Source: Actinomycetes bacterium (lineage in GTDB: Bacteria > Actinomycetota > Thermoleophilia > RBG-16-64-13). Taken from it: DNA of 55,035 nucleotides. The position numbers and the translations under genes were made by a program. Shown piece after piece: positions 1 to 55,035 of this stretch; positions within the stretch are counted from its first letter, which is position 1; every line of letters starts with the position of its first letter. Below the pieces are notes generated by a model. The model was not told the origin of the DNA. It ran no database searches and saw only the letters and a list, made by a program, of their open reading frames with translations. The stretch lies in NCBI GenBank assembly GCA_021802965.1, contig JAJZQZ010000001.1, forward strand, positions 1 to 55,035, written 5' to 3'.

Positions 1-753
1 GAATGCCAATCTCTCCCGAGCTCTGTGGGCGGAGCGCATGCTCTCGGGGAAGTGGTAGGCGAGGAGGGCTTCCGGCTTGCGCAGGTAGCCGCGACCGGCG
101 AGCAGATACGCAGGCAGAGGGTCGACGAAATGGACGGCTTCGCACGAGACCCGCTTGAGGAGCGTGCGGATCGTGCGTACGGACAAGTCGCCGGTCGCCG
201 GGTAGACAGGCACCAGGCCTATGGTGTGCAGGCCCTCCTCGTCGCCCCCGAGGATCTCATGGCGCTTCACCGCGAACGACGTGACCGGGCCTCGGCGGTT
301 CAGCGTGCCCTTCAGCAGGATCTCGGGTCCCCGGTCGAACGCGGGCTTCAAGTAGTCCTGGTTGTACATGACGGCGAGCATGGTCCCCGTGTCGTCGCTC
401 ACCAGGCACTCCAGGACGCGCAGGCCGCGGCGGCGCGTGTCGCGGACGCTGCAGGAACGGACCCGGACCCGGAGGGTGGCCTCTTCTCCCAGCCGCAAAG
501 CTCCGATGCTTGAGAGCCGCGAGGGAGGCTCATGCCGAAAAGGCACGTGCAGCAGCAGGTCGGACACCGAATGCAGCCCGATGGCGTCCAGCCGGGCGGC
601 GGTCACGCGCCCGACACCGGGCACAGACGTGAGGGCGCGGTCGAGGCGAGAGGGCGCGAGGCCGCCCTTCGAGGTGAGCGCGAGCACAGCGTCGGCTTCG
701 AGGGGGGCGCCGCCGAGTGGGTAGCGGAGCCCGGAGCCGACGGGACGCCTCAT
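1..753 (-). CDS. recG: ATP-dependent DNA helicase RecG, N-terminal part (continues past window start)
   Basis: Not in the ORF track because it has no stop in the window. The minus frame is open from ATG at 753 (ATGA overlap with the degV stop) to base 1. My translation is MRRPVGSGLRYPLGGAPLEADAVLALTSKGGLAPSRLDRALTSVPGVGRVTAARLDAIGLHSVSDLLLHVPFRHE..LRVRVRSCSV..MLAVMYNQ. It shows the RecG N-terminal GVG..A..L / DLL.H.P.R pattern and a wedge (OB) region. The yloV-degV-recG order is typical. Confidence 0.75.
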   Translation of the reverse strand, partial: MRRPVGSGLRYPLGGAPLEADAVLALTSKGGLAPSRLDRALTSVPGVGRVTAARLDAIGLHSVSDLLLHVPFRHEPPSRLSSIGALRLGEEATLRVRVRSCSVRDTRRRGLRVLECLVSDDTGTMLAVMYNQDYLKPAFDRGPEILLKGTLNRRGPVTSFAVKRHEILGGDEEGLHTIGLVPVYPATGDLSVRTIRTLLKRVSCEAVHFVDPLPAYLLAGRGYLRKPEALLAYHFPESMRSAHRARERLAF

Positions 754-1619
754 TCCTCGATGAAGAACAGGGCCACCGCCCCGGGCCCGGCGTAGGTGCC
801 GATGACAGCGCCGACCTCCCCACGGAGACAGATGTCGCTCTCTCGGTCGGTGGCCATGATCATCGCCTCGAGCTCTTCCATCTTCTGCGGAGCCGCTGCG
901 TGTGACAGCCCGACCCGCACGGGAACACCCGGTCGGGTAAGCTCGAGAAAGTACTCGACCATGGCCGTCACGGCTTTCCGCTCGCCGCGCACTTTCTTGT
1001 AGGGAGCCACCACCCCGTCGGAGAAGGTCAGCAAGGGCTTGATGTTGAGTAGGCTGCCCGCGAGGCTGCTCGCCCGCCCGATCCGTCCGCCCCTCTGCAG
1101 GTACTCGAGCGTATCGAGCATGAAGAGGCGCCCTGATTTCTGAGTGTACCTGTCGATGAAAGCCTGGAACTCCTGGTCGGTCGTGCCCTCGTCGAGCTTG
1201 CGCAGGAGACACTGGACGAGCAGGCTGATGGCGAGGCAGGCCACCTCAGTGTCGACGACCGTCACCCCGTCTACCTGACTCTGGGCGAGTCGCGCGCTCT
1301 CCACCGTGCCGCTGAGCTTGCCGCTCAGATGTATGGAGTACACGTTCTCGAAGCCCTCGCGCAACCGCCGGTACTCCGCGAGAAAGGCGCCGGCCGATGG
1401 CTGTGACGTGGTGGGGAGCCGTTCGACTGTGAGGAGCCGGGCGTAGAACTCACGCGGCTTCAGGTCGATCCAGTCACGATACGTCTCGTCCCCAAAATGG
1501 ACGTTCAGCGGGACCATGGACACATTGGGGTCCGTTCGCAGAACCTCCGGCATGTCCGAGGTCGAATCCACCACTATCGCCGTGTTGCTCCGGTCCAGCC
1601 TACCGACTGCCTCACCCAT
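750..1619 (-). CDS. DegV family fatty-acid-binding protein
   Basis: ORF 750..1619, 289 aa. DegV-type N-terminus (TAIVVDSTSDMP) and family-typical length. Sits downstream of yloV. Confidence 0.85.
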   Translation of the reverse strand: MGEAVGRLDRSNTAIVVDSTSDMPEVLRTDPNVSMVPLNVHFGDETYRDWIDLKPREFYARLLTVERLPTTSQPSAGAFLAEYRRLREGFENVYSIHLSGKLSGTVESARLAQSQVDGVTVVDTEVACLAISLLVQCLLRKLDEGTTDQEFQAFIDRYTQKSGRLFMLDTLEYLQRGGRIGRASSLAGSLLNIKPLLTFSDGVVAPYKKVRGERKAVTAMVEYFLELTRPGVPVRVGLSHAAAPQKMEELEAMIMATDRESDICLRGEVGAVIGTYAGPGAVALFFIEE

Positions 1620-1651
1620 CTCCCCCCCTCTCGACGCCTGGTCCTTGCACG

Positions 1652-3289
1652 CTACTCAGCCGACAGAAGGAGCGGGTACAGCGGCTGCCCCCCCTCGTGC
1701 ACCTCCACCTCGACCTCCGGATAGAGCTCGCGGAGGTGGTCCAAGGCGACGCGGGCCGTCTCCGCGTCGGCGCCGTCGCCCACGAGCACGGTCACGAGCT
1801 CCCGGCCGTCGGCGATCAGCAGAGCGGCGACGCCCTCCACGACCGGGATCATATCGGGGCCGCTCGCCACGGCCCGGTCCTCCACGAGGCCCAGGTACTC
1901 GCCGGCTTTGACCTCGACGCCGTCCGCTCGCGAGTCACGGACGGCCCGGGTCACCTCACCGGTCATCACCGACGATACGGCCTGCCCCATCCGCTCGCGG
2001 TTGGTCTCCGCCGAAGCCTGCGGATCGAACGCTACCATAGCCGACAAGCCTGCCTGCACGGAGCGGGTGGGAAGCACGATCAAAGGGCGCGAGCTCATCG
2101 CCGCCACCTGCTCAGCGACCATGATGATGTTCTTGTTGTTGGGCAGCAGCAGGACCTCGGGCGCCTTCGTGCTCTCGACCGCCCGCAGCAGCTCCTCGGC
2201 CGAAGGGTTCATCGACTGCCCGCCCTCCACCAGCACACGGGTCCCGAGGCTCTGGAACAGGCGCCTCACGCCTTCGCCCGCCACCACCGCCACCACGTCA
2301 GTGGCGCCAAGATCCGCTTCGGCGGCTTCGGCTTCGCGTAGCCGCTTGGTGCGCGCGGCGGTCTGGTCGCGCATGTTGTCGATCTCGACCTCGTGGATGG
2401 TCCCTTGGGCCGTGGCGAGGGCCAACGCACGCCCCGGTTCGTCGGTGTGCACGTGGACCTTGACCTGCGAGTCCGTACCCACGACCAGCAGGCTGTCGCC
2501 CAGGTCGAACAGCGCACTCTCCAAGGCGGGGGCGTCCAGGCCTTCCCCACGCAGAAGGAAGCTGGTGCAGTACGTGTACTTGCTTTCTGCTTCTTCCACC
2601 GCCTCGATCTGCGGGCGGGCCGCCAGCTCCCGCGCGGGTTCAGGCACCGTCACGTCACCCTCCTCGCCAGGCCGGGCCATGCCTTCCAGAAGCACCATCA
2701 AGCCGTATCCCCCGGCGTCGACCACTCCCGCATCGGCCAACACTTTGAGGAGCGCCGGCGTGCGACGGACGCTCTCCCACCCTTCGGAAAGTATAGCGGC
2801 GACGAAACCCTCGCCACTCTGCCCGGCCTCGACGGCCTTCCCCGCCGCATCCGCCGTATCCCGCAGCACGGTGAGCATGGTGCCTTCGACCGGTTTGCGC
2901 ACGGCCCGGTATGCGGCCTCCGCCGCCTTCGCCAAGGCGGCGGAGGCCGCGGTGGCGTCGACCAACTCCTGTCCGGCCGCGTACGGCTCCACAGCTCCCC
3001 GGATCATCTGCGAGAGAATGACGCCGCTGTTGCCCCGTGCTCCCATGAGGGCGGCGTTGGCGATGAGCGAAGCAGTCTCGGCGCACGACAGCGCGGGGTC
3101 GGCCTCTTGCAGATCTTCCACGATAGCGCGCACGGTGAGGCAAAGGTTGGTGCCCGTGTCGCCGTCCGGGACGGGATAGACGTTCAGGTCGTTGACATGC
3201 TGCCGTCGCCCCTCGAGGGCCCGGAACCCCGCGCCTACGACCGCGCGGGCTCGTGCGACCGTGAGAACGCCACCCTCATCGTTCGCCAA
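1652..3289 (-). CDS. yloV: DAK2 (DhaL) domain fusion protein YloV
   Basis: ORF 1652..3289, 545 aa. Has the Dak2 motif NVYPVPDGDTGTNL near the N-terminus and YloV-like size. Lies next to asp23 and degV. Confidence 0.9.
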   Translation of the reverse strand: MANDEGGVLTVARARAVVGAGFRALEGRRQHVNDLNVYPVPDGDTGTNLCLTVRAIVEDLQEADPALSCAETASLIANAALMGARGNSGVILSQMIRGAVEPYAAGQELVDATAASAALAKAAEAAYRAVRKPVEGTMLTVLRDTADAAGKAVEAGQSGEGFVAAILSEGWESVRRTPALLKVLADAGVVDAGGYGLMVLLEGMARPGEEGDVTVPEPARELAARPQIEAVEEAESKYTYCTSFLLRGEGLDAPALESALFDLGDSLLVVGTDSQVKVHVHTDEPGRALALATAQGTIHEVEIDNMRDQTAARTKRLREAEAAEADLGATDVVAVVAGEGVRRLFQSLGTRVLVEGGQSMNPSAEELLRAVESTKAPEVLLLPNNKNIIMVAEQVAAMSSRPLIVLPTRSVQAGLSAMVAFDPQASAETNRERMGQAVSSVMTGEVTRAVRDSRADGVEVKAGEYLGLVEDRAVASGPDMIPVVEGVAALLIADGRELVTVLVGDGADAETARVALDHLRELYPEVEVEVHEGGQPLYPLLLSAE

Positions 3290-3662
3290 CCTTGACCCCC
3301 TGGACGTGTATGTGCAGGTCGGTCACGGGGCGGCCGACCGCGCGCTCGACGTTGTAAGAGACTTGAGAGCGCACATTGCCCGCCACTTCGGCCACGTTCA
3401 GCCCGTACTCTACGACAACATACAGGTCGATGTGGAGCTTTTCGCGGTCCTGATTGACCCGTATGCCCTGGTGGAGGCGATCGCGGCTCAGAAGAGAGGC
3501 CACCCCGCGGACGAGATTGGGAGAAGCCATGCCCACGACCCCGTAGCACTCCAGCACGGTCCAGCCCACGATGTCGGCGATCGCGCCGTCGGATATGACC
3601 ACCCGGCCCAAGCTGCGCCCCGGGCTGGTCGCTGTGTCGAGGGCGGCCTGCTCGTCGGTCAT
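3276..3662 (-). CDS. Asp23/Gls24 family envelope stress protein
   Basis: Last 128 codons of ORF 3276..4067, starting at ATG 3662 (MTDEQAALD...). Asp23 pattern: VVISDGAIADIVG, HIDLYVVVEYGLNVAEVAGNVRSQV. The longer 5' extension of the ORF is Arg/Gly-rich junk and overlaps the next gene. Confidence 0.85.
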   Translation of the reverse strand: MTDEQAALDTATSPGRSLGRVVISDGAIADIVGWTVLECYGVVGMASPNLVRGVASLLSRDRLHQGIRVNQDREKLHIDLYVVVEYGLNVAEVAGNVRSQVSYNVERAVGRPVTDLHIHVQGVKVGER

Positions 3663-3667
3663 GCCCG

Positions 3668-3886
3668 TCAGGTTTCTTCGGACACCGTCAGGGGCGGCAA
3701 CGCATTGAGATCGTGGAGGATGGCCCGCGTATCGATGCCGTGCATCTTGGCACCGTCCTCGATGGACTCCATCATCGCCCCCATGCAGCCTATGCACGCC
3801 AGACCATGCGCCGTGAAGACGTCGCGGGCGCGAGGGTCGGCCTGAAGGGCCTCGAGGATGGACATCTCTTTGGTGAATGTGGTCAT
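3668..3886 (-). CDS. small DUF1858-like redox-disulfide domain protein
   Basis: ORF 3668..3946. The likely start is ATG 3886, preceded by GGGGGAGAGA. The 72-aa product (MTTFTKEMSILEALQADPRARDVFTAHGLACIGCMGA...) resembles the DUF1858 / hybrid-cluster-associated domain with its CxGC motif. Confidence 0.6.
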   Translation of the reverse strand: MTTFTKEMSILEALQADPRARDVFTAHGLACIGCMGAMMESIEDGAKMHGIDTRAILHDLNALPPLTVSEET

Positions 3887-3964
3887 TCTCTCCCCCGGCG
3901 GGACGTCGTCGAACGGGACTGCCACCGTGTGGACATTGTACACCACGTCCTCTCCGCCCAGCCC

Positions 3965-3993
3965 TTGCCAAGGGCCCGTCGCCGGTGCATACT
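3965..3993 (+). promoter_or_regulatory. candidate sigma-A type promoter for rpmB
   Basis: TTGCCA (3965-3970), a 17-nt spacer, then CATACT (3988-3993). It lies about 95 nt upstream of the rpmB ATG. Confidence 0.35.
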
Positions 3994-4087
3994 ATGGCGT
4001 CCCGCGTCAGGAGCGGCACGTTTCTGTGCCCCGTGGCCCGGCACTCACCGACGACCCGGGTCACCACCCACGAGGAGTGAAGATACG

Positions 4088-4279
4088 ATGTCGAGGATCT
4101 GCGCAGTCTGCGGCAAGACGCCCAGCTTCGGGAACAACCGGAGCCACTCCATGCGGGCGACCAAGCGCCGCTGGAACGTCAACGTACAGAAGGTGCACAT
4201 GCTCATCAAGGGCAAGCCGGTGCGCGCCTACGTGTGCGCCAAGTGCCTGAAGGGCCATAAGGTCCAGAAGGTCGCCTAG
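4088..4279 (+). CDS. rpmB: 50S ribosomal protein L28
   Basis: ATG 4088, in frame within ORF 3713..4279. MSRICAVCGKTPSFGNNRSHSMRATKRRWNVNVQKV is a canonical L28 sequence. Confidence 0.95.
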   Translation: MSRICAVCGKTPSFGNNRSHSMRATKRRWNVNVQKVHMLIKGKPVRAYVCAKCLKGHKVQKVA

Positions 4280-4300
4280 CCGCAACTTCTCACCGGGGGA

Positions 4301-4790
<490 letters not shown>

Positions 4791-4798
<8 letters not shown>

Positions 4799-6050
4799 CC
4801 CCGTCTCCTTCCACGTCGATCTCGTCCAACCCCAAGCCCTGGTGATGCAGGATGTGCCCCATCTTGGCGGCCTTGGCCTGCAGGTAGCGGAGGTTCTGGT
4901 CCCGGGGCGCCACCTCGAGGGCGACCCGCTCGCTGATCGTCAACCCGTACCCCTCGAGGCCCACGAGCTTTCGGGGATTGTTGGTCATGATGCGGATGCT
5001 GCTGAGACCGAGGTCGACCAGGATCTGCGCCCCGATGCCGTAGTCGCGCAGGTCGGGCGGGAAGCCGAGCTCGACGTTGGCCTCGACGGTGTCTCGTCCC
5101 TCCTCCTGAAGCTTGTACGCTTTCAGCTTGTTGAGAAGCCCGATGCCCCGGCCCTCCTGGGCCATGTAGAGGAGCACTCCCAAGCCCTCCTCCTCGATCC
5201 GCTCCATGGCCGCTTCCAGCTGTTCGCCGCAGTCGCAGCGCAACGAGCCGAAGACGTCGCCGGTCAGACACTCCGAGTGGACGCGCACGAGGACGTTCTC
5301 CTTGCCGGCCACGTCGCCCTTGACCAGGGCCAGATGCTGCTCGCCGTCGAGGAGGCTCTCGTAGCCGTGGGCGTTGAAGTCACCCCAGCGCGTCGGCATG
5401 CGCACCACAGAACCCCGGTTGATCAGCTTCTCGGTGCGCCGGCGGTACTCGATGAGGTCGGCGACCGTGACCAGCTTGATCTCGTGCTGCGCGCAGTAGG
5501 GCATCAGGTCGGGCACGCGAGCCATGGTGCCGTCGTCGTTCATGATCTCGCAGATGACCCCGGCGGGATTGAGACCGGCAAGACGGGCAAGGTCGACGGC
5601 CGCTTCGGTCTGACCCGAACGTTCGAGCACTCCCCCGGGACGGGCGCGCAGCGGAAAGACGTGTCCCGGCTGGACCAGGTCTTCCGCCCGGGTGCGAGGG
5701 TCTATCGCCACCTGGATCGTGTGCGCCCGGTCGGCGGCCGAAATGCCCGTGGTGACCCCTTCGCGGGCTTCGATGGACACCGTGAAGGCCGTCTCGAACC
5801 GCGATTGGTTGTTGCGCGTCATGGGGTGAAGGCCGAGCTTGTCGGCCCGTTGCGAGGTCATCGCCAGGCAGATGAGCCCGCGGCCGTGGGTGGCCATGAA
5901 GTTGATGGCCTCCGGCGTCACGAACTGCGCCGCCATGGTGAGGTCACCCTCGTTCTCGCGATCCTCGTCATCGACCACGACCACCATGCGCCCCGACTTG
6001 ATCTCGTCGATGGCTTCCTCGATGGAAGCGAAGGCTCTGTCCCGTTCCAT
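4791..6050 (-). CDS. ribBA: bifunctional 3,4-dihydroxy-2-butanone-4-phosphate synthase / GTP cyclohydrolase II
   Basis: ORF 4791..6128. The likely start is ATG 6050, preceded by AAGGAG. Motifs [11 protein letters not shown] (DHBP synthase) and [18 protein letters not shown] (GCH II). Confidence 0.95.
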
Positions 6051-6084
6051 GATTCTCCTTTGTCTGCTCGGCCCGGTGGCCGCT

Positions 6085-6768
6085 CTATGCGTATCCCTGC
6101 TTGCGCAGCAGGCTGTCCAGTCCTCCACTCGATGCCGGAGTCGCGGCCCGGCCGGTCCCCCGTGTGGCTTCGACCCCCGCCAGGGCCTCCAGGCTCTGGC
6201 GCACGTACCGGGCGATGACGTCGGCCTCGAGGTTCACCGTCCGCCCGGGCGCGATCGTCCGCAAGGTGGTCTCAGCGAGCGTATGGGGGATGATGCCGAG
6301 CCCGAAGTCGGCTTCGCCGACGTCGGTCACGGTGAGTGAGATGCCGTCGACGGCGATCGAGCCCTTGCCGGCGACATATCCCCGCAGCTCCGTGGGCAGC
6401 GAGATGCGCACCTCCAGCGCGATGCCTCGCGTGCGCGCCGAGAGCACCCGGGCCACCGCGTCGACGTGCCCCAGCACCATGTGCCCGCCGAGGCGGTCGC
6501 CCAAAGCCATGGCTCGTTCCAGGTTGACCTCGTCTCCCGGCCGACGAGAGCCTATCGTGGTGTGCTCGAGGGTCTCGGCCATGCAGTCCACGGCGAACGA
6601 GGAGGAGTCGAGCTGGACGACGGTGAGACATGCCCCGTCGACCGCGATGGAATCGCCCAGGCGCGTGCCCCCAAGGACCCGTCGAGCGGCGACGTGGAGG
6701 TGGGCGCCCTCTCCGCGGCGGGTCAGGCGGAGGACCCGCCCGGTCTCCTCGATGAGGCCGGTGAACAT
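6085..6768 (-). CDS. ribE: riboflavin synthase alpha chain
   Basis: ORF of 227 aa with the canonical [11 protein letters not shown]-terminus and an internal repeat. Confidence 0.95.
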
Positions 6769-7907
6769 CAGGGCTCTCCTACGTAGCCGCTGAGCATGAC
6801 GTCGACGCCGCTCTTCTCCACCTCGACGTCGCGCAGGCGAAGAGCGGCATCCATGTGGTCATAACCCCGCGCCGGCAGCGGTCCAGGCGATGCGGCTCCC
6901 CCGGCCACCACGGGGGCCACGAAGGCGACGATGCGATCGATCATGCCCGCGTCCCACCAGGAGGCGGCCAGGCGCGCGCCCCCCTCGAGGAACACGCTCT
7001 GCACTCCGCGCTGGGCCAGAAGCCGGCCCACCGTGCGGGGCTCGGGGTGGCCGTCCGCTCCGAGGGGCACGGGTGCCACTTCCACAGCCCACGTGCGCAC
7101 CTCCTCGAGGCGCGCCTCCGGGATCTCGCTCGAGCACACGAAGAGCACGGGTCCCTTGTCGACCGTGCGCACCAGGGCTGCCTCACGCGCCACTTTCAGC
7201 TGCGTGTCGACCACCACTCGCAACGGTTGCCGATGGACCGGCACATCGCGAGCGGTGAGCTCGGGGTCGTCGTGGCGGAACGTCCCCGCGCCCACGAGCA
7301 CCGCGTCCGAACGCGCCCGGAAGGCGTGCACGCGCAGGCGGCTCTCCTCCCCCGAGATCCACTTGGAGTCGCCGGACTCGGTGGCCACACGGCCGTCGAT
7401 GGTCATCGCGTACTTATACGTGACGAAGGGCAGGCCCGCCGTGACGTGCTTGCGAAAGGCATCGTTCTGGCGTTTGGCTCGGTAGGCGAGGTCGCCCTCG
7501 GGCATGTCCACGGTGATGCCGGCGTCGAGGAGCCGCTGGATGCCCTTGCCGCACACCCAGGCAGAGGGGTCCTCCGCTCCCACGACCACGCGACTGACTC
7601 CCGCCGCTATGAGAGCGTCGGCGCACGGAGGCGTGCGACCATGATGGCAACACGGCTCCAGGGTGACGTAGACGGTGGCCCCCGTGAGGCGGCCGGCCGA
7701 CTCATCGCCGACGGCAGCCTTCATGGCCACGATCTCGGCGTGATCCTGGCCCGCCGCGGCGTGGAAGCCCTGGCCGACCACCCGACCGCCCACGACCACC
7801 ACGGCCCCCACGACAGGGTTGGGACTCGTGAGCCCCCGCCCTCGCTCGGCCAGGGCCAAGGCGGTCTCGAGAAAATGCCGGTCGATGTCGGTCAACGCCA
7901 CGCTCAT
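6768..7907 (-). CDS. ribD: bifunctional riboflavin biosynthesis deaminase/reductase
   Basis: ORF of 379 aa. Cytidine/dCMP deaminase zinc motif (HAEI..., TLEPCCHHGRTPPC) followed by a reductase domain. Confidence 0.95.
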   Translation of the reverse strand: MSVALTDIDRHFLETALALAERGRGLTSPNPVVGAVVVVGGRVVGQGFHAAAGQDHAEIVAMKAAVGDESAGRLTGATVYVTLEPCCHHGRTPPCADALIAAGVSRVVVGAEDPSAWVCGKGIQRLLDAGITVDMPEGDLAYRAKRQNDAFRKHVTAGLPFVTYKYAMTIDGRVATESGDSKWISGEESRLRVHAFRARSDAVLVGAGTFRHDDPELTARDVPVHRQPLRVVVDTQLKVAREAALVRTVDKGPVLFVCSSEIPEARLEEVRTWAVEVAPVPLGADGHPEPRTVGRLLAQRGVQSVFLEGGARLAASWWDAGMIDRIVAFVAPVVAGGAASPGPLPARGYDHMDAALRLRDVEVEKSGVDVMLSGYVGEP

Positions 7908-7954
7908 GCCCCTTCATCACAGGCTTCGGGGTAAGGGCGCGGGCACGCGGACGC

Positions 7955-8080
7955 GTGCTGCGGTCTTCTCCCTTCCAGACTGTGACTGTCGGCCCAGGGA
8001 TTCCACCTGGTCTGCCCCGAAGGGCTCGCGGGCTGTGACCGCCGGTAGGGAATCGCACCCAACCCCGAAGACCATGAACA
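7955..8080 (-). promoter_or_regulatory. FMN riboswitch (RFN element) leading the rib operon
   Basis: The minus-strand RNA reads GGUCUUCGGGGUUGGGUGCGAUUCCCUACCGGCGGUCACAGCCCGCGAGCCCUUCGGGGCAGACCAGGUGGAAUCCCUGGGCCGACAGUCACAGUCUGGAAGGGAGAAGACC. This matches the conserved RFN core blocks and sits directly upstream of ribD. Confidence 0.9.
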
Positions 8081-8171
8081 GATACTCCTGCTCAGACCGA
8101 GGAATCGTAGCACAGAGCAGCCTGGCCCGCCACAGTCAGGGCCCGGGCGGGGCGACCTGCGCCGCCCTCCG

Positions 8172-8872
<701 letters not shown>

Positions 8873-8873
<1 letters not shown>

Positions 8874-9826
8874 CAGTCGCCCTCCCCTCCCCCTTCGTGG
8901 GGGCACGCAAGTCTGTCGTTCAGCCGTCCGCCGTATCCCCGAAGGAATTCGGAAGCCCGCATGGAGCGCTTTCCCGAAGGTTGCACGGTAAGGAGCTCCA
9001 GCGCGCCGTCGGCGCAGCCCAGGAAGAGCCTTTGCCCTGTCGCCGCCAGGCGGCCCGTGTCGCCCGAAAGAGCCTCGGGCCCTTCGGGGAACGAGCGCCA
9101 CACCTTGAACGCGAACCCTTGCTCCGTCCGGCCCTCGCAGCCCACGGCAGGGGCCAAGGCCCGGACCCGGTCGTGCAACCGGCGGGCGGAGAGCCGAGCG
9201 TCGAGCAGCCGATCTCCAGGTCCCAGCTTCGCGGCATAGCTGCCCTCGATGGGCTGTTCGCTCCAGCGTGCCGTACCGTCGACCAACGCCTGGAGCACCT
9301 GCTCGGCGGCGAGGGCGCCGGTGAGAGCGAGGGCCCGGCCCAGACTGCCCGCGTCGTCCCAGACGGAGATGGACAGGCGGCGCTGCAACGCCCAGGGTCC
9401 CTCATCGAGCCCGCGGGTCATCCGCATGATGCTGACCCCTGTCTCCGGCTCTCCGGCCATCAGCGCCCGGACGATCGGAGCCGCTCCTCGGTAGTGGGGC
9501 AGCAGCGAGGCGTGGACGTTGACGCACAGGAACCGGGCGAGGATGTCATCGCGAAGCAGCTGACCGAACGCGGCGACCAGCAGGCATTCCGCGCCTGATG
9601 CTTCCAAGGCGGCGATGACCTCGGGATGGTTGATGTCGGCGGTCTGAACGAGGGGAAGGCCGGCCTGGTCGGCGGCGACGGCCACCGGAGGCGGAGTCGC
9701 GTGCCTTCCCCGGCCCGCGGGGCGATCGGGCTGGGAGACGACCAGCGTCGGTCGCAGACCGCGATCGACAAGGTCGGTGAGGACGTGCGCCCCGAATCCG
9801 GGAGTCCCGGCGAAGGCGAGCTTCAC
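8873..9826 (-). CDS. fmt: methionyl-tRNA formyltransferase
   Basis: ORF of 317 aa. MKLAFAGTPGF N-terminus and the HASLLPHYRGAAPI motif. Confidence 0.95.
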
Positions 9827-9875
9827 GAAGCGTTGCCGGCGAGCAGCCCGGCGGCTTCCCGAGTAGGGGCTCCGC

Positions 9876-10409
9876 TCACGGCTCGGACCGGTTGCGCAGC
9901 TCTCGCAGCACGCGCTTGCGCTCCTCGACCGAGGTGCGGTCGAGGATGATGTGCCCCTCGAGGTGGTCGATCTCGTGCTGCATGATGCGGGCCAGGAGTC
10001 CCGTCGCCTCGACGCTGACCGGGTCGCCCTTCAGATTGAGGGCTTCTACCACCACCCGCTCGGCCCGCTCGACCTCCATCGTCTGCCCGGGGACCGAGAG
10101 GCATCCCTCGGGGGCGGTGATCGTCTCCTCGGAGCGCTCCACGATGCGAGGATTGACGAGGACGTACCCCTCATCGGTGTCCGGATGGCGCCAGACCATT
10201 ATCTTGCGCTGCACCCCGATCTGTGGGGCCGCGAGACCGATGCCCTTCTCTCGGTCCATCACCTCGAACATGGTCCGGACGAGTCGCTCCGTGTCCGGGC
10301 CGATCGTCTCGATCTCGTGCGATTCCTGGCGGAGCACGGGGTCGCCGAAGACACGGATGCGATCGAGGGAGAGAGGACTCTTGTCGCCGCGGTTCCCAGA
10401 GGTGTCCAT
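9876..10409 (-). CDS. def: peptide deformylase
   Basis: ORF of 177 aa. Motifs GIGLAAPQIG, EGCLS and QHEIDHL. Confidence 0.95.
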   Translation of the reverse strand: MDTSGNRGDKSPLSLDRIRVFGDPVLRQESHEIETIGPDTERLVRTMFEVMDREKGIGLAAPQIGVQRKIMVWRHPDTDEGYVLVNPRIVERSEETITAPEGCLSVPGQTMEVERAERVVVEALNLKGDPVSVEATGLLARIMQHEIDHLEGHIILDRTSVEERKRVLRELRNRSEP

Positions 10410-10422
10410 GTGCTCCTCAGCT

Positions 10423-12654
10423 TCAGGCGGACCACTGTGGGTCCACGTCGATGATCAGATCCACTCCTCTGCGGGCGTACGGCGCCCGCAGCTGCTCAGC
10501 GGCTCGAGCCAGCAGGTGCCGGCTGCGTTCGGCGTCGTCTCCCAAAAGGAGAAGCTGCCAGCGTGCCCGGCCGCGCAGGCGCGGCAGTCGAGCAGGCCCC
10601 CTCACTGAGCCTTCGGCCAGGTGGGGACGGAGCCGGTCGGCCAGGTACGACGCCCCTGCTTGCGCCCGTGCCTCTTCCCGCGAAGAGACGAGCACACGGA
10701 TCAGTCGGCCGAAGGGCGGGTATCCGAGGCGCTCCCTGGCGGCGAGCTCGTCTCGGTAGAATGCCTGCACATCCCGGTCCACTGCCATTCTAATACAGGG
10801 CACTTCAGGATTCCACGTCTGCACCAGCACCCGCCCGGGATGCGCGGCTCTGCCCGCGCGTCCCGACACCTGCACCAAGAGCTGGAAGGTCCGCTCCACG
10901 GAGCGGAGATCGGGCAAGTAGAGGCCGGTGTCGGCATCGGCCACCACCACCAGGGTCACCAGGGGAAAATCGTGGCCCTTGGCCACCATCTGAGTCCCGA
11001 CGAGGATCGCCGGGGTGGTCCGTCCGAAGGCCTGCAATATCTCGCGGACTCGGGTGCCGCTGGTCACGACGTCGGAATCGAGTCTGAAGAGGCCGTCTTC
11101 AGGCACATAGCCTCGGAGCTCGTCGGCCAGCTTCTCGGTGCCGGGAGTGCCCCGAGCCAGGGCCGCTTCCCCGCAGACGGGACAGAGGCCGGGTGTCGGG
11201 GCCTGGAAGCCGCAGTGGTGGCAGAACAGGCCGTTGCGCGACCGGTGATAGGTGAGCGAGACCTCGCAGCGCGCGCACATGGGGACGTGGCCGCAGTGGT
11301 CGCAGTGCAGAAAGCCGGCGTATCCGCGGCGGTTGAGAAGCACGATGGCCTGCTCTCCGCGGGACACGGTCTCCTGGAGCGCGCGCCTGGAGCGTGGGGC
11401 GAGCACGCGGACGCCACCCTGGCGGCGCATGTCGACCACCTCCACGTCGGGAAGAGCACCGCCGGTGGGGCGTTCACGCAGGAGGATGGGTCTGGCTCCC
11501 CCGACCAACGTCTCCACCCGGGGAGTCGCCGTCCCCTCGATCAACAGACCTCCGACTCTGCGCACCCGCCACCAGGCGACCGTGCGCGCGTCATACCGAG
11601 GCTCCTCATCCTGCTTGTACGACGAGTCGTGCGCCTCGTCCACGACGATGACTCGAAGCTGCGGCACCGGGGCGAACACAGCGGACCGGGCCCCCACGAC
11701 CACCCTGGCCCGGCCCCCCGCGATCTCGCGATGCTGGGCCGCCCGCTGCCCGGGCGACAAGGCGCTGTGGAGCACTCCGACGGTTTCACCGAAGCGGGCG
11801 CGCAGCCGTTCGACGACCTGGCCGGTGAGGGCGATCTCGGGCACGAGGAGGATCGCCCCGCCCCCACTATCGACCACCCTCTCGAAGACGCGGGTGTAGA
11901 CCTCGGTCTTGCCGCTGCCGGTGACCCCCCACAGGAGCCTGCTCTCGGGGTCGGGGGTCTCGAGCGCCGCCGACAGCTCGTCGACGGCCGCCTGCTGTTC
12001 GGCCGACAGGATCAGTCTCGGCCTGGCCGCGGGAGCGCCTCCCTCAGGGCAGTCGGGCCTCGGGACGCCGCCTACGGACCGCGGACGATCCACCCGCTCC
12101 CCGGTGGCCGTGAGCGCACCCTTCTCGACCAAGGCCTGGACGACTCCTCGCCCCACTCCGGTCAGTCGGCACACATCCGCGAGGGGCAGGCCTTCATCGG
12201 GCACCACGGCGAGGGCCGACCGTTGTCGGGGTGTGAGAGCGCACGCGTCAAGGTCCGCGCCCTCGATCGGCCGCACCCAGGTGACCCGGCGCCCCGACGA
12301 CCCACTCGCAGCGGGCAGCAGGTGTGCGGGGACCACCGCGCGGAGGCAGGCCCCCCACGGAGCGAGGTAGTACTCGGAGAGCTCCCGCGCCAGCTCCAGC
12401 AGGTCCTCGGAGACGGCTTCGGGACCGACCACTTCGGCCCGAAGGAGCCGCGACGAGTCGACGGCGCCCGAGGCCCCATGCGCGACCACGACCCCGGTGA
12501 TCCGTCTCCGCCCAAAGGGGATACGGACGACGGAGCCTACCGAGGGCGGCGCTGCATCTGCGGACTCACCGACCAGGTAGTCGAATGTCCGCGCGGCCAG
12601 GGAGCGCACCCCTAGGAGCGGCACCACTTGGACGACGCAGGGACCTCCGCCCAC
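10423..12654 (-). CDS. priA: primosomal protein N' (replication restart helicase PriA)
   Basis: ORF of 743 aa. Walker A GVTGSGKTEVY, a DEAH-like VVDEAHD box, and a Cys-rich zinc insertion (CDHCGHVPMCARC..CHHCG..CPVCG). Confidence 0.9.
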   Translation of the reverse strand: MGGGPCVVQVVPLLGVRSLAARTFDYLVGESADAAPPSVGSVVRIPFGRRRITGVVVAHGASGAVDSSRLLRAEVVGPEAVSEDLLELARELSEYYLAPWGACLRAVVPAHLLPAASGSSGRRVTWVRPIEGADLDACALTPRQRSALAVVPDEGLPLADVCRLTGVGRGVVQALVEKGALTATGERVDRPRSVGGVPRPDCPEGGAPAARPRLILSAEQQAAVDELSAALETPDPESRLLWGVTGSGKTEVYTRVFERVVDSGGGAILLVPEIALTGQVVERLRARFGETVGVLHSALSPGQRAAQHREIAGGRARVVVGARSAVFAPVPQLRVIVVDEAHDSSYKQDEEPRYDARTVAWWRVRRVGGLLIEGTATPRVETLVGGARPILLRERPTGGALPDVEVVDMRRQGGVRVLAPRSRRALQETVSRGEQAIVLLNRRGYAGFLHCDHCGHVPMCARCEVSLTYHRSRNGLFCHHCGFQAPTPGLCPVCGEAALARGTPGTEKLADELRGYVPEDGLFRLDSDVVTSGTRVREILQAFGRTTPAILVGTQMVAKGHDFPLVTLVVVADADTGLYLPDLRSVERTFQLLVQVSGRAGRAAHPGRVLVQTWNPEVPCIRMAVDRDVQAFYRDELAARERLGYPPFGRLIRVLVSSREEARAQAGASYLADRLRPHLAEGSVRGPARLPRLRGRARWQLLLLGDDAERSRHLLARAAEQLRAPYARRGVDLIIDVDPQWSA

Positions 12655-12683
12655 AGGCTACCGCTCCCCGAGGGGTCGTGTGC

Positions 12684-13898
12684 TCAGTCGAGCCCTGCCT
12701 CCCTGCGCAGGTCGGCCGCCCTGTCGGTGCGCTCCCAGGTGAAGTCGTGGTCCTCGCGCCCGAAGTGCCCGTATGCCGCCGTCTTCTCGTAGATGGGCCG
12801 CTTCAGGTTCAGGTCGCGGATGATGGCCGCGGGCCGCAGGTCGAAGTGCTCGAGGATGAGCTCCCGGATGCGGGCCTCGGATATCACCTCGGTGCCGAAG
12901 CAGTCGACCATGACGCTCACCGGGTGTGCGACTCCGATGGCATACGCCACCTGCACCTCGCACCGGTCGGACAGCCCCGCCGCCACGATGTTCTTCGCGA
13001 CGTAGCGGGCGGCGTAGGCGGCCGAGCGATCGACCTTCGACGGATCCTTGCCCGAGAAGCAGCCCCCGCCGTGCCGACCGAAGCCACCGTAGGTGTCGAC
13101 GATGATCTTGCGCCCTGTCAGCCCCGTGTCGCCCATGGGCCCGCCCACCACGAACTTGCCCGTGGGGTTGACGTAGAGCTTCGTCTCCTTGAAGTCGGGG
13201 TCGTACAGTCCGGCCGGCAGGACGGGCCGCACGACGTGCTCGATGAGATCGGGCCGCATGAGGGTCTCGATATCGATGCCGTCGCGGTGCTGGCTGGAGA
13301 TGACGACGGCGGTGATGAACTGAGGCCGGCCGCCGCGGTATCGGACCGTCACCTGGCTCTTGGCATCGGGACGCAGGTACGGCATGACGTCGCCGCGGCG
13401 CACCTCGGCGCAGCGGTGCACGAGTCGGTGGGCCAGGTGGATGGGCAGCGGCATGAGGACGTCGGTGTCGCGGCAGGCGTAACCGAACATCATGCCCTGG
13501 TCGCCCGCACCCTGCTTGTCGAGCTCGTCTTCGTCACCAGGGTCGGTGCGCGCCTCCAGAGCCTTCTCGACGCCCTGCGCGATGTCGGGGGATTGTTCGT
13601 GGATGGAGGTGATCACCCCACAGGTCTCGGCGTCGAAGCCGTACTTGGCCCGGTCGTAGCCGATCTTGGCGATCGTGCGTCGGGCGATGCCGGGGATGTC
13701 CACATATTCCTTGGTGGTGATCTCTCCGGAGATAACCACCAGGCCGGTGGTGACCAGTGTCTCGCAGGCTACCCGACCGTTGGGATCCACCGCGAGGACG
13801 GCGTCGAGCACGGCATCGGACACCTGGTCGGCCATCTTGTCCGGGTGGCCTTCGCCCACCGACTCCGACGTGAACAAGAACTCGTGATCCTCCACCAT
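12684..13898 (-). CDS. metK: S-adenosylmethionine synthase
   Basis: ORF of 404 aa. Motifs [19 protein letters not shown] and GGGCFSGKD. Confidence 0.97.
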
Positions 13899-13980
13899 CT
13901 ACCTCCGTGTGTGCGCCAAAGGACTCAAGGCCGCGCGCATTCGACGGACCCTTCGTCGCTCGAATCGTGTCCGGGGCAGT

Positions 13981-14295
13981 CTACCAGGTGCTGGAGGCGC
14001 CTGGTGCCGTGGGGCGTGGAACGTCTTCCCTGTCCTCGAACGGGATGAGCAGCTTGATGTCTTCGATCCTGACCATCAAGCTGGGGCAGGAGCGGAAAGA
14101 AGCCGTCTCCTCCTTCGCCGGCCGGAACCAGGCGTCGGTCAGCACCAAGAAGCGAACGGTGGGGTCGTTGAGTAAGTCCGAGGCCCGTTCCCTATAGCCG
14201 CCGGGCTTGGTGTGCACCAGGCCCTGCATCAGATACTCGTCGGTGTAGATCTTGACCCGCACCGGATTGGTCTTGATGCGAGAGTTCATGCTCAC
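13981..14295 (-). CDS. small hypothetical protein
   Basis: ORF of 104 aa that overlaps the thioesterase stop by 4 nt, suggesting operon coupling. No family recognised. Confidence 0.45.
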   Translation of the reverse strand: MSMNSRIKTNPVRVKIYTDEYLMQGLVHTKPGGYRERASDLLNDPTVRFLVLTDAWFRPAKEETASFRSCPSLMVRIEDIKLLIPFEDREDVPRPTAPGASSTW

Positions 14296-14732
14296 GTGTC
14301 CTCCGATCCCCCTGTCGCCAGGCGTTCATTCATCCTCTGTGCGAAGCGGGCAAGGTCGATCACGAAACGCTCGTGCGTGCCCCTGCCCACCTCCCCCACC
14401 TCATCGGCAACGGAGACCGAGAAGACAAGCCTTCGTCCTTCGACGACGTCCAGCACGGCGCGGGCCCGCACACTCATGCCCACCGGTGTAGGCGCGAGAT
14501 GAGCCACGTCGATCCGTGAGCCGACCGTGGACGTGCCCGCTTCGAGATGCGCGCTCACCGCCTTGACCGCCGCGCCTTCCATCAGACCGATCATCGACGG
14601 CGTCGAAAGGCCGGCCACCAATCCCGAGCCCACTGCGGCGGCGGTCATCGCGTCGGTCACGACGATCTCGGTCTCGGCCCACATGCCCGCTTCCAGTGCC
14701 ACGCCCCCCCCTTCGCCCGAACGGCCCCCCAC
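14292..14732 (-). CDS. hotdog-fold thioesterase (FlK-like family)
   Basis: ORF of 146 aa. Pattern VTDAMTAAAVGSG....STPSMIGLMEGAA ... RRLVFSVSVADEVGEVGRGTHERFVI is typical of this small thioesterase family. Confidence 0.7.
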   Translation of the reverse strand: MGGRSGEGGGVALEAGMWAETEIVVTDAMTAAAVGSGLVAGLSTPSMIGLMEGAAVKAVSAHLEAGTSTVGSRIDVAHLAPTPVGMSVRARAVLDVVEGRRLVFSVSVADEVGEVGRGTHERFVIDLARFAQRMNERLATGGSEDT

Positions 14733-14734
14733 TC

Positions 14735-16036
14735 TCAGGAGCGGCGGTCGATCACCCGTCGGGCCTTGCCTGTATGTCGGGGCACCGTCTTGGGTTCGAC
14801 CAGCTTGACCCGGGCCCTCACGCCCAGCTCCTCCTGGAGCCTATCCTCGACATGTCGCTCGAACTCGACCAGCTGCCGCATAGCATCGGGGAATACCGCA
14901 GGCTCGACCTCCACCTGCACGACCATCTCGTCCATCGGCCCCTTTCGGTCGAGAAGGATCTGGAAGTGGGGCTCGATCCCTTCGATGTCCATCAGCACAT
15001 CCTCCACCTGCGAGGGAAAGACATTGACTCCCCGGACGATGATCATGTCGTCGGTGCGCGCGTAGACCTTCGTGTGTCGCGCAAGGGTGCGTCCGCACGC
15101 GCAGGGCCGGAAGGTCACCGAGGCAAGGTCGCCCGTGCGATATCGCAAGACCGGTACGGCCTCTTTGGTCAAGGCCGAAAAGACCAGCTCGCCCTCTGTT
15201 CCTTCGGGGACGTTCTCCCCTGTCACCGGGTCGACCACCTCGACGATGAAGTGGTCCTCGTTGATGTGAAGGCCGTCCTTGAGCGGGCACTCTCCAGAGA
15301 TGCCGGGGCCCATCACCTCGGTGAGGCCGTAGTTGTCCGATGCCGTCAGCCCCATGCGCTTCTCGAGCTCCTGGCGCAGGTTGTTGGTCCAGGATTCGGC
15401 ACCGAAGAGCCCCACCCGCACGTTCAGCTCCCCCCAGTCGAAGCCCAGATCCGCGGCCGTCTCGGCTATGTAGAGCGCGTATGACGGAGTGCAGACCAGC
15501 ACCGTCGTCTTGTAGTCACGCATGATGGTGAGCTGACGCCGCGTGTTCCCGGTCGATGCGGGGATGACCGAAGCCCCGATGCGTTCGAGTCCGCCGTGAA
15601 GTCCGAAGGCCCCCGTCTGCAGGCCGTACCCGAACGCCACTTGGGCCACGTCATGCGGGCGAGCCCCTCCGGCCGTGACCACCCGGGCGCATAGCTCGGC
15701 CCACGTGTTCAGATCGCCCCGCGTGTAGCCCACCACGATCGGCCGTGCGGTCGTGCCGGTCGACGAGTGGATCCGCACCACGCGCTCGAGAGGCACGGCG
15801 AAGAGGTCGTAGGGGTAGGCTTTACGGAAGTCCTCCTTGACGGTGAACGGGATGCGAGACAGGTCGTCGAGGCTGCGCACGTCATCGGGGTGCAGTCCCG
15901 CGCCGTCCCACTTGTCCTTGTAGAAGGGGACGTTCTTGTAACTCCATCGCAGGGTCATCTGGAGGCGCTGCAACTGGAGGGCCCGCAGCTCGTCGCGCCC
16001 CATGGTCTCGTACTCAAGGTTCCAGATCTCGTTCAT
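14735..16036 (-). CDS. paaK: phenylacetate-CoA ligase family adenylating enzyme
   Basis: ORF of 433 aa. PaaK-type N-terminus (E.M.RDELRALQL.RL) plus SSTGTTARP and YRTGD motifs. Confidence 0.88.
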   Translation of the reverse strand: MNEIWNLEYETMGRDELRALQLQRLQMTLRWSYKNVPFYKDKWDGAGLHPDDVRSLDDLSRIPFTVKEDFRKAYPYDLFAVPLERVVRIHSSTGTTARPIVVGYTRGDLNTWAELCARVVTAGGARPHDVAQVAFGYGLQTGAFGLHGGLERIGASVIPASTGNTRRQLTIMRDYKTTVLVCTPSYALYIAETAADLGFDWGELNVRVGLFGAESWTNNLRQELEKRMGLTASDNYGLTEVMGPGISGECPLKDGLHINEDHFIVEVVDPVTGENVPEGTEGELVFSALTKEAVPVLRYRTGDLASVTFRPCACGRTLARHTKVYARTDDMIIVRGVNVFPSQVEDVLMDIEGIEPHFQILLDRKGPMDEMVVQVEVEPAVFPDAMRQLVEFERHVEDRLQEELGVRARVKLVEPKTVPRHTGKARRVIDRRS

Positions 16037-16779
16037 CCACCCTCCGTCCCAGAGACTCCACGGCCCGCGTGTCGGCCGAAATAGATCGCCTGAACCTCAG
16101 GGTTGCCGAGGAGACCTTCCGCGGAGTCCTCGAGCATGACCTGCCCGCGCACCATCACGAGACCGCGGTGGGCGAGACTGAGGGCGATGCGTGCGTCCTG
16201 CTCCACCAGCAGCATGGCCAGTCCCGCCTCATTGAGGCGCCGCAACGTCCGGAAGATCTCCCTGACTATCAGGGGGGCCAGCCCCATCGATGGTTCGTCG
16301 AGCAGCAGCAGTCGCGGCTCGGCCATCAGGGCGCGACCTATGGCGAGCATCTGTTGCTCGCCGCCCGACAGCGTACCCGCCTGCTGAGCCCGGCGCTCTT
16401 CGAGCAACGGGAAGAGCGCGAAGACCTCCTTCATCTTCTCTCCGGCGGGCCGACCTCGCCTGCCGCGGCGGGTGTACGAGCCCAGCTGAAGGTTCTCCTC
16501 GACGCTCAAGGGCCCGAACAGCTGTCGTCCCTCGGGCACCTGGACGACACCGGCGGAGGCGATCGCCTCGACGCTCATGCGCAGCAGGTCGTTGCCCGCG
16601 AAATCCATCGCGCCGGAGCGGTTGCCGACGGTCCCGGATATGGCTCTCAGAAGGGTGCTCTTCCCCGCGCCGTTGGCCCCGATGATCGTGACGATCTCGC
16701 GGTCGGCGACGGCGAGGTCGATCCCCCGCAGCACCTCGATGCGGCCGTAGCCGGCCCGTAGTCCGGAGATGGCCAACAT
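16033..16779 (-). CDS. livF: branched-chain amino acid ABC transporter ATP-binding protein (LivF type)
   Basis: ORF of 248 aa. Walker A GANGAGKST and the signature LSGGEQQML. Confidence 0.9.
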   Translation of the reverse strand: MLAISGLRAGYGRIEVLRGIDLAVADREIVTIIGANGAGKSTLLRAISGTVGNRSGAMDFAGNDLLRMSVEAIASAGVVQVPEGRQLFGPLSVEENLQLGSYTRRGRRGRPAGEKMKEVFALFPLLEERRAQQAGTLSGGEQQMLAIGRALMAEPRLLLLDEPSMGLAPLIVREIFRTLRRLNEAGLAMLLVEQDARIALSLAHRGLVMVRGQVMLEDSAEGLLGNPEVQAIYFGRHAGRGVSGTEGG

Positions 16780-17543
16780 CAGGCGAGATCGTCCCCGAGG
16801 TAGGCGCGTATGACCTCCTCGTCGTTCTGGATCATGAGCGGCGGACCCTCGGCGATCTTCTTGCCGTAGTCCAAGACCACCACCTCGTCCGAGATGTCCA
16901 TCACGAACCCCATATCGTGCTCGACCAGCAGGATGGTGACCCCGTTGTCGCGGATCTGACGCACCAGGTCGGCCAGGCGGTCGGTCTCGTCGTTGTTCAG
17001 GCCCGCGGCAGGCTCGTCCAGGAGCAGCACCGTGGGTTCCGTCGCCAACGAGCGCGCTATCTCCAACAGGTGCCTGTCTCCCATGGGGAGGTTGCCGGCG
17101 AGCTCCCCGGCCTGCGCCTCCAGCCCGACGCGCTTGAGGGCCTCGAAGGCGGTCTCGCGGACCTGCCGCTCCTCGTTCCGGTGACGCCGAAGGGAGAAGA
17201 AGCTCGAAAAGATGCCTGCTCTGCCCCGTTGATAGCGTCCGACCTTGACGTTGTCGAGCACGGTCATGTCATCGAAGACCTTGCTGTGCTGAAAGGTCCG
17301 CCCGATACCGAGGCCGGCCGCCTCGTGACGACGCAGGGTGCCGAGGTCATGGTCGCGAAAATATATGTGCCCCGCCGTCGGCCGGTCGACCCCCGAGATC
17401 AGGTTGAAGAGGGTGGTCTTGCCGGCCCCGTTCGGCCCGATCAGAGCCTTGACCTGGCCCTCGTACAGCGTGAAGGAGACTCTTTTCAGGGCGTCGAGCC
17501 CCCCGAAATTCTTCGACACGTCCTCCACCCGCATGATCGGCAT
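16779..17543 (-). CDS. livG: branched-chain amino acid ABC transporter ATP-binding protein (LivG type)
   Basis: ORF of 254 aa. Walker A GPNGAGKTT and Walker B LLLDEPAAGL. Confidence 0.9.
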   Translation of the reverse strand: MPIMRVEDVSKNFGGLDALKRVSFTLYEGQVKALIGPNGAGKTTLFNLISGVDRPTAGHIYFRDHDLGTLRRHEAAGLGIGRTFQHSKVFDDMTVLDNVKVGRYQRGRAGIFSSFFSLRRHRNEERQVRETAFEALKRVGLEAQAGELAGNLPMGDRHLLEIARSLATEPTVLLLDEPAAGLNNDETDRLADLVRQIRDNGVTILLVEHDMGFVMDISDEVVVLDYGKKIAEGPPLMIQNDEEVIRAYLGDDLA

Positions 17544-18532
17544 CAGGTGTCCTCCGCCGGTAGTGCGTCTGGCGGCGTGAACCTACGCCTCAACCTAGCG
17601 GGCACATGCCGAAGGCCCACCAGCCCTCCGGGTAGGAATATCATGACCACGATCAGCATCAGCCCGAAGACCAAGTTGGTGTAGTCCTGGTTGAAGCGCT
17701 TGAGGTACTCGGGCAGGAACAACATGAAGATAGAGCCCCACACCGCCCCCCACACGTTGCCCAACCCGCCCAGGACCACGGTGGTGACCAGGACGACGGA
17801 GAAGGTGACGCTGAAGCTATCCGGGCTGATGTAATGGATGTAGTGCACGTAGAAGCTTCCGGCCACGCTCGCGAACACGGCCGAGACCACGAAGACCTGC
17901 ACCTTGCGGAACGACGTGTTGACTCCCAGCGAGAGCGCGGCGATCTCGGCCCGGTCGAGGGCCCGCAGCGACCGACCCACCCGCGAATCCACCAAGTTCA
18001 GCGACATGCGCAACATCAACAAGGCGACTCCCCAGGCGAGCCAGTGATACGCACGTGGCCGGCCGAAGTCGAGCGACCCGATGGTGAGCGAAGGGATGCC
18101 CGATATGCCATCGGTGCCCAGGGTGAGGCCTTTGAGTTGCACAAGGAGGATGAAGACGATCTCCCCGAAGCCGAGCGTAGCCATGGCCAGGTAATGGCCC
18201 CTCAGCTTGAGTGTGGGCACGCCTAGGATCGCGGCGACGCCCGCGGCGAGCAGGGCGGCGACGAGCATCGCCAACCACGGGTTGACCGACCATCGAGTGG
18301 TCATCACCGCCGAGCCGTAGGCCCCGATCGCTACGAAGGCCGCGTGCCCCAGCGATACCTGTCCCGCCTGCCCCATGAGCAGGTTAAGGCCGAGGGCGAC
18401 CATCAAGCGGGTCGCGGTAAAGGCCAGGATCGACAGGTAGTACTTGTTCCCGATGAAGAGCGGCGCGCACATGGCTACCGCCGAGAAAGCCAGGAAGGCG
18501 GCGTGCTTGCGGGCGTAGGCGACTATGCCCAA
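17543..18532 (-). CDS. livM: branched-chain amino acid ABC transporter permease (LivM type)
   Basis: ORF of 329 aa, polytopic and hydrophobic. Motif GQVSLGHAAF. Confidence 0.85.
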   Translation of the reverse strand: MGIVAYARKHAAFLAFSAVAMCAPLFIGNKYYLSILAFTATRLMVALGLNLLMGQAGQVSLGHAAFVAIGAYGSAVMTTRWSVNPWLAMLVAALLAAGVAAILGVPTLKLRGHYLAMATLGFGEIVFILLVQLKGLTLGTDGISGIPSLTIGSLDFGRPRAYHWLAWGVALLMLRMSLNLVDSRVGRSLRALDRAEIAALSLGVNTSFRKVQVFVVSAVFASVAGSFYVHYIHYISPDSFSVTFSVVLVTTVVLGGLGNVWGAVWGSIFMLFLPEYLKRFNQDYTNLVFGLMLIVVMIFLPGGLVGLRHVPARLRRRFTPPDALPAEDT

Positions 18533-18536
18533 GCCC

Positions 18537-19427
18537 TTACACTTTCTCGACGGTGCGGCGGCCGAAGAGGCCCTGGGGCCGGGCGAAGAGGATCACAAGC
18601 AGGATAAGGAAGGCCACTCCGTCTTTGTATCCCGAGGACCCTGAGAAGGGCAGGAACCCTACGGTCAATGCTTCGAGGATGCCCAGGATGAGCCCGCCCG
18701 CGACGGCGCCCACCGGATTACCGAGTCCCCCCAGGATGCAGGCGGCGAATCCCTTCAAGCCGATCAAGGCGCCCGCGCTGTAGCTCATGAAGCTGACGGG
18801 CGTGATCATCACCCCGCCGGCTGCCGATATGGCCGCCGAGAGCCCGAACGACAGAAGCACGACCCGCGAATAGGAGATGCCCATGAGTCGGGCGGCCGTC
18901 GGGTTCACCGAGCAGGCACGCACGGCCTTGCCGGTGAGCGTGCGCCGATAGAACAGTTGCAGCGCGACGACGATGACCAGGGTGAGACCGAGGACCCACA
19001 ATGTCTGTGGCAAGATACTGGCGCCCAAGATCACGATGGGGGAATCCCCTGAGAACGGCGGCAACGGCAGGGATTCACGGCCCCAGATGAGCATGGCGAC
19101 CGTCCGGATGGCAAGCGAGGCCCCGATGGTCACGATGATCTGCGCCAAGACCCCGGCCGACAGCAGCGGTCGGATCGCGAGTTGCTCGAAGATGACACCC
19201 ACGATACCCACCAGCGCGACCGCGACCAGGAAGGCCAAAGGGAGCGGGGCCCCCCACTCGTGCATGCTGATGGCCACCAACCCTCCCAGCATCACGAACT
19301 CGCCCTGGGCGAAGTTGATGATGTCGGTGGAGTTGTAGATCAGGGTGAAGCCGAGGGCCGTCAGGGCATAGATGCTTCCGCTCGTGATGCCGCTGGATAT
19401 GTACTGGAGGAACTGGTCGAAGCTCAC
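18537..19427 (-). CDS. livH: branched-chain amino acid ABC transporter permease (LivH type)
   Basis: ORF 18537..19505. The likely start is GTG 19427, preceded by AGGAG. Motif NFAQGEFVMLG. Confidence 0.85.
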   Translation of the reverse strand: MSFDQFLQYISSGITSGSIYALTALGFTLIYNSTDIINFAQGEFVMLGGLVAISMHEWGAPLPLAFLVAVALVGIVGVIFEQLAIRPLLSAGVLAQIIVTIGASLAIRTVAMLIWGRESLPLPPFSGDSPIVILGASILPQTLWVLGLTLVIVVALQLFYRRTLTGKAVRACSVNPTAARLMGISYSRVVLLSFGLSAAISAAGGVMITPVSFMSYSAGALIGLKGFAACILGGLGNPVGAVAGGLILGILEALTVGFLPFSGSSGYKDGVAFLILLVILFARPQGLFGRRTVEKV

Positions 19428-19508
19428 CCTGCTCCTGTCCGATTCGATGCGACGTCGATGATGCGGTCGAGGCGGCGGCCGGCATCGGCCGCCGCCTCGA
19501 CACATCTC

Positions 19509-20771
19509 TTACTCGGCCAGTACCCAGGTGCCGTTCTGGATCTTGACCACCGTCAGGTCGTCGACGGTGAGACCGTCGTGATCCGTGGTGGTGTAGTTGT
19601 AGATACCGTCGGGGGTGGCGACTCCCCGGGTCTCGTTGAGCGCCTTCTGCACGGCGGCCGCGTCAGTGCTGCCGGCCTTGGTTATGGCGTTGACCAGCAA
19701 CGTCAGACCGCCGAAAGCGTGACCCGCGAAGGTCGGAGGCATCTGCCCCGTGGCTTCCTTGTAGGCAGCCACGAAGGTGTCTACCACCGACTTCTGCGCC
19801 GGGTCGGTGAACGACGAAGGCACGAGCAGCCGACCGGCGGGGAAGATGACTCCCTCCGCGGCGGCGCCGGCCAGATCGATGAACTTCTTGTTGGCGATGC
19901 CGTGGCTGCCGACATACGGCTGGGTCATGCCGAGCTGCTTCATGTTCTTCGCCGCCACAGCCGGTCCCGGATTGGTGCCCCACACCACGATGACTTCAGG
20001 ATTGGCGGCCTTGATCTTGGTCAGCTGAGCGGTGAGGTCGGTGTCCTCGGTCTTGTACGACTCCTTGGCCACGACTTCGAGTCCGAAGTCGCCGATACGC
20101 TTCTCGATCTCGGCGGCGCCAGACGCGCCGTACGCGTTCTCATCGTGCAGCAGGCCGATCTTCTTGAGTTTCATGACGCCGGAGATGTACTCCAGAGCCT
20201 TCTGCACGGCCAGGGCATCCCGGGGCGGGGCCCGCCAGGTCCAATCGATCGGAGGCTCGGTGATCTTGTTCGCCGCCGCCAGAGCGATGAGCGGTATGCC
20301 CGCCTGCTCCGTGATCGGCTTGATGGCCAGTGTGGACGGCGAGGTCGAGCTGCCGAGCACGGCGATCGCCTTGTCTTGCTGGAGCAGTTTGGTGACGGCC
20401 GTCACGGCTTCCTTCGGGTTGGTCTGATCGTCCTCGATCACGATCTTCACCGGTCGTCCGAGGACGCCGCCCGCGTTGTTGAGCTCAGTCTCCATCATCT
20501 TGAGCGTCGCACGCTCCGGCTCACCCAGCGGCGAGCCGGGGCCCGTCGCGGAAAGCACCGCGCCGATCACGATGGGGTCGCCGGTCGGTGCGACGGCCGT
20601 GCTCTCCGTGCTCGCCGGGGCCGTCGTCGTGCCCGTGTCACCCGATGCCGTGGTCGTCGGGCCCTCCGCTGCGGCCGTGGTCGTGGTGGTGCCCCCACCG
20701 CATCCCGTGACCGCCAGGACGAGTAGACTCGCCAAAGCTAGTACAAGCAGCGCCACATATCGATTCCTCAT
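19509..20771 (-). CDS. ABC transporter substrate-binding lipoprotein (LivJ/K-like)
   Basis: ORF of 420 aa. Lipobox LAVTGC, a Thr/Ala-rich linker, then a type I periplasmic-binding-fold sequence. Confidence 0.88.
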   Translation of the reverse strand: MRNRYVALLVLALASLLVLAVTGCGGGTTTTTAAAEGPTTTASGDTGTTTAPASTESTAVAPTGDPIVIGAVLSATGPGSPLGEPERATLKMMETELNNAGGVLGRPVKIVIEDDQTNPKEAVTAVTKLLQQDKAIAVLGSSTSPSTLAIKPITEQAGIPLIALAAANKITEPPIDWTWRAPPRDALAVQKALEYISGVMKLKKIGLLHDENAYGASGAAEIEKRIGDFGLEVVAKESYKTEDTDLTAQLTKIKAANPEVIVVWGTNPGPAVAAKNMKQLGMTQPYVGSHGIANKKFIDLAGAAAEGVIFPAGRLLVPSSFTDPAQKSVVDTFVAAYKEATGQMPPTFAGHAFGGLTLLVNAITKAGSTDAAAVQKALNETRGVATPDGIYNYTTTDHDGLTVDDLTVVKIQNGTWVLAE

Positions 20772-20904
20772 GCATTCCTCCCCTCGCGCGTTTCCCTCGA
20801 CACTTCTTCGGGCTCCCGCCGGCCCCCTCCTGGCTGCGGGTGTCGTCCCCTCTTGGCTTCCCCCAGCTTCGTAGGGAGACCCATGTTAACCGGGTCCTCG
20901 GTCA

Positions 20905-21327
20905 CTAGTCAACTTCTTGCTCGTTCAGAGGAGCGAACCCGGCTGCTACGAGACGCCTTTCGACCGCGTCTACGTCGTCGACTCTCAACACCACTGACAT
21001 CCGCGCGCTCAGGTAGAGGTAGTCGATGGTGGCCCCACACTCCGTGACCAGTTCCAGAACCTTCGCCAACGATCCGACCTTGTCGACCAACGGTACCGAT
21101 ACCACTGGGTCGGCCTTGGTCGTGAACCCCGCCTCGGTAAGCACGGTGTGGGCGCGCCCGGCGTGCTCCGCCAAGACCCGGACGATCCCGTAGTCGCTCA
21201 CGTCGGCCACCGAGAAAGCGAAGATATTGATGTCGTTGGCCGCGAGAAGACTGACAAGCTCCGTGATACGGCCCCGCTTGTTCTGGACGAAAACCGACAG
21301 CTGCGTGACGGACATGACCCTCCCCAC
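20905..21327 (-). CDS. ACT domain-containing protein
   Basis: ORF of 140 aa with two ACT-like halves (LSVFVQNKRGRITELVSLLA...). Proteins of this kind are usually found next to paaK-type ligases. Confidence 0.7.
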   Translation of the reverse strand: MGRVMSVTQLSVFVQNKRGRITELVSLLAANDINIFAFSVADVSDYGIVRVLAEHAGRAHTVLTEAGFTTKADPVVSVPLVDKVGSLAKVLELVTECGATIDYLYLSARMSVVLRVDDVDAVERRLVAAGFAPLNEQEVD

Positions 21328-21410
21328 CTCGGATGGAAGCCCGCCGTGAGGCGGGAACGGATGTATGGAGCCGATTCTACGTCAACGGCCTGGGATACAA
21401 TAGCGACCTG

Positions 21411-21875
21411 ATGGACGCGACTATCCGCAGAGCAGTGCTGGCCGACGCTCCCCGTCTTCAGCGGCTCATCAACGACTACGCCGGCAAGGGCCAGATGCTG
21501 CCGCGGTCGCGTCAGGCCCTCTACGAGCACGTTCGGGACTACCTGGTCGCGGTCGCGGACGGCATCGTGGTGGGGTGCGTGGCGCTGCACGTGTCCTGGG
21601 AGGACCTGGCCGAGATACGCTCGCTCGCCGTCGCCGAGCAGTCCCAGGGTTCAGGTATAGGGGCCGCCCTCGTACGCGCCGCCCTGGAGGACGCTCAGGA
21701 GTTGGGGGTCCGCACCGTCTTCGCCCTGACGTTCGTCGAGGGCTTCTTCCTCAGTCTGGGCTTTCGGCCGGTCGACAAGTCGGAGCTGCCGCACAAGATC
21801 TGGCAGGAGTGCGTGCATTGCATCCACTTTCCCGACTGCGACGAGATGGCGCTCACCCTGGACCTGACCGCGTAG
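21411..21875 (+). CDS. GNAT family N-acetyltransferase (ArgA-like short form)
   Basis: ATG 21411, within ORF 21333..21875. GNAT acetyl-CoA motif (AVAEQSQGSGIGAALV). TACAAT at 21396-21401 lies 9 nt upstream of the ATG. Confidence 0.8.
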   Translation: MDATIRRAVLADAPRLQRLINDYAGKGQMLPRSRQALYEHVRDYLVAVADGIVVGCVALHVSWEDLAEIRSLAVAEQSQGSGIGAALVRAALEDAQELGVRTVFALTFVEGFFLSLGFRPVDKSELPHKIWQECVHCIHFPDCDEMALTLDLTA

Positions 21876-21994
21876 GAGACTGTCGAAGGACGACGTCCCG
21901 GCGGCCACGTTGTATCCTGACCCCGCTGCGTGTTGAACAGGCCCGACCGATAGATGGCCTCGAGGGTCACGGTCGTAAGCACGGAGGAACGACA

Positions 21995-22972
21995 TTGGGC
22001 GCTGCCACGACCAGGGTGTACCGCAAGGGTGTGCTCCACGCCGAAGGCTTTCCGGTCGCCGACGTCTCCGAGTATCTCGAGGATTCAGACACTGTCGTGT
22101 GGGTGGACTTCTGCGGACCCTCGATCGAGCAGTTGCACGAGCTCGTCGACGAGCTCAGCCTGCACGAGCTCGCCGTCGAAGACGCCCTTGGGCGCCACCA
22201 GCGACCGAAGCTCGACCGCTATGCGACGCATCTGTTCCTCGCCTGCCACGCCGTGAGGGTCGACACAGAGGCCGGTGCGCTCCACGAGACCGAGATCGAC
22301 GCGTTCGTCAGCGAGCGCTGGCTCATCACCGTGCGCAAGGACGAGGGGTTCTCCCTGGATCCCGTCCTCGCCCGCTGGGACCGCTCGTCCGTGCTCGCCA
22401 CCCACGGGGTGAGCTTCTTGCTCTACGGGCTGCTCGACGTGGTCGTCGACGGATACTTCGACGCGATCGAGGCGTTCGACGGCTACTACGAGGAGGTCAG
22501 CGATGCGGTCTTCGCGGAGCGTCCTCTCGATCCCGCCGAGCAGCGGAAGTGGTTCGACATGCGCCGCGCCATGGTCCGCTTCCACCGTCTGGCCATGCCC
22601 CTGCGCGAAGCGATCAGCAGCCTCATGCGGCGCGAGCATGTGGCCGTATCCGAAGAGCTCTACCCCTACTTCGCCGACGTCTACGACCACATCCTGCGGG
22701 TCACTGAGTCCGCTGATTCATTGCGCGACTTGGTCAGCACCATCGTCGAGACGAACCTGAGCCTGCGCGATTACCGCCAGAACCTGATCGTCAAGAAGGT
22801 GGGCAGCTGGGCGGCCATCCTCGCCGTACCCACCATCATCACCGGCTACTACGGCATGAATGTCCCCTACCCCGGCTTCGCCAACGTGTGGGGCGTGGCG
22901 GTCTCCACGACACTGATGGTGGGAATGTCCGGTGGACTCTACCTGCTCTTTCGCCGCTGGGACTGGCTCTGA
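21995..22972 (+). CDS. corA: magnesium/cobalt transporter CorA
   Basis: In-frame TTG 21995, preceded by GGAGGA, within ORF 21575..22972. GYYGMNV signature and two C-terminal TM helices. Confidence 0.9.
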   Translation: MGAATTRVYRKGVLHAEGFPVADVSEYLEDSDTVVWVDFCGPSIEQLHELVDELSLHELAVEDALGRHQRPKLDRYATHLFLACHAVRVDTEAGALHETEIDAFVSERWLITVRKDEGFSLDPVLARWDRSSVLATHGVSFLLYGLLDVVVDGYFDAIEAFDGYYEEVSDAVFAERPLDPAEQRKWFDMRRAMVRFHRLAMPLREAISSLMRREHVAVSEELYPYFADVYDHILRVTESADSLRDLVSTIVETNLSLRDYRQNLIVKKVGSWAAILAVPTIITGYYGMNVPYPGFANVWGVAVSTTLMVGMSGGLYLLFRRWDWL

Positions 22973-23000
22973 GCAGGTCGACAGCGCCCGGTCTTCGCTC

Positions 23001-24239
23001 CTAGCCGGCGCGCAAAGCCCCTTCGGTGTACTTGACCGACGGGTCCCAGAGGAGCCACTCCTTCACGCCCGCTTCCTCGACCGCCTTGATCTGCGCCCGC
23101 ACCTGCTCCACCCCGTAGGTCACACCACCTAGAGAGAAGTCCTGCAGCCATGGGCGGACGATGGCGCCGCTCCCGGCGAGACGCACCTCTGAGTCTTTCA
23201 TGGCGTTGACGATCACCTCGTACGGGTGCGAGTTCGGGCTCTTGATGTTGTAGGAGCCCGAGTAGTAGTGGGACGGGTAGATCATCGGGCTGACTATGTC
23301 GACATTGCGGGAGAGCTTCTCGATGCGCTGGCCGATGCCCAGATCGTCCTTTACGTGCACGGTCAAGCCGAACACGTCGGCCGATACCCACACCCCCTTC
23401 TTCTCGAGCCGGTCTCGCGCGTAGGCGAGAAAGTCTGCGATCGCGTCTTCCTTCGAGCTCGTCGCCCCGGGGTACACGGCATCGGAGATCTTGCCGTCGC
23501 TGGGGAAGCGCACGTAGTCGAACTGGATCTCGCGGAACCCCCTGTCGGCGGCTTCCTCGCCCAGGTCCACCAGGTAGTCCCAGACGCGGCGGTCGTAGGG
23601 ATTGGTGTAGGAGGAGCCCTTCTTGTCCTTCCAGTTGCCCCCGTTCTTGCTCCTGACCGCCCATTCAGGGCGCCGTTCCGCAAGAAGCGGGTCGTTGAAG
23701 CAGACGATGCGCGCGATGGGGATGATGTGATGCTCCCGCAAAGTCGCCATCAGGCCGTCTATGTCTTTGATGCGCTTCTCTTCGAGCTTGAGCTCGCCGG
23801 CGAGGGCGACCTTGGAGTCGTAGGATACATAGCCGGTCGCGTCCTTGACGTCGATGACCATCGAGTTGACTTCGGTGCGGTCGGCCAGGGCCAGCTGGGC
23901 GTCCAGGAGCTTCTGAGAACCCGCGGCCCAGGCGGAGAGGTAGATGCCCTTCACCGGTACGTAGGACGCGTCTCTGAAACGGGTCAGATCGATGGGCGTC
24001 ACCGCGGGAACCGGTGCGGGTTTGATGGCTGCGCGCCCCGTGCCGGCGGCGGCTGCGTCACTGCCTTCGCGCGAGAGCGACGGCATCGAGAGTCCGCCGC
24101 CCGCCACCCGGGCGCCCACTGCCCAGAACACGGCGAAACCGGCGACGAAGGCCAAGACGGTGCCCACCACGATCACGATCATCGCGGGACCGGCGGCCTT
24201 CGAGGTCCGCCGCGTCCTCGTCGATACCAACCGTTCCAT
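23001..24239 (-). CDS. membrane-anchored putative glycoside hydrolase (DUF4015-like TIM barrel)
   Basis: ATG 24239 (MERLVSTRTRR..., then a TM helix), within ORF 23001..24641. Has the blocks VKGIYLSAW, NSMVIDVKD and IQFDYVRFP that I associate with the DUF4015 family. Confidence 0.65.
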   Translation of the reverse strand: MERLVSTRTRRTSKAAGPAMIVIVVGTVLAFVAGFAVFWAVGARVAGGGLSMPSLSREGSDAAAAGTGRAAIKPAPVPAVTPIDLTRFRDASYVPVKGIYLSAWAAGSQKLLDAQLALADRTEVNSMVIDVKDATGYVSYDSKVALAGELKLEEKRIKDIDGLMATLREHHIIPIARIVCFNDPLLAERRPEWAVRSKNGGNWKDKKGSSYTNPYDRRVWDYLVDLGEEAADRGFREIQFDYVRFPSDGKISDAVYPGATSSKEDAIADFLAYARDRLEKKGVWVSADVFGLTVHVKDDLGIGQRIEKLSRNVDIVSPMIYPSHYYSGSYNIKSPNSHPYEVIVNAMKDSEVRLAGSGAIVRPWLQDFSLGGVTYGVEQVRAQIKAVEEAGVKEWLLWDPSVKYTEGALRAG

Positions 24240-24329
24240 AGCGCGAGAGTCTACCAGAGGCCGAGCGATACGGCCGCGCACTGCCCCTCGGTGGTCGGCC
24301 CCCGACGATTCTGGTACCGTGCATCCAGC

Positions 24330-25433
24330 ATGCTGAGGTTCGACAAGATAGTCCGCTTCATGGTCGTAGCGTTCATCGTGGGTGGGGTGGTCGGCCTGGT
24401 GGGCGGCTTGGTCTTCGGCGGGGGCAACACGGCCGCCGCTCCGGATGCCACGGTCAGCGCGGCAGCCGGCGAGTCCCAGGCGGTCTCCGGTCGGTCCGGC
24501 AGCGCCGAGACTCAGAAAGCGGCACCCATGACGGCCGAGGGAGCAAAGGCGATCGGTGCGAACGAGTTCGGGCTGATCCCGGTGCTCGAGTACCACAAGA
24601 TCGGCACTCCCGAATCCCAGTGGACCCGTACGCCTGAGCACTTCAGAGAAGACATCGCCCTTCTCAAGTCTGCCGGGTTCTTCCCCATCAACCTGGGCGA
24701 CCTCGTCGACTTGAGCATCGACGTCCCAGCCGGTAAGAGCCCCATCGTCATCACGTTCGACGACTCGAGCCCCGGGCAGTACCGCATCCTCGAGGACGGC
24801 GCCGTGGATCCGGACTCAGGCTTTGGGATCCTGCAGAAGGCGGCCGAAGCGGGTGGATGGGCCCCGCGGGCGTCATTCTTCGTCCTGCTCGACGTGCGGC
24901 CCAACGACAACGTGCTGTTCGGCCAGCCCGACCGGCAGACGGAGAAGCTGCGCAGCCTGGTCTCGTCCGGCTACGAGGTGGGCAGCCACACAGTCACCCA
25001 TCTCAACCTGAAGAAAGCCGCGGAAGCAGAGGCCCGCAAGCAGCTGGCGGTGTCGAAGGCGACGATCGAGAAGTACGTGGGAGGCGGATACAAGGTGCGC
25101 ACGATGTCAGTGCCCTTCGGCGAGTACCCGGCCGACGACGCACTCCTCGCCTCAGGCGAGTACGAGGGGATGCCCTACAGCTACAAGGGGGCCGTCGAGG
25201 TGACCGGCGGTTCCTCGCTGTCGCCCTTCACGAAAGGATTTCAGCCCCTGCACATTCCTCGGATACAGGTCACGGGAAGCGCGCTCCAAGACCTCATCGA
25301 CATGTTCTCCGCGAACCCGGAACTCCGTTACGTCTCCGACGGTGACCCGGCGGCCGTCTCGGCCCCGGCGACCTTGGCCAAGAAGCTGGGGACGCCGCTA
25401 TCGGAGCTCGGGCGCCCGGTGATCAGGTACTGA
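24330..25433 (+). CDS. membrane-anchored polysaccharide deacetylase family protein
   Basis: ATG 24330, within ORF 23226..25433. N-terminal TM helix, then IPVLEYHKIG, ITFDDS and GSHTVTH blocks (NodB-type). Confidence 0.8.
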   Translation: MLRFDKIVRFMVVAFIVGGVVGLVGGLVFGGGNTAAAPDATVSAAAGESQAVSGRSGSAETQKAAPMTAEGAKAIGANEFGLIPVLEYHKIGTPESQWTRTPEHFREDIALLKSAGFFPINLGDLVDLSIDVPAGKSPIVITFDDSSPGQYRILEDGAVDPDSGFGILQKAAEAGGWAPRASFFVLLDVRPNDNVLFGQPDRQTEKLRSLVSSGYEVGSHTVTHLNLKKAAEAEARKQLAVSKATIEKYVGGGYKVRTMSVPFGEYPADDALLASGEYEGMPYSYKGAVEVTGGSSLSPFTKGFQPLHIPRIQVTGSALQDLIDMFSANPELRYVSDGDPAAVSAPATLAKKLGTPLSELGRPVIRY

Positions 25434-25644
25434 TCCGCAGGGTGAGGGCGGTCTCTCCGGATACGACCTGCAATGCAGCCCCGCAGAGCCCGCACTCGGC
25501 GGCCTGCCCGATCTGCGCTTCTCGCCCGAGGTGCAGCTTGACATGACAGTTGGGGCAGAGCGCGTCGACGTCTTCCTCTATTCCCTGTAGCACGAACTTC
25601 TCTCCTACCAGCTCCCACAGGGGGTCGTACTGCTTCTTCGACAC
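25423..25644 (-). CDS. small zinc-ribbon protein (LysW-like C-terminal half)
   Basis: ORF 25423..25650. GTG 25644 has the better spacing to GAGGAG. It carries CPNC...CGLCG pairs with a LysW-like ...ECGLCGAALQVV pattern. Its 3' end overlaps the convergent deacetylase gene by 11 nt. Confidence 0.5.
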   Translation of the reverse strand: MSKKQYDPLWELVGEKFVLQGIEEDVDALCPNCHVKLHLGREAQIGQAAECGLCGAALQVVSGETALTLRIST

Positions 25645-25809
25645 GTGCACTCCTCACTCAAGGTCTTCGGGAAACCGGCCCCATCTCGCCGACGCCGCTC
25701 GCACACGCGGCTTGTGCCGAGTTTCTCACACTCAGGTCCTGCTTCTCAAGTGGCGAGGCGGTGAGACGCGGCCGTGAGGGCTGAAGACCGGACGGGCCTG
25801 AAGGGGTCT

Positions 25810-26493
25810 ATGTCGCGTCTCCGGGTCTTGGACCTCGGCCTGGCGCCCTACGAGGATACCCAGGAGCTCCAGGCTGGGCTGTGCCTCGCCGTCGCCGAGC
25901 AGCGACTCCCCGGCCTACTCCTGCTCCTGGAGCATCCGCCCGTGATCACGCTTGGGGCGCGGGGTACCGACTCCGACCTCGTCGACGGCGGTCTGGGCGA
26001 TACCGGACATCCCCTCGTGCCCGTCGTCCGCTCGGTCCGAGGAGGTGGCGCCACTCTGCACGCACCCGGGCAACTCGTCAGCTATCCGGTCGTCCCGGTG
26101 CCTCGCCGCGATCTACGCTTGTTCGTGCGCTCCTTGGAGGAGGTCGTCGTCCGCGTCCTCGCGGAATACGGCGTCCGCAGCGAGCGCAGCGCCGGACGTC
26201 CCGGCGTGTACGTCGGCGAGGCGAAAATCGCCTCAGTGGGCCTGCGGTGCCGCCGCTGGGTCTCCAGTCACGGCACCTCGCTCAACGTGTCTATCGACCT
26301 GGACCTCTTCGACCGCATCGTGTCCTGCGGCGAGCCCGACCTTCGCCAGACGAGTGTCCTGGCGCTGACGGGCGTGGCGCCTCCCATGGATGAGGTCAAA
26401 CGCCTGTACGCGGCGCGTTTCTGCGAGGTGTTCGACCTCGAGTGCGCGGAACTCGAAACGGCCACGCTCGGCGAGGTCGGAGCGCTCATCTAA
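25810..26493 (+). CDS. lipB: octanoyltransferase (lipoyl(octanoyl) transferase)
   Basis: ATG 25810, within ORF 25774..26493. Blocks LLLLEHPPVITLG, RGGGATLHAPGQLV and KIASVG. Confidence 0.9.
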   Translation: MSRLRVLDLGLAPYEDTQELQAGLCLAVAEQRLPGLLLLLEHPPVITLGARGTDSDLVDGGLGDTGHPLVPVVRSVRGGGATLHAPGQLVSYPVVPVPRRDLRLFVRSLEEVVVRVLAEYGVRSERSAGRPGVYVGEAKIASVGLRCRRWVSSHGTSLNVSIDLDLFDRIVSCGEPDLRQTSVLALTGVAPPMDEVKRLYAARFCEVFDLECAELETATLGEVGALI

Positions 26494-26514
26494 TGGGGAG
26501 ACGTGCGAGCGACA

Positions 26515-26543
26515 TTGGCGGCCCGGTTGCGGTGGGCTATAGT
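26515..26543 (+). promoter_or_regulatory. near-consensus orphan promoter
   Basis: TTGGCG (26515-26520), a 17-nt spacer, then TATAGT (26538-26543). An ATG follows 6 nt after the -10 box. Confidence 0.4.
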
Positions 26544-26549
26544 CGGGAC

Positions 26550-26765
26550 ATGAACGCCGGATCAGCAGTCGCCAAGCAACAGCCGGAGACCGGGCAGGCA
26601 TGTCACGCCGACCGGACCCAGCGACGACACTGTGCCCATTTCCATGAGAAGACGGGGCGCTGCACCAACGCCATCGGACGACCGGCAATCCCAGCCGGCC
26701 CTCGCCGTGCTGACGACGCTCAGGACCCACCAGACGCCGATCCGGAGTCCCCAACCTCCGCGTAG
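26550..26765 (+). CDS. candidate leaderless small Cys/His-rich protein (71 aa), or an sRNA
   Basis: In-frame ATG 26550, within ORF 26442..26765. Product: MNAGSAVAKQQPETGQACHADRTQRRHCAHFHEKTGRCTNAIGRP... Third-position GC looks lower than in neighbouring genes, so coding status is uncertain. Confidence 0.3.
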   Translation: MNAGSAVAKQQPETGQACHADRTQRRHCAHFHEKTGRCTNAIGRPAIPAGPRRADDAQDPPDADPESPTSA

Positions 26766-26780
26766 CGTCGGAACGAGAAG

Positions 26781-26852
26781 TGCCCACGGCAGGAATCGAA
26801 CCTGCGCTCCTGGCTCCGGAGGCCAGTGCTCTATCCCCTGAGCTACGTGGGC
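26781..26852 (-). tRNA. tRNA-Arg (anticodon CCG), no encoded CCA
   Basis: The reverse complement GCCCACGTAGCTCAGGGGATAGAGCACTGGCCTCCGGAGCCAGGAGCGCAGGTTCGATTCCTGCCGTGGGCA folds as a cloverleaf. It has a 7-bp acceptor stem, a CTCCGGA anticodon loop and a TTCGATT T-loop. The sequence after the discriminator A is CTTC, not CCA. Confidence 0.92.
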
Positions 26853-26896
26853 GAGGAGAACCCGGCTAGTATACCGGTTCTAGGCCCTCAGGCCAC

Positions 26897-27859
26897 TCAG
26901 TCTCCCCACATCCCGGCGGCGTCGCGGGCGAAGATCAGCTCCGGCGGCCCCTTTTCCGGGTATGGAACGACCAAGTGGTCGAGATCGGAGGGCAGGATCG
27001 TCTGAGGAAAGGCGGCCCTGGCCTCGTCGAGAAGCTCTCGGCGTCCATGGCGCGAGCTGACGTGGGTGAGCACCAGCAACTCGACTCCCGCTTGCCGGGC
27101 CAGGACGGCGGCCTCCCGGGCGGTCGAGTGCCGGGTCTCCAACGCCCTGGCGGCCTCTGAGTCCGCGAACGTCGAGTCGTGGATCAGCACCGTTGCGTCT
27201 CGGCTCAGCTCGAGGACCTCCCGACTGGGTCGAGTGTCCCCTGAGATGACTATCTTCCGACCCGGTCTCCGTTCGTCCATGACCTGCTCGGGCTCGACCA
27301 CGTCGCCCGTAGGCAAGACGAGGGACTCGCCCGCCTGCAGCCGCCCGAAATCCGGTCCGGGCGTGACGCCGAGGGCCACAGCCCGATCGGGGTGGAACCG
27401 TCCGGGCCGCCACTCTTCCTCCAGGGCGTACGCGAGCCCGGGAATGCCGTGGTGGTTGCGCGCCGACCTGACCACATATCCGTCTCCCTGGACCACGGCG
27501 CCGCCGTCTATCTCGCGAAGGTCGATCGGGTACGGCAGCCGGCCGAACAGCCGATGCGATATCAGCATGATCTCTTCGAGGCCGGGCGGTCCCACGAGAT
27601 CGATGCCCGTCTCACGACCCATCAATCCGAGTGTCTTCAGCATGCCCGGCAGTCCCAAGAAATGGTCCCCGTGCAGATGGGTGATGAAGATGCGGTCGAT
27701 ATGGGCCAACCCCACCGATCGCATCAGCTGCCGTTGCGTCCCCTCCCCACAGTCGAACAGGAGACGCTCGCCCCCTCGGACCAGCAGAAGGCCGCTCGGC
27801 GCGCGGTCGACCGTTGGTACCGCTCCGGCCGTACCGAGGAACACCAGGCTGAGATCCAC
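26897..27859 (-). CDS. rnz: ribonuclease Z
   Basis: ORF of 320 aa. Metallo-beta-lactamase motif THLHGDH with an RNase Z-type N-terminus (LVFLGTAGAVPT..R..S). Confidence 0.92.
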   Translation of the reverse strand: MDLSLVFLGTAGAVPTVDRAPSGLLLVRGGERLLFDCGEGTQRQLMRSVGLAHIDRIFITHLHGDHFLGLPGMLKTLGLMGRETGIDLVGPPGLEEIMLISHRLFGRLPYPIDLREIDGGAVVQGDGYVVRSARNHHGIPGLAYALEEEWRPGRFHPDRAVALGVTPGPDFGRLQAGESLVLPTGDVVEPEQVMDERRPGRKIVISGDTRPSREVLELSRDATVLIHDSTFADSEAARALETRHSTAREAAVLARQAGVELLVLTHVSSRHGRRELLDEARAAFPQTILPSDLDHLVVPYPEKGPPELIFARDAAGMWGD

Positions 27860-27862
27860 CGC

Positions 27863-28282
27863 CTAGTCGGCTGGGTCCCCCGGCCCTTCGACGAGATGCC
27901 GTATCGCCTCGGGGGCATACTCTTCGGGATCGTGGCGGAACAGGGGGTTCTGGCAGCCCCGCCATGAATAGCGAGAGGGATAGGCGTGCTCGATAGCCGC
28001 CTGGCATTCGCGCAGGGGCCTCCTTCGAGCGAGAAGAGCTCCATAGACGTCGCGGCGCGAAGACGGCTCCATGGGCGCCAGGTCGAGCTCGGGCCGGAAG
28101 ATCTTCTGGACGCACCCGAAGTACGTCGTGTCTCCATCGGTGTAGGCGTACACGTATCGGCACGATGTGCGGATGCAGTGGCTCGGATATACGACGTGCT
28201 CGCAGATGACATCGCAGCGGTGGCAGGCCATCTTGCCGGTGTCTTCATGCTCTCTTGCAGCGTGATGTGGTCTAGAGCTCAT
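27863..28282 (-). CDS. Cys-rich hypothetical protein
   Basis: ORF 27863..28300; I prefer ATG 28282. It has 8 Cys (CHRCDVICEH..HCIRTSCRY..GC...C...C) and ends 4 nt before the rnz start. No family recognised. Confidence 0.5.
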   Translation of the reverse strand: MSSRPHHAAREHEDTGKMACHRCDVICEHVVYPSHCIRTSCRYVYAYTDGDTTYFGCVQKIFRPELDLAPMEPSSRRDVYGALLARRRPLRECQAAIEHAYPSRYSWRGCQNPLFRHDPEEYAPEAIRHLVEGPGDPAD

Positions 28283-28289
28283 ATCCTGC

Positions 28290-28295
28290 AGTATA
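28290..28295 (-). promoter_or_regulatory. candidate -10 box for a leaderless transcript
   Basis: Minus-strand TATACT lies 7 nt upstream of ATG 28282, in a locally AT-richer patch. No convincing -35 box. Confidence 0.25.
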
Positions 28296-28371
28296 CACAA
28301 GGCCGTCGCCCGGCCGCACGCAGGTCATGCTGTTCTCTCTCGCGAACCACTCCGCCGCGGATGCCCGTCTT

Positions 28372-29322
28372 CTATCCCACATCCGACTCCGTCCTCGTCC
28401 CCGGCACAAGACGCACGCGACCGAGAGACCTGTCAGTGGCCCAACGCAGGATCGCCGGTTCGAAGACGACGCCCCCCGAGGCCCCCATATGCACCTGCTC
28501 GCTGCAGAACACCGCCCCATGAAGGAGAGTGCCCTCCAGGCGCAGGGAGCCACCGTCGACGACGATCACGGCGAACATGTCCCCCAGGGACGACACACTC
28601 AGGCTCGCTCCGCCGGTGACCACGATCAGGGCTGGGGTCTCCGGGGCGCTCCCGGCTGCGTCGTTCCCGCCCGGGCTGGGATCGCCGGCCGGCGACCAGA
28701 GCGTGTCGGCATACTCGACGTAGCCCAGCCCATCCCGCTCAAGCAGGAGCACGGAAGCGTGAGAACCGTGGGCCATCTCTTCCCGGATCTGGAACAAAGA
28801 TCCCTCATCCAGAGACCACCTCTTTGGCAAGACCGATGACGCGACGTCGGGCCCGAGCATCGCGGCTGGGGGCGAGACTCTGGTGACGACAGGAGCGACG
28901 GTTCCTGTACCGCGCGGTGACGATATGGCCGCGACTGTCCGTGAGTCAGGCCACACAAGTCGATCCGCGACCACGGCTGCGTACGGCAGATCGATGCCGT
29001 CCTGCGCCCTCTCGACGCGGGTCCCGAGTCGACGGTCGGGCCACATGGGCACCCACGCCCGCAGTGTTCCCGGTCTATCGGCTTCGTTCCATTCGAGCTC
29101 GCCGGGCCTGCCCGGTCCGAACTCTTCGACTCGCGCCCCCCACTGGCGACGGGCCGACCCGGCCATTCTGAACAGACGTGTGTCGGCGGCGACGGACTCG
29201 GCGGCTGCGTCGCGCTCCTGGATGAGCAGTGATTCGCCGCCCTGCACCAGGACGGCCAAGCCTGCGCACAGCGCCATGGCGCCCAAGCAGGTCAGCAGCA
29301 CCACCAACAGTACCGACCCCAT
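28372..29322 (-). CDS. PilX-like minor pilin / pilus assembly protein (module A)
   Basis: ATG 29322, within ORF 28372..30000. The upstream part of that ORF overlaps the preceding gene in another frame. PilX_N-like start GSVLLVVLLTCLGAMALCAGLAVLV...IQERDAAAES, with no G-F cleavage motif. Confidence 0.6.
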   Translation of the reverse strand: MGSVLLVVLLTCLGAMALCAGLAVLVQGGESLLIQERDAAAESVAADTRLFRMAGSARRQWGARVEEFGPGRPGELEWNEADRPGTLRAWVPMWPDRRLGTRVERAQDGIDLPYAAVVADRLVWPDSRTVAAISSPRGTGTVAPVVTRVSPPAAMLGPDVASSVLPKRWSLDEGSLFQIREEMAHGSHASVLLLERDGLGYVEYADTLWSPAGDPSPGGNDAAGSAPETPALIVVTGGASLSVSSLGDMFAVIVVDGGSLRLEGTLLHGAVFCSEQVHMGASGGVVFEPAILRWATDRSLGRVRLVPGTRTESDVG

Positions 29323-29357
29323 CTCCCTGGGTCGTGAGCCGCGCTGTGGCCGAACGT

Positions 29358-30029
29358 TCAACGAGCCACCCACAGAAGCGACTCCACAGGCAGTCCGCGC
29401 GTGGTGCCGTCGGCCGGGTCGGCGGCCAGGAGCCTGCACGAGACAGTGTCGATCCAGCGGAGATCTTCCGTAGAGACAGTCGTCTCCGCTCCGGTCACGC
29501 TTTCGGTGGTCAGCCAGGCCTGACCAGGAACGCGCCGGCCGACAGAGAACACGCTCGAGTCCGACACGTTCTCGAGCATGGTCTTGTGATCTACATAATG
29601 GGAGTGATCGGTAGGAGAGGCGAGAGCGCTTGTCTGCCACGGACCTCTCCGGCGCATGACGTTCCCGCCCGCGATCTCCCACTCCACCAATTGGGCCGAG
29701 CCGTCGGCAGGCGAACGGGTGACGACGACCAGCTGATGCGAGGCGGCAAAGATTAGGGGGCCTCCGAGGGCCACGGTGTCGCCTGAGCCAACGTCCAGAC
29801 CCACTCCTGCGAGCCGCAGATCTCGCTCCAATCGAGCCGCGGCGACTCGCGCCTGGGCACTCCAAATCACCCGGTCGGCCGCGCTCACTCCCACCCTCTG
29901 GACTGAGATCCAGAGGGGAGCGCAGGCCAACGCAAGGACCAGAGCCAACGCGAGGGCCACTAACAGCTCGATGAGGGTGAAACCCGCGCCCGCCGACCAC
30001 GCCGAGGCCCTAGAAGAAGAGATCGACAC
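29358..30029 (-). CDS. PilW-like minor pilin with prepilin N-terminal methylation motif (module A)
   Basis: GTG 30029, preceded by GGGAGG, within ORF 29358..30113. Class III signal AGAG/FTLIELLVALALALVL. It overlaps the upstream gene by 20 nt. Confidence 0.7.
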   Translation of the reverse strand: MSISSSRASAWSAGAGFTLIELLVALALALVLALACAPLWISVQRVGVSAADRVIWSAQARVAAARLERDLRLAGVGLDVGSGDTVALGGPLIFAASHQLVVVTRSPADGSAQLVEWEIAGGNVMRRRGPWQTSALASPTDHSHYVDHKTMLENVSDSSVFSVGRRVPGQAWLTTESVTGAETTVSTEDLRWIDTVSCRLLAADPADGTTRGLPVESLLWVAR

Positions 30030-30729
30030 GCCTGCCTCCCGCCGGGATCCAGGACTGCATGGCTCTCTCCCACGACACCGACGCCGATCCGGCGCCGGTC
30101 GACAGTTGCACAAGAAGGGGACTCGCCTGTGTCACCTTCTGGACCGCCGCACCCGATGACAGGATCTGGACCTCGACGACCCCAGCCTCAGGCACGTGGA
30201 CGGCGGCCCACGATCCGAGCGCCGGATCGCCCTCAGATGAGGTCGCATCGACCGCCGACGGCCGCGGCGTCACCGGGTCGTCCGACGGAACGAGGGTGCG
30301 CGCCGGCGGTCCCCAGGGACCGGACGCCTCACGCATGCGCACGACGACTTCTTGGCCCGCCCGGGAAGACCAGATGATCGGCGAACCGAGGGTGGTCTCG
30401 TCGGTCCAGTCCGGGCTCATGCAGACCAGCAGCCACCCGTCGCTCCACACACCCACGATCCCGTCGATGAGGGCGGCTCCGTCGCGAGTGTCCCCGGTGA
30501 GACCGCTCCCCCAGCTCCAGCGAAGATCCCGCACCGTCGGCCCCCAGGTCCATCCTTGTTGGACCTCGGGTGGCAAACCCGGACCCGACGCGCCCATCGC
30601 GGTCTCCCAGCCGGCTATTCTTGTCTGCAGCGAGAGCAGCACGTGCACGATCGGGCCGACAGCGAACATGAGCAGGCCCATAGCCATCACCACTTCCACC
30701 AGGGTGAACCCCTCTCGACAGCGTCTCAT
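30010..30729 (-). CDS. PilV-like minor pilin (module A)
   Basis: ATG 30729, within ORF 30010..31053. Short leader MRRCREG/FTLVEVVMAMGLL. Trp-rich globular part. Confidence 0.68.
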   Translation of the reverse strand: MRRCREGFTLVEVVMAMGLLMFAVGPIVHVLLSLQTRIAGWETAMGASGPGLPPEVQQGWTWGPTVRDLRWSWGSGLTGDTRDGAALIDGIVGVWSDGWLLVCMSPDWTDETTLGSPIIWSSRAGQEVVVRMREASGPWGPPARTLVPSDDPVTPRPSAVDATSSEGDPALGSWAAVHVPEAGVVEVQILSSGAAVQKVTQASPLLVQLSTGAGSASVSWERAMQSWIPAGGRRVDLFF

Positions 30730-30737
30730 GGTGTGGC

Positions 30738-31229
30738 TCACCACGTCTCTCTTCGGGTGAGCCCGCTCTCGGCCCGCACGACCACCCGCGACCCGGATCC
30801 CGGAGCACCGAGATAGAGGGAGCGCGCGGCGTCCGGAGAACCGAACGGAGCCACGAAGCCGATCGTGACGCCCGACGGCGATCGCCAGCGCCGGACGTTG
30901 GTGGCGCAGGCTTCGTCCCGGGACCCCGCGGTGAGTTCGCCGACCCGTCCCGTCGCCCCGCTCAGGCGGAGCTCCGATCCCCGACTCACCAGCACGAGGC
31001 GCTCGCCGCGACGAGCCGAGGCGATTTCCGCCCACGCGATGGCCAGCTGCCATCGCTGGGCCGAGTTGCGAGCGTCGTGTCTTGCCAAGACGTCCCCCAG
31101 CGTCGTGGCGGGAAGAACGGCCACCAGCGCCACTATGGCGAGAACCACCAGGAGCTCGATCAGGCTGTGACCGGCGCGGGCGTCAGTCTTGAGTGAGATG
31201 GTGAACCGGATGTGTAAGGCCTCGAACAT
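30738..31229 (-). CDS. FimT/GspH-like minor pilin (module A)
   Basis: ORF of 163 aa. Leader ...TDARAG/HSLIELLVVLAIVALV, followed by a GspH-like helix and a short beta domain. Confidence 0.68.
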   Translation of the reverse strand: MFEALHIRFTISLKTDARAGHSLIELLVVLAIVALVAVLPATTLGDVLARHDARNSAQRWQLAIAWAEIASARRGERLVLVSRGSELRLSGATGRVGELTAGSRDEACATNVRRWRSPSGVTIGFVAPFGSPDAARSLYLGAPGSGSRVVVRAESGLTRRETW

Positions 31230-31321
31230 GCCGCGAGGCTATCGCGCGGCGGCCTCCCGGGTCGATGCGACCTTAGACCTACGATGCCGGCGTGACCACC
31301 CGCCCGGCGAGGATCGCTCAG

Positions 31322-31843
31322 CTACCAGCCGACGCTGCCCGCACCGTCTATGACCTTGACCTTGATGTACGAGACGCCGGTCCCATCCACGAGCGTGTCG
31401 ACCTGGATACCGTACCGGTTGCCGCTTTCACTGACGGAGCCCACATCGAAGGTGGTGGCGGTTTCCCCGTAGAAGTCGACTGCATCGTCCCTTGCAGAGC
31501 TTGTGACCGCATTGGTCACGAGGGGTCCGACAGGGTCGACAAGGTTATCGGGTGCGACGGTCCACTGTATGGCGGGCTCGATGGCAGTCAGATCATCCGC
31601 GCTGATCAAGCGGTAGTCGTGTCGCTCCATGTTGGCGCTTTCGACTACGGTGAGCGCGTTGCGAACAAGGGTCACAGCGGCCGCGTCTTGAGCCTTCATA
31701 CGCGTCCCCAGATACGTCGGGATCGCGATCGCTGCAAGGATGGCGATGATGATGATGACCACCAACAGTTCGATGAGAGTAAAACCCGCGTCACGACGTG
31801 CCTCGCACGCTTTGCCATGGAAGAGACGCACCATCATGTTCAT
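31322..31843 (-). CDS. type IV major-pilin-like protein, paralogue 1
   Basis: ATG 31843, preceded by AAGGGAGA, within ORF 31322..32197. Leader MNMMVRLFHGKACEARRDAG/FTLIELLVVIIIIAILAAIAIPTYLG with Glu at +5. The mature part is 153 aa with no Cys. Confidence 0.9.
   Translation of the reverse strand: MNMMVRLFHGKACEARRDAGFTLIELLVVIIIIAILAAIAIPTYLGTRMKAQDAAAVTLVRNALTVVESANMERHDYRLISADDLTAIEPAIQWTVAPDNLVDPVGPLVTNAVTSSARDDAVDFYGETATTFDVGSVSESGNRYGIQVDTLVDGTGVSYIKVKVIDGAGSVGW
31716..31786. repeat. about 71-nt near-identical segment shared with 34289..34359
   Basis: I count about 8 mismatches in 71 nt by eye. The segment encodes the pilin N-terminal helix of both paralogues. Confidence 0.85.
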
Positions 31844-33225
31844 CTCCCTTCGCGTGGCCGGGCCAACATCCCGAGAAGCAAGAAGAAGATAGTGTGGACG
31901 CCCGGGACAGTGATGGAAACAAGTGAGGCGGCAAGATAGCCGGCAAGCCCGCACATCACTGCCGCGCTCTCGGGACCGAGCGCACGGCGCAACGATTGGC
32001 GCGCCGGCTCCCGGCCGACTACGCAAAGCAGGAGGAAGCAGAGAAGGGCGCCGGGTATGCCGAGGGTGACCGCCAGGTTGAGCGGCTCTGAATGAGCCTT
32101 GTCCGCGACCACAGCCGGCCCTTCTCCTTCGTCGAACTGCGGCGTACGGTAGGACTCGAACACGGCCCCCATTTGATCGGGCCCCGTTCCGAACCACGGA
32201 CGGTCCCTGATGATTGCCAACGCGATCGCCCAGGTGGCAAGCCTACCGGCGTTGCGGGCATCACTGATCGAGACGGCGCTCGCGGCGTCTTTCGCCAACG
32301 AATGCGGCTCGACCACGACACGATCGCCACGGGGCACAAGAGAAACCGCAATGGCGAGCAGGGCGGCGACTGCAATCACTCCGATCAGGCGCCGGTAGCG
32401 AGATGACCGCGTCCACAGTAGAAGACCGACAAGAAGCAAGAGACCTCCGAGCGAACCGATCCAAGCCGCCCGGCTGAACGTGAAGTAGGTCGCAGCCAAG
32501 GTCACTCCGACTCCCGCGGTCCACAGCAACGCGGCGGCCCGACCGTCAGAACGGACGGCTCGGATCACCAAGATCGGCATCATCAATGTCAGATAGCCAC
32601 CAAGTACGACAGGATTGTGGAATGTCCCGCTGCTCCGAGCGTACGTCAGGCTCGTCGAGAGGCCGCTGAAGTCCAGACCGAAGTGTTGGAGGACCGCGTA
32701 TGCGCTGACGCCCACACATGTCAGGGCGGCGGCGTCTCCCACCGTGCGCCAGGACCGCTCGTCGGACATCGTCATGGCCGTGGCCATCACAACCAAGCCG
32801 GCGAACCATACGAGCAGGCCATCGTGCCGCAAAGCGCTACCCCAGACGGCACCCGAAGGATCGACCGACACCAGCGTCGATAGGGTCAGCCATCCTGTGA
32901 GGCCGAGGCCTACGACGAGGATCGGGCTCAGACGCGTGAGCGTGATCGTCCTCGTCAGGAGCGCGCATGCCCACCAAGCCGCCATGAGCGCGCCCAGCAG
33001 GAGAACCGCCTGCGCTTTGACGCCGTAGAAGCCGTCGAAACCGTCGGACGGATTGAAAGCGATGATGGGAATGGTGACAACGCCGGCCAATAGGCCTAAC
33101 CGCGCGGCGCCGAGGGCGCGACGTATCGCCACACACCTAGTCGAAGCCTGCTCGCTAGGGCTGCCGAGCGCGCAGCCGATGCTGCCTAGACTGGTCGAAA
33201 GCCGTACGTCGCGAGTACCTGCCAT
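31840..33225 (-). CDS. O-antigen ligase (Wzy_C) family polytopic membrane protein
   Basis: ORF of 461 aa with many TM segments. Wzy_C-like blocks YFTFSRAAWIGSLGG, RPWFGTGPDQ and KAHSEPLNLAVTLGIPG. Its stop overlaps the pilin-1 start by 4 nt. Confidence 0.8.
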   Translation of the reverse strand: MAGTRDVRLSTSLGSIGCALGSPSEQASTRCVAIRRALGAARLGLLAGVVTIPIIAFNPSDGFDGFYGVKAQAVLLLGALMAAWWACALLTRTITLTRLSPILVVGLGLTGWLTLSTLVSVDPSGAVWGSALRHDGLLVWFAGLVVMATAMTMSDERSWRTVGDAAALTCVGVSAYAVLQHFGLDFSGLSTSLTYARSSGTFHNPVVLGGYLTLMMPILVIRAVRSDGRAAALLWTAGVGVTLAATYFTFSRAAWIGSLGGLLLLVGLLLWTRSSRYRRLIGVIAVAALLAIAVSLVPRGDRVVVEPHSLAKDAASAVSISDARNAGRLATWAIALAIIRDRPWFGTGPDQMGAVFESYRTPQFDEGEGPAVVADKAHSEPLNLAVTLGIPGALLCFLLLCVVGREPARQSLRRALGPESAAVMCGLAGYLAASLVSITVPGVHTIFFLLLGMLARPREGR

Positions 33226-33228
33226 CGT

Positions 33229-33789
33229 CTATCCCGCCCCACCCGGCTGCCCACCTTCGAGCTTCCGCAGGATCGTCGATGCGTACCGATATCCCGGGTC
33301 CACCTTCATGACGTCAAGCAAGATGCTTCTCGCCTCAGCTGTGTTGCCGGAAGCGATCAAGCTCTGTGCCAAGAACGTCCGGTGCTTGGGGCTCGGGTCG
33401 AGAGCGACTGCCTCCTGGAAGACGCGCACCGCTGCGTCCGGTCTTGCCTGGTGGTTCAGGTAGTTGAAGGCGAGCTCGACCCGCGTCTGGACGTCGCGCG
33501 GGTCTGCTGCGATCGTCCTCTCCTGATACGGGAGGGCCTCATCGAATCTACGAAGGAGCACCAGGTTCACAGCCAGTCCCTTCAATGAAGCAAGATCGTC
33601 GGGATGGTCGGCCAGCACATCCAGGTAGAGCTCGTTCGCCTCTGCGAGCGCGCCTCGGTCCTCCAGCGCCCGCGCTCGTCCGAGCCTGGCGTCCCCGCAT
33701 GCGCTCAGCGCGATGCCGAGGCACACCATCAAGATCACCAGCTTGCCGGAGCGCCTTGCGTGTGAGAACGGGTTCATCTTTCGCCTCAT
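33229..33789 (-). CDS. TPR-repeat lipoprotein
   Basis: ORF of 186 aa (alternative start ATG 33777). Lipobox LSAC, followed by about 4 TPR-like repeats. Confidence 0.72.
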   Translation of the reverse strand: MRRKMNPFSHARRSGKLVILMVCLGIALSACGDARLGRARALEDRGALAEANELYLDVLADHPDDLASLKGLAVNLVLLRRFDEALPYQERTIAADPRDVQTRVELAFNYLNHQARPDAAVRVFQEAVALDPSPKHRTFLAQSLIASGNTAEARSILLDVMKVDPGYRYASTILRKLEGGQPGGAG

Positions 33790-33806
33790 GCCTCCTGAGA
33801 AGCGGA

Positions 33807-33835
33807 GGGGCAGGGCTCTCAGTAAGCCCTGCCCC
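33807..33835 (-). terminator. strong hairpin immediately downstream of pilin 2 (attenuator/partial terminator)
   Basis: Perfect 11-bp stem GGGGCAGGGCT / AGCCCTGCCCC with a 7-nt loop. On the minus strand it is followed by UCCGCUUCUC, which is only moderately U-rich. Confidence 0.5.
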
Positions 33836-33915
33836 TTCCAAGAACCCAGAGTGGGCCACTCAGGTGATCAGCTCAGATCGTCCTAAGCGCTCTCTCCGGT
33901 GCGATTTTTGACCGA

Positions 33916-34398
33916 CTACCAGGTTTGCGGGTTGGCGCCGATGTAGAACGTGTTGCCCGGAGCGAACGTAGTGGCGTCAGCGCTCTTATTGACATGCACC
34001 CCGAACGTGCGACCGGATTGAGAAACGGTGCCCACTTCGTAGTTGGCGCCATCCATGCCCGAGAAGTCGACCGCATTACCAGAGGCCTGCGCGGTCGGAC
34101 CGGCGGCAACGCCGCCACCCGCTCCGGCATAGACGAAGACGATCGACGGCTCGATGTCCTCCAGCATGGGCGACACGATGAGATCGAATGCGCGCGTGTC
34201 GGTGAACGCCGACTCGACGGCGGTCATGCCGTTGCGCACTAGGGACTTGGCCGCCGCGTCCTGGGCCTTCTGCCGCTGCCCGAGGAACGTCGGGATTGCG
34301 ATGGCGGCGAGGATGGCGATGATGATGATCACCACCAACAGTTCGATGAGGGTGAAACCGCCCTCGCCCTTCATCCTCTTCGAGAGTTTGCTCAACAT
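33916..34398 (-). CDS. type IV major-pilin-like protein, paralogue 2
   Basis: ATG 34398, preceded by AGGAGG, within ORF 33916..34476. Leader MLSKLSKRMKGEGG/FTLIELLVVIIIIAILAAIAIPTFLG. Shares the C-terminal block AVDF.G......VG.VS.SG...G..V with paralogue 1. No Cys. Confidence 0.9.
   Translation of the reverse strand: MLSKLSKRMKGEGGFTLIELLVVIIIIAILAAIAIPTFLGQRQKAQDAAAKSLVRNGMTAVESAFTDTRAFDLIVSPMLEDIEPSIVFVYAGAGGGVAAGPTAQASGNAVDFSGMDGANYEVGTVSQSGRTFGVHVNKSADATTFAPGNTFYIGANPQTW
34289..34359. repeat. partner of the 31716..31786 repeat
   Basis: See 31716..31786. Confidence 0.85.
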
Positions 34399-34440
34399 GG
34401 TGCCGACCTCCTGTGTTCGAGACTGTACGCACGGCACCCG

Positions 34441-34562
34441 CAAACAAAAAGGCCTGCGGTGTGCCCGGCAAACCACAGACCTGAGTCTGGTGGCAGTCCA
34501 GCCGACCCCGTGGGCCCTGTGACTTTGCGTCCCACCCTTGCGAGTGGTTTGCCCTTTGCACC
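34441..34562 (-). promoter_or_regulatory. c-di-GMP-I (GEMM-I) riboswitch: aptamer about 34489-34562 plus intrinsic terminator 34441-34481
   Basis: The minus-strand RNA reads GGUGCAAAGGGCAAACCACUCGCAAGGGUGGGACGCAAAGUCACAGGGCCCACGGGGUCGGCUGGACUGCCACC. It carries the GEMM-I hallmarks: GGGCAAACC, a GNRA-capped hairpin, GGGACGCAAAG and a second hairpin, closed by GGUGCA/UGC(C)ACC. Downstream is GGUCUGUGG, a 13-nt loop, CCGCAGGCC and UUUUUGUUUG. Confidence 0.85.
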
Positions 34563-34571
34563 TTCGCCCTT

Positions 34572-34601
34572 AGTATGCCCCCCTAGTCAAATCCTAGACA
34601 A
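34572..34601 (-). promoter_or_regulatory. candidate promoter for the riboswitch-pilin transcript
   Basis: Minus strand: TTGTCT (34596-34601), an 18-nt spacer, then CATACT (34572-34577). This would start transcription a few nt before the aptamer. Confidence 0.3.
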
Positions 34602-34769
34602 CTTTCGCTCAACATTTCGCCCGGTGTCGAATCTGGGGCGCAACGCCGGGTCTTGGGGGACTACCGCGGACGCCAGGTCTATCGGCCACCGTAGCAGGGA
34701 GCTTTAGGGGTACGCCCTACGTCCTTGGGATGACGCCGGCGGAGGAGATAGGCCCGAGGACCGGCGGGC

Positions 34770-35108
34770 TCAGCGGCTGAGGTTCTCGAGCAACCGCGTG
34801 AGTACATAGAGGCGATCCTTGTGGTCGTGGATCGCCTTCGCGAAGGTGTCGAGACCCTGGCGAAAATCTTCGTCAGCGCACAGCTGCCATGCGCCGTCGC
34901 GGTCACGTTCGAGGGCGCCTTGTGAGGACAACCGGGCGGCCGCTTGACTCAGATCTTCCGGCCGCCGGCCGATGTCGCGGGCCAGGTCGACCACCGAAAC
35001 CGATTCCGAGGCGTGAGCCGCGAAATAGATGAGGACATCCCAGGCTTCGAACGTCGACACGTATGTGTCGACGAACTTCACCAGTATGTCCCTCTCGCGT
35101 TCACTCAT
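34770..35108 (-). CDS. small winged-helix-like hypothetical protein
   Basis: ORF of 112 aa, preceded by GGGAGG. The central stretch VSVVDLARDIGRRPEDLSQAAARLSSQGALER looks like an HTH plus wing. No family recognised. Confidence 0.5.
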   Translation of the reverse strand: MSERERDILVKFVDTYVSTFEAWDVLIYFAAHASESVSVVDLARDIGRRPEDLSQAAARLSSQGALERDRDGAWQLCADEDFRQGLDTFAKAIHDHKDRLYVLTRLLENLSR

Positions 35109-35268
35109 ACGCCGGGCAGCCTCCCACGGACCCTCACCCTACAGGCGGCTCTAGTGTAGTGGGTCTGCCATAATAAGTCGAGGACATCGCCGAGCAAGGG
35201 AAGAGACAGTAGATACCGCCGATCCAGCACCAGACGACAGGGGCCCCTCCCTACGCGTCTCGGCGTGC

Positions 35269-35706
35269 GTGGTGAAACGAGGCCGCGTACTCCTGGTCGA
35301 GCAGCAGAAGGGCGCGCGCCGCTACTGGCTCCTTCCAGGCGGAGGCGTCCAACGTGGCGAGTCCCTGGTCGAAGCGCTCGCCCGGGAGGTGAACGAGGAG
35401 TGTGGCCTTCACGTGGAGGTCCTCACGCCCCCACTGGCCGTCGTCGAGACTATCTCCCCAGACGCGGGAAGGTCACGTCACCTGGTTCACCTGGTCTTCG
35501 CCGCCCGAGCCACCGGACTCGATGAACCGTCCCCCGGCGACGCCACCGTGCGCGACGCCCGCTGGTTCGGGCCCGAGGAGCTGGGTGAATTGGTGATCCA
35601 CCCTCCACTGCACGACCTGCTCGCGCGGTGGCTCGAGTCTTCCCCCGACGAGATGACCCGACCGCTGCCTCCGCAGGCCTGGGGCGGGGTGCGCTGGGTG
35701 CACTAG
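35269..35706 (+). CDS. NUDIX hydrolase
   Basis: ORF of 145 aa, GTG start. Nudix box GGGVQRGESLVEALAREVNEECG. Confidence 0.85.
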   Translation: MVKRGRVLLVEQQKGARRYWLLPGGGVQRGESLVEALAREVNEECGLHVEVLTPPLAVVETISPDAGRSRHLVHLVFAARATGLDEPSPGDATVRDARWFGPEELGELVIHPPLHDLLARWLESSPDEMTRPLPPQAWGGVRWVH

Positions 35707-35714
35707 CCCTTTCT

Positions 35715-35740
35715 CCCCGACGACACTCGTATCGTCGGGG
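35715..35740 (+). terminator. hairpin after the NUDIX gene
   Basis: Perfect 9-bp stem CCCCGACGA / TCGTCGGGG with an 8-nt loop. The T-tract that follows is weak (GCGTTCTTTGG). Confidence 0.4.
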
Positions 35741-35821
35741 CCGACTCTGCGTTCTTTGGTAAAGGTCGGGCACGTCTGTGCCGATGACGGTGTGAGGACC
35801 CCGATGACGAGGAAGGATGCG

Positions 35822-37372
35822 ATGCGTAGGCAGCGATCGGCCGGCGGTTTCACCCTCATCGAGGTCATGGTCGCGGTCCTCCTTCTTCTCGTGGCGATGG
35901 CAGGCTTCGTGCCGTTCTTCCTGCAGGGTCTCGGTCAGGCCTCTTCCACCCGCTACCGCAGCACGGCGACCAACATCGCCCGGCAGCGCATGGAGGAGAT
36001 CCGCCAGCTCGACTACCGGGAGATACCGGTGGGTGATCCTGCGCGCAACTGGTACAGCGACGCCCTGGCGACCAAGTTCGGGGTCGCCGATTCAGTGCGG
36101 GGCGCGGACTTCACGACCAGCTACGCGGTCGAAGACGTCGCCTATGGCTCAGGCAACCTCAAGAAGGTCACCGTGACGGTCACGTGGGCTGCTCCCCCGG
36201 CTCCGTCCCCCGCCATCGTGACCAGCCTCATCCACCAGCAATACTTGGGACCGCGCGGTCGCCTGCTGACGGTCGCTCCCGTCGCGGCCGACGACTTGGG
36301 CACTCCGTTCCCGCAGGTGCAGCGCACGCTCGACCAGGTGACCGTGAAATATCACATCGCGGAGGCCGACTGGGGGCTCGTCTACCCCGATCCGCAGGAT
36401 CCCGCTTCAGTGGCCTTCAACGTCTACATGCGTCTGACCCTGGTCGACGACCATGGCGCGGCGATCACCGTGGGTGATCCGGCCACGGACTATAAGATCT
36501 TGAATACCGCCCTGCAAAAGACCTGGGACACCAACGGCACGCTCACCGATGTGTACTTCGAATTCCCGTTCGATCGCCTACTGATCCCCGATGGCTACTG
36601 GGAGATGCAGGCGGTGGCGTACAACGAGTACGATGAGCCGGGCAACGTATGGCGTATGCGGCTGAGGTTCGAGGAAGGCGCCCCTAACCCGCCCACCGAC
36701 TTCATCGCGATCCCCGGAGCCGACAACCAATCGGTCATGCTCAGCTGGGTGCCCGGGATCGAGCGCGACAGAGACCATTACGTCCTGCAGCGGCAGCGCC
36801 TGAACCTGAATCCAGACCTCACTCTGAGCTACGGCCCTTGGGAGGATGTGAACACCAACCTCAGCCCCGACTCAGTCGTGTTCACCGACGTAGGCAGTGT
36901 CGCCGGCGCCAAGGACCCCTGGGGCTCCGACACAGGCAGCATCAAGATAACGAACTACTATCAGTACCAGATCTGGGCGGTCGACTTCGCTTCGACTCCC
37001 AACTCAGGCCCGCCCGCCACCGTCGGGGCCCAGCTTCCTGGCCCCACGACCACGACCACAATCGCTACGGGAGCGACGACGACCCTGGCTCCGACGACGA
37101 CCCTGGCTCCGACGACGACCCTGGGACCGACCACGACGATCTTGTCCACGGTGCAGATCGTCAACAAGACGAGCTTGGACTACTCGATCACGGTGCGCGA
37201 CTCGAAGAACCACACGGTCTTCACGGGCACTGCAGCTGGTCTTAGCACTCTCTCCATCCCCAGCCTGCCGGCCGACTCGTACTCTGTGGACGCGCGCAGC
37301 GGAAGCGCGCATCTATCCACCAGCTTCCAGGTGCCTCGGGACAACGGTCTCACCGTTCTGGAGATCCTGTAG
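35822..37372 (+). CDS. large modular PilV-like minor pilin (module B)
   Basis: ATG 35822, preceded by GAGGAAGGA (alternative ATG 35804), within ORF 35756..37372. Leader MRRQRSAGG/FTLIEVMVAVLLLLVAMAG and a PilV-like core ending KKVTVTVTW. An FN3-like segment follows (PNPPTDFIAIPGADNQSVMLSWVPG...YQYQIWAVD), then a Thr-rich linker and a roughly 75-aa C-terminal domain. Confidence 0.75.
   Translation: MRRQRSAGGFTLIEVMVAVLLLLVAMAGFVPFFLQGLGQASSTRYRSTATNIARQRMEEIRQLDYREIPVGDPARNWYSDALATKFGVADSVRGADFTTSYAVEDVAYGSGNLKKVTVTVTWAAPPAPSPAIVTSLIHQQYLGPRGRLLTVAPVAADDLGTPFPQVQRTLDQVTVKYHIAEADWGLVYPDPQDPASVAFNVYMRLTLVDDHGAAITVGDPATDYKILNTALQKTWDTNGTLTDVYFEFPFDRLLIPDGYWEMQAVAYNEYDEPGNVWRMRLRFEEGAPNPPTDFIAIPGADNQSVMLSWVPGIERDRDHYVLQRQRLNLNPDLTLSYGPWEDVNTNLSPDSVVFTDVGSVAGAKDPWGSDTGSIKITNYYQYQIWAVDFASTPNSGPPATVGAQLPGPTTTTTIATGATTTLAPTTTLAPTTTLGPTTTILSTVQIVNKTSLDYSITVRDSKNHTVFTGTAAGLSTLSIPSLPADSYSVDARSGSAHLSTSFQVPRDNGLTVLEIL
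37075..37128 (+). repeat. 3 x 18-nt tandem repeat (GACGACGACCCTGGCTCC) encoding TTTLAP repeats
   Basis: Two perfect copies and a third with 2 mismatches, inside the Thr-rich linker TTTTTIATGATTTLAPTTTLAPTTTLGPTTT. Confidence 0.9.
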
Positions 37373-37389
37373 ATGGAGGAGACGTCGGA

Positions 37390-38136
37390 GTGAGGCGCTT
37401 GCTCGCGGGTTCGATCGATTGGAGTCGCCGACGGCTGTGCGCCGGGTCGGCCGAAGGACAGTCCGGCTTCAGTCTGGTCGAGTTGCTGGTGGCCATGGTC
37501 GTGCTCATCGTGGTGATGGGCGCGACCTTCGGCATCTGGCTCGGCCTCGAGAATGTCTACACCTTCACGAACGACGACATGGTGGCCCAGGAGCAGGCTC
37601 GGACCGCCATGGGCGAGATGGTGGAGCTCATCCGCACGGCTCGGAGACCGGCGACTGTTCCCGACGAGGCTCTGAACGCCGTCATGCCGGTCGCCGGCCG
37701 CACCGAGCTCACTGTCTGGAGCGATGTGGACCGTGCGCCCGATCACGGGCTCGAGCTGATCCGCTTCCGGGCCGATCACCCGGCCGGCGCCCCTAATGAA
37801 CAAGTGCTCTATCGTGACCAAGCGACGGTCGGGGCGAGCAGTCGCTCCTGGACGTCGGAGCGCCTGGTCACGCCAAACGTCAGCAACTGGTTCGACCCTG
37901 CCAGACCCAGCGACGAGACCGGCTGGCTCTTCTCCTATTACAACGGAGCGGGAGAACGCCTGCTCTTCGACGACGAGATCCTTGGCTATACCGGGACCAT
38001 CGAGCACGTGATCCCCGATCCCAACTCGATCCGGGAGGTGCGGATCAATCTGTTGGTGGACCTCTATAAGGACCGGGCCCCCATCACCCATCAGCTCACC
38101 TCAGTCGTCCAGCCACGGAATCTCCGGCAGTACTGA
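37390..38136 (+). CDS. PilW-like minor pilin (module B)
   Basis: ORF of 248 aa. GTG start preceded by GGAGGAG. Signal ...AEGQSG/FSLVELLVAMVVLIVVMG. Confidence 0.7.
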   Translation: MRRLLAGSIDWSRRRLCAGSAEGQSGFSLVELLVAMVVLIVVMGATFGIWLGLENVYTFTNDDMVAQEQARTAMGEMVELIRTARRPATVPDEALNAVMPVAGRTELTVWSDVDRAPDHGLELIRFRADHPAGAPNEQVLYRDQATVGASSRSWTSERLVTPNVSNWFDPARPSDETGWLFSYYNGAGERLLFDDEILGYTGTIEHVIPDPNSIREVRINLLVDLYKDRAPITHQLTSVVQPRNLRQY

Positions 38137-38146
38137 TACTCGGGAG

Positions 38147-39400
38147 ATGAACATGCACAGTTGCGATTCGCAGACGGACACACGGCCGGGCAGGGTGCGT
38201 CTCACCACGAGCGACGGCTCGGCGGTCATCATCGCGATGATGTTCATCCTCGTGATGCTGGGGTTGGGAGTCGCCCTCTTCACACTCATCAAGTTCTCGA
38301 TCAACGGAACCGAACTCGAGCGCAAGGAGGTGAAGGCGTTCAACGTGGCGGAGGCCGGGATCGACGCCGGCATGCTCGCCCTGAAGCTCGAGTGGCCGGA
38401 CCAGATCGCCACTACGGTCGACGCAGTCGCTCTGAGAAACCACTTCGACGCCAACGTGTTCAGGGATCCTTCGCGCAGCTCTCCCAGCGAGTTCATCCAG
38501 GTCGCGCTCTACGACAACAACGGTACGACCGACTACAGCGACGCAAATCCGGCCGTCGACCTAGACAGCGAGAGTGCATCCGGACCTGGGGACCCCCGGG
38601 GGGATGACATGATGTGGGTGGATAGCCGGGCCAACGTCGACGACGACCGCCACCGGATCCTCGTCCTCGCGAAGCGGGAGCGCTGGAACCTCAATCTGCC
38701 GAACAAGGCCCTGTTCGCATCGACACTGATGGCGAATCCGAACGTCCGGGTCGCCGTGGACAGCGCTTCCACCCCGCCTTCCCAGACCGACCTCGCCGTG
38801 TACTCCGCGCCCGACCCGCGGGATGTGGAGTTACTCGACGGCGTGACGCAATATGCCGGGGCCCCCGATTGGTCGCAGTGGATAACCTCGGGAACCACGG
38901 GCAAGCTTCAAAGCGTGGCCAAGGCTTCAGGCACGTACTTCGACGACGATCCAGGTACCCCCTATCCGAGCATCGCGGAAGGGGTCGACCTGCTCGTGAA
39001 CGGAGACCCGAGCGGCAAGATCATCTACCTGAAGTCGAGCACTGCGATCGAGATCGCGGGCAACACCCAGATCGCGACACGCGAGCACCCTGTGGTGCTG
39101 GTCATGGATACGCCGTCGACCGTCACGAACGCCCTCGACTTCAGGGGCACGGCCGACTTCTACGGCGTGGTGATCAGTCTCAGCAACCTCCAGGCGCGGG
39201 GGACTTCGTCGTTCTACGGCTCCGTGCTCTGCGCCGGCCAGTTCGACAACCGTGGGCGAGGCGTCAGCCCCGAGATCAACTACAACGGCGACATCATCGC
39301 CATGCTCAGCCGCAAGTTCACCATGAGCGTCTCGATCGTGCCCAACACGTGGCAAGAGTATACGGTACCCAACACCACCCTCGCCGTCGCGGGCGGGTAG
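38147..39400 (+). CDS. PilX-like minor pilin / putative tip protein (module B)
   Basis: ORF of 417 aa; ATG 38153 has the better spacing to GGGAG. PilX_N-like start DGSAVIIAMMFILVMLGLGVALF...AFNVAEAGIDAG. Large C-terminal part. Confidence 0.65.
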   Translation: MNMHSCDSQTDTRPGRVRLTTSDGSAVIIAMMFILVMLGLGVALFTLIKFSINGTELERKEVKAFNVAEAGIDAGMLALKLEWPDQIATTVDAVALRNHFDANVFRDPSRSSPSEFIQVALYDNNGTTDYSDANPAVDLDSESASGPGDPRGDDMMWVDSRANVDDDRHRILVLAKRERWNLNLPNKALFASTLMANPNVRVAVDSASTPPSQTDLAVYSAPDPRDVELLDGVTQYAGAPDWSQWITSGTTGKLQSVAKASGTYFDDDPGTPYPSIAEGVDLLVNGDPSGKIIYLKSSTAIEIAGNTQIATREHPVVLVMDTPSTVTNALDFRGTADFYGVVISLSNLQARGTSSFYGSVLCAGQFDNRGRGVSPEINYNGDIIAMLSRKFTMSVSIVPNTWQEYTVPNTTLAVAGG

Positions 39401-39412
39401 ACGGGCAGAGAC

Positions 39413-39449
39413 GGGTAGCCGTCGGCCGACCGGCGGCGCACGCCTACCC
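39413..39449. terminator. imperfect hairpin between the convergent pilX-like gene and dut
   Basis: Outer arms GGGTAG...CTACCC, inner arms CCGTCGG/CCGGCGG, and an asymmetric internal loop. No U-tract. Confidence 0.25.
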
Positions 39450-39881
39450 CTGGCGATCACCGGTGCTGCCGAAACCGCCCGCTCCGCGGGCGGTTTCTTC
39501 GAGGGTGACCACCGCGTCGAAGGCGGGAGTCTCGACTGCCTGGATCACCAACTGTGCTATGCGGTCCCCGGGCGCTACGGTGAACGGCGCCTCTCCCCCG
39601 TTGTGCAGGCAGACCCGCACCTCGCCTCGGTAGCCCGCGTCGATCAGGCCGGGCGCGTTCACGACGGATATGCCGTGGCGGAACGCCAACCCGGAGCGGG
39701 GCTGCACGAAGCCCGCATGTCCCGAAGGGATGGCCAGGGCGAGGCCGGTGCCCACGTCGCGGCGCTCGCCCGGGGGGATCACCACCGCCTCCACGGAATG
39801 CAGGTCGGCTCCGCCGTCACCCTCGTGCGCCCGCCAGGGAAGCCGGGCCGCCGGGTGCAGGAATTGGACCTGGATCTTCAC
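39444..39881 (-). CDS. dut: dUTP diphosphatase
   Basis: ORF of 145 aa. Motifs GDGGADL, VNAPGLIDAGYRGE and RGAGGFGSTG. Confidence 0.95.
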   Translation of the reverse strand: MKIQVQFLHPAARLPWRAHEGDGGADLHSVEAVVIPPGERRDVGTGLALAIPSGHAGFVQPRSGLAFRHGISVVNAPGLIDAGYRGEVRVCLHNGGEAPFTVAPGDRIAQLVIQAVETPAFDAVVTLEETARGAGGFGSTGDRQG

Positions 39882-39897
39882 GTATGGCGCGCCCTTC

Positions 39898-41064
39898 CTA
39901 GGATAGGGTCAACGACCGGCGGATGCGCTCCACGGCCTCTTCGATCCGATCGTCGGGAGTGGTGAGCGAGATCCGCACGAAGCCCTCTCCCGCCTGCCCA
40001 TAGCCGGTACCCGGGGTGACCACCACGCCCGCCTGGTCGAGCACATGCTCGGCGAAGCCCGCGGAGGTGTACCCGGCAGGCACCGGGATCCACAGGTAGA
40101 TCGTGGCCTTGGGCGGCATGGCATCCACACCGATGGACCTGAGGGCTTCGATCAGCACGTCCCGCCGCCGCTGGTAGAGCGCGTTCATCTCGTGCACCGA
40201 GTCCCAGGGCCCGTCGAGGATGTAGGCGGCGGTCCGCTGCACCGCTTCGAAGACACCGGAGTCCAGATTGCTCTTCAGGCGCCAGAGTGGCTCGAGGATC
40301 TGACGGTTGCCCACCGCGAAGCCGACCCGCCACCCCGTCATGTTGAAAGGCTTGGAGAAGCTCCAGAACTCGACTCCGACGTCCTTCGCTCCCGGGGTCG
40401 CCAGGAAGCTGGGCGCCGAGTACCCGTCGAAACCCAGCTCGGAGTAGGCGTTGTCATGCACGACGGCGATGTCCCACTTGGTCGCGAACTCGACCACCCG
40501 CTCGAAGAAACCCTCCTGGACGATGGCCGAGGTCGGGTTGTTGGGGTAGCCGATGAAGAGGACCTTGGCCCGCCGGGCGTCGGCCGCGCTGACGGCGTCG
40601 AGGTCAGGAAGGAAGTGGTTCTCGGCCCTCAGCGGGAGATACCGGGGCTCGGCGCCCGCCAGCAACGTACATCCCGAGTACACGGGATAGCCGGGATCGG
40701 GCACCAGGGCGAGATCGCCGGGGTCGAGGGTCGACCAGCACAGGTGAGCCAAGCCCTCCTTCCCACCCAGGACCGCCAGGAACTCCTCTTCGGGGTCTAT
40801 CTCGACTCCGAATCTGCGCTGATAGAAGCGGGCCGCGGCCTGAGCGAACTCCTGGAGGCCGGCCGTGGTGGGATAGCGATGGTTGCGCGGGTCGGCGACC
40901 TGCCGCTGCATCTCCTCGACGATGTAGGCCGGGGTGGGCAGGTCGGGGTCGCCGATGCCCAAGCTGATCACGTCGACCCCCGCGGCGCGCTTCTGGGCTA
41001 TCTTGCGCTCGATCTCGGCGAAGAGATACGGGGGGAGTGTGTCCATGCGCTTGGAGAATCGCAC
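39898..41064 (-). CDS. dapL: LL-diaminopimelate aminotransferase (class I/II aminotransferase)
   Basis: ORF of 388 aa. N-terminus LPPYLFAEIERKIAQKRAAGVDVISLGIGDPDLPTP and a SFSKPFNMTGWR lysine motif. Adjacent to dapF. Confidence 0.82.
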   Translation of the reverse strand: MRFSKRMDTLPPYLFAEIERKIAQKRAAGVDVISLGIGDPDLPTPAYIVEEMQRQVADPRNHRYPTTAGLQEFAQAAARFYQRRFGVEIDPEEEFLAVLGGKEGLAHLCWSTLDPGDLALVPDPGYPVYSGCTLLAGAEPRYLPLRAENHFLPDLDAVSAADARRAKVLFIGYPNNPTSAIVQEGFFERVVEFATKWDIAVVHDNAYSELGFDGYSAPSFLATPGAKDVGVEFWSFSKPFNMTGWRVGFAVGNRQILEPLWRLKSNLDSGVFEAVQRTAAYILDGPWDSVHEMNALYQRRRDVLIEALRSIGVDAMPPKATIYLWIPVPAGYTSAGFAEHVLDQAGVVVTPGTGYGQAGEGFVRISLTTPDDRIEEAVERIRRSLTLS

Positions 41065-41079
41065 TGTGCCTCCTCGTTC

Positions 41080-41949
41080 CTAACGCCAGCCAAGGCGGGT
41101 CTCGAGGTCGCTGCTGAGCTCCCCCGTGAATATCTCTTCGGCGGGCCCCGTCATGACCACCTGACGATCGGGAGAGACCTCTATCTCCAGGTCGCCTCCG
41201 ACCAGGTGCACGAGCACCGGGCTGGTGGCCGCGCCCAGACGGACGGAGGCGGCTCCCACAGCGGTCGCCCCGGTACCGCAGGCCTGGGTCTCGCCCGTCC
41301 CCCGCTCCCAGACCCGCATGGTGACCGACCCGTCGGGCTCGCGCTGCACGAACTCGACGTTCACCCGATTGGGGAACAGAGGCAGGTGCTCGATGACCGG
41401 CCCCACCGACTCGAGGGGCAGGTCGTGGACGTCATCGACCATGATCACGCAGTGGGGATTGCCCACGTCGACGAAGGTGAACGTGTAGCGAACGCCCGCC
41501 GCCTCCAACTCCTGCTGCACCACCTCGTCGAGTGGAGTGTGATCGGGCAAAGAGATGTTGGGGCTGACAAAGCGCGCCGTCCCCATGTGGACGCGCACGC
41601 GGCCGTCGTCGAGCAACCGGGGGACTATGGGGCCCGCGAGGGTCTCGACCACGAATTCGTCGGCCTGGACCGCCGAGATCTGCCGGAGGTAGCGCGCGAA
41701 CATGCGGATGCCGTTGCCGCACATCTCCACTTCACCGCCATCCGGATTGAACACACGCATGCGCGCCAGTGCGCCGGCCACCGCGCCCGACGGAGCTTCG
41801 TGCAAAAGGATGCCGTCACCGCCCACCCCTCTGTGCCGGTCGCAGAGCAGCTGCACCGCAGGGGCGGCGAGAGTCCGCGGGAGATCGGACGCAGCGACGA
41901 TGAGGTAGTCATTCCCCAGCCCGTGCCACTTAGCGAACCGCATCGTCAC
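41080..41949 (-). CDS. dapF: diaminopimelate epimerase
   Basis: ORF of 289 aa. Motifs KWHGLGNDYLIV, CGNG and ACGTGA. Confidence 0.93.
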   Translation of the reverse strand: MTMRFAKWHGLGNDYLIVAASDLPRTLAAPAVQLLCDRHRGVGGDGILLHEAPSGAVAGALARMRVFNPDGGEVEMCGNGIRMFARYLRQISAVQADEFVVETLAGPIVPRLLDDGRVRVHMGTARFVSPNISLPDHTPLDEVVQQELEAAGVRYTFTFVDVGNPHCVIMVDDVHDLPLESVGPVIEHLPLFPNRVNVEFVQREPDGSVTMRVWERGTGETQACGTGATAVGAASVRLGAATSPVLVHLVGGDLEIEVSPDRQVVMTGPAEEIFTGELSSDLETRLGWR

Positions 41950-42916
41950 TCCGTTCCTGGTCGAAGCCGGCCTTCATCCCGACGGCCAGGTCGACGACAG
42001 CGCGTGCAAGGTCGTCCGGCTCACGCCCGGTGGCGTCCATGATAACAGCGTCCTCCAGGCGGCGCATCCACGTCAGCTGGCGCTTGGCATAACGGCGGGT
42101 GGCCTGCGCTATCCGGTCGATCGTCTGCTGTTCGGTGGCCTCTCCGTCGAGCAGGGCGACTATCTCCTGGTAGCCGATGGCCTTCGCCGCCCCTTTCCCG
42201 GGCTGCAACACCATCCGGTTGTGGCGCACCTCCTCGACCGCTCCCCGCTGGACCATCTCACGGGCCCGGCGGTCGATGCGTTCCCATAGTTCGTGGCGGT
42301 CCATGGTCAGCCCGACGAGCAGCGTGGGGTGCCGGTAGCGCGGCTTCCACAGTTCATCCCGCTCCGAGAACGCACCCCCCGGCTCCCCCATGCTGATCTC
42401 GAGAGCGCGTACGACACGACGGGCATTGCGGGGATGGATGCGGGCGGCGGCCGTCGGGTCGCGCTCGGCGAGCTCAGAGTGCAGCCGTTCCGGCCCCTCC
42501 AGGCGGAGCCGTTCTTCGAGGGAGGCCCGCAGCGCCGCGTCGGCGGGCGGGGCCATGGCCAACGGAGCCAATGCGGCCCGCAGGTACAGGCCCGTGCCGC
42601 CGGAGATGAAAGCCCAGCCCGTGGTCGCCAAGTCCTGCTCGATGAGAGGGACAGCTCGAGAGGCGTACACGGCGGCCGTCCACTCCTCCTCGGGTCCCGC
42701 GACCCCCACCAGAGCCTCCGCGTGCCGCCCGTCCACGGCTTGGGGCTGATTGGTCAGGATCGGCAGGCCGCGATAGACCTGCAACGAGTCGCACGAGATG
42801 ACACGCACCCCGAGCGTCTCAGCGACGCGCGCGCCCACCGCCGTCTTGCCGACTCCCGTCGGTCCGAACAAAGCCACCACGACGGGCAGGCCGGGGGCGG
42901 ACTCGGGGCCCCCCAT
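41930..42916 (-). CDS. miaA: tRNA dimethylallyltransferase
   Basis: ORF of 328 aa. P-loop GPTGVGKT and the DSLQVYRGL motif. Confidence 0.93.
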   Translation of the reverse strand: MGGPESAPGLPVVVALFGPTGVGKTAVGARVAETLGVRVISCDSLQVYRGLPILTNQPQAVDGRHAEALVGVAGPEEEWTAAVYASRAVPLIEQDLATTGWAFISGGTGLYLRAALAPLAMAPPADAALRASLEERLRLEGPERLHSELAERDPTAAARIHPRNARRVVRALEISMGEPGGAFSERDELWKPRYRHPTLLVGLTMDRHELWERIDRRAREMVQRGAVEEVRHNRMVLQPGKGAAKAIGYQEIVALLDGEATEQQTIDRIAQATRRYAKRQLTWMRRLEDAVIMDATGREPDDLARAVVDLAVGMKAGFDQERSDDAVR

Positions 42917-44268
42917 CAGCGCTCGGTGACCAGCGCCGCCCTGCGCCCGCGAAGGCTCGTGGAGGTGGCCTCGTCGATGACGACCTCGACCAGATCGCCG
43001 GGGTGCGGCTCTCCGGGGAAGTTCACGGTCTTAAACGTTCTCGTCCGGCCCATGGCCACTTCCCCGCTCTGCCGGCTCCGCCCCTCGACCATCACCTCGA
43101 CACGCGTACCCACCAGCTCCTGGTTCCGCCGAGCGGCGTGGGTCTGGATCCGCTCGACCAGCCGCCCCATGCGTTCCTCGGCCACCTGAGGTGCGGCCCG
43201 GCCGGGGAGCGCCGCGGCGGCCGTCTGACTGCGGGGGGAGTATACGAAGGTGAAGGCGGCGTCGAAGCCGACTTCGTCCATGAGGCTCAGCGTGTCGGCA
43301 AACTCGGCCTCGGTCTCTCCCGGAAAGGCGACGATCAGGTCGGTGGTCAGGGCGAGGCCGGGAACGGCCTCCCGCAGCCGACCCACGAGGCGCAGGTAAT
43401 CGTCCCGCTCATAGCCCCGGTTCATAGCCCGCAAGATGCGGTCGCTGCCGGATTGGACGGGCAGGTGTACGTGCTCGCACACCGGCTCGAGCTCGGCTAA
43501 GGCTTGGATGAGTCGCGAGGAGACGTCTTTGGGGTGGGACGTCATGAAGCGGATGCGCTCCACTCCGTCGATGCCGGCGAGCTCCTCCAGGAGGGCGGGG
43601 AAGTCACCGCCCGCTCCAGAGGCCCGCTCGTTTCCGTAGGCGTTCACGTTCTGGCCCAGGAGAGTGAGCTCCTTCACCCCCTGCTCCGCCAGCTCGGCGA
43701 CTTCGCGCCTGATGTCTCTCAGCGGCCGGCTCGCCTCGGGACCCCGAACGTAGGGGACGATGCAGTAGGAGCAGTAGTTGCTGCACCCGGTCATGATCTG
43801 CACCCAGGCGAGAGGCCCGTCGCGGCGCGCTCGGGGAAGCTCCGCGCTCCAGCGGCTGGTGCTCTCCTCGAAGGCCCCTGCCTGTCGTCCGCTCTCGATG
43901 CGCTCGTTCAGAAGAAGGGGCAGTTCATGCAGGCTCTGCGGACCCACGAGCACGTCCACGAACGGGAATTCGGCGAAGAACTCGGTTTGCCGGCTCTGAG
44001 CCAGGCAGCCGGCGACGACGACCAGACGCCGAGGGTCGAGCCTCTTCAGCCGTCGCGCCTCGCCCAGATGGCCCAGCAGACGGGTGTCGGCTTTCTCCCT
44101 GATGGAGCAGGTGTTGTACACGAGCATCCCGGCATCATCGGCACGCTCGACGCGCGCCAACCCGAGCTGCCCGAGAAGTCCGCAGATGCGTTCTGAGTCG
44201 TGCTCGTTCATCTGACACCCGAAGGTGCGCAGGAAGAACGTATCGGGGAGCTCTCCCGGCGACGGCAT
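42916..44268 (-). CDS. miaB: tRNA-i6A37 methylthiotransferase
   Basis: ORF of 450 aa. UPF0004 Cys triad, radical-SAM CSNYCSYC motif and a TRAM domain. Confidence 0.95.
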   Translation of the reverse strand: MPSPGELPDTFFLRTFGCQMNEHDSERICGLLGQLGLARVERADDAGMLVYNTCSIREKADTRLLGHLGEARRLKRLDPRRLVVVAGCLAQSRQTEFFAEFPFVDVLVGPQSLHELPLLLNERIESGRQAGAFEESTSRWSAELPRARRDGPLAWVQIMTGCSNYCSYCIVPYVRGPEASRPLRDIRREVAELAEQGVKELTLLGQNVNAYGNERASGAGGDFPALLEELAGIDGVERIRFMTSHPKDVSSRLIQALAELEPVCEHVHLPVQSGSDRILRAMNRGYERDDYLRLVGRLREAVPGLALTTDLIVAFPGETEAEFADTLSLMDEVGFDAAFTFVYSPRSQTAAAALPGRAAPQVAEERMGRLVERIQTHAARRNQELVGTRVEVMVEGRSRQSGEVAMGRTRTFKTVNFPGEPHPGDLVEVVIDEATSTSLRGRRAALVTER

Positions 44269-44275
44269 CAGCCGG

Positions 44276-45814
44276 CTACTTGGCGTACTCGACCGCCCGG
44301 CTCTCCCGGATGACCGTCACGCGGATCTGCCCAGGATAGTCCAGCTCCTGCTCGATCTCCTTGGCGATCTCGCGGCATAGGAGCACGGCTAGATCGTCGT
44401 CGACCTCTTCCGGCTTCACCATGACCCGGATCTCGCGACCCGCCTGGATGGCGTACGACTTCTCGACACCCTTCTTCGACTCGGCGATACGCTCCAGGTT
44501 CTCCAGGCGCTTGACGTAGGTCTCGAGGGTCTCGCGGCGGGCGCCCGGACGCGCGCCCGAAACGGCGTCGGCCGCGGCGGCGAGGACCGCCTCGACGGTC
44601 TGGGCTTCGACGTCGTTGTGGTGGGACTCGATGACGTGCACGACCGCGTCGACCTCGCCGTAGCGACGCGCCAGGTTGGCGCCGATCACGGCGTGGGAGC
44701 CCTCGACCTCATGATCGACGGCCTTGCCCAGGTCGTGGAGCAGTCCCGCCCGTTTGGCCAGCTTTGCGTTGGCGCCGAGTTCTGTCGCCATGATCCCCGC
44801 CAGGTACGCGACTTCCAGGGAGTGCGACAGCACGTTCTGCCCGTACGATGTCCGGTACTTGAGGCGGCCGAGGAGCTTCACCAGTTCAGGCGCCAGCCCA
44901 TGGATATCGGCCTCGAAGGTGGCCTGCTCGCCCGCCTCCTGGATCTCCTTGTCGACCTCTTCTTTGGCCTTGCCGTACATTTCCTCGATCTTGGCCGGGT
45001 GGATGCGTCCGTCGGCCACCAGCTTGGAGAGAGTGATGCGTGCGATCTCGCGCCGGACCGTGTCGAAGCCGGACAGCACGACGGCTTCGGGCGTGTCGTC
45101 GATGATGAAGTCGATCCCCGTCAGGTTCTCGAGAGTCCGGATATTGCGGCCCTCGCGTCCGATGATGCGGCCCTTCATGTCGTCAGAAGGCAACGCGACC
45201 ACGGAGACGGTGGTATCGGCCACGTGATTGGCGGCGGTACGCTGAATGGCCAGGGAGAGGATGTTGCGCGAGCGGCGGTCGGCCTCCCGACGCGCCTCTT
45301 CCTCGATCGAGCGCACCATCTTCGCCATGTCGTGGCGCACGTCATCCTCGGTGCGCTTCAGCAAGATGTCGCGGGCTTCGCTCTGCGTCAGACCGGAGAT
45401 GACCTCCAGTTGGTGGTCCTGCTCGGCTTTCGCCGCCTCGGCCTGCTCGAGCACGGTGCGGTAGTGCGCCTCGCGGTCCGCGACCGACTGCTCCTTCTTC
45501 TGCAGGTCCTTCTGCTTCTCGTCGAGACTCTCCTCGCGCTGAAGCACCCGCTTCTCGAGTTGGGTGAGCTCGTTGCGACGTTCCTTCAGCTCGGCTTCGG
45601 TTTCGGTCCGGAGCTTGTAGAGCTCATCCTTGACCTCTACCCGGGCTTCACGCTTGATCGCCTCGGCTTTACCCTCCGCCTCTTCCAGCGTCTTCTTGGC
45701 TTGAGCCTCGGCCGACGAGATCTTGGCCTCCCCGACATACTTTCTTAGGAGAAACCCTGCGGCCACGCCGACGGCCAAAGCCACGATGGCCACGATTATC
45801 CATACAGCAGTCAT
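44276..45814 (-). CDS. rny: ribonuclease Y
   Basis: ORF of 512 aa. N-terminal TM helix, a coiled coil, a KH domain ([12 protein letters not shown]) and an HD domain (LLHDLGK). Confidence 0.95.
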
Positions 45815-46106
45815 ATGCTCTCCAGTCCGATCACGGGCCAGCAGACACCACCAGAACCTCGTGACGACCGGCGGACGGCGGGACGCGAAAGGCCGAGTAA
45901 GAACGCTGTTGAAGAATCAAAGCTTTGGCCGCCAAGACGCACTGGGCGGCACGCTCGATCGGCGCACCGCGGACGCCCTATGCATCTACTTCCGGAGTCT
46001 GTGTTGTACTCGACCTCGGCGCAGAATCACTGACTAGCAGGCAATCTATCTTCACGAGCGGGACCACGTGATCCGTCGTCCACCATTCGTCACATACTCA
46101 GTGAGT

Positions 46107-46688
46107 TTATCCTTGCCCCTCGTACAGTGTCAAGGAGACGGCCTGTCCGACCACCCTGCGGGCGGTGCTCCAGTCGTGTCCTCGGCGGACCAGGAAGGAC
46201 ACGGCCCGGCGCTCCCCGGCCACCTGGTCGTCGGTGAAAGCACGGCCGAAACGCCGGGCCACGAGGGCCACGAGTTGCGGGTCTTCATCGCACTCCAAGA
46301 CGTCCGAGCCTTCTCCCACCGAGTCGACCAAGCCCAGGCAGCCGCTGCGCTCGTCCCGCACGCGGGCGAGCGCCTCGTCGGCCTCCTCGACGGTCACACC
46401 CTTGCTGAGAAGCTCAGCCCGCACCTGCCGACCGCTCCATCCGCCGGCCACGCGGCCCCGGGCCACGCTGACGGCGTAGCGCGTCTGATCCAGGAAGCCG
46501 TGCTGTTCGAGCCAGGCGACCAGCTCCTCGATCAGGGCGTCGTCGTACCCGTAGCGGCGCATGCGGTCCTGCACCTCGGCTCGAGACCTCTCCCGCGACT
46601 GCAGATAATGAAGAGCGCGCGAACGGGCCTTGGCGGGCTCATCCTGGGGCGGTCGATCCAAGTTCGCCCGGCTCACACTACGAGGCAT
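46107..46688 (-). CDS. recX: recombination regulator RecX
   Basis: ATG 46688, within ORF 46107..46781; overlaps the recA 3' end. RecX repeat pattern ([15 protein letters not shown]...L...G..D). Confidence 0.8.
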
Positions 46689-47736
46689 CACCCGCAGGAG
46701 CGACCGCCGCGGTGTCGCCGGCCCCATCGGGAGACGCCGTCCCCGCCAGCCACTCGGGCTCCACGGCCTGGACGATCTCATCCCTGAGCTTCTGGAGCAG
46801 CTCGGGGTTGTCTCGCAGGAAGCCCTTCACGTTCTCCCGGCCCTGGCCGAGCCGCTGGTCGCCGTACGAGAACCACGCGCCGCTCTTCTGGACCACTTTC
46901 TGCTCCACCGCCAGATCGAGCAGCTCGCCCTCGGTCGAGATACCGGTGCCGTACATGATGTCGAACTCCGCCTGTTTGAACGGCGGCGCCACCTTGTTCT
47001 TCACCACGCGGACCCGCACCCGGTTCCCGACCGCCTGGTCGGCGTCCTTGAGCGTCTCGATGCGGCGGATATCGAGCCGGACCGAAGCATAGAACTTGAG
47101 GGCGCGACCACCCGGGGTGACCTCGGGGTTGCCGAACATCACCCCCACCTTCTCGCGGAGCTGATTGATGAAGACGGCCGTGGTCTGTGTCTTGTTGATC
47201 GTGCCCGCCAGCTTGCGTAGAGCCTGGCTCATCAACCGAGCCTGAAGCCCGACATGAGAGTCACCCATCTCACCCTCGATCTCGGCTCGAGGAGTGAGGG
47301 CCGCAACGGAGTCCACCACCAAGATGTCGAGGGCGCCGCTGCGGATGAGCAACTCCGCGATCTCCAGCGCCTGCTCGCCATGGTCGGGCTGGGCCAGAAG
47401 CAGGTCGTCGATCTGCACCCCGATACGGCGCGCGTACATGGGATCCATGGCGTGCTCGGCGTCGATGAAGGCCGCCTTGCCCCCGCACTTCTGGGCTTCA
47501 GCGATCATGTGGAAGGCAAGCGTGGTCTTGCCACTCGATTCGGGGCCGAAGATCTCGACCACGCGCCCTCGGGGCACTCCCCCGACGCCAAGAGCTATGT
47601 CGAGCCCCAGCGAGCCGGTCGAGATGGCGGGCACCCTCACCGCCGCCGCTTCGTCGCCCATGCGCATGATGGCGCCTTTGCCGAATTGGCGCTCGATCTG
47701 CGCCACCGCCATATCCAAAGCCTTATCTTTCTCCAC
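46678..47736 (-). CDS. recA: recombinase RecA
   Basis: ORF of 352 aa, GTG start. Motifs [20 protein letters not shown] and others. Confidence 0.98.
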
Positions 47737-47744
47737 TACTCCTC

Positions 47745-48332
47745 CTACTCGACTGACTCAGTGTCCCTCATGGTCAAAGGCATGCGCTCGAGGACCGTGT
47801 AGCGGGCCCCTTCGCGTCCCAGCTCGCTCTTGTAGAGACAGACAGACTCTACTGGAAACCCGACCCGCCCGCACTCCGACTTTGGTTGCACGGCGCGCGG
47901 CTCCCGCAGGCGGGCTATGGTCAGGTGCGGCAGGTAAGGCCGTTTCTCGCGCCGATACACCCCCCCACGTTCCAGTCCTGCCGCCACCTGCTCGTAGAGG
48001 CCCGAGAACACGCCGTCCGGGTCGTCGATGGCGAGGGCGACCACGCGGGCCTTGCTCGGCGAGGGCAGGAACAAAAAGCCCCCCAGCCGCGTGATCCCAC
48101 CCGACCTTACATCTACACCAGCCACGACGGCCCGAGCTGCCTCCCGAGCCTCCGCCCCCAGCCCACCGAGGAAAGCAAGGGTGACGTGCAGCTGCTCGGG
48201 ACGGATCAGACGAAGGCCGGCTATCGCCGGCAACGCATGCTGTGCTTCGGCGACGAAAGGCTTTGCCTCGACGGGCAGGGGAACGCCGACGAACAGACGC
48301 TCTACGTCAACTCCGGGACGCGTCGTGCTCAT
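47745..48332 (-). CDS. thpR: RNA 2',3'-cyclic phosphodiesterase (2H family, ThpR/LigT)
   Basis: ATG 48332, within ORF 47745..48365. Two HxT/S motifs (HVTLAFLG and PHLTIARL). Confidence 0.8.
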
Positions 48333-48948
48333 GAGCCCCTTCGGCGACGCCCTCGCCCGACGCATGCGGGACCGCAGGCAGGTGCAGGCGCTCGCGCGCC
48401 CGCACGAAGTAGTCGATGCCGCTCGTCACGGTGACCAGCACCGCGGCCATGACCACCAGCCAGCTGACCCTCCTCCCTGCCACCTGCCATCCCGGCTCCA
48501 GTATCACGATCACGATCGCGGCCATCTGGCACACGGTCTTCAGCTTGCCCCAGATGCTCGCGGGGATGATGACGCCCTCCGCGGCGGCCACCATCCTCAA
48601 GCCGGAAACGGCGAACTCGCGCGCTATGATCACCATAGCAACCCATGCGGACAGCTTCTGCAACTGCACGAGCGCGATGAGCGCCGCCGAGACCAGCAAC
48701 TTGTCTGCCAGAGGGTCGAGGAAGGTCCCGAGCACGGTGACCTCCTTGCGCCTCCGGGCCAGGTACCCGTCGACCGAGTCGCTCACAGCCGCGAGACCGA
48801 AGGTGATCGCCGCCAGGACGCTGCCCAGCTCGACCGCATCCTCCCGGTCGCTCATCAGGGGGACGTTGCCGAGCAGGAACGCCATGAACACCGGGATGAG
48901 GAGGATCCGGAAGAAGGTGATGGAGTTAGGCAGGTTCGGTCGCATCAC
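48307..48948 (-). CDS. pgsA: CDP-diacylglycerol-glycerol-3-phosphate 3-phosphatidyltransferase
   Basis: ORF of 213 aa. CDP-alcohol phosphatidyltransferase motif DSVDGYLARR....G..LDPLADK. Confidence 0.92.
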   Translation of the reverse strand: MMRPNLPNSITFFRILLIPVFMAFLLGNVPLMSDREDAVELGSVLAAITFGLAAVSDSVDGYLARRRKEVTVLGTFLDPLADKLLVSAALIALVQLQKLSAWVAMVIIAREFAVSGLRMVAAAEGVIIPASIWGKLKTVCQMAAIVIVILEPGWQVAGRRVSWLVVMAAVLVTVTSGIDYFVRARERLHLPAVPHASGEGVAEGAHEHDASRS

Positions 48949-50248
48949 TTCTCGCCACCAAGTCGAAGCCGACGGCCTGGGTGACTATCGCGGTGACTAT
49001 GTCCCCCGGTCGGACGCGTGTTGGCAGGGGTCCCTCCAGGAACGTCATCCCGTCGACCTCGGGCGCCTGGCCCGGCGTGCGGCCCACCGCCGAGGTCCCC
49101 TCGGGTGCGTCGACGCCCGCCAACGCATCGATCATCACGGCCACGCGCCTGCCCACTCGGTCGCGGCCGGCATCCTCGGCGACCGACAGGAGTATATCAC
49201 TGAGCCTTCCAAGCCTCTCCCGAGCCACTTCTGCCCGCACTCGCGGTCGTAGCCGATAGGCCGGCGTCCCCTCCTCCGGGCTGTAGATGAACGCGCCCGC
49301 GTGATCGAAGCGCGCCTCGGCGACAAAGTCGAGCAACTCGCAGAAGTCTTGCTCGTCCTCCCCCGGGAAGCCCACGATGAAGGTCGAGCGCAGCGACAGG
49401 TCGGGCATGAGCTCGCGCGCACGTGCCAGCAGAGCCAGGTAGCCCTTAGCGTCTCCCCGCCGGCCCATCCGCTTCAAGACGCGGCGCGACGCGTGCTGGA
49501 AGGGGACGTCCAAGTAAGGGACCACCAGCGGGTGATCGGCTACCAGAGCCAGCAGTCGATCGTCGACGTTCTCAGGTTGAAAGTACATCAACCGCACGCG
49601 ACGCAGACGCTGGTCGGTGCCGAGCAGATCCACAAGGCCGGCGAGATCGAGGCTCCCCTCCCGCCAGATGGTCGTGTCCTGGCCCACGAGCACCAGCTCG
49701 CGCGCTCCCCGGTCGAGGGCGGCCGCGGCCTGCTCCTCGATCTGGCCGCGGGTCAAGGGACGGTATGGCCCCTTGATGCCCGGGATCGCACAGAAGCTGC
49801 AACGATGGTCGCAGCCGTCGGAGATCTTCACGTAGGCGTAGCTCAGTACTTCCTCGGGGGGCGCGGCGGGGCCACGGACCGCGTCCACCGCGCTCGATGC
49901 GCTCCCCTCATCTTGTGAGAGGTCGGCCACCAGCCGGTCCAGGTCGTCTAGCCCGTACCATCCGGCGACTTCGGGCAGACCTCGAGTCAGGTCCTCCCGA
50001 TACCGCTGGACGAGACACCCCATGACCAGGATGCGGGCGTTCGGGTACTCCTCGACGGCGCCCAGGACCGCCGAGATCGACTCCTCCTTGGCATCGGCGG
50101 TGAAGCCACACGTGTTGAACAGCAGATGGCTGGCCTCGGCGGGATCCGCCGAGAGGGCCACCCCGGATGCTCCGAGACGCCGCGCGAGTATGCCGCTATC
50201 AGCCTCGTTCTTGGGGCAGCCCAGGGTGTGGATGTGGAGCCGGATCAC
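48926..50248 (-). CDS. rimO: ribosomal protein S12 methylthiotransferase
   Basis: ORF of 440 aa. TLGCPKN N-terminus, radical-SAM CDHRCSFC motif and a TRAM domain. Confidence 0.92.
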   Translation of the reverse strand: MIRLHIHTLGCPKNEADSGILARRLGASGVALSADPAEASHLLFNTCGFTADAKEESISAVLGAVEEYPNARILVMGCLVQRYREDLTRGLPEVAGWYGLDDLDRLVADLSQDEGSASSAVDAVRGPAAPPEEVLSYAYVKISDGCDHRCSFCAIPGIKGPYRPLTRGQIEEQAAAALDRGARELVLVGQDTTIWREGSLDLAGLVDLLGTDQRLRRVRLMYFQPENVDDRLLALVADHPLVVPYLDVPFQHASRRVLKRMGRRGDAKGYLALLARARELMPDLSLRSTFIVGFPGEDEQDFCELLDFVAEARFDHAGAFIYSPEEGTPAYRLRPRVRAEVARERLGRLSDILLSVAEDAGRDRVGRRVAVMIDALAGVDAPEGTSAVGRTPGQAPEVDGMTFLEGPLPTRVRPGDIVTAIVTQAVGFDLVARSDATEPA

Positions 50249-50296
50249 GCCGTCCAGTGCGTTCTGGCGGCGAAGGCTTCGATCATCAGCAGTCTC

Positions 50297-51097
50297 CTAG
50301 AGGCGACTCAAGCCCGCGGCGGACAGCACGAATTCGCCGTAGGGCTCGGGCACGTCCACCTTCTTTCCGTTGACCATCAGGCGGACGGATGCGGGGTCTC
50401 CGATGTTCAGATACAGCTGCCCCGTACGCGAGTAGGAGAGCTTCTCCCCCTGCTTCAACGTGCCGGAGAACAGGGTCTTTCCGTCGGCCGATTCTTCGCG
50501 GACGGTCAGCCAGCAGCGCTGTCCCGTGGCCGTGAGGACGATGGCCAGCGACGCGTCGGCTCCGGCCGATGAGGCCGCCACCGACGAAGCGTCGGCCGCC
50601 CCCGAGGAGGAGCTCGCCCCATCGGTGGTCTGCGGCGTCTCGCTCAAAGAGATGGTGGTGTCGGAAGATGTAGTGCTGGTCGTGATGACCGTCGGGTCGA
50701 TGACGGCCGGTCCTTCGCCTCGGTTGCGAAAAACCAGCGCCAGCACCACGATCAGCAGCAGAGCGACCACACCCACGATGAGATAGTTCGGTTGTCGTCT
50801 TCGTCCCCGGGACCCGGCTCGTCCGGTGGATCTGCCGATCACCTGGTGTTGCCCCCTGAATTGGGGTTCGTACCGGGACAGATACTCGTCCATCATCAGG
50901 TCGGTGTCGAGACCCAAGAAGCTGGAGTACGTGCGAAGGAAAGCCTTGACGAACGTGGGGCCCGGGATAACCTCGAAGTCGTCCTGCTCGAGCGCCTGGA
51001 TGTACTTCGACCTGATCTTCAGGGCGTCTTCGACATCCTTGACAGACATGCCCCGCCTGATGCGGGCCTCCCGAAGGGTGTCGCCTAGCTCGAACAC
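50297..51097 (-). CDS. RodZ-like HTH / DUF4115 cytoskeleton-associated protein
   Basis: ORF of 266 aa. XRE-type HTH (LREARIRRGMSVKDVEDALKIR), a TM helix, a Ser/Thr-rich linker and a DUF4115-like C-terminus (WLTVREESADGKTLFSGTL..G). Confidence 0.75.
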   Translation of the reverse strand: MFELGDTLREARIRRGMSVKDVEDALKIRSKYIQALEQDDFEVIPGPTFVKAFLRTYSSFLGLDTDLMMDEYLSRYEPQFRGQHQVIGRSTGRAGSRGRRRQPNYLIVGVVALLLIVVLALVFRNRGEGPAVIDPTVITTSTTSSDTTISLSETPQTTDGASSSSGAADASSVAASSAGADASLAIVLTATGQRCWLTVREESADGKTLFSGTLKQGEKLSYSRTGQLYLNIGDPASVRLMVNGKKVDVPEPYGEFVLSAAGLSRL

Positions 51098-52194
51098 GCC
51101 GACCCCTGGGCTTCGAGCGCTCGGTCCAGACCGTCGGCCAGCGCACGCACGTCCCGCCGCGGGTCGGACCCGGTCTGCAGGGTGCAGACGAACGCCCTGC
51201 CGTCAACTGATGACCGCTGGTAGAGAGGGTCGTAGTATGCCACCAGCAGCCTCAACACCACGTCCCTGAATCTACCATCATCATAGGCCCTTCTCAAGGA
51301 GCGGGCCTGCTCAGGGTCGAGCCTCTCCCCTATCAACGCGAGCGAACGACGGAAGCGGGCCACGTCCTCGGGGCCCCACGACTCCGGCCGGTACTCTCCC
51401 AGGATGCGATCGGCACGCACGTCCGCCTCGGCCTCGACGAGCACCGGGCGCCCGCCGCGCACGAGGGCCGCCACACTCTCAGGAAGGAACAGCTTGCCGA
51501 TCTTGCCCCCCTCGCCTTCCACGACCAGGTAGTCCCCGGCAGGCTTGCGCAGGGCGTCCCACACCAGCGCGTCGAAATCCTTCTGGGTCCGTTCCCGAGG
51601 TTGGTGGAGACCACCCAGCAGCGAGCCACGATGAAGGGCCAGCCCCTCCAGGTCGATCACCCAGGGTCGCGGTCTCCCCGGCCGGTCGAGCCGGGCAAGA
51701 AGGCGCAGCAACTCGGTCTTTCCCGAGCCGGTGTGGCCGTACAACGTGAAGACGCAACGATCGGGGTGCCACCCTTCGAGCCCATCGAGCACCCAACGGC
51801 GATACGCCTTGTACCCGCCCTGGACCTGCGCGGCGTGCACGCCGACGGTGGACAGGAGCACGATCACGTTACGACTCCGCTCCCCACCGCGCCAGCACAT
51901 GACCGCCAGACGCCCTCCGCCTCGGGCCAGGAGGGACAGGGAGCGCAGGTAGGTGGGCAGCCCTGGGCTCACGGCGTCCATGGCCAGCACCCGGGCGTGC
52001 TGGGCTCCCCGCGTCTTGTACGCCGACCCGACCGCCGCCCTCTGCCGATCGTCCAGCAGCGGCAGGTTCACCGCGCCCGGAGTGTGTCCTTCGGCGAACT
52101 CGCGCGGGCTCCGCACGTCGACTATAACATAGTCCCCGTCGACAGCCTCCTGCGGGGAGATCCGGGCAACCTGGAGCGGACCTGTGACTGGCAT
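51085..52194 (-). CDS. selU: tRNA 2-selenouridine synthase (rhodanese plus P-loop)
   Basis: ORF of 369 aa. Rhodanese active-site CWRGGERS and P-loop GHTGSGKT in the SelU/MnmH arrangement. Confidence 0.78.
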   Translation of the reverse strand: MPVTGPLQVARISPQEAVDGDYVIVDVRSPREFAEGHTPGAVNLPLLDDRQRAAVGSAYKTRGAQHARVLAMDAVSPGLPTYLRSLSLLARGGGRLAVMCWRGGERSRNVIVLLSTVGVHAAQVQGGYKAYRRWVLDGLEGWHPDRCVFTLYGHTGSGKTELLRLLARLDRPGRPRPWVIDLEGLALHRGSLLGGLHQPRERTQKDFDALVWDALRKPAGDYLVVEGEGGKIGKLFLPESVAALVRGGRPVLVEAEADVRADRILGEYRPESWGPEDVARFRRSLALIGERLDPEQARSLRRAYDDGRFRDVVLRLLVAYYDPLYQRSSVDGRAFVCTLQTGSDPRRDVRALADGLDRALEAQGSACSS

Positions 52195-52224
52195 GGGGAG
52201 CCGACAGCATCGAGGCGGGAGCCT

Positions 52225-54813
52225 CTAGTCGTCTATCCCCGCATCGTCGTCGTCGACCACGCCCCACGTGTCGACGGGGACTCCCGCATCGATCTGCAGC
52301 TCTTCGAGCACCCGAGCACGTTCCTCCGGGCGCACCAGTATCTGCCGCGACTTGCTGCCTTCATAGGGACCTACGATCCCGCGGCGCTCGAGCATGTCGA
52401 TGAGCCGGCCCGCCCTCGTGTAACCCACACGCAGTCGGCGCTGGAGCATCGAGACCGACGCGCTCCCGGTCTCGAGCACCATCAAGGCGGCGTCGGCCAG
52501 CAGGTCGTCGCTGTCCGGGTCGAAGGCCTCGTCCTCGTGGGCCGGTTCGCGCTTGGGAGGCTCGAGCAGCTCCTCCTGGTATTCCGGGCTGGCCTGGCCC
52601 CGCACGTGGGTGACCAGCAGATGGATCTCTTCCTCGGTTATCAGGGCCCCTTGGATCCTCTGCAGCCTGCTGGAGCCCAGGGGCTTGAACAGCATGTCGC
52701 CCATCCCCAGCAGGGTCTCCGCCCCGTTCACATCGAGGATGACACGCGAGTCCGTCTGACTGGAGACCGCGAACGCGATGCGCGAGGGGATGTTGGCTTT
52801 GATCATGCCCGTGATCACGTCGACCGACGGACGCTGGGTCGCGACGACCAAGTGGATGCCCACGGCGCGCGCCTTCTGGGCCAGGCGGATGACGTACTCC
52901 TCCACCTCGCCCGGAGAGACCATCATCAGGTCCGCGAGCTCGTCGATGACGATGACGACGTACGGCAACATCCTCTCGCCCCGGCGGGCCCGCACCTTGT
53001 TCATCTCGTCGAGGTGACGGCACTTCTCGAGCTCCATCAGCTCGTAGCGGTTCTCCATCTCCTTGACGATGTTGTGCAGAACGCCCGCGGCGTTCTTCAT
53101 GTTGGTCACCACGGGCACCATGAGGTGCGGGATGTAATCGTAGTGTGAGAGCTCGACCTTCTTGGGGTCGATGAGGATCAGCTTGACCTGCTCGGGCTCG
53201 GCGCGCAGGAGGATGGACGAGATGATGCAGTTGACACATCCGCTCTTGCCCGAGCCCGTAGTCCCGGCGATGAGCAGGTGCGGCAGCTTGGCCAGGTCGG
53301 TGTAGATCGGCTTGCCCGAGATGTCCTTGCCGAGCCACACCATGAGGGGCCCCGCCGTGCGGGGGAAGTCCCGGTAGATGTCGCCCAGGGTGACGAAGCT
53401 CGGGCGCTGGTTGGGTACTTCCACCCCCACAGCCTGTTTTCCCGGGATGGGGGCCAGGATCCGGATCTCGGTGCTCGCGAGCGCGTACGCGAGGTCGTCC
53501 TTGAGTCCCGCCACCTTGCTCACCTTCGTGCCGGGCGCCAGCTGCAGCTCGTAGCGCGTGACACGGGGGCCCACGACCATCCCCACGACGTTGGCGTCGA
53601 CGCCGAAGTGTGACAGGGTCTCGACGAGCAGGGCCGCGGTCTCCCGATCGCCTCGTCCTTCGGAGGGCACGGGAGTCGAGCTCTTGCGGAGCAGGTGAGA
53701 CCCGGGCAACGTATAGGCCGCCGCCTTCGCGGGTGGAGCGTCGAGACCGGGCAGCGAGTCCTGACGGGTCACGCTCGCCCTCGCGGCCGACGCAGCGTCT
53801 GTCGGCCCTTCCGCGCGCGCAGGGCGCGCCGCGAGGGTGGGCTCGTCTGTGGCGGCAAGCAGCGGACCGGCCGCCACCGACGGAGCGGCGCGAACGGTCA
53901 TCTCGTCTCCGAAGAGGTCGGGATAGGCGGCGGCCGCATCCAGTAGCTTGGGGGTCGCCGTCAATGTTTCGTTGCCGACCACGGTCGGTGACTCGGGGTC
54001 GAACACCGGATAGCCGTCATCCCCAGCCTCGTGGATGCCGACGTCGGGAGTGCCGGCCACGACGGGCGCCGCGACGGGGAAGCCGTGCAGATAGGGATCG
54101 TCGAGAGGCCCCGGCGAATCGGCGGCGTCGGCGAGGTCGCGCTCCCGCAGGTAGCGGGACGTCCGCTCCGCTCCCTCCTTTGCCTTCAGTGCCGCACGAC
54201 CCGTTCCAACCAGTGTCCGGCGCAACGACAGCCCCGTCACCAGGCTCACGCCCGCGAGCAGGAGCAGCCAGCCGGATATGCCTACGCCCACGGATCCCCC
54301 GAGTCGAGTACCCCCGGCATAGAGCACTTCTCCGATCCATCCGGCTCGGGCCCGGTACACCTCGGGAACGAAGTTCTCGACACCGTGGGAAGGGCCGACG
54401 GGTGGGAACGCCGCGGCTGTCAGCAGCATCAGCCCGACCAGGCCGATGACCGTGCCGACCACCCAAGGATAGGCGAGGCGCAGGCGCACATCGAAGATGA
54501 GCAGCGCCGACACGACCAGCAGGGCCAGAGGCAACAAGAACGCCAGGCGCCCCACGAGCACGCTGAGGGCCGAGGTGGCGGCGTCGCCCAAGGCGCCGCC
54601 GCGCCGGCCCGCTATGAGCACGAAGGCGAGGAACACGGCCACCCCGAGCAAGGCGAGAGCGATCATCTCTCGTCTGTGGTGGGCGGGAGCGGCCGTCGGC
54701 GGGCTCTTGGAGCCGGGTTTGGCCGTGGTCGCCGACTTGGACGCCGAAGATCGGCCGGCGCCGGTCGCCCGCCGCTCGGTCGGGGCCGTGCGAGAGGTCT
54801 GCCGTTCGGTCAC
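52225..54813 (-). CDS. ftsK: DNA translocase FtsK
   Basis: ORF of 862 aa, GTG start. N-terminal TM helices, a linker, a motor domain (GTTGSGKS, VVIDELADL) and a gamma wHTH (MLQRRLRVGYTRAGRLID). Confidence 0.95.
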   Translation of the reverse strand: MTERQTSRTAPTERRATGAGRSSASKSATTAKPGSKSPPTAAPAHHRREMIALALLGVAVFLAFVLIAGRRGGALGDAATSALSVLVGRLAFLLPLALLVVSALLIFDVRLRLAYPWVVGTVIGLVGLMLLTAAAFPPVGPSHGVENFVPEVYRARAGWIGEVLYAGGTRLGGSVGVGISGWLLLLAGVSLVTGLSLRRTLVGTGRAALKAKEGAERTSRYLRERDLADAADSPGPLDDPYLHGFPVAAPVVAGTPDVGIHEAGDDGYPVFDPESPTVVGNETLTATPKLLDAAAAYPDLFGDEMTVRAAPSVAAGPLLAATDEPTLAARPARAEGPTDAASAARASVTRQDSLPGLDAPPAKAAAYTLPGSHLLRKSSTPVPSEGRGDRETAALLVETLSHFGVDANVVGMVVGPRVTRYELQLAPGTKVSKVAGLKDDLAYALASTEIRILAPIPGKQAVGVEVPNQRPSFVTLGDIYRDFPRTAGPLMVWLGKDISGKPIYTDLAKLPHLLIAGTTGSGKSGCVNCIISSILLRAEPEQVKLILIDPKKVELSHYDYIPHLMVPVVTNMKNAAGVLHNIVKEMENRYELMELEKCRHLDEMNKVRARRGERMLPYVVIVIDELADLMMVSPGEVEEYVIRLAQKARAVGIHLVVATQRPSVDVITGMIKANIPSRIAFAVSSQTDSRVILDVNGAETLLGMGDMLFKPLGSSRLQRIQGALITEEEIHLLVTHVRGQASPEYQEELLEPPKREPAHEDEAFDPDSDDLLADAALMVLETGSASVSMLQRRLRVGYTRAGRLIDMLERRGIVGPYEGSKSRQILVRPEERARVLEELQIDAGVPVDTWGVVDDDDAGIDD

Positions 54814-54820
54814 CGAGCCC

Positions 54821-55035
54821 CTACACTTCCACGATCACGGGCAGCACCATCGGCCGACGCCGCGCCGCCTTGTACAGGTAGCGCTGCAGCACATCGTGCA
54901 CATGGGCTTTCAGGATCGCGGTGTCCGCGGAGTGCTGCACCTCGTTCGCGTGCAGGGCCTCGATCACCTGGGCGCGGGCCTCGTCGATGAGCTCGTCGAG
55001 GTCCCCGGAGTGGACGAAGCCGCGGAAGACCAGCT
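54821..55035 (-). CDS. C-terminal end of a ribonuclease J-like protein (starts beyond window end)
   Basis: The minus frame is open from the window end to the TAG at 54821-54823. My translation ...DELIDEARAQVIEALHANEVQHSADTAILKAHVHDVLQRYLYKAARRRPMVLPVIVEV resembles an RNase J C-terminus. Confidence 0.6.
   Translation of the reverse strand, partial: LVFRGFVHSGDLDELIDEARAQVIEALHANEVQHSADTAILKAHVHDVLQRYLYKAARRRPMVLPVIVEV

Follow-up and report, generated by a model that had tools for sequence, protein, structure and literature searches.

In Pseudomonas aeruginosa, the minor-pilin operon fimU-pilVWXY1E is unlinked to the motor genes, and the gene for the pilin glycosylase TfpO/PilO, a Wzy_C-family O-oligosaccharyltransferase, lies beside pilA. 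Myxococcus xanthus has three minor-pilin clusters, which are alternative sets; the pil locus of Streptococcus sanguinis encodes two paralogous major pilins, PilE1 and PilE2, along with the machinery, and Thermus pilins have no disulfide. In cyanobacteria, it was established experimentally that two minor-pilin sets with a β-solenoid PilX prime two filaments on one machine; the Com and EPS core sets are Synechocystis PilA5-8 and PilA9-12 (bioRxiv 10.64898/2026.02.12.705559). Thermus thermophilus carries a pilA1-pilA2-pilA3-comZ-pilA4 locus and makes wide and narrow pili (PMC6561018; PMC7203116), and S. sanguinis minor pilins bear large grafted adhesion modules (10.1101/2021.01.27.428410). In Rubrobacter, transcription start sites have been mapped at the WhiG promoters of type IV pilus genes, and the cluster is under σWhiG/RsiG-c-di-GMP control (PMC8325347). 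In Clostridioides difficile, the c-di-GMP riboswitch Cdi-2-4 in the pilA1 leader works by a transcription terminator (PMC6366702).

The locus described here, an 11-kb block (28372-39400) of a 55,035-nucleotide stretch of DNA (the window), contains nine pilin-type genes for two fibre subunits and two related sets of putative tip proteins, modules A and B. It shares with P. aeruginosa an unlinked minor-pilin operon and a Wzy_C-type gene near a pilin gene, but it has no PilY1 homologue, a β-solenoid PilX being present in its place, and the specific minor-pilin family models are not reached. Several minor-pilin sets are also found in Myxococcus, and two paralogous major pilins and large modules grafted on minor pilins in S. 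sanguinis, where, however, the grafts are vWA or lectin rather than FN3 domains and the machinery lies in the pil locus, whereas the window contains none. Disulfide-free pilins are a further trait in common with Thermus. Also alike there are minor pilins followed by a β-solenoid pilin-like protein (ComZ) and adjoining a major pilin (PMC6561018), and one machine that assembles two pilins, as we propose here (PMC6561018; PMC7203116); the Thermus locus has one minor-pilin/ComZ set, whereas this one has two and a related locus (L029) three.

The cyanobacterial sets resemble those described here in the deep division of both the PilV and the PilX family, in the bulky β-solenoid on PilX, which matches ComZ and ice-binding proteins, the same two fold classes as PilX_B, in the absence of PilY1 and in one shared machinery that, in this lineage, would be encoded elsewhere. 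They belong to another phylum, and the likeness comes without a detectable sequence relation. In contrast to the divergent regulation of the cyanobacterial operons, the two sets point away from each other here within a single locus that also holds the pilin genes, and they have one promoter type in common; module B has no FimT member, and its PilV carries FN3 domains. Function, established by experiment there, is putative here.

Setting and gene content of the locus

Pfam scans place rnz on one side of the block and dut, dapL, dapF and miaA on the other; together with a tRNA-Arg(CCG) gene, these matches bear out the initial annotation, which had put the locus between rnz-tRNA and dut-dapLF housekeeping blocks. 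It had omitted the TPR lipoprotein, Wzy_C/O-antigen-ligase-like, small wHTH-like and NUDIX genes, which the block also holds. The features are as follows (bits after a prepilin motif are PF07963 scores).

26780-26852, minus strand: tRNA-Arg(CCG)
28372-29355, minus strand: PilX_A, Glu5-less PilX-type protein with conserved RGS and hydrophobic N-terminus
29358-30029, minus strand: PilW_A, PilW-position minor pilin (GFTLIE, 27.9 bits)
30010-30729, minus strand: PilV_A, PilV-position minor pilin (GFTLVE, 21.6 bits)
30738-31229, minus strand: FimT/GspH-position minor pilin (GHSLIE, 25.8 bits)
31322-31837, minus strand: pilA1, second major-pilin paralogue (GFTLIE, 36.8 bits)
31840-33225, minus strand: Wzy_C/O-antigen-ligase-like membrane protein (PF04932, 80.7 bits, E 1.2e-22)
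33229-33789, minus strand: lipoprotein with TPRs and the lipobox LSAC, located between pilA1 and pilA2 (TPR_19, 6e-14, and other TPR models)
33804-33839, minus strand: strong GC hairpin directly 3' of the pilA2 stop (fold)
33916-34398, minus strand: pilA2, promoter-proximal major pilin (GFTLIE, 34.6 bits)
34770-35108, minus strand: wHTH-like gene (MarR_2/ArsR matches below cut-off)
35269-35706, plus strand: NUDIX gene (NUDIX, 68.8 bits)
35822-37372, plus strand: PilV_B, a modular "giant PilV" (GFTLIE, 24.8 bits)
37390-38136, plus strand: PilW_B, PilW-position minor pilin (GFSLVE, 26.0 bits)
38147-39400, plus strand: PilX_B, PilX-type protein with a predicted ComZ-like β-solenoid (AF2 model)

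All genes of the pilin block are intact in the window, and ~20 species-level MAGs keep the entire arrangement at its fixed place between rnz and dut-dapL-dapF. Each gene of modules A and B has a dN/dS of 0.11-0.45 (0.05-0.20 for dut, dapL and dapF); both modules are maintained under purifying selection. The pilin locus is old, functional, chromosomal and vertically inherited, and an uncultured, Thermoleophilia-like lineage of actinobacteria has conserved it. The recA and recX genes found nearby are part of the conserved housekeeping synteny.

PilA2 is a prepilin of 160 aa (146 aa when mature) with no Cys and a C-terminal Trp; it is 51% identical to PilA1 (hhalign 100%) and 55-66% identical to its orthologues. 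Mature PilA1 and PilA2 (~146-153 aa) lack Cys in the window and in nearly all orthologues. The claim that the major pilins have no disulfide, as in monoderm bacteria, therefore held for the disulfide, but it does not show a monoderm cell. In one relative (L010), both modules are retained but there is only one major pilin, which argues against a version with one pilin per module.

The TPR lipoprotein gene occupies the same position in most related loci, and its product gave only weak cross-matches to PilW/Tgl models. The Wzy_C-type gene adjoins pilin genes in five of the eight loci of the riboswitch-bearing subclade; judging by gene context, its product is a candidate pilin O-glycosyltransferase. 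The fold of 33785-33925 (minus strand) has a z of -3.6 versus shuffles, and the hairpin after pilA2 is likely an attenuator or mRNA stabiliser.

Two sets of minor pilins and the search for their machinery

In the Pfam search, exactly seven ORFs scored above the gathering score of PF07963 (N_methyl; 21.2 bits), and these are the seven in which a prepilin motif had been seen. The motifs are kept in orthologues of other species, including GHSLIE of the FimT/GspH-position protein and the Glu5 motif of PilV_A. The two further ORFs proposed as PilX-type, PilX_A and PilX_B, were corroborated by a conserved (R/E/D)-G-S followed by a hydrophobic stretch without Glu5. The assignment of these genes to type IV pilins and minor pilins is thus supported. 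The names FimT, PilV and PilW were assigned from gene order, protein size and the N-terminal motif; NCBIfam models specific to these families scored far below their cut-offs and over the N-terminal helix only (for the FimT/GspH-position protein and TIGR01708 gspH, 25.6 bits with a cut-off of 80, N-terminus only), and PDB profile searches matched nothing but the same helix. The description of module A as FimT-, PilV-, PilW- and PilX-like therefore stands as to motifs, order and size, and HMM searches uphold it at the level of PF07963 but not of the specific families.

The start codon of PilX_A is GTG at 29355 or ATG at 29322; Pfam and NCBIfam scans gave no match for this protein. PilW_A and PilW_B are full-length paralogues (hhalign 99.9%, E 1e-37), as are PilX_A and PilX_B (98.3%, E 1.6e-14). 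Module B had been called complete; it consists of a V-W-X triad and, lacking a FimT/GspH-type protein, is not a four-protein set. In the AF2 model of PilV_B (mean pLDDT 87.8), a pilin head (~1-140) is followed by two Ig/FN3-like domains (~146-405), a Thr-rich disordered linker (413-439) and a β-sandwich (442-516); Foldseek matched FN3 arrays with E of 1e-9 to 1e-7. Its 125 homologues all come from MAGs.

The PilX_B model (pLDDT 87.0, pTM 0.80) has T. thermophilus ComZ (6QVI) as its best PDB fold match (E 2.8e-4, prob 0.94), with ice-binding β-solenoids ranking next. The TM-score with ComZ is low (0.22), owing to a different orientation of the domains, and the likeness is one of fold only, as the PDB profile search gave no sequence match between the two. 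The PilX_B family has 2527 representatives at E≤1e-3; some orthologues are annotated with PF14341 (PilX_N), and 8 of 77 distant relatives match it.

No pilus motor, platform, peptidase, secretin or PilMNO was detected by Pfam scans of the 55-kb window, in which all other sizeable ORFs matched housekeeping families only. A tblastn search with P. aeruginosa PilT, a probe checked against PDB 3JVU (750 bits) that detects PilB/GspE/PilF at E<1e-28, likewise gave no match in the window. Both results agree with the initial annotation, which had found no assembly machinery. In ~20 related genomes, the DNA up to 10 kb from the locus likewise showed no assembly ATPase, platform, peptidase or PilMNO, which supports the view that the assembly genes are unlinked. 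The machinery would be encoded elsewhere in this genome.

Promoters and a riboswitch ahead of the pilin genes

Motif matches to the WhiG-type promoter consensus taken from Rubrobacter (PMC8325347) and an Rfam match identified the following elements.

34679-34706, minus strand: putative σ28/WhiG-type promoter of the pilin operon (TAAA-N16-GCCGATAG)
35760-35787, plus strand: putative σ28/WhiG-type promoter of module B (TAAA-N16-GCCGATGA)
34484-34566, minus strand: c-di-GMP-I-class riboswitch aptamer in the pilA2 5' leader (RF03167, clan CL00126)
34441-34481, minus strand: expression platform (terminator and alternative anti-terminator)
34481-34473 / 34459-34451, minus strand: terminator stem, GGUCUGUGG / CCGCAGGCC
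34450-34441, minus strand: terminator U-tract
34476-34467, minus strand: anti-terminator GUGGUUUGCC, which can pair with the aptamer core GGCAAACCAC (34553-34544)

The two promoters are the only matches in the 55 kb with at most one mismatch (0.05 expected from shuffles), and matches at the same position are present in 20 of 22 (pilin operon) and 22 of 27 (module B) related loci. Both divergent operons are thus predicted by motif to begin at conserved σ28/WhiG-type promoters. Rubrobacter, of a sister class among the early-branching Actinobacteria, likewise has pilus genes behind TAAA...GCCGATAA promoters, but these lie within a type IV pilus cluster and a riboswitch is not reported (PMC8325347), whereas the pilin locus with the same conserved motif before both operons is apart from any assembly genes and has a riboswitch in the pilA2 leader. 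Since both modules have the same promoter type, condition-specific expression is not the obvious expectation; they were seen to differ in regulation only by the riboswitch, which the pilA2/module A operon carries. The wHTH-like and NUDIX genes sit between the two promoters, the latter in exactly the eight riboswitch-bearing loci and the former in five of these; whether they are part of the pilin system is uncertain.

The aptamer covers the full RF03167 model with 59.0 bits (E 1e-13), exactly on the gathering score of 59. RF03167 finds it at the same place in three related loci (L005, L020 and L021), and a model built in this analysis in eight. In the aptamer alignment, 98.5% of cells are paired and seven pairs are changed on both sides (covariation). 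The terminator stem is 92% paired, and GTGGTTTGCC is invariant across seven species while its flanks vary. Constrained folding favours the anti-terminator over the terminator state by 9-12 kcal/mol in three relatives; in the window, the two are nearly isoenergetic. Like C. difficile pilA1, this major-pilin leader combines a c-di-GMP riboswitch with a terminator; Cdi-2-4, however, is a class II ON switch, with pili at high c-di-GMP (PMC6366702), whereas the aptamer here falls in the class I clan by the RF03167 model, and an OFF switch is predicted from architecture and thermodynamic folding.

Readings of the locus

We consider it fairly probable that the locus encodes the structural subunits of a type IV pilus with two tip complexes, an unlinked machine and promoter/riboswitch control; by analogy with cyanobacteria and Thermus, two such complexes on one unlinked machine are plausible. 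The left operon would supply PilA2 as the abundant pilin, the TPR lipoprotein, a Wzy_C-type enzyme that probably glycosylates pilin, PilA1 and the four-member minor-pilin set; the right operon would add the paralogous V-W-X triad with its Ig/FN3-bearing PilV and ComZ-like PilX. Each set would form a tip complex, capped by its own Glu5-less PilX, that nucleates filament assembly on the motor, platform and peptidase encoded elsewhere. Two tips would result, one plain and one whose exposed head and FN3 stalk would act as an adhesin. Since each module ends in a Glu5-less PilX-type cap, two separate tip complexes fit better than one; the β-solenoid shape of ComZ was argued to fit only at the filament tip (PMC6561018).

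It is possible, though we think it unlikely, that there is a single pilus, with module A as the sole priming complex and module B as co-expressed accessory modular pilins for adhesion, built into the same filaments as PilB/PilC are in S. sanguinis. The common promoter type, the FimT/GspH-position protein in module A only and the single major pilin with both modules in L010 would agree with this, and PilV_B with its grafted FN3 has the architecture of S. sanguinis PilB (10.1101/2021.01.27.428410). However, PilW_B and PilX_B are full-length paralogues of module A proteins, so module B resembles a second I-J-K-type core, and two bulky Glu5-less β-solenoid caps are hard to fit on one tip (PMC6561018). 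Moreover, in some genomes a triad of the module B type stands by itself at a different site, or a third triad is present; the extra V-W-X triads of L029 and L009 differ in their PilV head and have a WhiG-type promoter of their own.

An improbable alternative is a short pseudopilus: either a DNA-uptake (competence) pilus whose ComZ-like proteins would be the receptors for DNA, or a piston like that of type II secretion. By fold, PilX_B does come closest to a competence pilin, ComZ, which binds DNA in Thermus (PMC6561018), but cyanobacterial motility and competence sets both have a β-solenoid PilX, and DNA uptake therefore cannot be read off this fold. The H-I-J-K gene order agrees with pseudopilin operons, and there are matches to GspG, GspH, GspJ and ComG models; these are, however, confined to the shared N-terminal helix and far below cut-offs, the mature pilins are of type IVa size rather than the ~100 aa of ComGC, the FN3-stalked PilV suggests adhesion, and the nearby recA/recX belong to housekeeping synteny. 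That the genes are an orphaned relic, left after loss of the machinery and no longer assembled, would explain its absence from the window and from the surroundings of every related locus, but is strongly disfavoured by intact genes, gene order kept in ~20 species, dN/dS of 0.1-0.45 and conserved promoters and riboswitch.

The locus is a known kind of system in a new arrangement rather than a new kind. Its σ28/WhiG-type promoters would drive both operons, and the c-di-GMP-I-class riboswitch would also gate the pilin operon. Since the ligand-bound aptamer would free the terminator, high c-di-GMP should shut off pilin synthesis. The pilin operon thus appears to be switched off by c-di-GMP through the riboswitch, and this predicted OFF switch fits the known fact that RsiG sequesters WhiG in a c-di-GMP-dependent manner.

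Gene content of the pilin block

The G+C content of the window is uniform throughout (~66%). Between rnz and dut, two divergent gene sets were found, which are listed below together with their flanks.

Genes of the pilin block and its flanks (window coordinates)
26897-27859, minus strand: rnz, one flank of the pilin block
28372-29355, minus strand: PilX_A, last gene of module A
29358-30029, minus strand: PilW_A
30010-30729, minus strand: PilV_A
30738-31229, minus strand: FimT_A (FimT position; motif GHSLIE)
31322-31837, minus strand: pilA1
31840-33225, minus strand: Wzy_C/O-antigen-ligase-like gene (PF04932, E 1.2e-22)
33229-33789, minus strand: TPR lipoprotein gene, after pilA2
33916-34398, minus strand: pilA2, first in transcription order
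34770-35706: wHTH-like gene and NUDIX gene, between the divergent promoters
35822-37372, plus strand: PilV_B
37390-38136, plus strand: PilW_B
38147-39400, plus strand: PilX_B, last gene of module B
39444-39881, minus strand: dut, other flank of the pilin block

The initial annotation had the pilin genes right but left out the TPR, Wzy_C, wHTH and NUDIX genes. The other sizeable ORFs of the 55 kb either belong to housekeeping Pfam families (riboflavin synthesis, PriA, MetK, a branched-chain amino-acid ABC transporter, CorA, LipB, MiaA/MiaB, RNase Y, RecA/RecX, RodZ and FtsK among them) or have no match. A small Cys-rich ORF of ~122-145 aa (27863-28231, minus strand) lies between PilX_A and rnz; it is kept in nearly all related loci having the rnz-side flank, with 36-58% identity, and has no match in Pfam or NCBIfam.

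The seven ORFs to which a class III signal had been attributed are exactly the seven in which PF07963 (N_methyl) scored above its gathering score. They carry the short basic leader, Gly-1, ~20 hydrophobic residues and Glu5 (the conserved glutamate of the prepilin N-terminus) of type IV pilins and pseudopilins, and the G/F-x-x-x-E motif is kept in their orthologues in other species. The two ORFs described as PilX-like have a conserved (R/E/D)-G-S followed by a hydrophobic N-terminus and no Glu5. As had also been reported, the mature major pilins PilA1 and PilA2 contain no cysteine, which is true of nearly all orthologues too; both end in a Trp that is invariant in the window and nearly all orthologues.

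The proposed likeness of the minor pilins to FimT, PilV and PilW fared less well: motif and position in a minor-pilin set stand, but the specific family models stay far below cut-off and reach the N-terminal helix only. This was the case for FimT_A with TIGR01708 gspH (25.6 bits, cut-off 80), for TIGR02523 PilV (31 bits, cut-off 52.2) and for TIGR01711 gspJ (20.6 bits, cut-off 64.85). PDB profile searches with the minor pilins gave matches confined to the N-terminal helix. Neither HMMs nor PDB profiles placed these proteins in GspH/I/J or FimT/PilV/PilW, the globular domains being unmatched; the names FimT, PilV and PilW denote operon position, not demonstrated orthology. Module B is a triad that has no GspH/FimT-type member, so that, counted against a four-protein set, it is not complete. 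In the FimT-position protein, the residue at +1, which N-methylation would modify, is His (G/HSLIE); 8 of 14 orthologues share GH(T/S)L, the others having GF, GY or GL.

Wzy_C is the Pfam family of the known pilin O-oligosaccharyltransferases TfpO/PilO and PglL. A Wzy_C gene stands beside pilin genes in five loci, the adjacency expected of such an enzyme, and a sequence search with the Wzy_C protein against solved structures gave no match. Judged by this adjacency only, the protein is a candidate pilin glycosylase and probably glycosylates pilin. The TPR lipoprotein gene is present in most related loci; we do not identify it as a PilF/Tgl pilotin, since only generic TPR cross-matches were obtained.

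The absence of pilus machinery from the 55 kb, noted initially, was borne out by Pfam scans and tblastn alike. The Pfam scans of the window revealed no gene for a PilB/PilT-type ATPase, PilC platform, PilMNO or Peptidase_A24 (prepilin peptidase). A PilT probe from P. aeruginosa, essentially identical to PDB 3JVU and able to detect PilB, GspE and PilF at E<1e-28, retrieved nothing by tblastn from the window or from 34 related loci (~0.6 Mb), and no secretion-type ATPase was found within 10 kb of the related loci. The products of the pilin locus would have to be assembled by something encoded elsewhere.

Predicted promoters and the leader of pilA2

In Rubrobacter, type IV pilus genes are reported to have WhiG (σ28-type) promoters, TAAA...GCCGATAA, whose start sites were mapped (PMC8325347). 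We searched the window with the pattern TAAA-N15/16-GCCGATAA, allowing ≤1 mismatch and taking the expectation from shuffles. Exactly two matches were retrieved (0.05 expected), one in front of each operon. Scans with σ70 and terminator consensus sequences were uninformative in this GC-rich DNA.

Regulatory features of the pilin block (window coordinates)
35760-35787, plus strand: predicted σ28/WhiG-type promoter, just upstream of PilV_B
34706-34679, minus strand: predicted σ28/WhiG-type promoter, 281 nt upstream of pilA2
34484-34566 (model match 34488-34562), minus strand: c-di-GMP-I-class riboswitch, RF03167 (c-di-GMP-I-GGC, clan CL00126), in the pilA2 leader
34441-34481, minus strand: expression platform (terminator and 10-nt anti-terminator)
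33804-33839, minus strand: stable GC hairpin (z = -3.6), directly after the pilA2 stop and before the ribosome-binding site of the TPR gene

Among related loci, the promoter match recurs in the corresponding place upstream of module B in 22 of 27 and upstream of pilA2 in 20 of 22. No sigma factor gene is present in the window.

The riboswitch matches RF03167 over its full length with 59.0 bits (gathering score 59), and the same model matches at the same place in the related loci L005, L020 and L021 (59.7, 59.1 and 49.7 bits). With a model built from these three and the window, the aptamer was found in eight loci, between the promoter and the pilA2 ATG; the NUDIX gene is present in exactly these eight, and the neighboring wHTH gene is under strong constraint (dN/dS 0.08-0.10). 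Aptamer identity among the four aligned loci is 92%; housekeeping proteins of the same species are 65-78% identical to those of the window. Covariation analysis gave 98.5% of cells paired, with seven pairs changed on both sides; none of 500 shuffles reached this covariation, and slid controls were 23-52% paired. Where the RF03167 consensus reads GCGAAG, the window and L005, L020 and L021 have GCAAAG (A for G). The riboswitch is assigned to the c-di-GMP-I clan by model, with c-di-GMP as its putative ligand.

In the expression platform, GGUCUGUGG (34481-34473) can pair with CCGCAGGCC (34459-34451), which is followed by UUUUUGUUUG. This terminator is 92% paired in seven species, and one related locus, L025, carries a compensatory variant. 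An invariant GUGGUUUGCC (34476-34467) exactly complements GGCAAACCAC (34553-34544) of the aptamer core. Constrained folding favored the anti-terminator over the terminator state by 9-12 kcal/mol in three relatives; in the window itself, the two states had about the same energy. From this pairing and these energies we predict that the riboswitch is an OFF switch: the ligand-bound aptamer would stay together, the terminator arm would be freed and transcription would stop. A hairpin with the U-tract in its loop, returned by MFE and RNAalifold predictions, was rejected as the terminator and is read instead as the free 3′ arm in the read-through state.

The predicted polarity is opposite to that of the C. 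difficile pilA1 riboswitch, a class II ON switch (PMC6366702). Sequestration of WhiG by RsiG-c-di-GMP is established in Streptomyces and, structurally, in Rubrobacter (PMC8325347); by analogy, the riboswitch and RsiG-WhiG would act in the same direction. The hairpin that follows pilA2 is probably an attenuator or mRNA stabilizer, and it fits a high-pilin, low-minor-pilin expression ratio.

Relation of the two modules and their proposed role

In BLASTP, PilA1 and PilA2 are 51% identical, and only the shared N-terminal helices align between the two modules. Profile-profile comparison of orthologue alignments revealed full-length homology of PilW_A with PilW_B (99.9%, E 1e-37) and of PilX_A with PilX_B (98.3%, E 1.6e-14), while PilV_A and PilV_B have only the helix in common. 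Since the W and X paralogy is recovered by profiles and not by BLASTP, we rejected the idea that module B arose from module A by a recent duplication, and comparison at this level indicates that the modules are ancient paralogues.

In both modules the terminal gene encodes a protein with the features of PilX/GspK-type tip subunits, i.e., a conserved Gly, no Glu5 and a PilX_N-type N-terminus. PF14341 (PilX_N) did not match PilX_A or PilX_B at E≤0.1; it is recorded for several orthologues and was found in 8 of 77 distant relatives. PilX_B belongs to a large family: among 1.84 billion representatives, a profile search retrieved 2527 at E≤1e-3, and some members match PilX_N or DUF7305.

The AlphaFold2 models of PilX_B and PilV_B both have a long N-terminal helix packed against a β-sheet. 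That of PilX_B (60-sequence alignment, pLDDT 87.0, pTM 0.80) combines the helix and pilin-type sheet with a β-solenoid. Its best fold match in the PDB is Thermus thermophilus ComZ (6QVI; Foldseek E 2.8e-4, prob 0.94), followed by ice-binding β-solenoids; because the TM-score is only 0.22, we read the ComZ match as the same architecture and not as proven homology, and there is no match between the two at the sequence level. The β-solenoid assignment of PilX_A comes only from its hhalign alignment to PilX_B. PilV_B (pLDDT 87.8) is modeled as a modular pilin, whose pilin head is followed by two Ig/FN3-like domains (matching FN3 arrays in Foldseek, E 1e-9 to 1e-7), a disordered Thr-rich linker and a C-terminal β-sandwich. 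The linker (residues 413-439, window ~37058-37138, plus strand) is near-repetitive, TTTLAPTTTLAPTTTLGPTTT, and is predicted to be disordered; a role as an O-glycosylation stalk is plausible. In some relatives a PASTA domain replaces the FN3-type head of PilV_B.

Further V-W-X triads, with a different large PilV and each behind its own WhiG-type promoter, are present in two related loci, where they behave as if added like cassettes. One, in L029, lies beyond module B and has a 489-aa PilX (13482-17419); the other, in L009, is found where the pilin operon would be (1931-3693). By eye, the PilV of the L029 triad has an IPT/TIG-like stretch. Three other loci (L008, L028 and L033) have a lone module B-type triad in another neighborhood with the WhiG-type promoter kept; module A, a pilin gene and dut are not nearby.

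Taken together, these data suggest that a type IV pilus takes its structural subunits from this locus, with motor, platform and peptidase encoded elsewhere. PilA2, promoter-proximal, best conserved and followed by the hairpin, would probably be the main fiber subunit, and PilA1 either another fiber subunit or auxiliary. The V-W-X(+FimT) sets most likely each build a tip complex that is capped by the Glu5-less, predicted β-solenoid PilX and primes assembly. There would be two kinds of tip, a plain one and one on which PilV_B presents its FN3 stalk and C-terminal domain as an adhesin.

That two minor-pilin tip complexes prime one machinery encoded elsewhere had been proposed in the initial annotation. 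The idea is reasonable, the concept itself is not new, and there are direct precedents. Cyanobacteria have two conserved minor-pilin sets, with β-solenoid PilX proteins, that prime two distinct filaments on one machine, and the PilX solenoid has been proposed as a PilY1 replacement (10.64898/2026.02.12.705559). In Thermus, a single machine makes two pili (PMC7203116), and ComZ has been argued to fit at the tip only (PMC6561018).

Alternatively, there could be a single pilus, on which module B forms a co-expressed adhesin complex of modular pilins, similar to those of S. sanguinis. The promoter type common to both operons, the single FimT and a related locus with a single pilin (L010) agree with one pilus, but the W/X paralogy between the modules and the two PilX caps do not, and it is because of the two caps that we favor two kinds of tip. 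There is weak support for another possibility, a pseudopilus for competence or secretion: a ComZ-like β-solenoid fold does not by itself imply DNA uptake, and PilA1 and PilA2 are of type IVa size. An extension of the two-tip reading, in which the V-W-X triads are interchangeable tip cassettes with their own WhiG-type promoters and different PilV heads, so that one motor serves several tips and pilin supply is under double c-di-GMP OFF control (RsiG-WhiG at initiation and the class I riboswitch terminator), is possible, but we consider it rather unlikely to hold as a whole.

Conservation of the locus and its significance

The homologues found for PilV_B and PilX_B all come from MAGs, whose labels are Thermoleophilia, Gaiellales, Actinomycetota or 'Actinobacteria bacterium RBG_16_64_13'. 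Some 20 species-level genomes share the order lipB - rnz - small Cys-rich ORF - PilX_A - PilW_A - PilV_A - FimT_A - PilA1 - (Wzy) - (TPR) - PilA2, followed divergently by (wHTH, NUDIX) - PilV_B - PilW_B - PilX_B - dut - dapL - dapF - miaA, genes in brackets being optional. Compared with the window, dapL is 66-78% identical at the amino acid level (in well-assembled loci), PilA2 55-72% and the minor pilins 27-56%. Values of dN/dS (Nei-Gojobori, four pairs of relatives) were 0.11-0.28 for module B, 0.13-0.32 for module A and 0.13-0.45 for the pilins, compared with 0.05-0.20 for dut, dapL and dapF. L007/L030, L011, L018, L023, L029 and L032, whose genes are fragmented, were excluded from alignments and dN/dS. 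In these MAG loci, most of them from MFD assemblies, genes are split into adjacent fragments in different frames, most likely by assembly indel error rather than as pseudogenes.

A horizontally acquired island was rejected: the GC content is flat and the synteny of the housekeeping flanks holds across the clade. As gene order is conserved across the clade and dN/dS is low, an orphaned relic is very unlikely, and sequence comparison supports an old, conserved and functional locus. The same purifying selection points, only indirectly, to PilB/PilT, PilC and PilMNO elsewhere in the genome.

To our knowledge, type IV pili of early-branching actinobacterial classes are almost unstudied. What sets this locus apart is a chromosomal position that is fixed in an uncultured Thermoleophilia-like lineage, the paralogous tip sets lying back to back with pilin genes, the FN3-bearing modular PilV, and the WhiG-type promoter with a predicted OFF riboswitch. 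No machine of a new kind is seen here, the organism is uncultured, and the value of the locus is more comparative than transformative. It provides a defined, conserved parts list in which two pilins are accompanied by two or three paralogous tip sets and by a candidate glycosylase. A WhiG-type promoter followed by a c-di-GMP riboswitch in the same operon would form a two-layer circuit, whose predicted OFF polarity is the reverse of that of the best-studied pilin riboswitch. The architecture of two priming complexes with a β-solenoid PilX, so far described in cyanobacteria and Thermus, would be carried to a third phylum, which would suggest that this architecture is an alternative to PilY1-type tips that is both old and general.

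Follow-up and report, generated by a model that had tools for sequence, protein, structure and literature searches.

Genes at the locus

The locus lies in the genome of an uncultured actinobacterium, within a 55-kb window (the whole stretch of DNA analysed, 55,035 nucleotides), and contains a gene for a predicted membrane enzyme flanked by two type IV pilin genes. The features are as follows.

34679..34706, minus strand: sigma-WhiG/sigma-28-type promoter-like motif, TAAAG-N16-GCCGATAG, about 280 nt upstream of pilin 2
34488..34562, minus strand: c-di-GMP-I-GGC riboswitch aptamer (Rfam RF03167) in the 5′ UTR of pilin 2
33916..34398, minus strand: pilin 2 (pilU orthogroup), a 160-aa prepilin (Pfam N_methyl, E = 1.2e-8)
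33804..33839, minus strand: GC-rich hairpin, 3′ of the pilin 2 stop codon
33229..33789, minus strand: TPR lipoprotein, 186 aa, lipobox LSAC (TPR_19, E = 6e-14)
31840..33225, minus strand: Wzy_C/WaaL-fold membrane enzyme (ligA), 461 aa (PF04932, E = 1.2e-22)
31322..31843, minus strand: pilin 1 (pilD orthogroup), a 173-aa prepilin (N_methyl, E = 2.5e-9)
30738..31229, minus strand: minor pilin, GspH/FimU-like, 163 aa (N_methyl, E = 7e-6; weak GspH match)
30010..30723, minus strand: minor pilin-like protein, 237 aa, N-terminus MRRCREGFTLVEV (N_methyl, E = 4e-4, slightly under the cut-off)
29358..30029, minus strand: minor pilin, PilW/GspJ-like, with a likely GTG start at 30029 and GGGAGG before the start
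28372..29322, minus strand: membrane-anchored protein of about 316 aa, at the PilX/GspK position of the minor-pilin set
35756..39400, plus strand, divergent: module B, which encodes three large proteins resembling pilins (538, 248 and 417 aa)

The first-pass annotation had described pilin 2, the TPR lipoprotein, the Wzy_C enzyme and pilin 1 as a set of four genes, and this set is confirmed on the minus strand with its coordinates unchanged. The ATGA overlap between the ligase and pilin 1 is exact (pilin 1 ATG at 31843-31841, ligase TGA at 31842-31840). The TPR gene is as close to the ligase gene as had been noted, with the trivial correction that the gap is 3 nt (33226-33228) and not 4 nt. Four minor-pilin genes follow downstream of pilin 1 and form one tightly packed operon with the ligase gene. 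The GspH/FimU-like gene and the 237-aa minor pilin-like gene keep their positions in relatives. A family search with the ~316-aa protein gave no match; the PilX/GspK position is filled by proteins of 321–335 aa in four relatives (L002, L029, L031 and L032).

The first protein of module B has a Thr/Pro-rich linker, encoded with an 18-bp tandem repeat at 37074-37137, and the linker is mucin-like (TTTLAPTTT). A similar 546-aa N_methyl gene is present on the same side in one relative (L029). Module B possibly belongs to the same pilus system.

The neighbours of the cassette are pilins and housekeeping genes. No genes for an initiating phosphoglycosyltransferase, a flippase or glycosyltransferases are present in the window, and no LPS or glycan genes are found in the window or in the 7–8-kb flanks on each side of the cassettes of relatives.

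Regulatory elements

The consensus used for the WhiG-type motif is that of type IV pilus promoters in Rubrobacter (PMC8325347). It has one match in the window, against a chance expectation of 0.01, and the motif is found at the equivalent place in five relatives (L001, L002, L003, L027 and L030). The riboswitch aptamer has a score of 59 bits, which is the gathering score (E = 3.9e-13). Its sequence is conserved. In L001, L027 and L030 it likewise precedes the pilin 2 orthologue, and in L029 a c-di-GMP-I aptamer occupies this place.

The 126-nt spacer after pilin 2 folds at −62.1 kcal/mol (z = −3.96; 0 of 200 shuffled sequences are as stable). The hairpin at 33804..33839 displays no clear U-tract; it is likely to act as an attenuator or terminator separating the major pilin gene from those downstream.

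The Wzy_C enzyme

The proposed assignment of the enzyme to the Wzy_C family and its polytopic character both hold. PF04932 matches residues 240–395 with 80.7 bits (cut-off 31.7), and 12 transmembrane helices are predicted, as also seen in the AlphaFold model (pLDDT 87.8). The topology is N-in/C-in with the positive charges inside and an 84-aa outside loop at positions 296–379. The WaaL of Cupriavidus metallidurans (7TPG) is the sole significant PDB fold match (Foldseek probability 1.0, TM 0.56/0.63) and also the sole PDB sequence match (E = 4e-7, 19% identity).

Residues R252, R328 and H378 are invariant or >90% conserved in sets of 9, 24 and 149 sequences, and a P343xxG346xG348 motif is likewise conserved among the relatives. 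In the alignment with 7TPG, R328 and H378 fall within the RLxIW and AHxD motifs. The Arg/Arg/His set corresponds, as mapped by motif and not by direct alignment, to R215/R288/H338 of WaaL and R224/R298/H349 of PglL, which both enzymes need (PMC3643930); TfpM also requires a conserved His (PMC9829042).

The enzyme was compared with the named families that carry a Wzy_C domain. It does not belong to the PglL-type O-oligosaccharyltransferases (O-OTases): PglL_A (PF15864) and Wzy_C_2 (PF11846) give no match even at E ≤ 10, and its length is 461 aa vs 520–620 aa. It shares with TfpO/TfpM an adjacent, co-oriented pilin gene (the overlap with pilin 1, kept in relatives), but membership in this group is rejected as both pilins end in Trp and not in an acceptor Ser/Thr. 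Among NCBIfam models, IctB and an exosortase-associated putative ligase come nearest, with both scores far under the cut-offs; IctB (TIGR00947) is rejected at 71.2 bits vs an equivalog cut-off of 366.4. An assignment to WaaL in the strict sense, the LPS O-antigen ligase, does not fit a locus where neither the window nor the flanks of relatives contain LPS core or O-antigen genes.

Members of the Wzy_C family differ in function, and what the known O-OTase classes have in common is limited to domains also found in WaaL (PMC12645811). No O-OTase structures were found in the PDB. For these reasons, clustering of the enzyme with WaaL or with O-OTases is not decisive, and protein O-OTases cannot be told by their sequence from ligases that act on lipids or glycans. 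The enzyme might be an ordinary WaaL/Wzy-like envelope-glycan ligase or polymerase serving a surface polysaccharide, which is in the pilin locus by accident or through shared regulation. The mixed functions of the family are compatible with this, as are a WaaL as the only structural relative, the lack of PglL-specific motifs and the distant NCBIfam similarities. The overlap of the ligase stop codon with the pilin 1 start and the lack of glycan-synthesis and LPS genes nearby point the other way. In addition, lipid A-core is not known to be made by Actinomycetota. The relatives described below provide further evidence on this question.

Pilin cassettes in related genomes

Related cassettes were reached independently from three queries, the ligase, pilin 1 and the TPR protein. 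Of 12 distinct related contigs (Thermoleophilia/Gaiellales MAGs), 11 have a Wzy_C gene within the same pilin cassette, and the chromosomal site of the cassette is the same among relatives (dut ... metallo-beta-lactamase/lplA). Gene order within the cassette is rearranged, though the Wzy_C gene stays in it. Thus, of the suggested recurrence of the order pilin-TPR-ligase-pilin, the association of pilins with Wzy_C stands (11/12 cassettes), but the fixed order does not, being one of at least four layouts. As a control, prepilin genes were looked for near distant Wzy_C homologues of other phyla, and were present in 0 of 19 loci. The pilin/Wzy_C arrangement is more than chance, and retention of the gene across rearranged layouts, set against the distant loci, is contrary to what an envelope ligase residing here by accident would show.

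The exception is L032, which has kept the whole pilin cassette and the TPR gene and has no Wzy_C gene. The pilus can therefore do without the enzyme, and this one relative adds a point in favour of an envelope function.

Natural fusions of enzyme and pilin

The three nearest outgroup representatives (P0162, P0163 and P0168) are fusions of a Wzy_C protein with a prepilin that has a G/FTLIELL cleavage site. The P0163 cluster includes three independent assemblies, among them two NCBI Thermoleophilia MAG proteins. The N-terminal part of P0163 shows 34% identity to ligA (E = 3e-41), and its C-terminal part 71% identity to pilin 1, including the loop LVDPxGPxVTNAVTS. Such fusions are present in at least three divergent clusters. 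Judged from these sequences, they are stronger support for a link to pilins than either the PF04932 and topology results or the recurrence of the cassette. They are also hard to explain without a direct functional link, and an envelope-glycan ligase or polymerase appears unlikely.

Fusion and translational coupling would also fit a stoichiometric chaperone. The protein could have a non-catalytic role as a polytopic partner, serving pilin 1 as a chaperone or docking site ahead of assembly, comparable to the poorly understood TfpY/TfpZ of Pseudomonas aeruginosa, and its variable presence is like that of accessory genes. The Arg/Arg/His set and PxxGxG are conserved over 149 relatives including the fusions, which argues for retained catalysis and renders this role very improbable.

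The enzyme is probably a pilin-directed O-oligosaccharyltransferase of a Thermoleophilia-like actinobacterium, with a WaaL fold and distinct from PglL and TfpO. The conserved gene arrangement and the natural fusions suggest addition of sugar onto the pilins. The first-pass reading of the four genes as a pilin O-glycosylation cassette is thus supported in part.

The pilins as predicted substrates

Pilins 1 and 2 are paralogous, as had been proposed, with 49% identity over 140 aa, and both are type IV pilins with a class III signal peptide according to N_methyl and TIGR02532 matches. Pilin 2 has a 14-aa leader with a cleavage site at G/FTLIELL, and a GGAGG Shine-Dalgarno sequence before its start. 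Pilin 1 has a 20-aa leader; its model displays a long helix at positions 23–74 and a beta-sheet (pLDDT 86.7). The mature pilins contain no Cys. The C-termini are ..GSVGW and ..NPQTW as first described. The pilin 1 terminus (..GW) is invariant, with the C-terminal Trp present in all of 60 pilin 1 homologues, and this agrees with the initial expectation that the acceptor is other than the C-terminal Ser of the TfpO type.

Between the first two beta-strands of pilin 1 there is a loop, D103–R118, which is rich in Ser/Thr and Pro and includes T110 and T114. Pilin 1 is the best-supported predicted substrate, with this as the candidate loop, because its gene is translationally coupled to the ligase and because pilin 1-type sequences are fused behind the ligase in relatives. 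Pilin 2 is a second candidate substrate, either at T102 in its A-x-P-T102-A loop or at T159 in its C-terminus (T159-W160). In the ligase-less L032, an acidic insert takes the place of the A-x-P-(T/S)-A loop of pilin 2, and its C-terminus is NW instead of (S/T)W, a single case.

The Ser/Thr positions of the pilin 1 loop all vary among homologues; the best conserved are T110 (67% occupancy) and T114 (52%). This would also be consistent with an enzyme that acts in pilus biology on another acceptor, i.e. the minor pilins, the module B protein with the Thr/Pro linker or a pilus-associated polysaccharide, so that pilins 1 and 2 are mere neighbours or partners. The tight operon that the ligase shares with the four minor-pilin genes fits such a role, and so do the mucin-like linker and the related gene in L029. 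In the fusions, the ligase is joined to a pilin 1-type protein and not to minor pilins, and module B is absent from the flanks covered in most ligase-bearing relatives. Pro/Thr linkers of Actinomycetota are classically O-mannosylated by PMT-type enzymes. Taken with the evidence on both sides, another acceptor is rather unlikely, and the module B linker as a glycosylation target is pure speculation.

For a pilin-directed O-oligosaccharyltransferase, we infer glycosylation itself, the glycan donor and the acceptor residue as follows. Gene products encoded elsewhere in the genome would assemble a glycan on undecaprenyl phosphate, and it would then be flipped to the outer face of the membrane. The enzyme, recruited to modify type IV pilins, would use this undecaprenyl-pyrophosphate-linked glycan as donor, binding the pyrophosphate-glycan by the outside loop 296–379 (R328, H378) together with R252 at the membrane edge. 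The glycan would be moved to a Ser/Thr hydroxyl in an exposed pilin loop prior to fibre assembly, at a stage when the N-terminal helix still holds the pilin in the membrane.

Comparison with known systems

TfpO (PilO; Pseudomonas aeruginosa 1244, Acinetobacter) and TfpM (Moraxellaceae) are Wzy_C-only proteins without PglL_A and Wzy_C_2, as is the enzyme described here (PMC9829042, PMC12645811, PMC3643930). They are similar in size (420–470 aa vs 461 aa), have the conserved catalytic His in common with it, are encoded next to their pilin in the same orientation, and are accessory, with a variable presence among related pilin loci as here. The genes of TfpO, TfpM and PglS all adjoin those of their pilin substrates (PMC3643930, PMC9829042, PMC12645811). 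TfpO and TfpM differ in that their acceptor is a C-terminal Ser/Thr after a disulphide loop, whereas the pilins of this locus have a C-terminal Trp, invariant in pilin 1, and no Cys in their mature forms. Their genes are downstream of the pilin in a proteobacterium, and here the ligase is upstream of pilin 1 in an actinobacterium; in addition, a TPR lipoprotein accompanies the ligase here, and in relatives enzyme and pilin are joined in one protein.

PglL (Neisseria and others) and the ComP-specific PglS (Acinetobacter baylyi) modify a Ser in an internal, exposed Ala/Pro-rich pilin loop, the type of site predicted here, and share the Arg/Arg/His set and P-x-x-G-x-G. They have an extra C-terminal periplasmic domain, TPR-like in PglL (PMC2943079), which may be compared with the free TPR protein of this locus and the fused TPR domain of ligB, a second ligase of relatives. 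The present enzyme is 100–150 aa shorter and lacks PglL_A and Wzy_C_2. PglL is a general OTase unlinked to pilE; the enzyme here is pilin-linked.

WaaL (7TPG) has the same fold and the same pyrophosphate-binding and catalytic residues. It uses lipid A-core as the glycan acceptor, and its gene belongs to LPS loci. The enzyme of this locus has no LPS context and is 19% identical to WaaL.

The TPR lipoprotein

The TPR lipoprotein has a signal peptide and a lipobox, and its predicted site is the outer face of the cytoplasmic membrane. Orthologues are present in L026, L031/L024 and L032. Its family profile matches the TPR domain of ligB (hhalign probability 94%, E = 1.5e-7), which follows an extra transmembrane helix; the Wzy_C_2 match of ligB, a paralogue of ligA, is sub-threshold (19.8 vs 28.5 bits). 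C-terminal TPRs are found in 7 of 7 sampled long relatives, and WsfB and PglL carry them as well (PMC2943079).

The S-layer O-OTases WsaA/WsaB (Geobacillus stearothermophilus) and WsfB (Paenibacillus alvei) are from monoderm hosts, as here. WsaA, a TPR-only protein of 168 aa, is encoded upstream of the TPR-less WsaB with its Wzy_C domain, and in WsfB the TPR is fused to Wzy_C as in ligB (PMC2943079). The pair described here is likened to WsaA/WsaB by layout, since the gene for the 186-aa TPR protein ends 3 nt before that of a TPR-less ligase; in L026 the two genes overlap. The Wsa and Wsf genes are located in S-layer glycan clusters with glycosyltransferases and an ABC exporter, and their targets are S-layer proteins. 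A location of this kind is rejected for the present pair, which has pilins and housekeeping genes as neighbours and no glycan genes near.

The TPR gene is present without any ligase in L032, and ligases are present without a free TPR gene in L028 and L029. Thus the TPR protein is not a fixed part of the proposed glycosylation cassette, and L032 indicates that it has a role independent of the ligase. Because of this one relative, its role is less certain than that of the enzyme. It is tied less closely to the ligase than to the pilins. By comparison with the related systems, the TPR lipoprotein most likely presents the acceptor or handles the pilins, as a partner located on the membrane's outer face.

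The pilin cassette

Glycosylation of pilins by an O-antigen-ligase-like membrane protein (Wzy_C family, here termed the ligase) is the best available interpretation of the cassette; it is drawn from sequence comparison and is strengthened by conserved synteny and by natural fusions. Genes were called with a GC3-based open reading frame filter (the window has a GC content of ~66%) and Pfam scans. These show the four minus-strand genes that the first-pass annotation had placed at 31322–34398, with exact agreement in position. The cassette and the divergent pilin-like genes next to it are as follows.

Pilin cassette and adjacent pilin-like genes
33916–34398, minus strand: pilin 2, 160 aa
33229–33789, minus strand: TPR lipoprotein, 186 aa, lipobox LSAC
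31840–33225, minus strand: Wzy_C protein (ligase), 461 aa
31322–31843, minus strand: pilin 1, 173 aa
30738–31229, 30010–30723, 29358–30029 and 28372–29322: minor-pilin-type genes, tightly packed downstream
35756–39400, plus strand: module B, three large pilin-like genes, divergent

The TGA of the ligase (31842–31840) is overlapped by the ATG of pilin 1 (31843–31841). The TPR stop codon and the ligase start are 3 nt apart, not 4 nt as first given, and the two genes overlap in the related contig L026. Pilin 1 and pilin 2 are 49% identical. No genes for a pilus ATPase or platform protein, and none for glycan synthesis or a donor pathway, were found in the 55-kb window.

The ligase

PF04932, the profile proposed in the first-pass annotation as a check along with topology prediction, gives 80.7 bits (cut-off 31.7). 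The AlphaFold model of the ligase (pLDDT 87.8, pTM 0.88) displays twelve transmembrane helices and an outside loop of 84 residues (positions 296–379); the N- and C-termini are both inside according to the positive-inside rule. In the PDB, fold and sequence searches each give one significant match, in both cases to WaaL, an O-antigen ligase (7TPG; Foldseek probability 1.0, TM 0.56/0.63; hmmsearch E = 4e-7). Sequence and structure do not separate O-oligosaccharyltransferases (O-OTases) decisively from WaaL: the PDB has WaaL only, and the known O-OTase classes share just WaaL-like domains (PMC12645811).

Alignments of 9, 24 and 149 relatives show no or almost no variation at R252, R328, H378 and the motif P343-x-x-G346-x-G348. 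Their counterparts, matched by motif, are R215/R288/H338 of WaaL and R224/R298/H349 of PglL (PMC3643930), and TfpM needs the equivalent His (PMC9829042). With the conserved Arg/Arg/His and PxxGxG residues, the ligase looks catalytically competent.

The ligase belongs to the Wzy_C/WaaL superfamily. The PglL and PglS classes do not include it, as the class markers PglL_A and Wzy_C_2 give no match in it even at E ≤ 10. The missing domains are not disqualifying, since TfpO and TfpM are likewise without them (PMC12645811). Nor is the ligase of the TfpO or TfpM class, as neither pilin ends in a Ser/Thr acceptor. In its mode of action it most probably resembles the PglL/PglS and TfpO/TfpM enzymes. 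Matches to NCBIfam families (IctB, 71 bits with a cut-off of 366.4, and an exosortase-associated putative ligase) are both far below cut-offs.

Recurrence of the cassette in related genomes

Close homologues of the ligase are rare. A word-indexed search yielded about ten, and an exhaustive profile search of 1.84 billion proteins shows five 50%-identity representatives above 460 bits. A scan of genome contigs with the single ligase protein gave the source MAG, which is of the Actinomycetota, and distant matches only; a scan of metagenome contigs gave two loci. The context of relatives was drawn from exact-protein look-ups, and neighbourhoods were reached by three independent routes (ligase, pilin 1 and TPR protein) and verified by tblastn. 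Named pilin 1 homologues are from Thermoleophilia and Gaiellales MAGs.

All relatives carry the cassette at one chromosomal site, between rny-miaB-miaA-dapF-aminotransferase-dut on one side and a metallo-beta-lactamase gene, a tRNA and lplA on the other. The tRNA gene of the window (26781–26852, minus strand) adjoins the metallo-beta-lactamase-fold gene that bounds the cassette, a position kept in relatives. Common to all are the orthogroups of pilin 2 (pilU) and pilin 1 (pilD), followed by minor pilins. Of the 12 distinct cases, 11 have a Wzy_C gene within the pilin cassette, and the layout varies (ligA denotes the ligase of the window and its orthologues, ligB a second Wzy_C gene).

Layouts of the cassette in the window and in contigs of relatives
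pilU-TPR-ligA-pilD: window, L026
pilU-ligA, then convergent ligB, then pilD: L001, L003, L027, two JGI contigs
pilU-TPR-pilD-ligase: L031, L024
pilU-ligA-pilD, without TPR: L028; L029 is similar, with a group II intron inserted
ligB beside pilD alone: L030
pilU-TPR-pilD and minor pilins, without any Wzy_C gene: L032, 6384–8158 (1.6-Mb contig)

Among these contigs the association of a Wzy_C gene with the pilins recurs; the order pilin-TPR-ligase-pilin, whose recurrence the first-pass annotation had proposed to examine, is found only in the window and L026. As a control, loci of distant Wzy_C homologues in other phyla were scanned for a nearby prepilin gene, with none found (0/19). The layouts, the ligase-less L032 and the control show that the pilin cassette is conserved and that the ligase is an accessory gene of it, variable in presence and place. 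The tfpO gene behaves in much the same way among Pseudomonas pilin alleles.

The ligB gene, a convergent paralogue of about 600 aa on the minus strand, is at L003 9250–11037, L001 9937–11736, L027 4565–6418 and L030 5031–6872. Many of the relatives have it, and its protein displays an extra transmembrane helix, a C-terminal TPR domain and a weak, sub-threshold match to Wzy_C_2. The pairing of two ligases with two pilins suggests a separate enzyme for each pilin.

The intron of L029 (a Thermoleophilia MAG) is at 3567–5553, where it separates the pilin 2 orthologue from the Wzy_C gene. It has Rfam D1–D4 domains (121 bits) and a reverse-transcriptase open reading frame at 3949–5553.

Natural fusions of ligase and pilin

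The 149 top relatives were searched for a prepilin motif by regular expression, and Pfam domains were taken from a 10-protein sample. Three divergent representatives (P0162, P0163 and P0168; 624, 637 and 675 aa) come next after the ligA clade in the exhaustive search. In each, a complete Wzy_C enzyme leads, via an Arg-rich linker and an intact prepilin site (G|FTLIELLVV), into a full-length pilin of the pilD type, which ends in ..GW or ..SW.

The 90% cluster of P0163 has members from three independent assemblies, among them two NCBI proteins from Thermoleophilia MAGs; the NCBI fusion proteins are MHB1343362.1 (P0163) and MHB0981707.1. A single misassembly therefore does not account for the fusion. 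In P0163 the enzyme part has 34% identity to the ligase of the window (E = 3e-41), and its pilin part has 71% identity to pilin 1, including the loop LVDPxGPxVTNAVTS.

The fusions are Rosetta-stone evidence, in the classical sense, for joint action of the enzyme and pilin 1, which agrees with the ATGA coupling of the two genes in the window. The topology of the fusion is coherent: with the C-terminus of the ligase in the cytoplasm, the linker would serve as leader of the prepilin, and the helix of the pilin would run outward through the membrane. In these sister lineages the C-terminal tail of the enzyme would thus double as prepilin leader, and prepilin peptidase would free the pilin from its own glycosylating enzyme. 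If this is correct, the fusions are a rare instance of enzyme and substrate in one chain, split by a signal-type peptidase. No description of enzyme-pilin polyproteins of this kind was found in the literature searched.

Another candidate, P0007 (659 aa, N_methyl + Wzy_C, L001 8001–9980), was rejected as a frameshift artefact of an indel-rich assembly. Its pilin N-terminus gives way to nonsense sequence before the ligase begins, and the same contig also has dapF and miaA broken up. Its order is opposite to that of the real fusions, which run from ligase to pilin.

Candidate acceptor sites

The C-terminal Trp is invariant in pilin 1 homologues (60/60, alignment A3), mostly as ..GW. This rules out a C-terminal Ser acceptor of the TfpO type, as the first-pass annotation had noted. 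Neither mature pilin contains Cys, and thus the disulphide-bonded loop typical of proteobacterial type IVa pilins is lacking.

In the pilin 1 model (pLDDT 86.7), residues 97–120 separate the first two beta-strands. Across the 60 homologues this segment is flanked by Pro and enriched in Ser/Thr. Ser/Thr occupancy is 67% at T110, 52% at T114 and 43%–53% at positions 104, 105 and 108, with no invariant Ser/Thr in the segment. A Foldseek search of the PDB with the model gave no significant match, so that no structural homologue of pilin 1 can be named.

In pilin 2 the loop A-x-P-(T/S)-A, which includes T102 in the window, is kept in all six aligned orthologues from ligase-bearing cassettes, and the penultimate residue is Ser/Thr in five of the six. 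In L032, the single ligase-less cassette, the loop of pilin 2 is replaced by the acidic insert PAADDDDAQAEDDE and the C-terminus is NW, not (S/T)W. This one case is suggestive of a link between the loop change and the absence of the ligase. The candidate acceptors are T110/T114 in pilin 1 and T102/T159 in pilin 2, and the question of the acceptor is directly testable at these residues.

The TPR lipoprotein

In favour of a link between the TPR lipoprotein and the ligase are the 3-nt spacing of their genes in the window and the overlap in L026. C-terminal TPRs are present in 7/7 sampled long relatives of the ligase, and 105 of the 149 top relatives are at least 600 aa in length. In ligB, a thirteenth hydrophobic helix precedes the TPR domain, which would therefore sit outside the membrane. 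The profile of the free TPR family matches the ligB TPR domain (hhalign probability 94%, E = 1.5e-7), although this is only moderate evidence because TPRs match one another easily. The free TPR and the ligB-TPR are mutually exclusive across the sampled cassettes. Split (WsaA + WsaB) and fused (WsfB) TPR alternatives are described for the S-layer O-OTases of Gram-positive bacteria (PMC2943079), and the present cassettes show a similar choice.

Against a link with the ligase, the TPR gene is present without a ligase in L032 and a ligase without TPR in L028 and L029; in addition, no Wzy_C fusion is seen among the 13 TPR homologues found (42%–54% identical). With evidence both ways, the TPR lipoprotein is regarded as a component of the pilin cassette, not as a defining part of a glycosylation module, and it may assist the ligase. 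A function as secretin pilotin of the PilF/PilW/Tgl type was rejected, as matches are weak and far below cut-offs and there is no secretin gene in the window; the protein may still have a more general role in pilus assembly.

Regulatory elements upstream of pilin 2

Predicted regulatory elements around pilin 2
34679–34706, minus strand: WhiG/sigma-28-type promoter motif TAAAG-N16-GCCGATAG, ~280 nt upstream of pilin 2
34488–34562, minus strand: predicted c-di-GMP-I-GGC riboswitch aptamer (Rfam RF03167, 59 bits, E = 3.9e-13)
33804–33839, minus strand: GC-rich hairpin, stem of ~15 bp, no U-tract, in the 126-nt spacer after the pilin 2 stop codon

The WhiG/sigma-28 consensus drives type IV pilus genes in Rubrobacter, under RsiG-c-di-GMP-WhiG control (PMC8325347). 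The exact consensus with a perfect −10 element gives no match in the window. The accepted site has one mismatch, at the last base, and is the sole match in the window (0.01 expected by chance). The motif is at the same place in five relatives, in the form TAAAG-N15/16-GCCGATA; positions in related contigs are L001 7683–7709, L002 7464–7489, L003 6955–6980, L027 2130–2155, L030 4063–4088 and L029 127–153 (minus strand). A scan of 28000–35800 for sigma-70 promoters gave nothing.

The riboswitch lies between the WhiG-type site and pilin 2, in a ~280-nt 5′ UTR. Upstream of the pilin 2 orthologue, L001, L027 and L030 have the same element, and L029 has it in the form of c-di-GMP-I. The spacer after pilin 2 folds at −62 kcal/mol (z = −4); its hairpin, which has no U-tract, was not flagged in the terminator scan and may act in attenuation, termination or stabilisation of the mRNA. 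Promoter motif, riboswitch and hairpin together suggest that pilin 2 is the major pilin, strongly expressed and under c-di-GMP control. Transcription of the genes for the TPR protein, the ligase, pilin 1 and the minor pilins would then depend on read-through or on a separate start.

A possible class of pilin O-oligosaccharyltransferases

To our knowledge, and in the literature searched, pilin O-glycosylation of the Wzy_C type has been shown experimentally only in Proteobacteria. The cassette may represent a fifth, actinobacterial class of pilin O-OTase, which would be the first to serve a type IV pilus of presumably monoderm cells. Such a class would have an internal loop sequon on Cys-free, Trp-ending pilins, a free or fused extracytoplasmic TPR module, an enzyme-substrate polyprotein in sister lineages, and a cassette switched by c-di-GMP via the WhiG-type promoter and riboswitch. 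This combined proposal is tentative, and we consider it somewhat short of an even chance.

If it is correct, pilin O-glycosylation reaches a new phylum (deep-branching Actinomycetota) and, presumably, single-membrane cells, and the enzymes form a new class of O-OTases that follow another rule in the choice of acceptor. For the production of bioconjugate vaccines, further O-OTases and sequons are in demand (PMC9829042). Control by c-di-GMP would connect the cassette to the WhiG-RsiG switch known from Rubrobacter.

Neighbouring genes

The module B proteins are 538, 248 and 417 aa in length, the last without a family match. The first has a PilV-like N-terminus and a Thr/Pro-rich TTTLAPTTT linker, encoded by an 18-bp tandem repeat (3.6 copies, 37074–37137). 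NUDIX and MarR-like genes (34770–35706) lie between module B and pilin 2, and the same trio is present in L029.

The remaining window consists of housekeeping genes: the rib operon, metK, priA, a Liv-type ABC transporter, corA, lplA, dut, dapF, miaA/B, rny, recA/X and ftsK. An FMN riboswitch (7959–8076, minus strand, 108 bits) is found upstream of the riboflavin operon.

Follow-up and report, generated by a model that had tools for sequence, protein, structure and literature searches.

We have identified a c-di-GMP-I (GEMM-I) aptamer in the leader of a type IV pilin gene from an uncultured Thermoleophilia/Gaiellales-like actinobacterium. The sequence and the fold predictions suggest that it is probably a canonical class I c-di-GMP riboswitch acting as a transcriptional OFF switch on this gene. 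The stretch of DNA analysed here has a length of 55,035 nucleotides and is called the window; the aptamer lies on its minus strand at 34562..34488 and is followed by a putative intrinsic terminator, part of which is complementary to the aptamer core (Table 1). A c-di-GMP riboswitch at this place had been proposed in a first-pass annotation of the DNA, and all sequence statements made there were re-checked against the letters and are correct.

Table 1. Features of the pilin gene leader and their positions in the window
Feature	Position	Strand	Evidence or remark
Candidate -35 box TTGTCT	34596..34601	(-)	tGTCTA kept at fixed distance in 12 aligned leaders
Candidate -10 box CATACT (GGGCATACT conserved)	34572..34577	(-)	columns G31 G32 G33 A35 A37 C38 T39 invariant in alignment A1
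Aptamer helix P1	GGUG 34562..34559 with CACC 34492..34489	(-)	Rfam models, RNAalifold
Equivalent of Vc2 G20 (G)	34553	(-)	aligned, by both Rfam models, with the unpaired G preceding the G-C/C-G pairs
Antiterminator 5' strand GGCAAACCAC, aptamer core	34544..34553	(-)	pairs with terminator 5' arm and loop (predicted)
First aptamer hairpin, GCAA-capped	34547..34532	(-)	Rfam models, RNAalifold
Equivalent of Vc2 A47 (A)	34526	(-)	context GACGC-A-AAG; consensus A in RF01051, G in RF03167 (model position 37)
Second aptamer hairpin	34524..34495	(-)	Rfam models, RNAalifold
Equivalent of Vc2 C92 (C)	34493	(-)	context CUG-C-CACC; RF03167 model position 75; column invariant in alignments A1 and A2
P1 3' strand and linker (CACCAGACUC)	34483..34492	(-)	holds the antiterminator partner proposed at first; AGAC pairs with GUCU of the arm (predicted)
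Terminator hairpin AGGUCUGUGGU...ACCGCAGGCCU	34450..34482	(-)	11-bp stem, -20.7 kcal/mol (ViennaRNA)
Antiterminator 3' strand GUGGUUUGCC	34467..34476	(-)	last 4 nt of terminator 5' arm and first 6 nt of loop
Hairpin H2, terminator loop and 3' arm (GGCACACCGCAGGC) with GUUUGCGGGUGCC 3' of the U-tract	34433..34465	(-)	minimum-energy folds
U-tract UUUUUGUUUG	34441..34450	(-)	direct reading; agrees with the first-pass annotation
Shine-Dalgarno sequence AGGAGG	34407..34412	(-)	8 nt before ATG; AAGGAGG conserved in aligned leaders
Regulated gene, 160-aa type IV pilin	33916..34398	(-)	prepilin leader ...KGEGG/FTLIELLVV

The pilin gene and its leader

The protein encoded downstream of the aptamer has the N-terminus ...KGEGGFTLIELLVVIIIIAILAAIAIP, with a class III signal peptide, the methylation motif G/FTLIE and a hydrophobic alpha-1 helix. 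More than 5000 of its homologues are annotated as PilA or prepilin. The Pfam family N_methyl (PF07963) matches residues 9-35 (E = 1.2e-8), which supports the original placement of the aptamer in the leader of a type IV pilin gene. Two details changed: the ATG of the gene starts at 34398 and not at 34397, and the distance to the upstream ORF (34770..35108) is 371 nt instead of 370. A strong hairpin (33800-33840) is found 3' of the first of the two pilin genes at this locus, so that an operon reaching as far as the TPR, Wzy_C and second pilin genes would be no more than a possibility. A gene with a Wzy_C/O-antigen-ligase domain is located between the two pilin genes, and the putative glycosylation link of the locus is based solely on this domain gene.

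Upstream of the aptamer, a candidate promoter can be proposed from conservation, with a -35 box located 18 nt upstream of a -10-like box. This arrangement would let transcripts begin near 34565, with 2-4 nt between the start and P1. A consensus promoter scanner did not call this candidate promoter (8/12 matches, which is under its threshold).

The aptamer is conserved at part of the homologous pilin loci

An Rfam cmscan of the whole window gave a match to clan CL00126 with an E value of 1.9e-11. The top score for the aptamer came from the clan sub-model RF03167 (59.0 bits), which in the full scan hides one more match of the clan that reaches its own gathering score. With two 5' nucleotides taken off, which eliminates the competing clan model, RF01051 matches 34489..34560 with 53.1 bits (E = 3.8e-10), far over its gathering score of 35. 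The GEMM-I identity claimed at first is thus borne out, as is the minus-strand RNA given for 34562->34489, which reads GGUGCAAAGGGCAAACCACUCGCAAGGGUGGGACGCAAAGUCACAGGGCCCACGGGGUCGGCUGGACUGCCACC. A search with the c-di-GMP-II model (RF01786) on 34380..34700 gave no match at E <= 10, the only matches listed being those of clan CL00126, and a class II aptamer was rejected.

P1 and the two hairpins meet at a three-way junction, and RNAalifold returned the same helices from 13 leaders. The first hairpin carries a GNRA loop, GCAA, at 34541..34538. The aptamer lacks the tetraloop-receptor segment found in the RF01051 consensus and fits the receptor-less half of GEMM described earlier (PMC1950547). 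In alignment A1, 94% of the cells are paired and 10 pairs show changes on both sides; for the aptamer the number of such pairs is seven. Paired cells make up 98-100% in the three hairpin helices and 93.8% in P1, the closing helix. None of 500 shuffles of this alignment reached the observed pairing and covariation values. Judged by these sequence comparisons, the element is a genuine class I c-di-GMP riboswitch aptamer, with a match far beyond chance.

The aptamer was found upstream of 16 of the 56 independent homologous pilin loci, all from Thermoleophilia/Gaiellales-like genomes, at a distance of 83-126 nt from the pilin ATG. Five contig look-ups for pilin homologues added one new leader (L177), and a broad metagenome pattern scan gave mostly unrelated GEMM-I elements and one further member of the clade (L124). 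At two looked-up pilin homologues (three loci, L178 and L179-L181) the riboswitch is absent. The terminator design is common to 13 leaders, with compensatory changes in the stems of both aptamer and terminator.

A conserved putative terminator follows the aptamer

The 9-bp stem reported for the terminator can be read directly from the window: GGUCUGUGG (34481..34473) and CCGCAGGCC (34459..34451) are its two arms, two of its pairs are U-G, and the loop has 13 nt. The longer stem calculated with ViennaRNA includes a 3-bp extension. RNAalifold finds the terminator hairpin as a consensus structure of the 13 leaders, each of which has a U-rich tract 3' of the hairpin. The stem shows compensatory changes, as in L016 (GGUUCGUGG/CCACGAACC) and in L054 (GAUCUGUGG/CCACAGAUU). 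The putative expression platform consists of a stable GC-rich hairpin with a U-tract, predicted to be mutually exclusive with structures that involve the aptamer. A simple terminator scanner made no call on the leader hairpin, solely because its loop limit is 8 nt. High-GC actinobacteria often rely less on canonical U-tract terminators, which counts against an OFF switch of this type.

The aptamer core is predicted to capture the terminator arm

The analysis supports as strongest conserved competitor of the terminator a predicted helix between GGCAAACCAC and GUGGUUUGCC, which form a perfect 10-nt inverted repeat (34553..34544 with 34476..34467). The 10-mer occurs at these two places alone in the 55-kb window, with 0.10 expected by chance. 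The helix belongs to the minimum-energy fold of the leader as well as to that of the transcript ending before the terminator 3' arm. When transcripts of the latter kind are folded, UUUGCC:GGCAAA pairs at minimum energy in every one of the 13 leaders, and nine of these form all 10 bp. The UUUGCC half (34472..34467) does not change in the terminator loop in any of the 13 terminator-type leaders, in contrast to the remainder of the loop, which varies. As a background we used 126 leaders of unrelated GEMM-I elements from the metagenome scan, and only four of them have TTTGCC 55-100 nt downstream of the aptamer core.

When folding was constrained to keep the first aptamer hairpin and its two closing G-C pairs, the terminator formed in 10 of 11 leaders, the exception being L054. 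In these 11 leaders the antiterminated state lies between 7.7 kcal/mol below and 4.2 kcal/mol above the aptamer-enforced terminator state, and the two states are of nearly equal energy. The nearest-neighbour energies for the window are -51.0 kcal/mol for the terminator state versus -47.0 and -46.8 kcal/mol for antiterminated states. Since the terminator state is thus favoured by about 4 kcal/mol even without ligand, the ON state would have to be reached kinetically, a point against the model. Two points weigh on the long-range helix. Its formation needs the opening of the stable GNRA-capped hairpin, which counts against the model. In addition, the helix shows conservation and G-U-compatible changes with 0 double changes; the aptamer strand there cannot vary.

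Taken together, the following course of events would be expected. Transcription would probably start about 3 nt 5' of the aptamer, at the conserved TTGTCT-N18-CATACT promoter. If the ligand is absent, aptamer-core sequences would catch the terminator 5' arm directly on its synthesis: UUUGCC and next GUGG would pair with GGCAAACCAC, burying the G20 equivalent and the two closing G-C pairs, and the linker would take up the first half of the arm (GUCU). CCAC of the P1 3' strand may be the partner of GUGG instead in some homologues. Because its 5' arm would be held by aptamer core and linker, the terminator would not be able to form without ligand, and the RNA polymerase would read through the U-tract. 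H2 would then hold the terminator 3' arm. If c-di-GMP is bound, P1 and the core would be locked, the free 5' arm would pair with CCGCAGGCC and transcription would stop at UUUUUGUUUG (34450..34441); high c-di-GMP would therefore lower the amount of pilin mRNA. The OFF-switch logic of the first-pass annotation agrees with these fold predictions, in which terminator and aptamer have no overlap and the 5' arm of the terminator can be sequestered by aptamer sequences.

The antiterminator proposed at first had a different shape, with the P1 3' strand as partner of the arm. The hairpin CCACCAGAC:GGUCUGUGG indeed exists (8 bp and a bulge, in the -47.0 kcal/mol state) and could be a partial or alternative form, but as the main form it gives way to the larger GGCAAACCAC/GUGGUUUGCC complement. 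It might also be that this local hairpin is the sole antiterminator of an OFF switch and that GGCAAACCAC/GUGGUUUGCC has no role, which we regard as possible but doubtful. The local hairpin has -9.1 kcal/mol alone, and it is kinetically easy because it is local and the GNRA hairpin can stay closed. The use of the P1 3' strand as switching sequence is also the commonest riboswitch design. A small hairpin between linker and arm is predicted in nearly all homologues (11/11 evaluable ones) with co-varying linker sequences (AGAC:GUCU, GGACC:GGUCU, GGAUCG:CGGUCU, AACCU:GGGUU). The local hairpin is part of the full-leader minimum-energy folds of L036, L016 and L018 and of hybrid folds in 4 of the 13 transcripts ending before the 3' arm. 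However, a local hairpin explains neither the existence of a perfect 10-mer complement nor the invariance of UUUGCC, which is kept even in L008 with its different stem. It is no more stable in the window than the long-range form (-47.0 versus -46.8 kcal/mol), and before the 3' arm is made it is less stable (-41.1 versus -43.2 kcal/mol).

Possible effects beyond transcription

Hairpin H2 was found in the full-leader minimum-energy folds of the window and of 10 other leaders folded; its column count in the alignment is 61% paired, a figure degraded by alignment shifts. According to the fold model H2 can form solely after read-through and may then have a role in the switch. This opens up the possibility of a helix relay, running from the aptamer core via the loop toehold UUUGCC:GGCAAA to the terminator, to H2 and possibly to the start-codon region, by which, within this uncultured clade, c-di-GMP would repress a type IVa-like major pilin both in transcription and in translation. 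Such a relay would connect c-di-GMP with type IVa pili for the first time in Actinomycetota, and its sign would be opposite to that of the Clostridioides paradigm, but in this complete form we consider it rather unlikely.

It seems quite unlikely, too, that the element acts mainly or additionally on translation or mRNA stability, with the terminator hairpin forming on ligand binding after read-through, so that GCGGGUGCC (34440..34432) would be freed and would pair with CGGCACC directly before the AUG. In the window GGUGCCG is complementary to CGGCACC, and the pair co-changes in L038 (GAUGCCGA with UCGGCAUC). The AUG region is buried in the terminator-state fold of the window (unpaired probability 0.30 vs 0.47), and for L016 and L018 the unpaired probabilities of the AUG are 0.26 vs 0.70 and 0.51. 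Nevertheless, in most homologues this effect is absent or reversed, the Shine-Dalgarno sequence itself is not consistently occluded, and the conserved feature is the terminator with its U-tract.

Predicted ligand-contacting nucleotides

The OFF switch favoured here would respond to c-di-GMP, and c-di-GMP signalling in the host is an assumption of this model. The window and about 410 kb of related loci were searched for GGDEF/EAL motifs with no match, a negative result that is uninformative. In Vc2, the GEMM-I reference, the contact nucleotides are G20, A47 and C92, with G20 contacting one guanine of c-di-GMP (PMC4744006, PMC5888326). Their equivalents G34553, A34526 and C34493 are invariant in the 13 leaders, and the A47 equivalent is A in 16/16 pilin-linked homologues. 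A candidate for the universally conserved interhelical C-G pair (Vc2 C44-G83) can be proposed from the sequence: the C of GGGAC (34529) and a G of the GG bulge (34502/34503) are both present and invariant.

cGAMP riboswitches (GEMM-Ib in the Geobacter literature) have an A at the G20 equivalent, and a G at this position favours c-di-GMP over cGAMP. G34553 is a G and invariant in the homologues, which argues against a cGAMP riboswitch.

The top Rfam match of the aptamer is named c-di-GMP-I-GGC, GGC being presumably the three contact positions of the RF03167 variant. A specificity variant that senses a ligand other than c-di-GMP is nevertheless very improbable. RF03167 is the best clan member for the window, at exactly its gathering score (59 bits), and also for 8 homologues, the homologues scoring 59.0-64.0 bits or falling under its threshold. 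Like the window, this variant is compact, receptor-less and GC-rich, and the higher RF03167 score probably reflects this shared high-GC, receptor-less architecture. Yet where RF03167 has its distinguishing G, the window and each of the 16 homologues have an A, the equivalents of G20 and C92 are canonical, the RF01051 score is also well over threshold, and Rfam places seven close homologues directly in RF01051. GGC-variant identity was therefore rejected: because of its A at the A47 equivalent the aptamer is not filed under RF03167, and with canonical G, A and C at the ligand contacts it is an ordinary c-di-GMP-I aptamer. This calls for caution in annotation, since RF03167 outranks RF01051 although the distinguishing nucleotide is the canonical A, and automated pipelines would therefore mislabel the whole clade.

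Comparison with known systems

c-di-GMP-I riboswitches are among the most widespread riboswitch classes. The layout seen here, a GEMM-I aptamer and then an intrinsic terminator, is also that of Cd1 (Cdi-1-3) and other class I riboswitches of Clostridioides difficile, for which OFF switching by termination is the norm; in Cd1, c-di-GMP promotes termination and controls a surface/motility organelle operon (PMC6366702). This is a precedent for the OFF control predicted here. In contrast to Cd1, the window element belongs to a high-GC uncultured actinobacterium and precedes a type IV pilin gene instead of flagellar genes; its aptamer has a GCAA loop and no tetraloop receptor, its antiterminator would use the aptamer-core strand GGCAAACCAC, and it is known from sequence only.

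Cdi-2-4 of C. difficile resembles the window in that it precedes a major type IV pilin gene (pilA1), in whose leader it lies, and in its terminator-based design (PMC6366702, PMC4744006). It has a class II fold, whereas the window has class I, and it is an ON switch, whereas OFF is predicted here. The structural reference Vc2, from the leader of V. cholerae tfoY, shares with the window the core GGGCAAACC...GNRA...GGGACGCAAAG and the equivalents of G20, A47 and C92; nucleotides of the window that may correspond to its interhelical C-G pair are named above. The loop of Vc2 is a GAAA tetraloop that has its receptor, and termination is not its mode of action (PMC6366702), whereas the window has GCAA, no receptor and a terminator platform.

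ON switches do exist among class I riboswitches (Bc2, Vc1), some predicted c-di-GMP riboswitches of C. difficile are non-functional (PMC6366702), and related pilin genes at 69% identity (L178, L179) lack the element, but we give little credence to an ON switch or a decayed relic at this locus, since the folded aptamer cannot block a terminator with which it has no overlap and since contact nucleotides and helices are all intact, with purifying selection across 13-16 genomes. The commonly described GEMM terminator overlaps the second aptamer hairpin (P2 in PMC1950547), an arrangement that predicts an ON switch, whereas the non-overlapping terminator of the window predicts an OFF switch.

The novelty originally attributed to the element was overstated. 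GEMM was tied to pili genes at its discovery (Weinberg et al. 2007, PMC1950547), where cpaA, pilM, pilO, pilQ and pulF are listed for Geobacter and others, and class I OFF switches acting by termination were also known (PMC6366702). The GEMM cases linked to pili are mostly assembly genes of Proteobacteria, whereas the window has a pilin subunit gene of Actinomycetota. The window element is thus an ordinary member of its class in a new host and gene context.

To our knowledge, this uncultured high-GC actinobacterial lineage has been studied neither for type IVa pili nor for signalling by c-di-GMP. The OFF switch proposed here yields a testable hypothesis, namely that high c-di-GMP turns the pilin gene off, the reverse of the class II ON switch at C. 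difficile pilA1, and 13 natural leader variants are on hand for testing it.

Aptamer identity

The Rfam scan of the whole window returned three RNAs, an FMN riboswitch, a tRNA gene and a c-di-GMP-I clan (CL00126) match in the leader of a prepilin gene (see table). The minus-strand sequence on which the first-pass annotation had based its proposal of a riboswitch at this site (34441..34601) was in exact agreement when read again. The best clan member was RF03167 (c-di-GMP-I-GGC), with a score exactly on its own gathering score; when two 5´ nucleotides were trimmed to expose lower clan members, RF03167 fell below threshold and RF01051 (c-di-GMP-I), the family named in the annotation, was reported with 53.1 bits (gathering score 35, E = 3.8e-10). 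A search for class II c-di-GMP riboswitches gave zero matches even at E <= 10.

Features in the window
Feature	Position	Strand	Details
FMN riboswitch (RF00050)	7959..8076	(-)	108.2 bits, full-length
tRNA gene (RF00005)	26781..26852	(-)	70.2 bits
Wzy_C/O-antigen-ligase-domain membrane protein gene	31840..33225	(-)	between the two pilin paralogues
GC-rich hairpin GGGGCAGGGCU...AGCCCUGCCCC	33800..33840	(-)	between first pilin gene and TPR gene
Regulated ORF (predicted), 160-aa prepilin	ATG 34398, end 33916	(-)	PF07963
Hairpin H2	34465..34433	(-)	terminator loop and 3´ arm with sequence beyond the U-tract
Predicted termination site	34450..34441	(-)	
Long-range helix, GUGGUUUGCC	34476..34467	(-)	terminator-arm end and first six loop nucleotides
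Long-range helix, GGCAAACCAC	34553..34544	(-)	takes in the G20 equivalent
c-di-GMP-I clan match (CL00126)	34488..34562	(-)	Rfam, 59.0 bits, E = 1.9e-11
Vc2 ligand-contact equivalents	G34553 (G20), A34526 (A47), C34493 (C92)	(-)	from model alignments
112-aa ORF	34770..35108	(-)	directly upstream of the candidate riboswitch promoter

G20, A47 and C92 are the ligand-contacting reference positions of the Vc2 aptamer (PMC4744006, PMC5888326). At the equivalent of A47 the RF03167 consensus has a G (GACGC-G-AA) and the RF01051 consensus an A; A is likewise found in the window and in each of the 16 homologues linked to pilin genes. The GGC-variant identity was thus rejected and the element filed as a canonical c-di-GMP-I aptamer, an identity we regard as secure, and the higher score of RF03167 most likely reflects a common compact, GC-rich architecture. 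The first aptamer hairpin carries a GCAA cap, and the element lacks the segment that holds the tetraloop receptor in the RF01051 consensus, like the receptor-less half of the GEMM family reported at its discovery (PMC1950547). Clan competition in Rfam gives the GGC model to nine leaders with the canonical A47, namely the window (including its own contig copy L001) and the homologous leaders L008, L016, L018, L031, L036, L040, L050 and L052, and automated annotation would put the wrong label on the canonical aptamers of this clade.

Conservation among pilin loci

The DNA comes from an uncultured Actinomycetota MAG and matches contig L001 of isolate FK_Sedi_B_Bin.10 at 100% identity, with relatives among Gaiellales/Thermoleophilia MAGs. 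Among 56 genome loci gathered on pilin homology alone, 16 contain a CL00126 aptamer and the other 40 do not. In 15 of the 16, a distance of 82-126 nt separates the aptamer end from the matched pilin gene downstream; in L045 the aptamer stands before an upstream tandem copy of that gene, and two near-identical copies follow the one aptamer. Eleven of the 16 loci, together with L177 and L124 from metagenomes, make up the 13 terminator-type leaders. L008 and the Solirubrobacterales MAGs L045, L048, L050 and L052 combine the same aptamer class, also pilin-linked, with a different platform, in which the second hairpin is longer and a U-tract terminator is absent; this platform is possibly translational or Rho-dependent. 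In the unrelated MAG L051, group II intron domains (RF02001, RF01998; 4180..4477) adjoin a pilin homologue.

For the 13 leaders RNAalifold independently found a consensus of the GEMM-I helices and the terminator hairpin. In a 12-sequence alignment 94% of cells were paired and 10 pairs were changed on both sides, values reached by none of 500 shuffles, with slid controls at 33-45% paired. The terminator stems covary, as seen in GGUCUGUGG/CCGCAGGCC (window), GGUUCGUGG/CCACGAACC (L016) and GAUCUGUGG/CCACAGAUU (L054). Just upstream of the aptamer the aligned leaders conserve TTGTCT-N18-CATACT, a candidate promoter that would place the transcript start 2-4 nt before the closing helix P1; a consensus promoter scanner did not call it.

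Termination and antitermination

The terminator, an 11-bp stem (-20.7 kcal/mol) followed by UUUUUGUUUG, lies wholly downstream of the aptamer, and the folded aptamer is therefore unable to block it, so that only an alternative pairing using aptamer sequence can do so. Two such pairings were found. Our best model is an OFF switch in which c-di-GMP leads to termination, the same sign as proposed in the annotation; this predicted logic is well supported computationally.

The annotation had taken as antiterminator a hairpin of the P1 3´ strand and linker (CCA-C-CAGAC) with the terminator arm (GUCUG-UGG). This alternative is a real structure, with -9.1 kcal/mol alone and a linker half that co-varies with the terminator arm across homologues. 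The second pairing is a long-range helix between GGCAAACCAC and its perfect 10-nt complement GUGGUUUGCC; the leader contains no second exact inverted repeat, and the 10-mer has no other occurrence in the 55-kb window (0.10 expected). UUUGCC is invariant in all 13 terminator-type leaders while the rest of the loop varies, and it is kept even in L008; TTTGCC occurs at a comparable distance in only 4 of 126 unrelated metagenomic GEMM-I leaders. When transcripts ending just before the terminator 3´ arm were folded, the minimum-energy structure contained UUUGCC:GGCAAA in 13/13 leaders, with the full 10-bp helix in nine and in four a mixed form that has GUGG paired to CCAC of the P1 strand, as the annotation proposed. 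The antiterminator is better seen as having two parts, the aptamer core (GGCAAACCAC) and the linker, which together capture the terminator arm and loop, with the P1-strand pairing of the annotation as an alternative. The earlier interpretation was largely right, with its antiterminator amended to include the long-range helix.

When folding was constrained to keep the first aptamer hairpin and its two closing G-C pairs, 10 of 11 leaders formed the terminator (L054 was the exception), and the antiterminated state lies between 7.7 kcal/mol below and 4.2 kcal/mol above the enforced state. In the window, aptamer plus terminator reaches -51.0 kcal/mol, against -47.0 kcal/mol for the hairpin of the annotation and -46.8 kcal/mol for the long-range antiterminator, and the ON state must therefore arise co-transcriptionally. 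In the proposed mechanism, c-di-GMP would lock the aptamer core and P1, freeing the terminator arm for termination, and without ligand core and linker would jointly capture the arm and loop. After read-through the terminator 3´ arm would pair beyond the U-tract as H2, a hairpin predicted in the full-leader minimum-energy folds of the window and of all ten homologous leaders folded. The H2 3´ strand is complementary to CGGCACC between SD and AUG in some homologues, and in L038 both sides have changed in step. Pairing could be relayed further, from H2 to the region of the start codon, in the window, L016, L018 and L038; other leaders do not show this consistently.

Comparison with known systems

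The name GEMM refers to environment, membranes and motility, and already at discovery the motif was tied to the pili genes cpaA, pilM, pilO, pilQ and pulF as well as to genes for pili assembly in Geobacter (PMC1950547). In C. difficile, class I elements are as a rule OFF switches that work through termination (PMC6366702). The C. difficile pilA1 riboswitch is class II and ON (PMC6366702, PMC4744006), whereas the element in the window is class I and predicted OFF. Of 126 randomly sampled metagenomic GEMM-I elements, 6, spread over several lineages, have a pilin-type gene within 600 nt downstream. In Actinobacteria, research on type IV pili has so far dealt with the Flp/Tfpc type (PMC6916266), and our literature search on c-di-GMP riboswitches and Thermoleophilia found no paper linking the two. 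The element is of a known kind and its novelty modest; new are the host lineage, the pilin subunit as target and the clade-specific platform.

Gene context

AGGAGG sits 8 nt before the pilin ATG. The pilin gene is followed on the same strand by a TPR lipoprotein-like gene, the Wzy_C/O-antigen-ligase-domain gene, a second pilin and several minor pilins. The strong hairpin after the first pilin gene has no good U-tract but a tail of weak U-content, immediately followed by the AGGAGG of the TPR gene; it may be a partial terminator or an mRNA stabiliser that sets how much pilin is made relative to the genes downstream. The product of the Wzy_C gene is similar to those of pilin O-glycosylation genes, and the relatives L178, L179 and two more loci have the order pilin, TPR protein, pilin without it. 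The product of the 112-aa ORF matches a MarR-like winged helix below threshold (PF12802, 19.7 bits, cutoff 27) and could be a local regulator.

Follow-up and report, generated by a model that had tools for sequence, protein, structure and literature searches.

A modular 516-residue minor pilin of type IV pili, from a lineage-restricted family in an uncultured actinobacterium

The 516-amino-acid product encoded at positions 35,822 to 37,372 of the window, the whole 55,035-nucleotide stretch of DNA that was analysed, is a genuine modular type IV minor pilin and belongs to a lineage-restricted, uncharacterised family. It combines a pilin module with more than one folded domain that is not specific to pili, at least one such domain being one part of the definition of a modular pilin (Raynaud et al. 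2021), next to a direct part of the added module in what the pilus does. Taken as a whole, the protein is probably best explained as a tip adhesin built of a stalk, a tether, and a head. The host is an uncultured actinobacterium. The gene and its signals are the following:

35810..35818, + strand: Shine-Dalgarno-like GAGGAAGGA, 4–12 nt 5' of the ATG, from direct reading of the sequence
35822..37372, + strand: prepilin gene, 516 aa, modular minor pilin; stop codon included and no internal stop
35822..35848, + strand: leader peptide MRRQRSAGG, with cleavage predicted after G9 from the N_methyl and TIGR02532 matches and residue conservation

The class III signal MRRQRSAGG/FTLIEV scores 24.9 bits with PF07963 N_methyl (cut-off 21.2) and 17.3 bits with TIGR02532 (cut-off 16.3), and the short leader and methylation motif claimed earlier are thus confirmed by two models above their cut-offs. 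Moreover, T11 and E14 (+5) are invariant and G9 is nearly invariant across 35 homologues.

An AlphaFold2 (AF2) model of the full-length prepilin, built with a 35-sequence alignment, reached a mean pLDDT of 83.1 and a pTM of 0.64 and divides the protein into five parts, in which confident separate domains are joined via a low-confidence linker: the pilin helix and core (residues 10–137), an Ig-like domain (138–290), an FN3 domain (291–405), the linker (406–440), and a terminal beta-sandwich (441–516). Their positions in the DNA are the following:

35849..36232, + strand: pilin module, aa 10–137, hydrophobic alpha-1 helix and small four-strand core, PilV/GspI-class-like (AF2, TIGR02523)
36233..36691, + strand: Ig-like (E-set type) beta-sandwich, aa 138–290 (separate domain model, Foldseek)
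36692..37036, + strand: FN3-like domain, aa 291–405, conserved DPWG in an inserted loop (Foldseek, Pfam matches of homologues)
37037..37141, + strand: Thr-rich linker, aa 406–440, 47% Thr, predicted disordered (AF2 pLDDT <50 at 425–437)
37074..37137, + strand: tandem repeat within the linker, 18 nt x 3.6 (TRF score 107, 93% matches)
37142..37369, + strand: C-terminal seven-strand beta-sandwich, aa 441–516, of prealbumin-like or T9SS-CTD-like shape (AF2)

The earlier note had read the protein from its sequence as a pilin with grafted folded domains, a Thr-rich linker, and a small end domain, and had proposed structure prediction as a check on the extension; the model agrees with this reading and does find independently folded domains there. 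Two details change: the extension comprises about 379 residues instead of about 350, and the "extra beta domains" placed before the FN3 segment are a single Ig-like domain. None of the extra domains is detected at the Pfam threshold in the 516-aa prepilin.

The unusual length of the frame is the sole prompt for regarding it as an assembly or annotation artefact that joins a pilin gene to a separate secreted-protein gene, and no evidence supporting such a junction was found. Against it, the frame is continuous and no internal signal was found within it, the AF2 model passes without a break from the final pilin strand (131–137) to the first Ig-like strand (146–152), and the identical full-length architecture recurs in more than 100 independent assemblies and in 25 syntenic genome loci. 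A fusion of a short pilin gene with a secreted-protein gene was rejected on the last of these grounds and is hardly conceivable.

The search for homologues of the long pilin gave 118, of which about 100 are full-length, with 40–53% identity, and 806 representatives match it at E<=1e-3. The full-length homologues sit in Thermoleophilia/Gaiellales-type MAGs, have their architecture in common, and align end to end. Of 55 genomes sampled from a single GTDB family, 25 carry the extension, and it was found in none of the 245 sampled outside that family but within the class. Conservation is highest in the pilin core and the Ig-like domain rather than in the C-terminal domain, and near-invariant motifs (HQQ[FY]LGPR, ADW, PDGYW, and EPGN) lie in these two parts.

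In the pilin module, the AF2 model shows a helix at residues 12–61 and core strands within 89–137, ending in 95–122 and 131–137. The PilV-like core proposed earlier, with its KKVTVTVTW segment, holds at this level, since that segment forms strand 111–122 and the best similarity to a minor pilin is to PilV. Nevertheless, this similarity is sub-threshold: the TIGR02523 PilV model gives 31.1 bits and covers only residues 8–62, the first ~55 model positions, so that the prepilin falls short of the whole-protein score of at least 52.2 that marks the PilV equivalog and is labelled "PilV/GspI-position-like" and not PilV. The sub-threshold PilV match recurs in 33 of 35 homologues, together with a GspI match in 16 of 35 and a weak N-terminal ComGE match in 31 of 35. 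Calling the long pilin PilV combines this sub-threshold match with gene order. In a profile search against the PDB, the N-terminal helix alone was matched and the globular core had no significant relative; likewise, the other PilV-like gene of the window has nothing in common with this core except the N-terminal helix. The long pilin resembles PilV (TIGR02523) and GspI (TIGR01707) in that these are the best-scoring minor-pilin models, in its small globular core, and in its first place in a V-W-X-like order, but it differs from the canonical proteins, which have no C-terminal extension, in being extended and in scoring 31.1 bits against a cut-off of 52.2.

The gene opens a unit of three, preceded by a candidate promoter:

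35760..35787, + strand: predicted flagellar/WhiG (sigma-28)-type promoter, TAAA-N16-GCCGATGA, 34 nt 5' of the ATG; a candidate
37390..38136, + strand: PilW-like (GspJ-position) minor prepilin, 248 aa, gene 2 of the unit (N_methyl 26 bits)
38147..39400, + strand: PilX/GspK-position protein, 417 aa, gene 3 of the unit (weak N-terminal GspK match, E 0.029)

Only 17 nt separate the long PilV-like gene from the PilW-like gene, and 10 nt the latter from the PilX-like gene. In each of the 25 loci long enough to show it, the order long PilV, PilW-like, PilX-like is kept, in one chromosomal neighbourhood. The long pilin thus stands in conserved order with two further minor pilins, as in priming sets of the PilV-W-X or GspI-J-K type, and co-transcription of the three genes is predicted. 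The source genome also encodes a prepilin peptidase (one Peptidase_A24 match, 64.2 bits) and assembly ATPases, with seven T2SSE-type matches, among them those of two neighbouring frames, of 624 aa and 360 aa, on C62. At the locus there are two sets of minor pilins along with two major pilins, and in a check for horizontal acquisition the GC content of the locus was only 2–5 points below that of the flanks.

As TAAA-N14-17-GCCGAT, the promoter motif has two occurrences in the window, where 0.05 would be expected; in its strict form, it is found two times in the whole 3.2-Mb genome and never in the reversed control. Among 23 loci of related species, 14 have the motif 5' of the homologue of the long-pilin gene. 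No flagellin was found in the source genome, which encodes a FliA/WhiG sigma factor. The unit adjoins the major pilin genes, and the promoter type is common to both. In Rubrobacter, type IV pili are reported to be under WhiG-type control (PMC8325347). The present case is similar in its deep-branching actinobacterial host, in the TAAA / GCCGAT(A/G)A elements 5' of pilus operons, and in the FliA/WhiG sigma factor in the genome; unlike the Rubrobacter system, the promoter of the long pilin is a predicted one.

The unit could alternatively serve a type IV filament other than a pilus, either a secretion pseudopilus or a Com-like DNA-uptake apparatus, in which the target of the long subunit would be cargo or DNA instead of a surface. 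The weak N-terminal similarities to ComGE and GspI, the several T2SSE-family ATPases of the source genome, and the doubled sets of minor and major pilins at the locus would suit such a role. However, the ComGE and GspI matches are all sub-threshold and stay within the N-terminal helix common to these proteins, the unit is a neighbour of major pilin genes and has their promoter type, and a search for a DNA-binding or secretion-specific domain found none, which makes this role quite improbable.

The Ig-like sandwich spans residues 146–283 in the AF2 model and, modelled separately, reaches a pLDDT of 92.3 and a pTM of 0.85. It opens with the near-invariant HQQ[FY]LGPR junction and is the best-conserved part of the extension, with a mean pairwise identity of 0.53. 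Its top Foldseek match is the GH5 mannanase ManDH5, NPC2/ML domains match with TM 0.55–0.58, and the best E is 1e-4; since these matches are generic sandwiches, a specific fold was rejected and neither a lectin nor an enzyme identity is assigned to the domain. For the following sandwich (295–404), the earlier FN3-like call stands at the level of the fold, tandem FN3 arrays ranking top in Foldseek (E 1.5e-9), and in distant homologues, P0141 (28.7 bits) and P0150 (26.1 bits) passing the Pfam fn3 cut-off of 25 at the aligned position. It does not extend to a Pfam assignment of the protein itself, as the 516-aa prepilin gives no PF00041 match at E<=0.1. FN3 domains of RPTPs give weak profile matches to the segment (E 0.04–0.4), and the 41.9-bit fn3 match of a further distant homologue, P0147, at 400–483, concerns a later FN3 and not the position aligned with the long pilin's domain.

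The Thr-rich linker with an 18-nt tandem repeat, already noticed earlier, was recovered by TRF as a period-18 array of 3.6 copies, translating as TTTLAP/TTTLAP/TTTLGP. All 35 aligned homologues have a linker of 24–43 aa with 37–64% Thr, and the linkers of related genes hold decayed repeats of 18–24 nt. Many further ORFs of the source genome also have Thr-rich linkers of this kind, which are, therefore, not pilin-specific. Variation in repeat copy number, proposed earlier, is conjectural, and two metagenome scans for near-identical strains found none. O-glycosylation of the linker is speculative. No GT39 (PMT) mannosyltransferase was found in the source genome (78% complete), which has about nine Wzy_C genes; one of these, at 31840..33225, neighbours the long pilin in the window, as in only four other species' loci, and a tie between linker and neighbouring Wzy_C gene was rejected as a rule, because the neighbour is local and the linker universal.

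The final beta-rich domain of about 75 aa described earlier corresponds to a seven-strand sandwich (442–516), with strands over residues 442–515 at pLDDT 81–96. Its matches among the homologues are sub-threshold and of mixed kinds (Por_Secre_tail in 8 of 35, CarboxypepD_reg in 3 of 35, and SpaA in 3 of 35), and a named identity based on Pfam or NCBIfam was rejected for this reason. A PDB profile search with the domain gave nothing significant (8glk_D at E 0.018). The T9SS sorting domain (PF18962/TIGR04183) has no match in the 516-aa prepilin itself and matches weakly in 8 of 35 homologues, with a best E of 1.5e-5; judged from these sequence matches, the likeness to T9SS-CTDs is treated as what would be a common small-sandwich shape only. 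As the matches of the Ig-like and C-terminal domains are to generic sandwiches only, no ligand can be named for either.

Among the relatives, the spacer between the FN3 and C-terminal domains may be Thr-rich, a PASTA domain, or a second FN3, the PASTA spacer being limited to a sub-branch, and relatives with PASTA or a double FN3 still have the C-terminal domain. Sister genomes have another long PilV at this position of the chromosome; it stands in an inverted triad and contains CarboxypepD_reg domains, a Thr-rich linker, and an end domain of prealbumin-like type.

Modular pilins were defined by Raynaud et al. 2021, with PilB (vWA) and PilC (lectin) of Streptococcus sanguinis as examples (PMC8179133, PMC9934059); in that species they are displayed on pili and act as adhesins (PMC8179133), and FN3 (IPR003961) and PF13620 rank within the 15 commonest architectures of such pilins (PMC8179133). 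The long pilin resembles the S. sanguinis proteins in joining an N-terminal pilin module to C-terminal domains that are not pilus-specific, in its monoderm host, and in a gene placed among minor pilins thought to build a tip complex. In PilB and PilC, one part follows the pilin, by way of a short loop; in the long pilin there are four, with a long, disordered, Thr-rich tether, none of the extra domains reaches the Pfam threshold, and the carrier is a small PilV/GspI-position pilin. A second comparison is offered by CofB of enterotoxigenic E. coli and TcpB of Vibrio cholerae, large type IVb minor pilins with a proposed tip position and a proposed role in the start of assembly (PMC8179133). Like these, the long pilin has about 500 aa and consists of a pilin domain, a linker, and beta-rich domains (two in CofB/TcpB), but it belongs to another pilus class and no sequence relation appeared in PDB profile searches. 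Type IVb systems are not known to have PilW-like and PilX-like partners, unlike the unit of the long pilin.

By analogy with the characterised modular pilins (PMC8179133), we infer that "candidate adhesive tip subunit", the earlier note's term, is a reasonable description. After cleavage of the leader, the pilin module would join its PilW-like and PilX-like partners in a filament-priming complex, modelled on GspI-J-K and PilV-W-X, which would put the long pilin at the tip of the pilus. As rigid sandwiches, the Ig-like and FN3 domains could form a stalk, the Thr-rich segment a probably extended and possibly O-glycosylated tether, and the C-terminal sandwich the module that contacts a ligand, so that the subunit would serve as an adhesin held at the tip by a flexible line. 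The PASTA spacer of the sub-branch hints at cell-wall glycans as the ligand.

A structural or assembly role would also fit, since the pilin core and the Ig-like domain, with their near-invariant motifs, are conserved rather than the C-terminal domain. In that case, the extension would not be adhesive, and the subunit would be needed for priming the filament or for its stability in a monoderm with a thick wall. Such a reading allows the Ig-like and FN3 domains to dock on the large PilX-like partner or to span the cell wall, and the C-terminal domain to contact the cell's own envelope. The sub-branch PASTA domain, a module known in peptidoglycan-sensing proteins, speaks for it, as do the three extension domains, which have no paralogue at E<=1 elsewhere in the source genome. 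However, the sister genomes exchange the entire extension for unrelated CarboxypepD_reg domains in the same slot, which fits an exchangeable, outward-facing module more easily than a fixed assembly interface, and a long disordered Thr-rich tether is typical for displayed domains. A purely structural extension is, on balance, rather unlikely, and a tip adhesin remains the preferred explanation.

It is unlikely, but conceivable, that this second minor-pilin unit is, as a whole, a cassette for recognition that is exchanged at one fixed position, flanked by the major pilin and dut. The tip subunit would then determine for which partner or substrate the pilus is specific, and a WhiG-type sigma factor and a c-di-GMP riboswitch would together switch the unit. 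The riboswitch sits on the divergent pilin gene. The versions of such a cassette would be Ig-like plus FN3 with a Thr-rich tether, the PASTA spacer, the second FN3, and the unrelated CarboxypepD_reg form, each closing with a small sandwich domain on a tether. If this were true, the specificity could be, for example, for cell-cell or cell-wall recognition.

Modular pilins, those bearing FN3 included, are already catalogued (PMC8179133), and the long pilin adds a member and leaves the concept unchanged. Its four-part design of stalk, tether, and head, carried on the smallest core minor pilin, extends the modular-pilin idea. Hardly any work exists on the type IV pili of uncultured, deep-branching Actinomycetota, and this family supplies a concrete candidate, well folded, for the pilus component that would meet the outside world. 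Moreover, its natural variants, with three types of spacer and an alternative stalk in the same slot, may be used to ask what these pili bind.

The frame open throughout from 35822 to 37372 on the plus strand encodes 516 residues, and the features that the earlier note had named in it, from a methylation-type leader and a PilV-like core to an FN3-like segment, a repeat-encoded Thr-rich linker and a closing beta-rich domain, are all present. The N-terminus, MRRQRSAGG/FTLIEV, carries a prokaryotic N-methylation motif (PF07963, 24.9 bits versus a cut-off of 21.2; TIGR02532, 17.3 versus 16.3), and the top-scoring minor-pilin model is PilV (TIGR02523), with 31.1 bits, below its cut-off of 52.2, over residues 8-62 only. 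Genes for processing and assembly are present in the genome, with a single prepilin peptidase and, for T2SSE-family ATPases, seven matches, among them two adjacent ones of PilB size and PilT size. The nucleotide features in and around the gene are as follows.

34706-34681, minus strand: second copy of the promoter motif (TAAA-N16-GCCGAT), facing a riboswitch-led pilin gene
35760-35787, plus strand: flagellar/WhiG-type promoter motif, TAAA-N16-GCCGATGA, ending 34 nt short of the long-pilin ATG
4-12 nt 5' of the long-pilin ATG, plus strand: purine-rich GAGGAAGGA, read from the sequence
37074-37137, plus strand: period-18 tandem repeat (Tandem Repeats Finder; 3.6 copies, 93% matches)

The long pilin belongs to a conserved, lineage-restricted family. 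A word-indexed search retrieved 118 relatives, about 100 of them full-length (470-570 aa) with 40-53% identity; the MAGs they come from carry the labels Thermoleophilia, Gaiellales, Actinomycetota or 'Actinobacteria bacterium RBG_16_64_13'. An exhaustive search of 50%-identity representatives yielded 806 proteins with E<=1e-3, of which 33 had E<=1e-30. Residues 138-516 were also searched, at E<=1e-10, against a further 300 genomes from the window's GTDB class. This extension was matched in 25 of the 55 that belong to the window's family and in none of the 245 that belong to 11 other families; no paralogues of the three extension domains were found elsewhere in the genome, which is 78% complete. 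The reading of the frame as an artefactual fusion of two genes was rejected, since about 100 relatives are full-length and an alignment of 35 full-length homologues (A1) is collinear from the leader through the last strand; the protein is a real modular minor pilin. Mean pairwise identity is 0.58 in the pilin core, 0.53 in the Ig-like domain, 0.44 in FN3, 0.46 in the linker and 0.42 in the terminal domain. The pilin core is joined to the Ig-like domain by a near-invariant HQQ[FY]LGPR (HQQYLGPR in the window, 36233-36256, aa 138-145), which may be a hinge, an interface or a processing site. An Asn-x-Ser/Thr triplet at the terminal domain's first strand (NKT, 37163-37171, aa 448-450), which may be structural or a site of modification, is nearly invariant family-wide in the A1 and A4 homologue alignments. 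In several species representatives (loci L012 and L022-L026) the counterpart of the gene is broken or gives only a partial match; frameshifts within or close to the Thr-rich region are a possible cause, as is divergence of the C-terminal halves.

An AlphaFold2 model of the whole protein, built from the 35 full-length homologues of A1 (mean pLDDT 83.1, pTM 0.64), predicts the following parts.

aa 12-61: long helix
up to aa 137: small pilin core, with a helix at 77-86 and strands as far as residue 137
aa 146-283: first sandwich
aa 295-404: second sandwich
aa 406-440: low-confidence stretch, with pLDDT <50 at 425-437
aa 442-516: terminal seven-strand sandwich, pLDDT 81-96

Independently folded domains in the extension, as the earlier note had anticipated, are thus predicted as three separate sandwiches. 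Foldseek matched the whole model to tandem FN3 proteins (RPTP sigma, LAR, contactins, insulin receptor and fibronectin; E 1.5e-9 to 1e-7), and a PDB-sequence profile search aligned RPTP FN3 domains, weakly, on the PPTDF...LSW segment. Although Pfam fn3 does not match the long pilin itself, two distant homologues pass its threshold of 25 at the aligned position (P0141, 28.7 bits; P0150, 26.1 bits), so the FN3 assignment holds for the fold and for homologues, and not as a Pfam match in its own sequence. The first extra domain (138-292), modelled separately from 20 locus-derived sequences (pLDDT 92.3, pTM 0.85), is closest to generic Ig-like/E-set sandwiches, NPC2/ML domains (TM 0.55-0.58) and RhoGDI, the top-ranked match being a GH5 mannanase (ManDH5) and the best E among the matches only 1e-4; it is one Ig-like domain to which no specificity is assignable. 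For the terminal domain, a PDB sequence search gave no significant relative, and its homologues show scattered sub-threshold matches to small sandwiches (Por_Secre_tail in 8/35, CarboxypepD_reg in 3/35 and SpaA in 3/35).

The long pilin shares its gene unit with two partner minor pilins. In all 25 fetched loci of sufficient reach it is followed by a PilW-like prepilin and by a PilX-like protein some 400 aa long, with gaps of 17 and 10 nt in the window, and then, where the contig is long enough, by dut and an aminotransferase on the opposite strand; on its 5' side lie the major pilin genes, which are divergent, and another minor-pilin set. The GC content of the pilin locus (31000-39000) is 63-65%, versus 67-71% in the flanking housekeeping genes.

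The looser promoter pattern occurs twice in the window (0.05 expected), and the strict one twice in the whole genome and never in a reversed control. Of 23 loci from related species, 14 have the plus-strand motif ahead of the homologous gene, usually together with a divergent minus-strand copy. A FliA/WhiG sigma factor is encoded in the genome (277.7 bits versus a cut-off of 189.6), and a flagellin was not detected in this 78% complete sequence. The predicted promoter and the FliA/WhiG gene parallel the situation in Rubrobacter, where pilus genes are reported to be under WhiG control (PMC8325347). The divergent motif pair, the sole two in the window, is kept in many related loci, and the genome's only other strict motif, TAAA-N15-GCCGATAA (contig C262, 8768-8794), lies just 3' of a sigma-factor-like frame (C262, 7982-8578).

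The period-18 array codes for TTTLAP-TTTLAP-TTTLGP. A Thr-rich linker is a trait of the family: all 35 aligned members have one of 24-43 residues with 37-64% Thr, its sequence not being conserved. Several relatives hold decayed repeats of 18-24 nt within the linker; this is how the segment evolves, and the clean repeat of the window is accordingly a duplication that is recent and local. No strain near-identical to the window, in which the copy-number variation suggested earlier could be followed, was found in two metagenome scans. O-glycosylation of the linker, which the earlier note had also suggested, is plausible but unsupported. The local Wzy_C gene of the window accompanies the long pilin in the loci of just four further species, about nine Wzy_C genes occur in the genome, and a GT39 enzyme was not found in it (78% complete). 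At least 16 other long ORFs of the genome, lipoprotein tethers among them, contain similar Thr-rich segments. These frames, with 30-residue windows containing 16-20 Thr, lie on contigs C251, C219, C87, C236, C124, C106 and others; in several, the Thr stretch comes after a lipoprotein-like CGG, and the C106 frame has TTTTLAP repeats resembling the pilin linker. This points to a linker style used across the genome.

As a category, modular pilins are well established: >1,200 proteins in 264 architectures are reported, and those with FN3 and with PF13620 belong to the commonest (PMC8179133). The family of the long pilin is uncharacterised: none of the extra domains of the window's protein reaches a Pfam threshold, and the literature consulted does not describe a four-part design carried by the smallest of the core minor pilins. 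A PASTA domain replaces the linker in 11 relatives, as does a second FN3 in more distant proteins some 570 aa long, the terminal sandwich being retained in both. Among same-family sister genomes without an extension match, four of the five probed still have the pilin core (31-33% identity, in 440-490-aa frames); in the two proteins scanned with Pfam, the extension consists of CarboxypepD_reg domains (PF13620, 62-64 bits versus a cut-off of 32.3), after which come, here too, a Thr-rich linker and, at the end, a prealbumin-like domain. The HQQ[FY]LGPR motif is not present in this version. In the sister genome G040, the alternative gene leads an inverted triad of PilV, PilW-like and PilX-like genes in the same slot between major pilin and dut (also in loci L029-L032).

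L033 5834-9555 (contig C2 of G040): inverted triad led by the alternative gene

Thus, a pilin with a sandwich stalk, a Thr-rich tether and a small sandwich at the end recurs as a design with other building blocks. By analogy with GspI-J-K, PilV-W-X and the modular pilins of Streptococcus sanguinis (PMC8179133), the long pilin would join the priming complex and end at the tip, where the two sandwiches could serve as a stalk, the linker as a tether and the terminal domain as a head contacting a ligand. A structural or assembly role of the extension is a less likely alternative, with which the higher conservation of the Ig-like domain agrees. The exchange of stalk and spacer modules among relatives favours an outward-facing, adaptable function of the long pilin.
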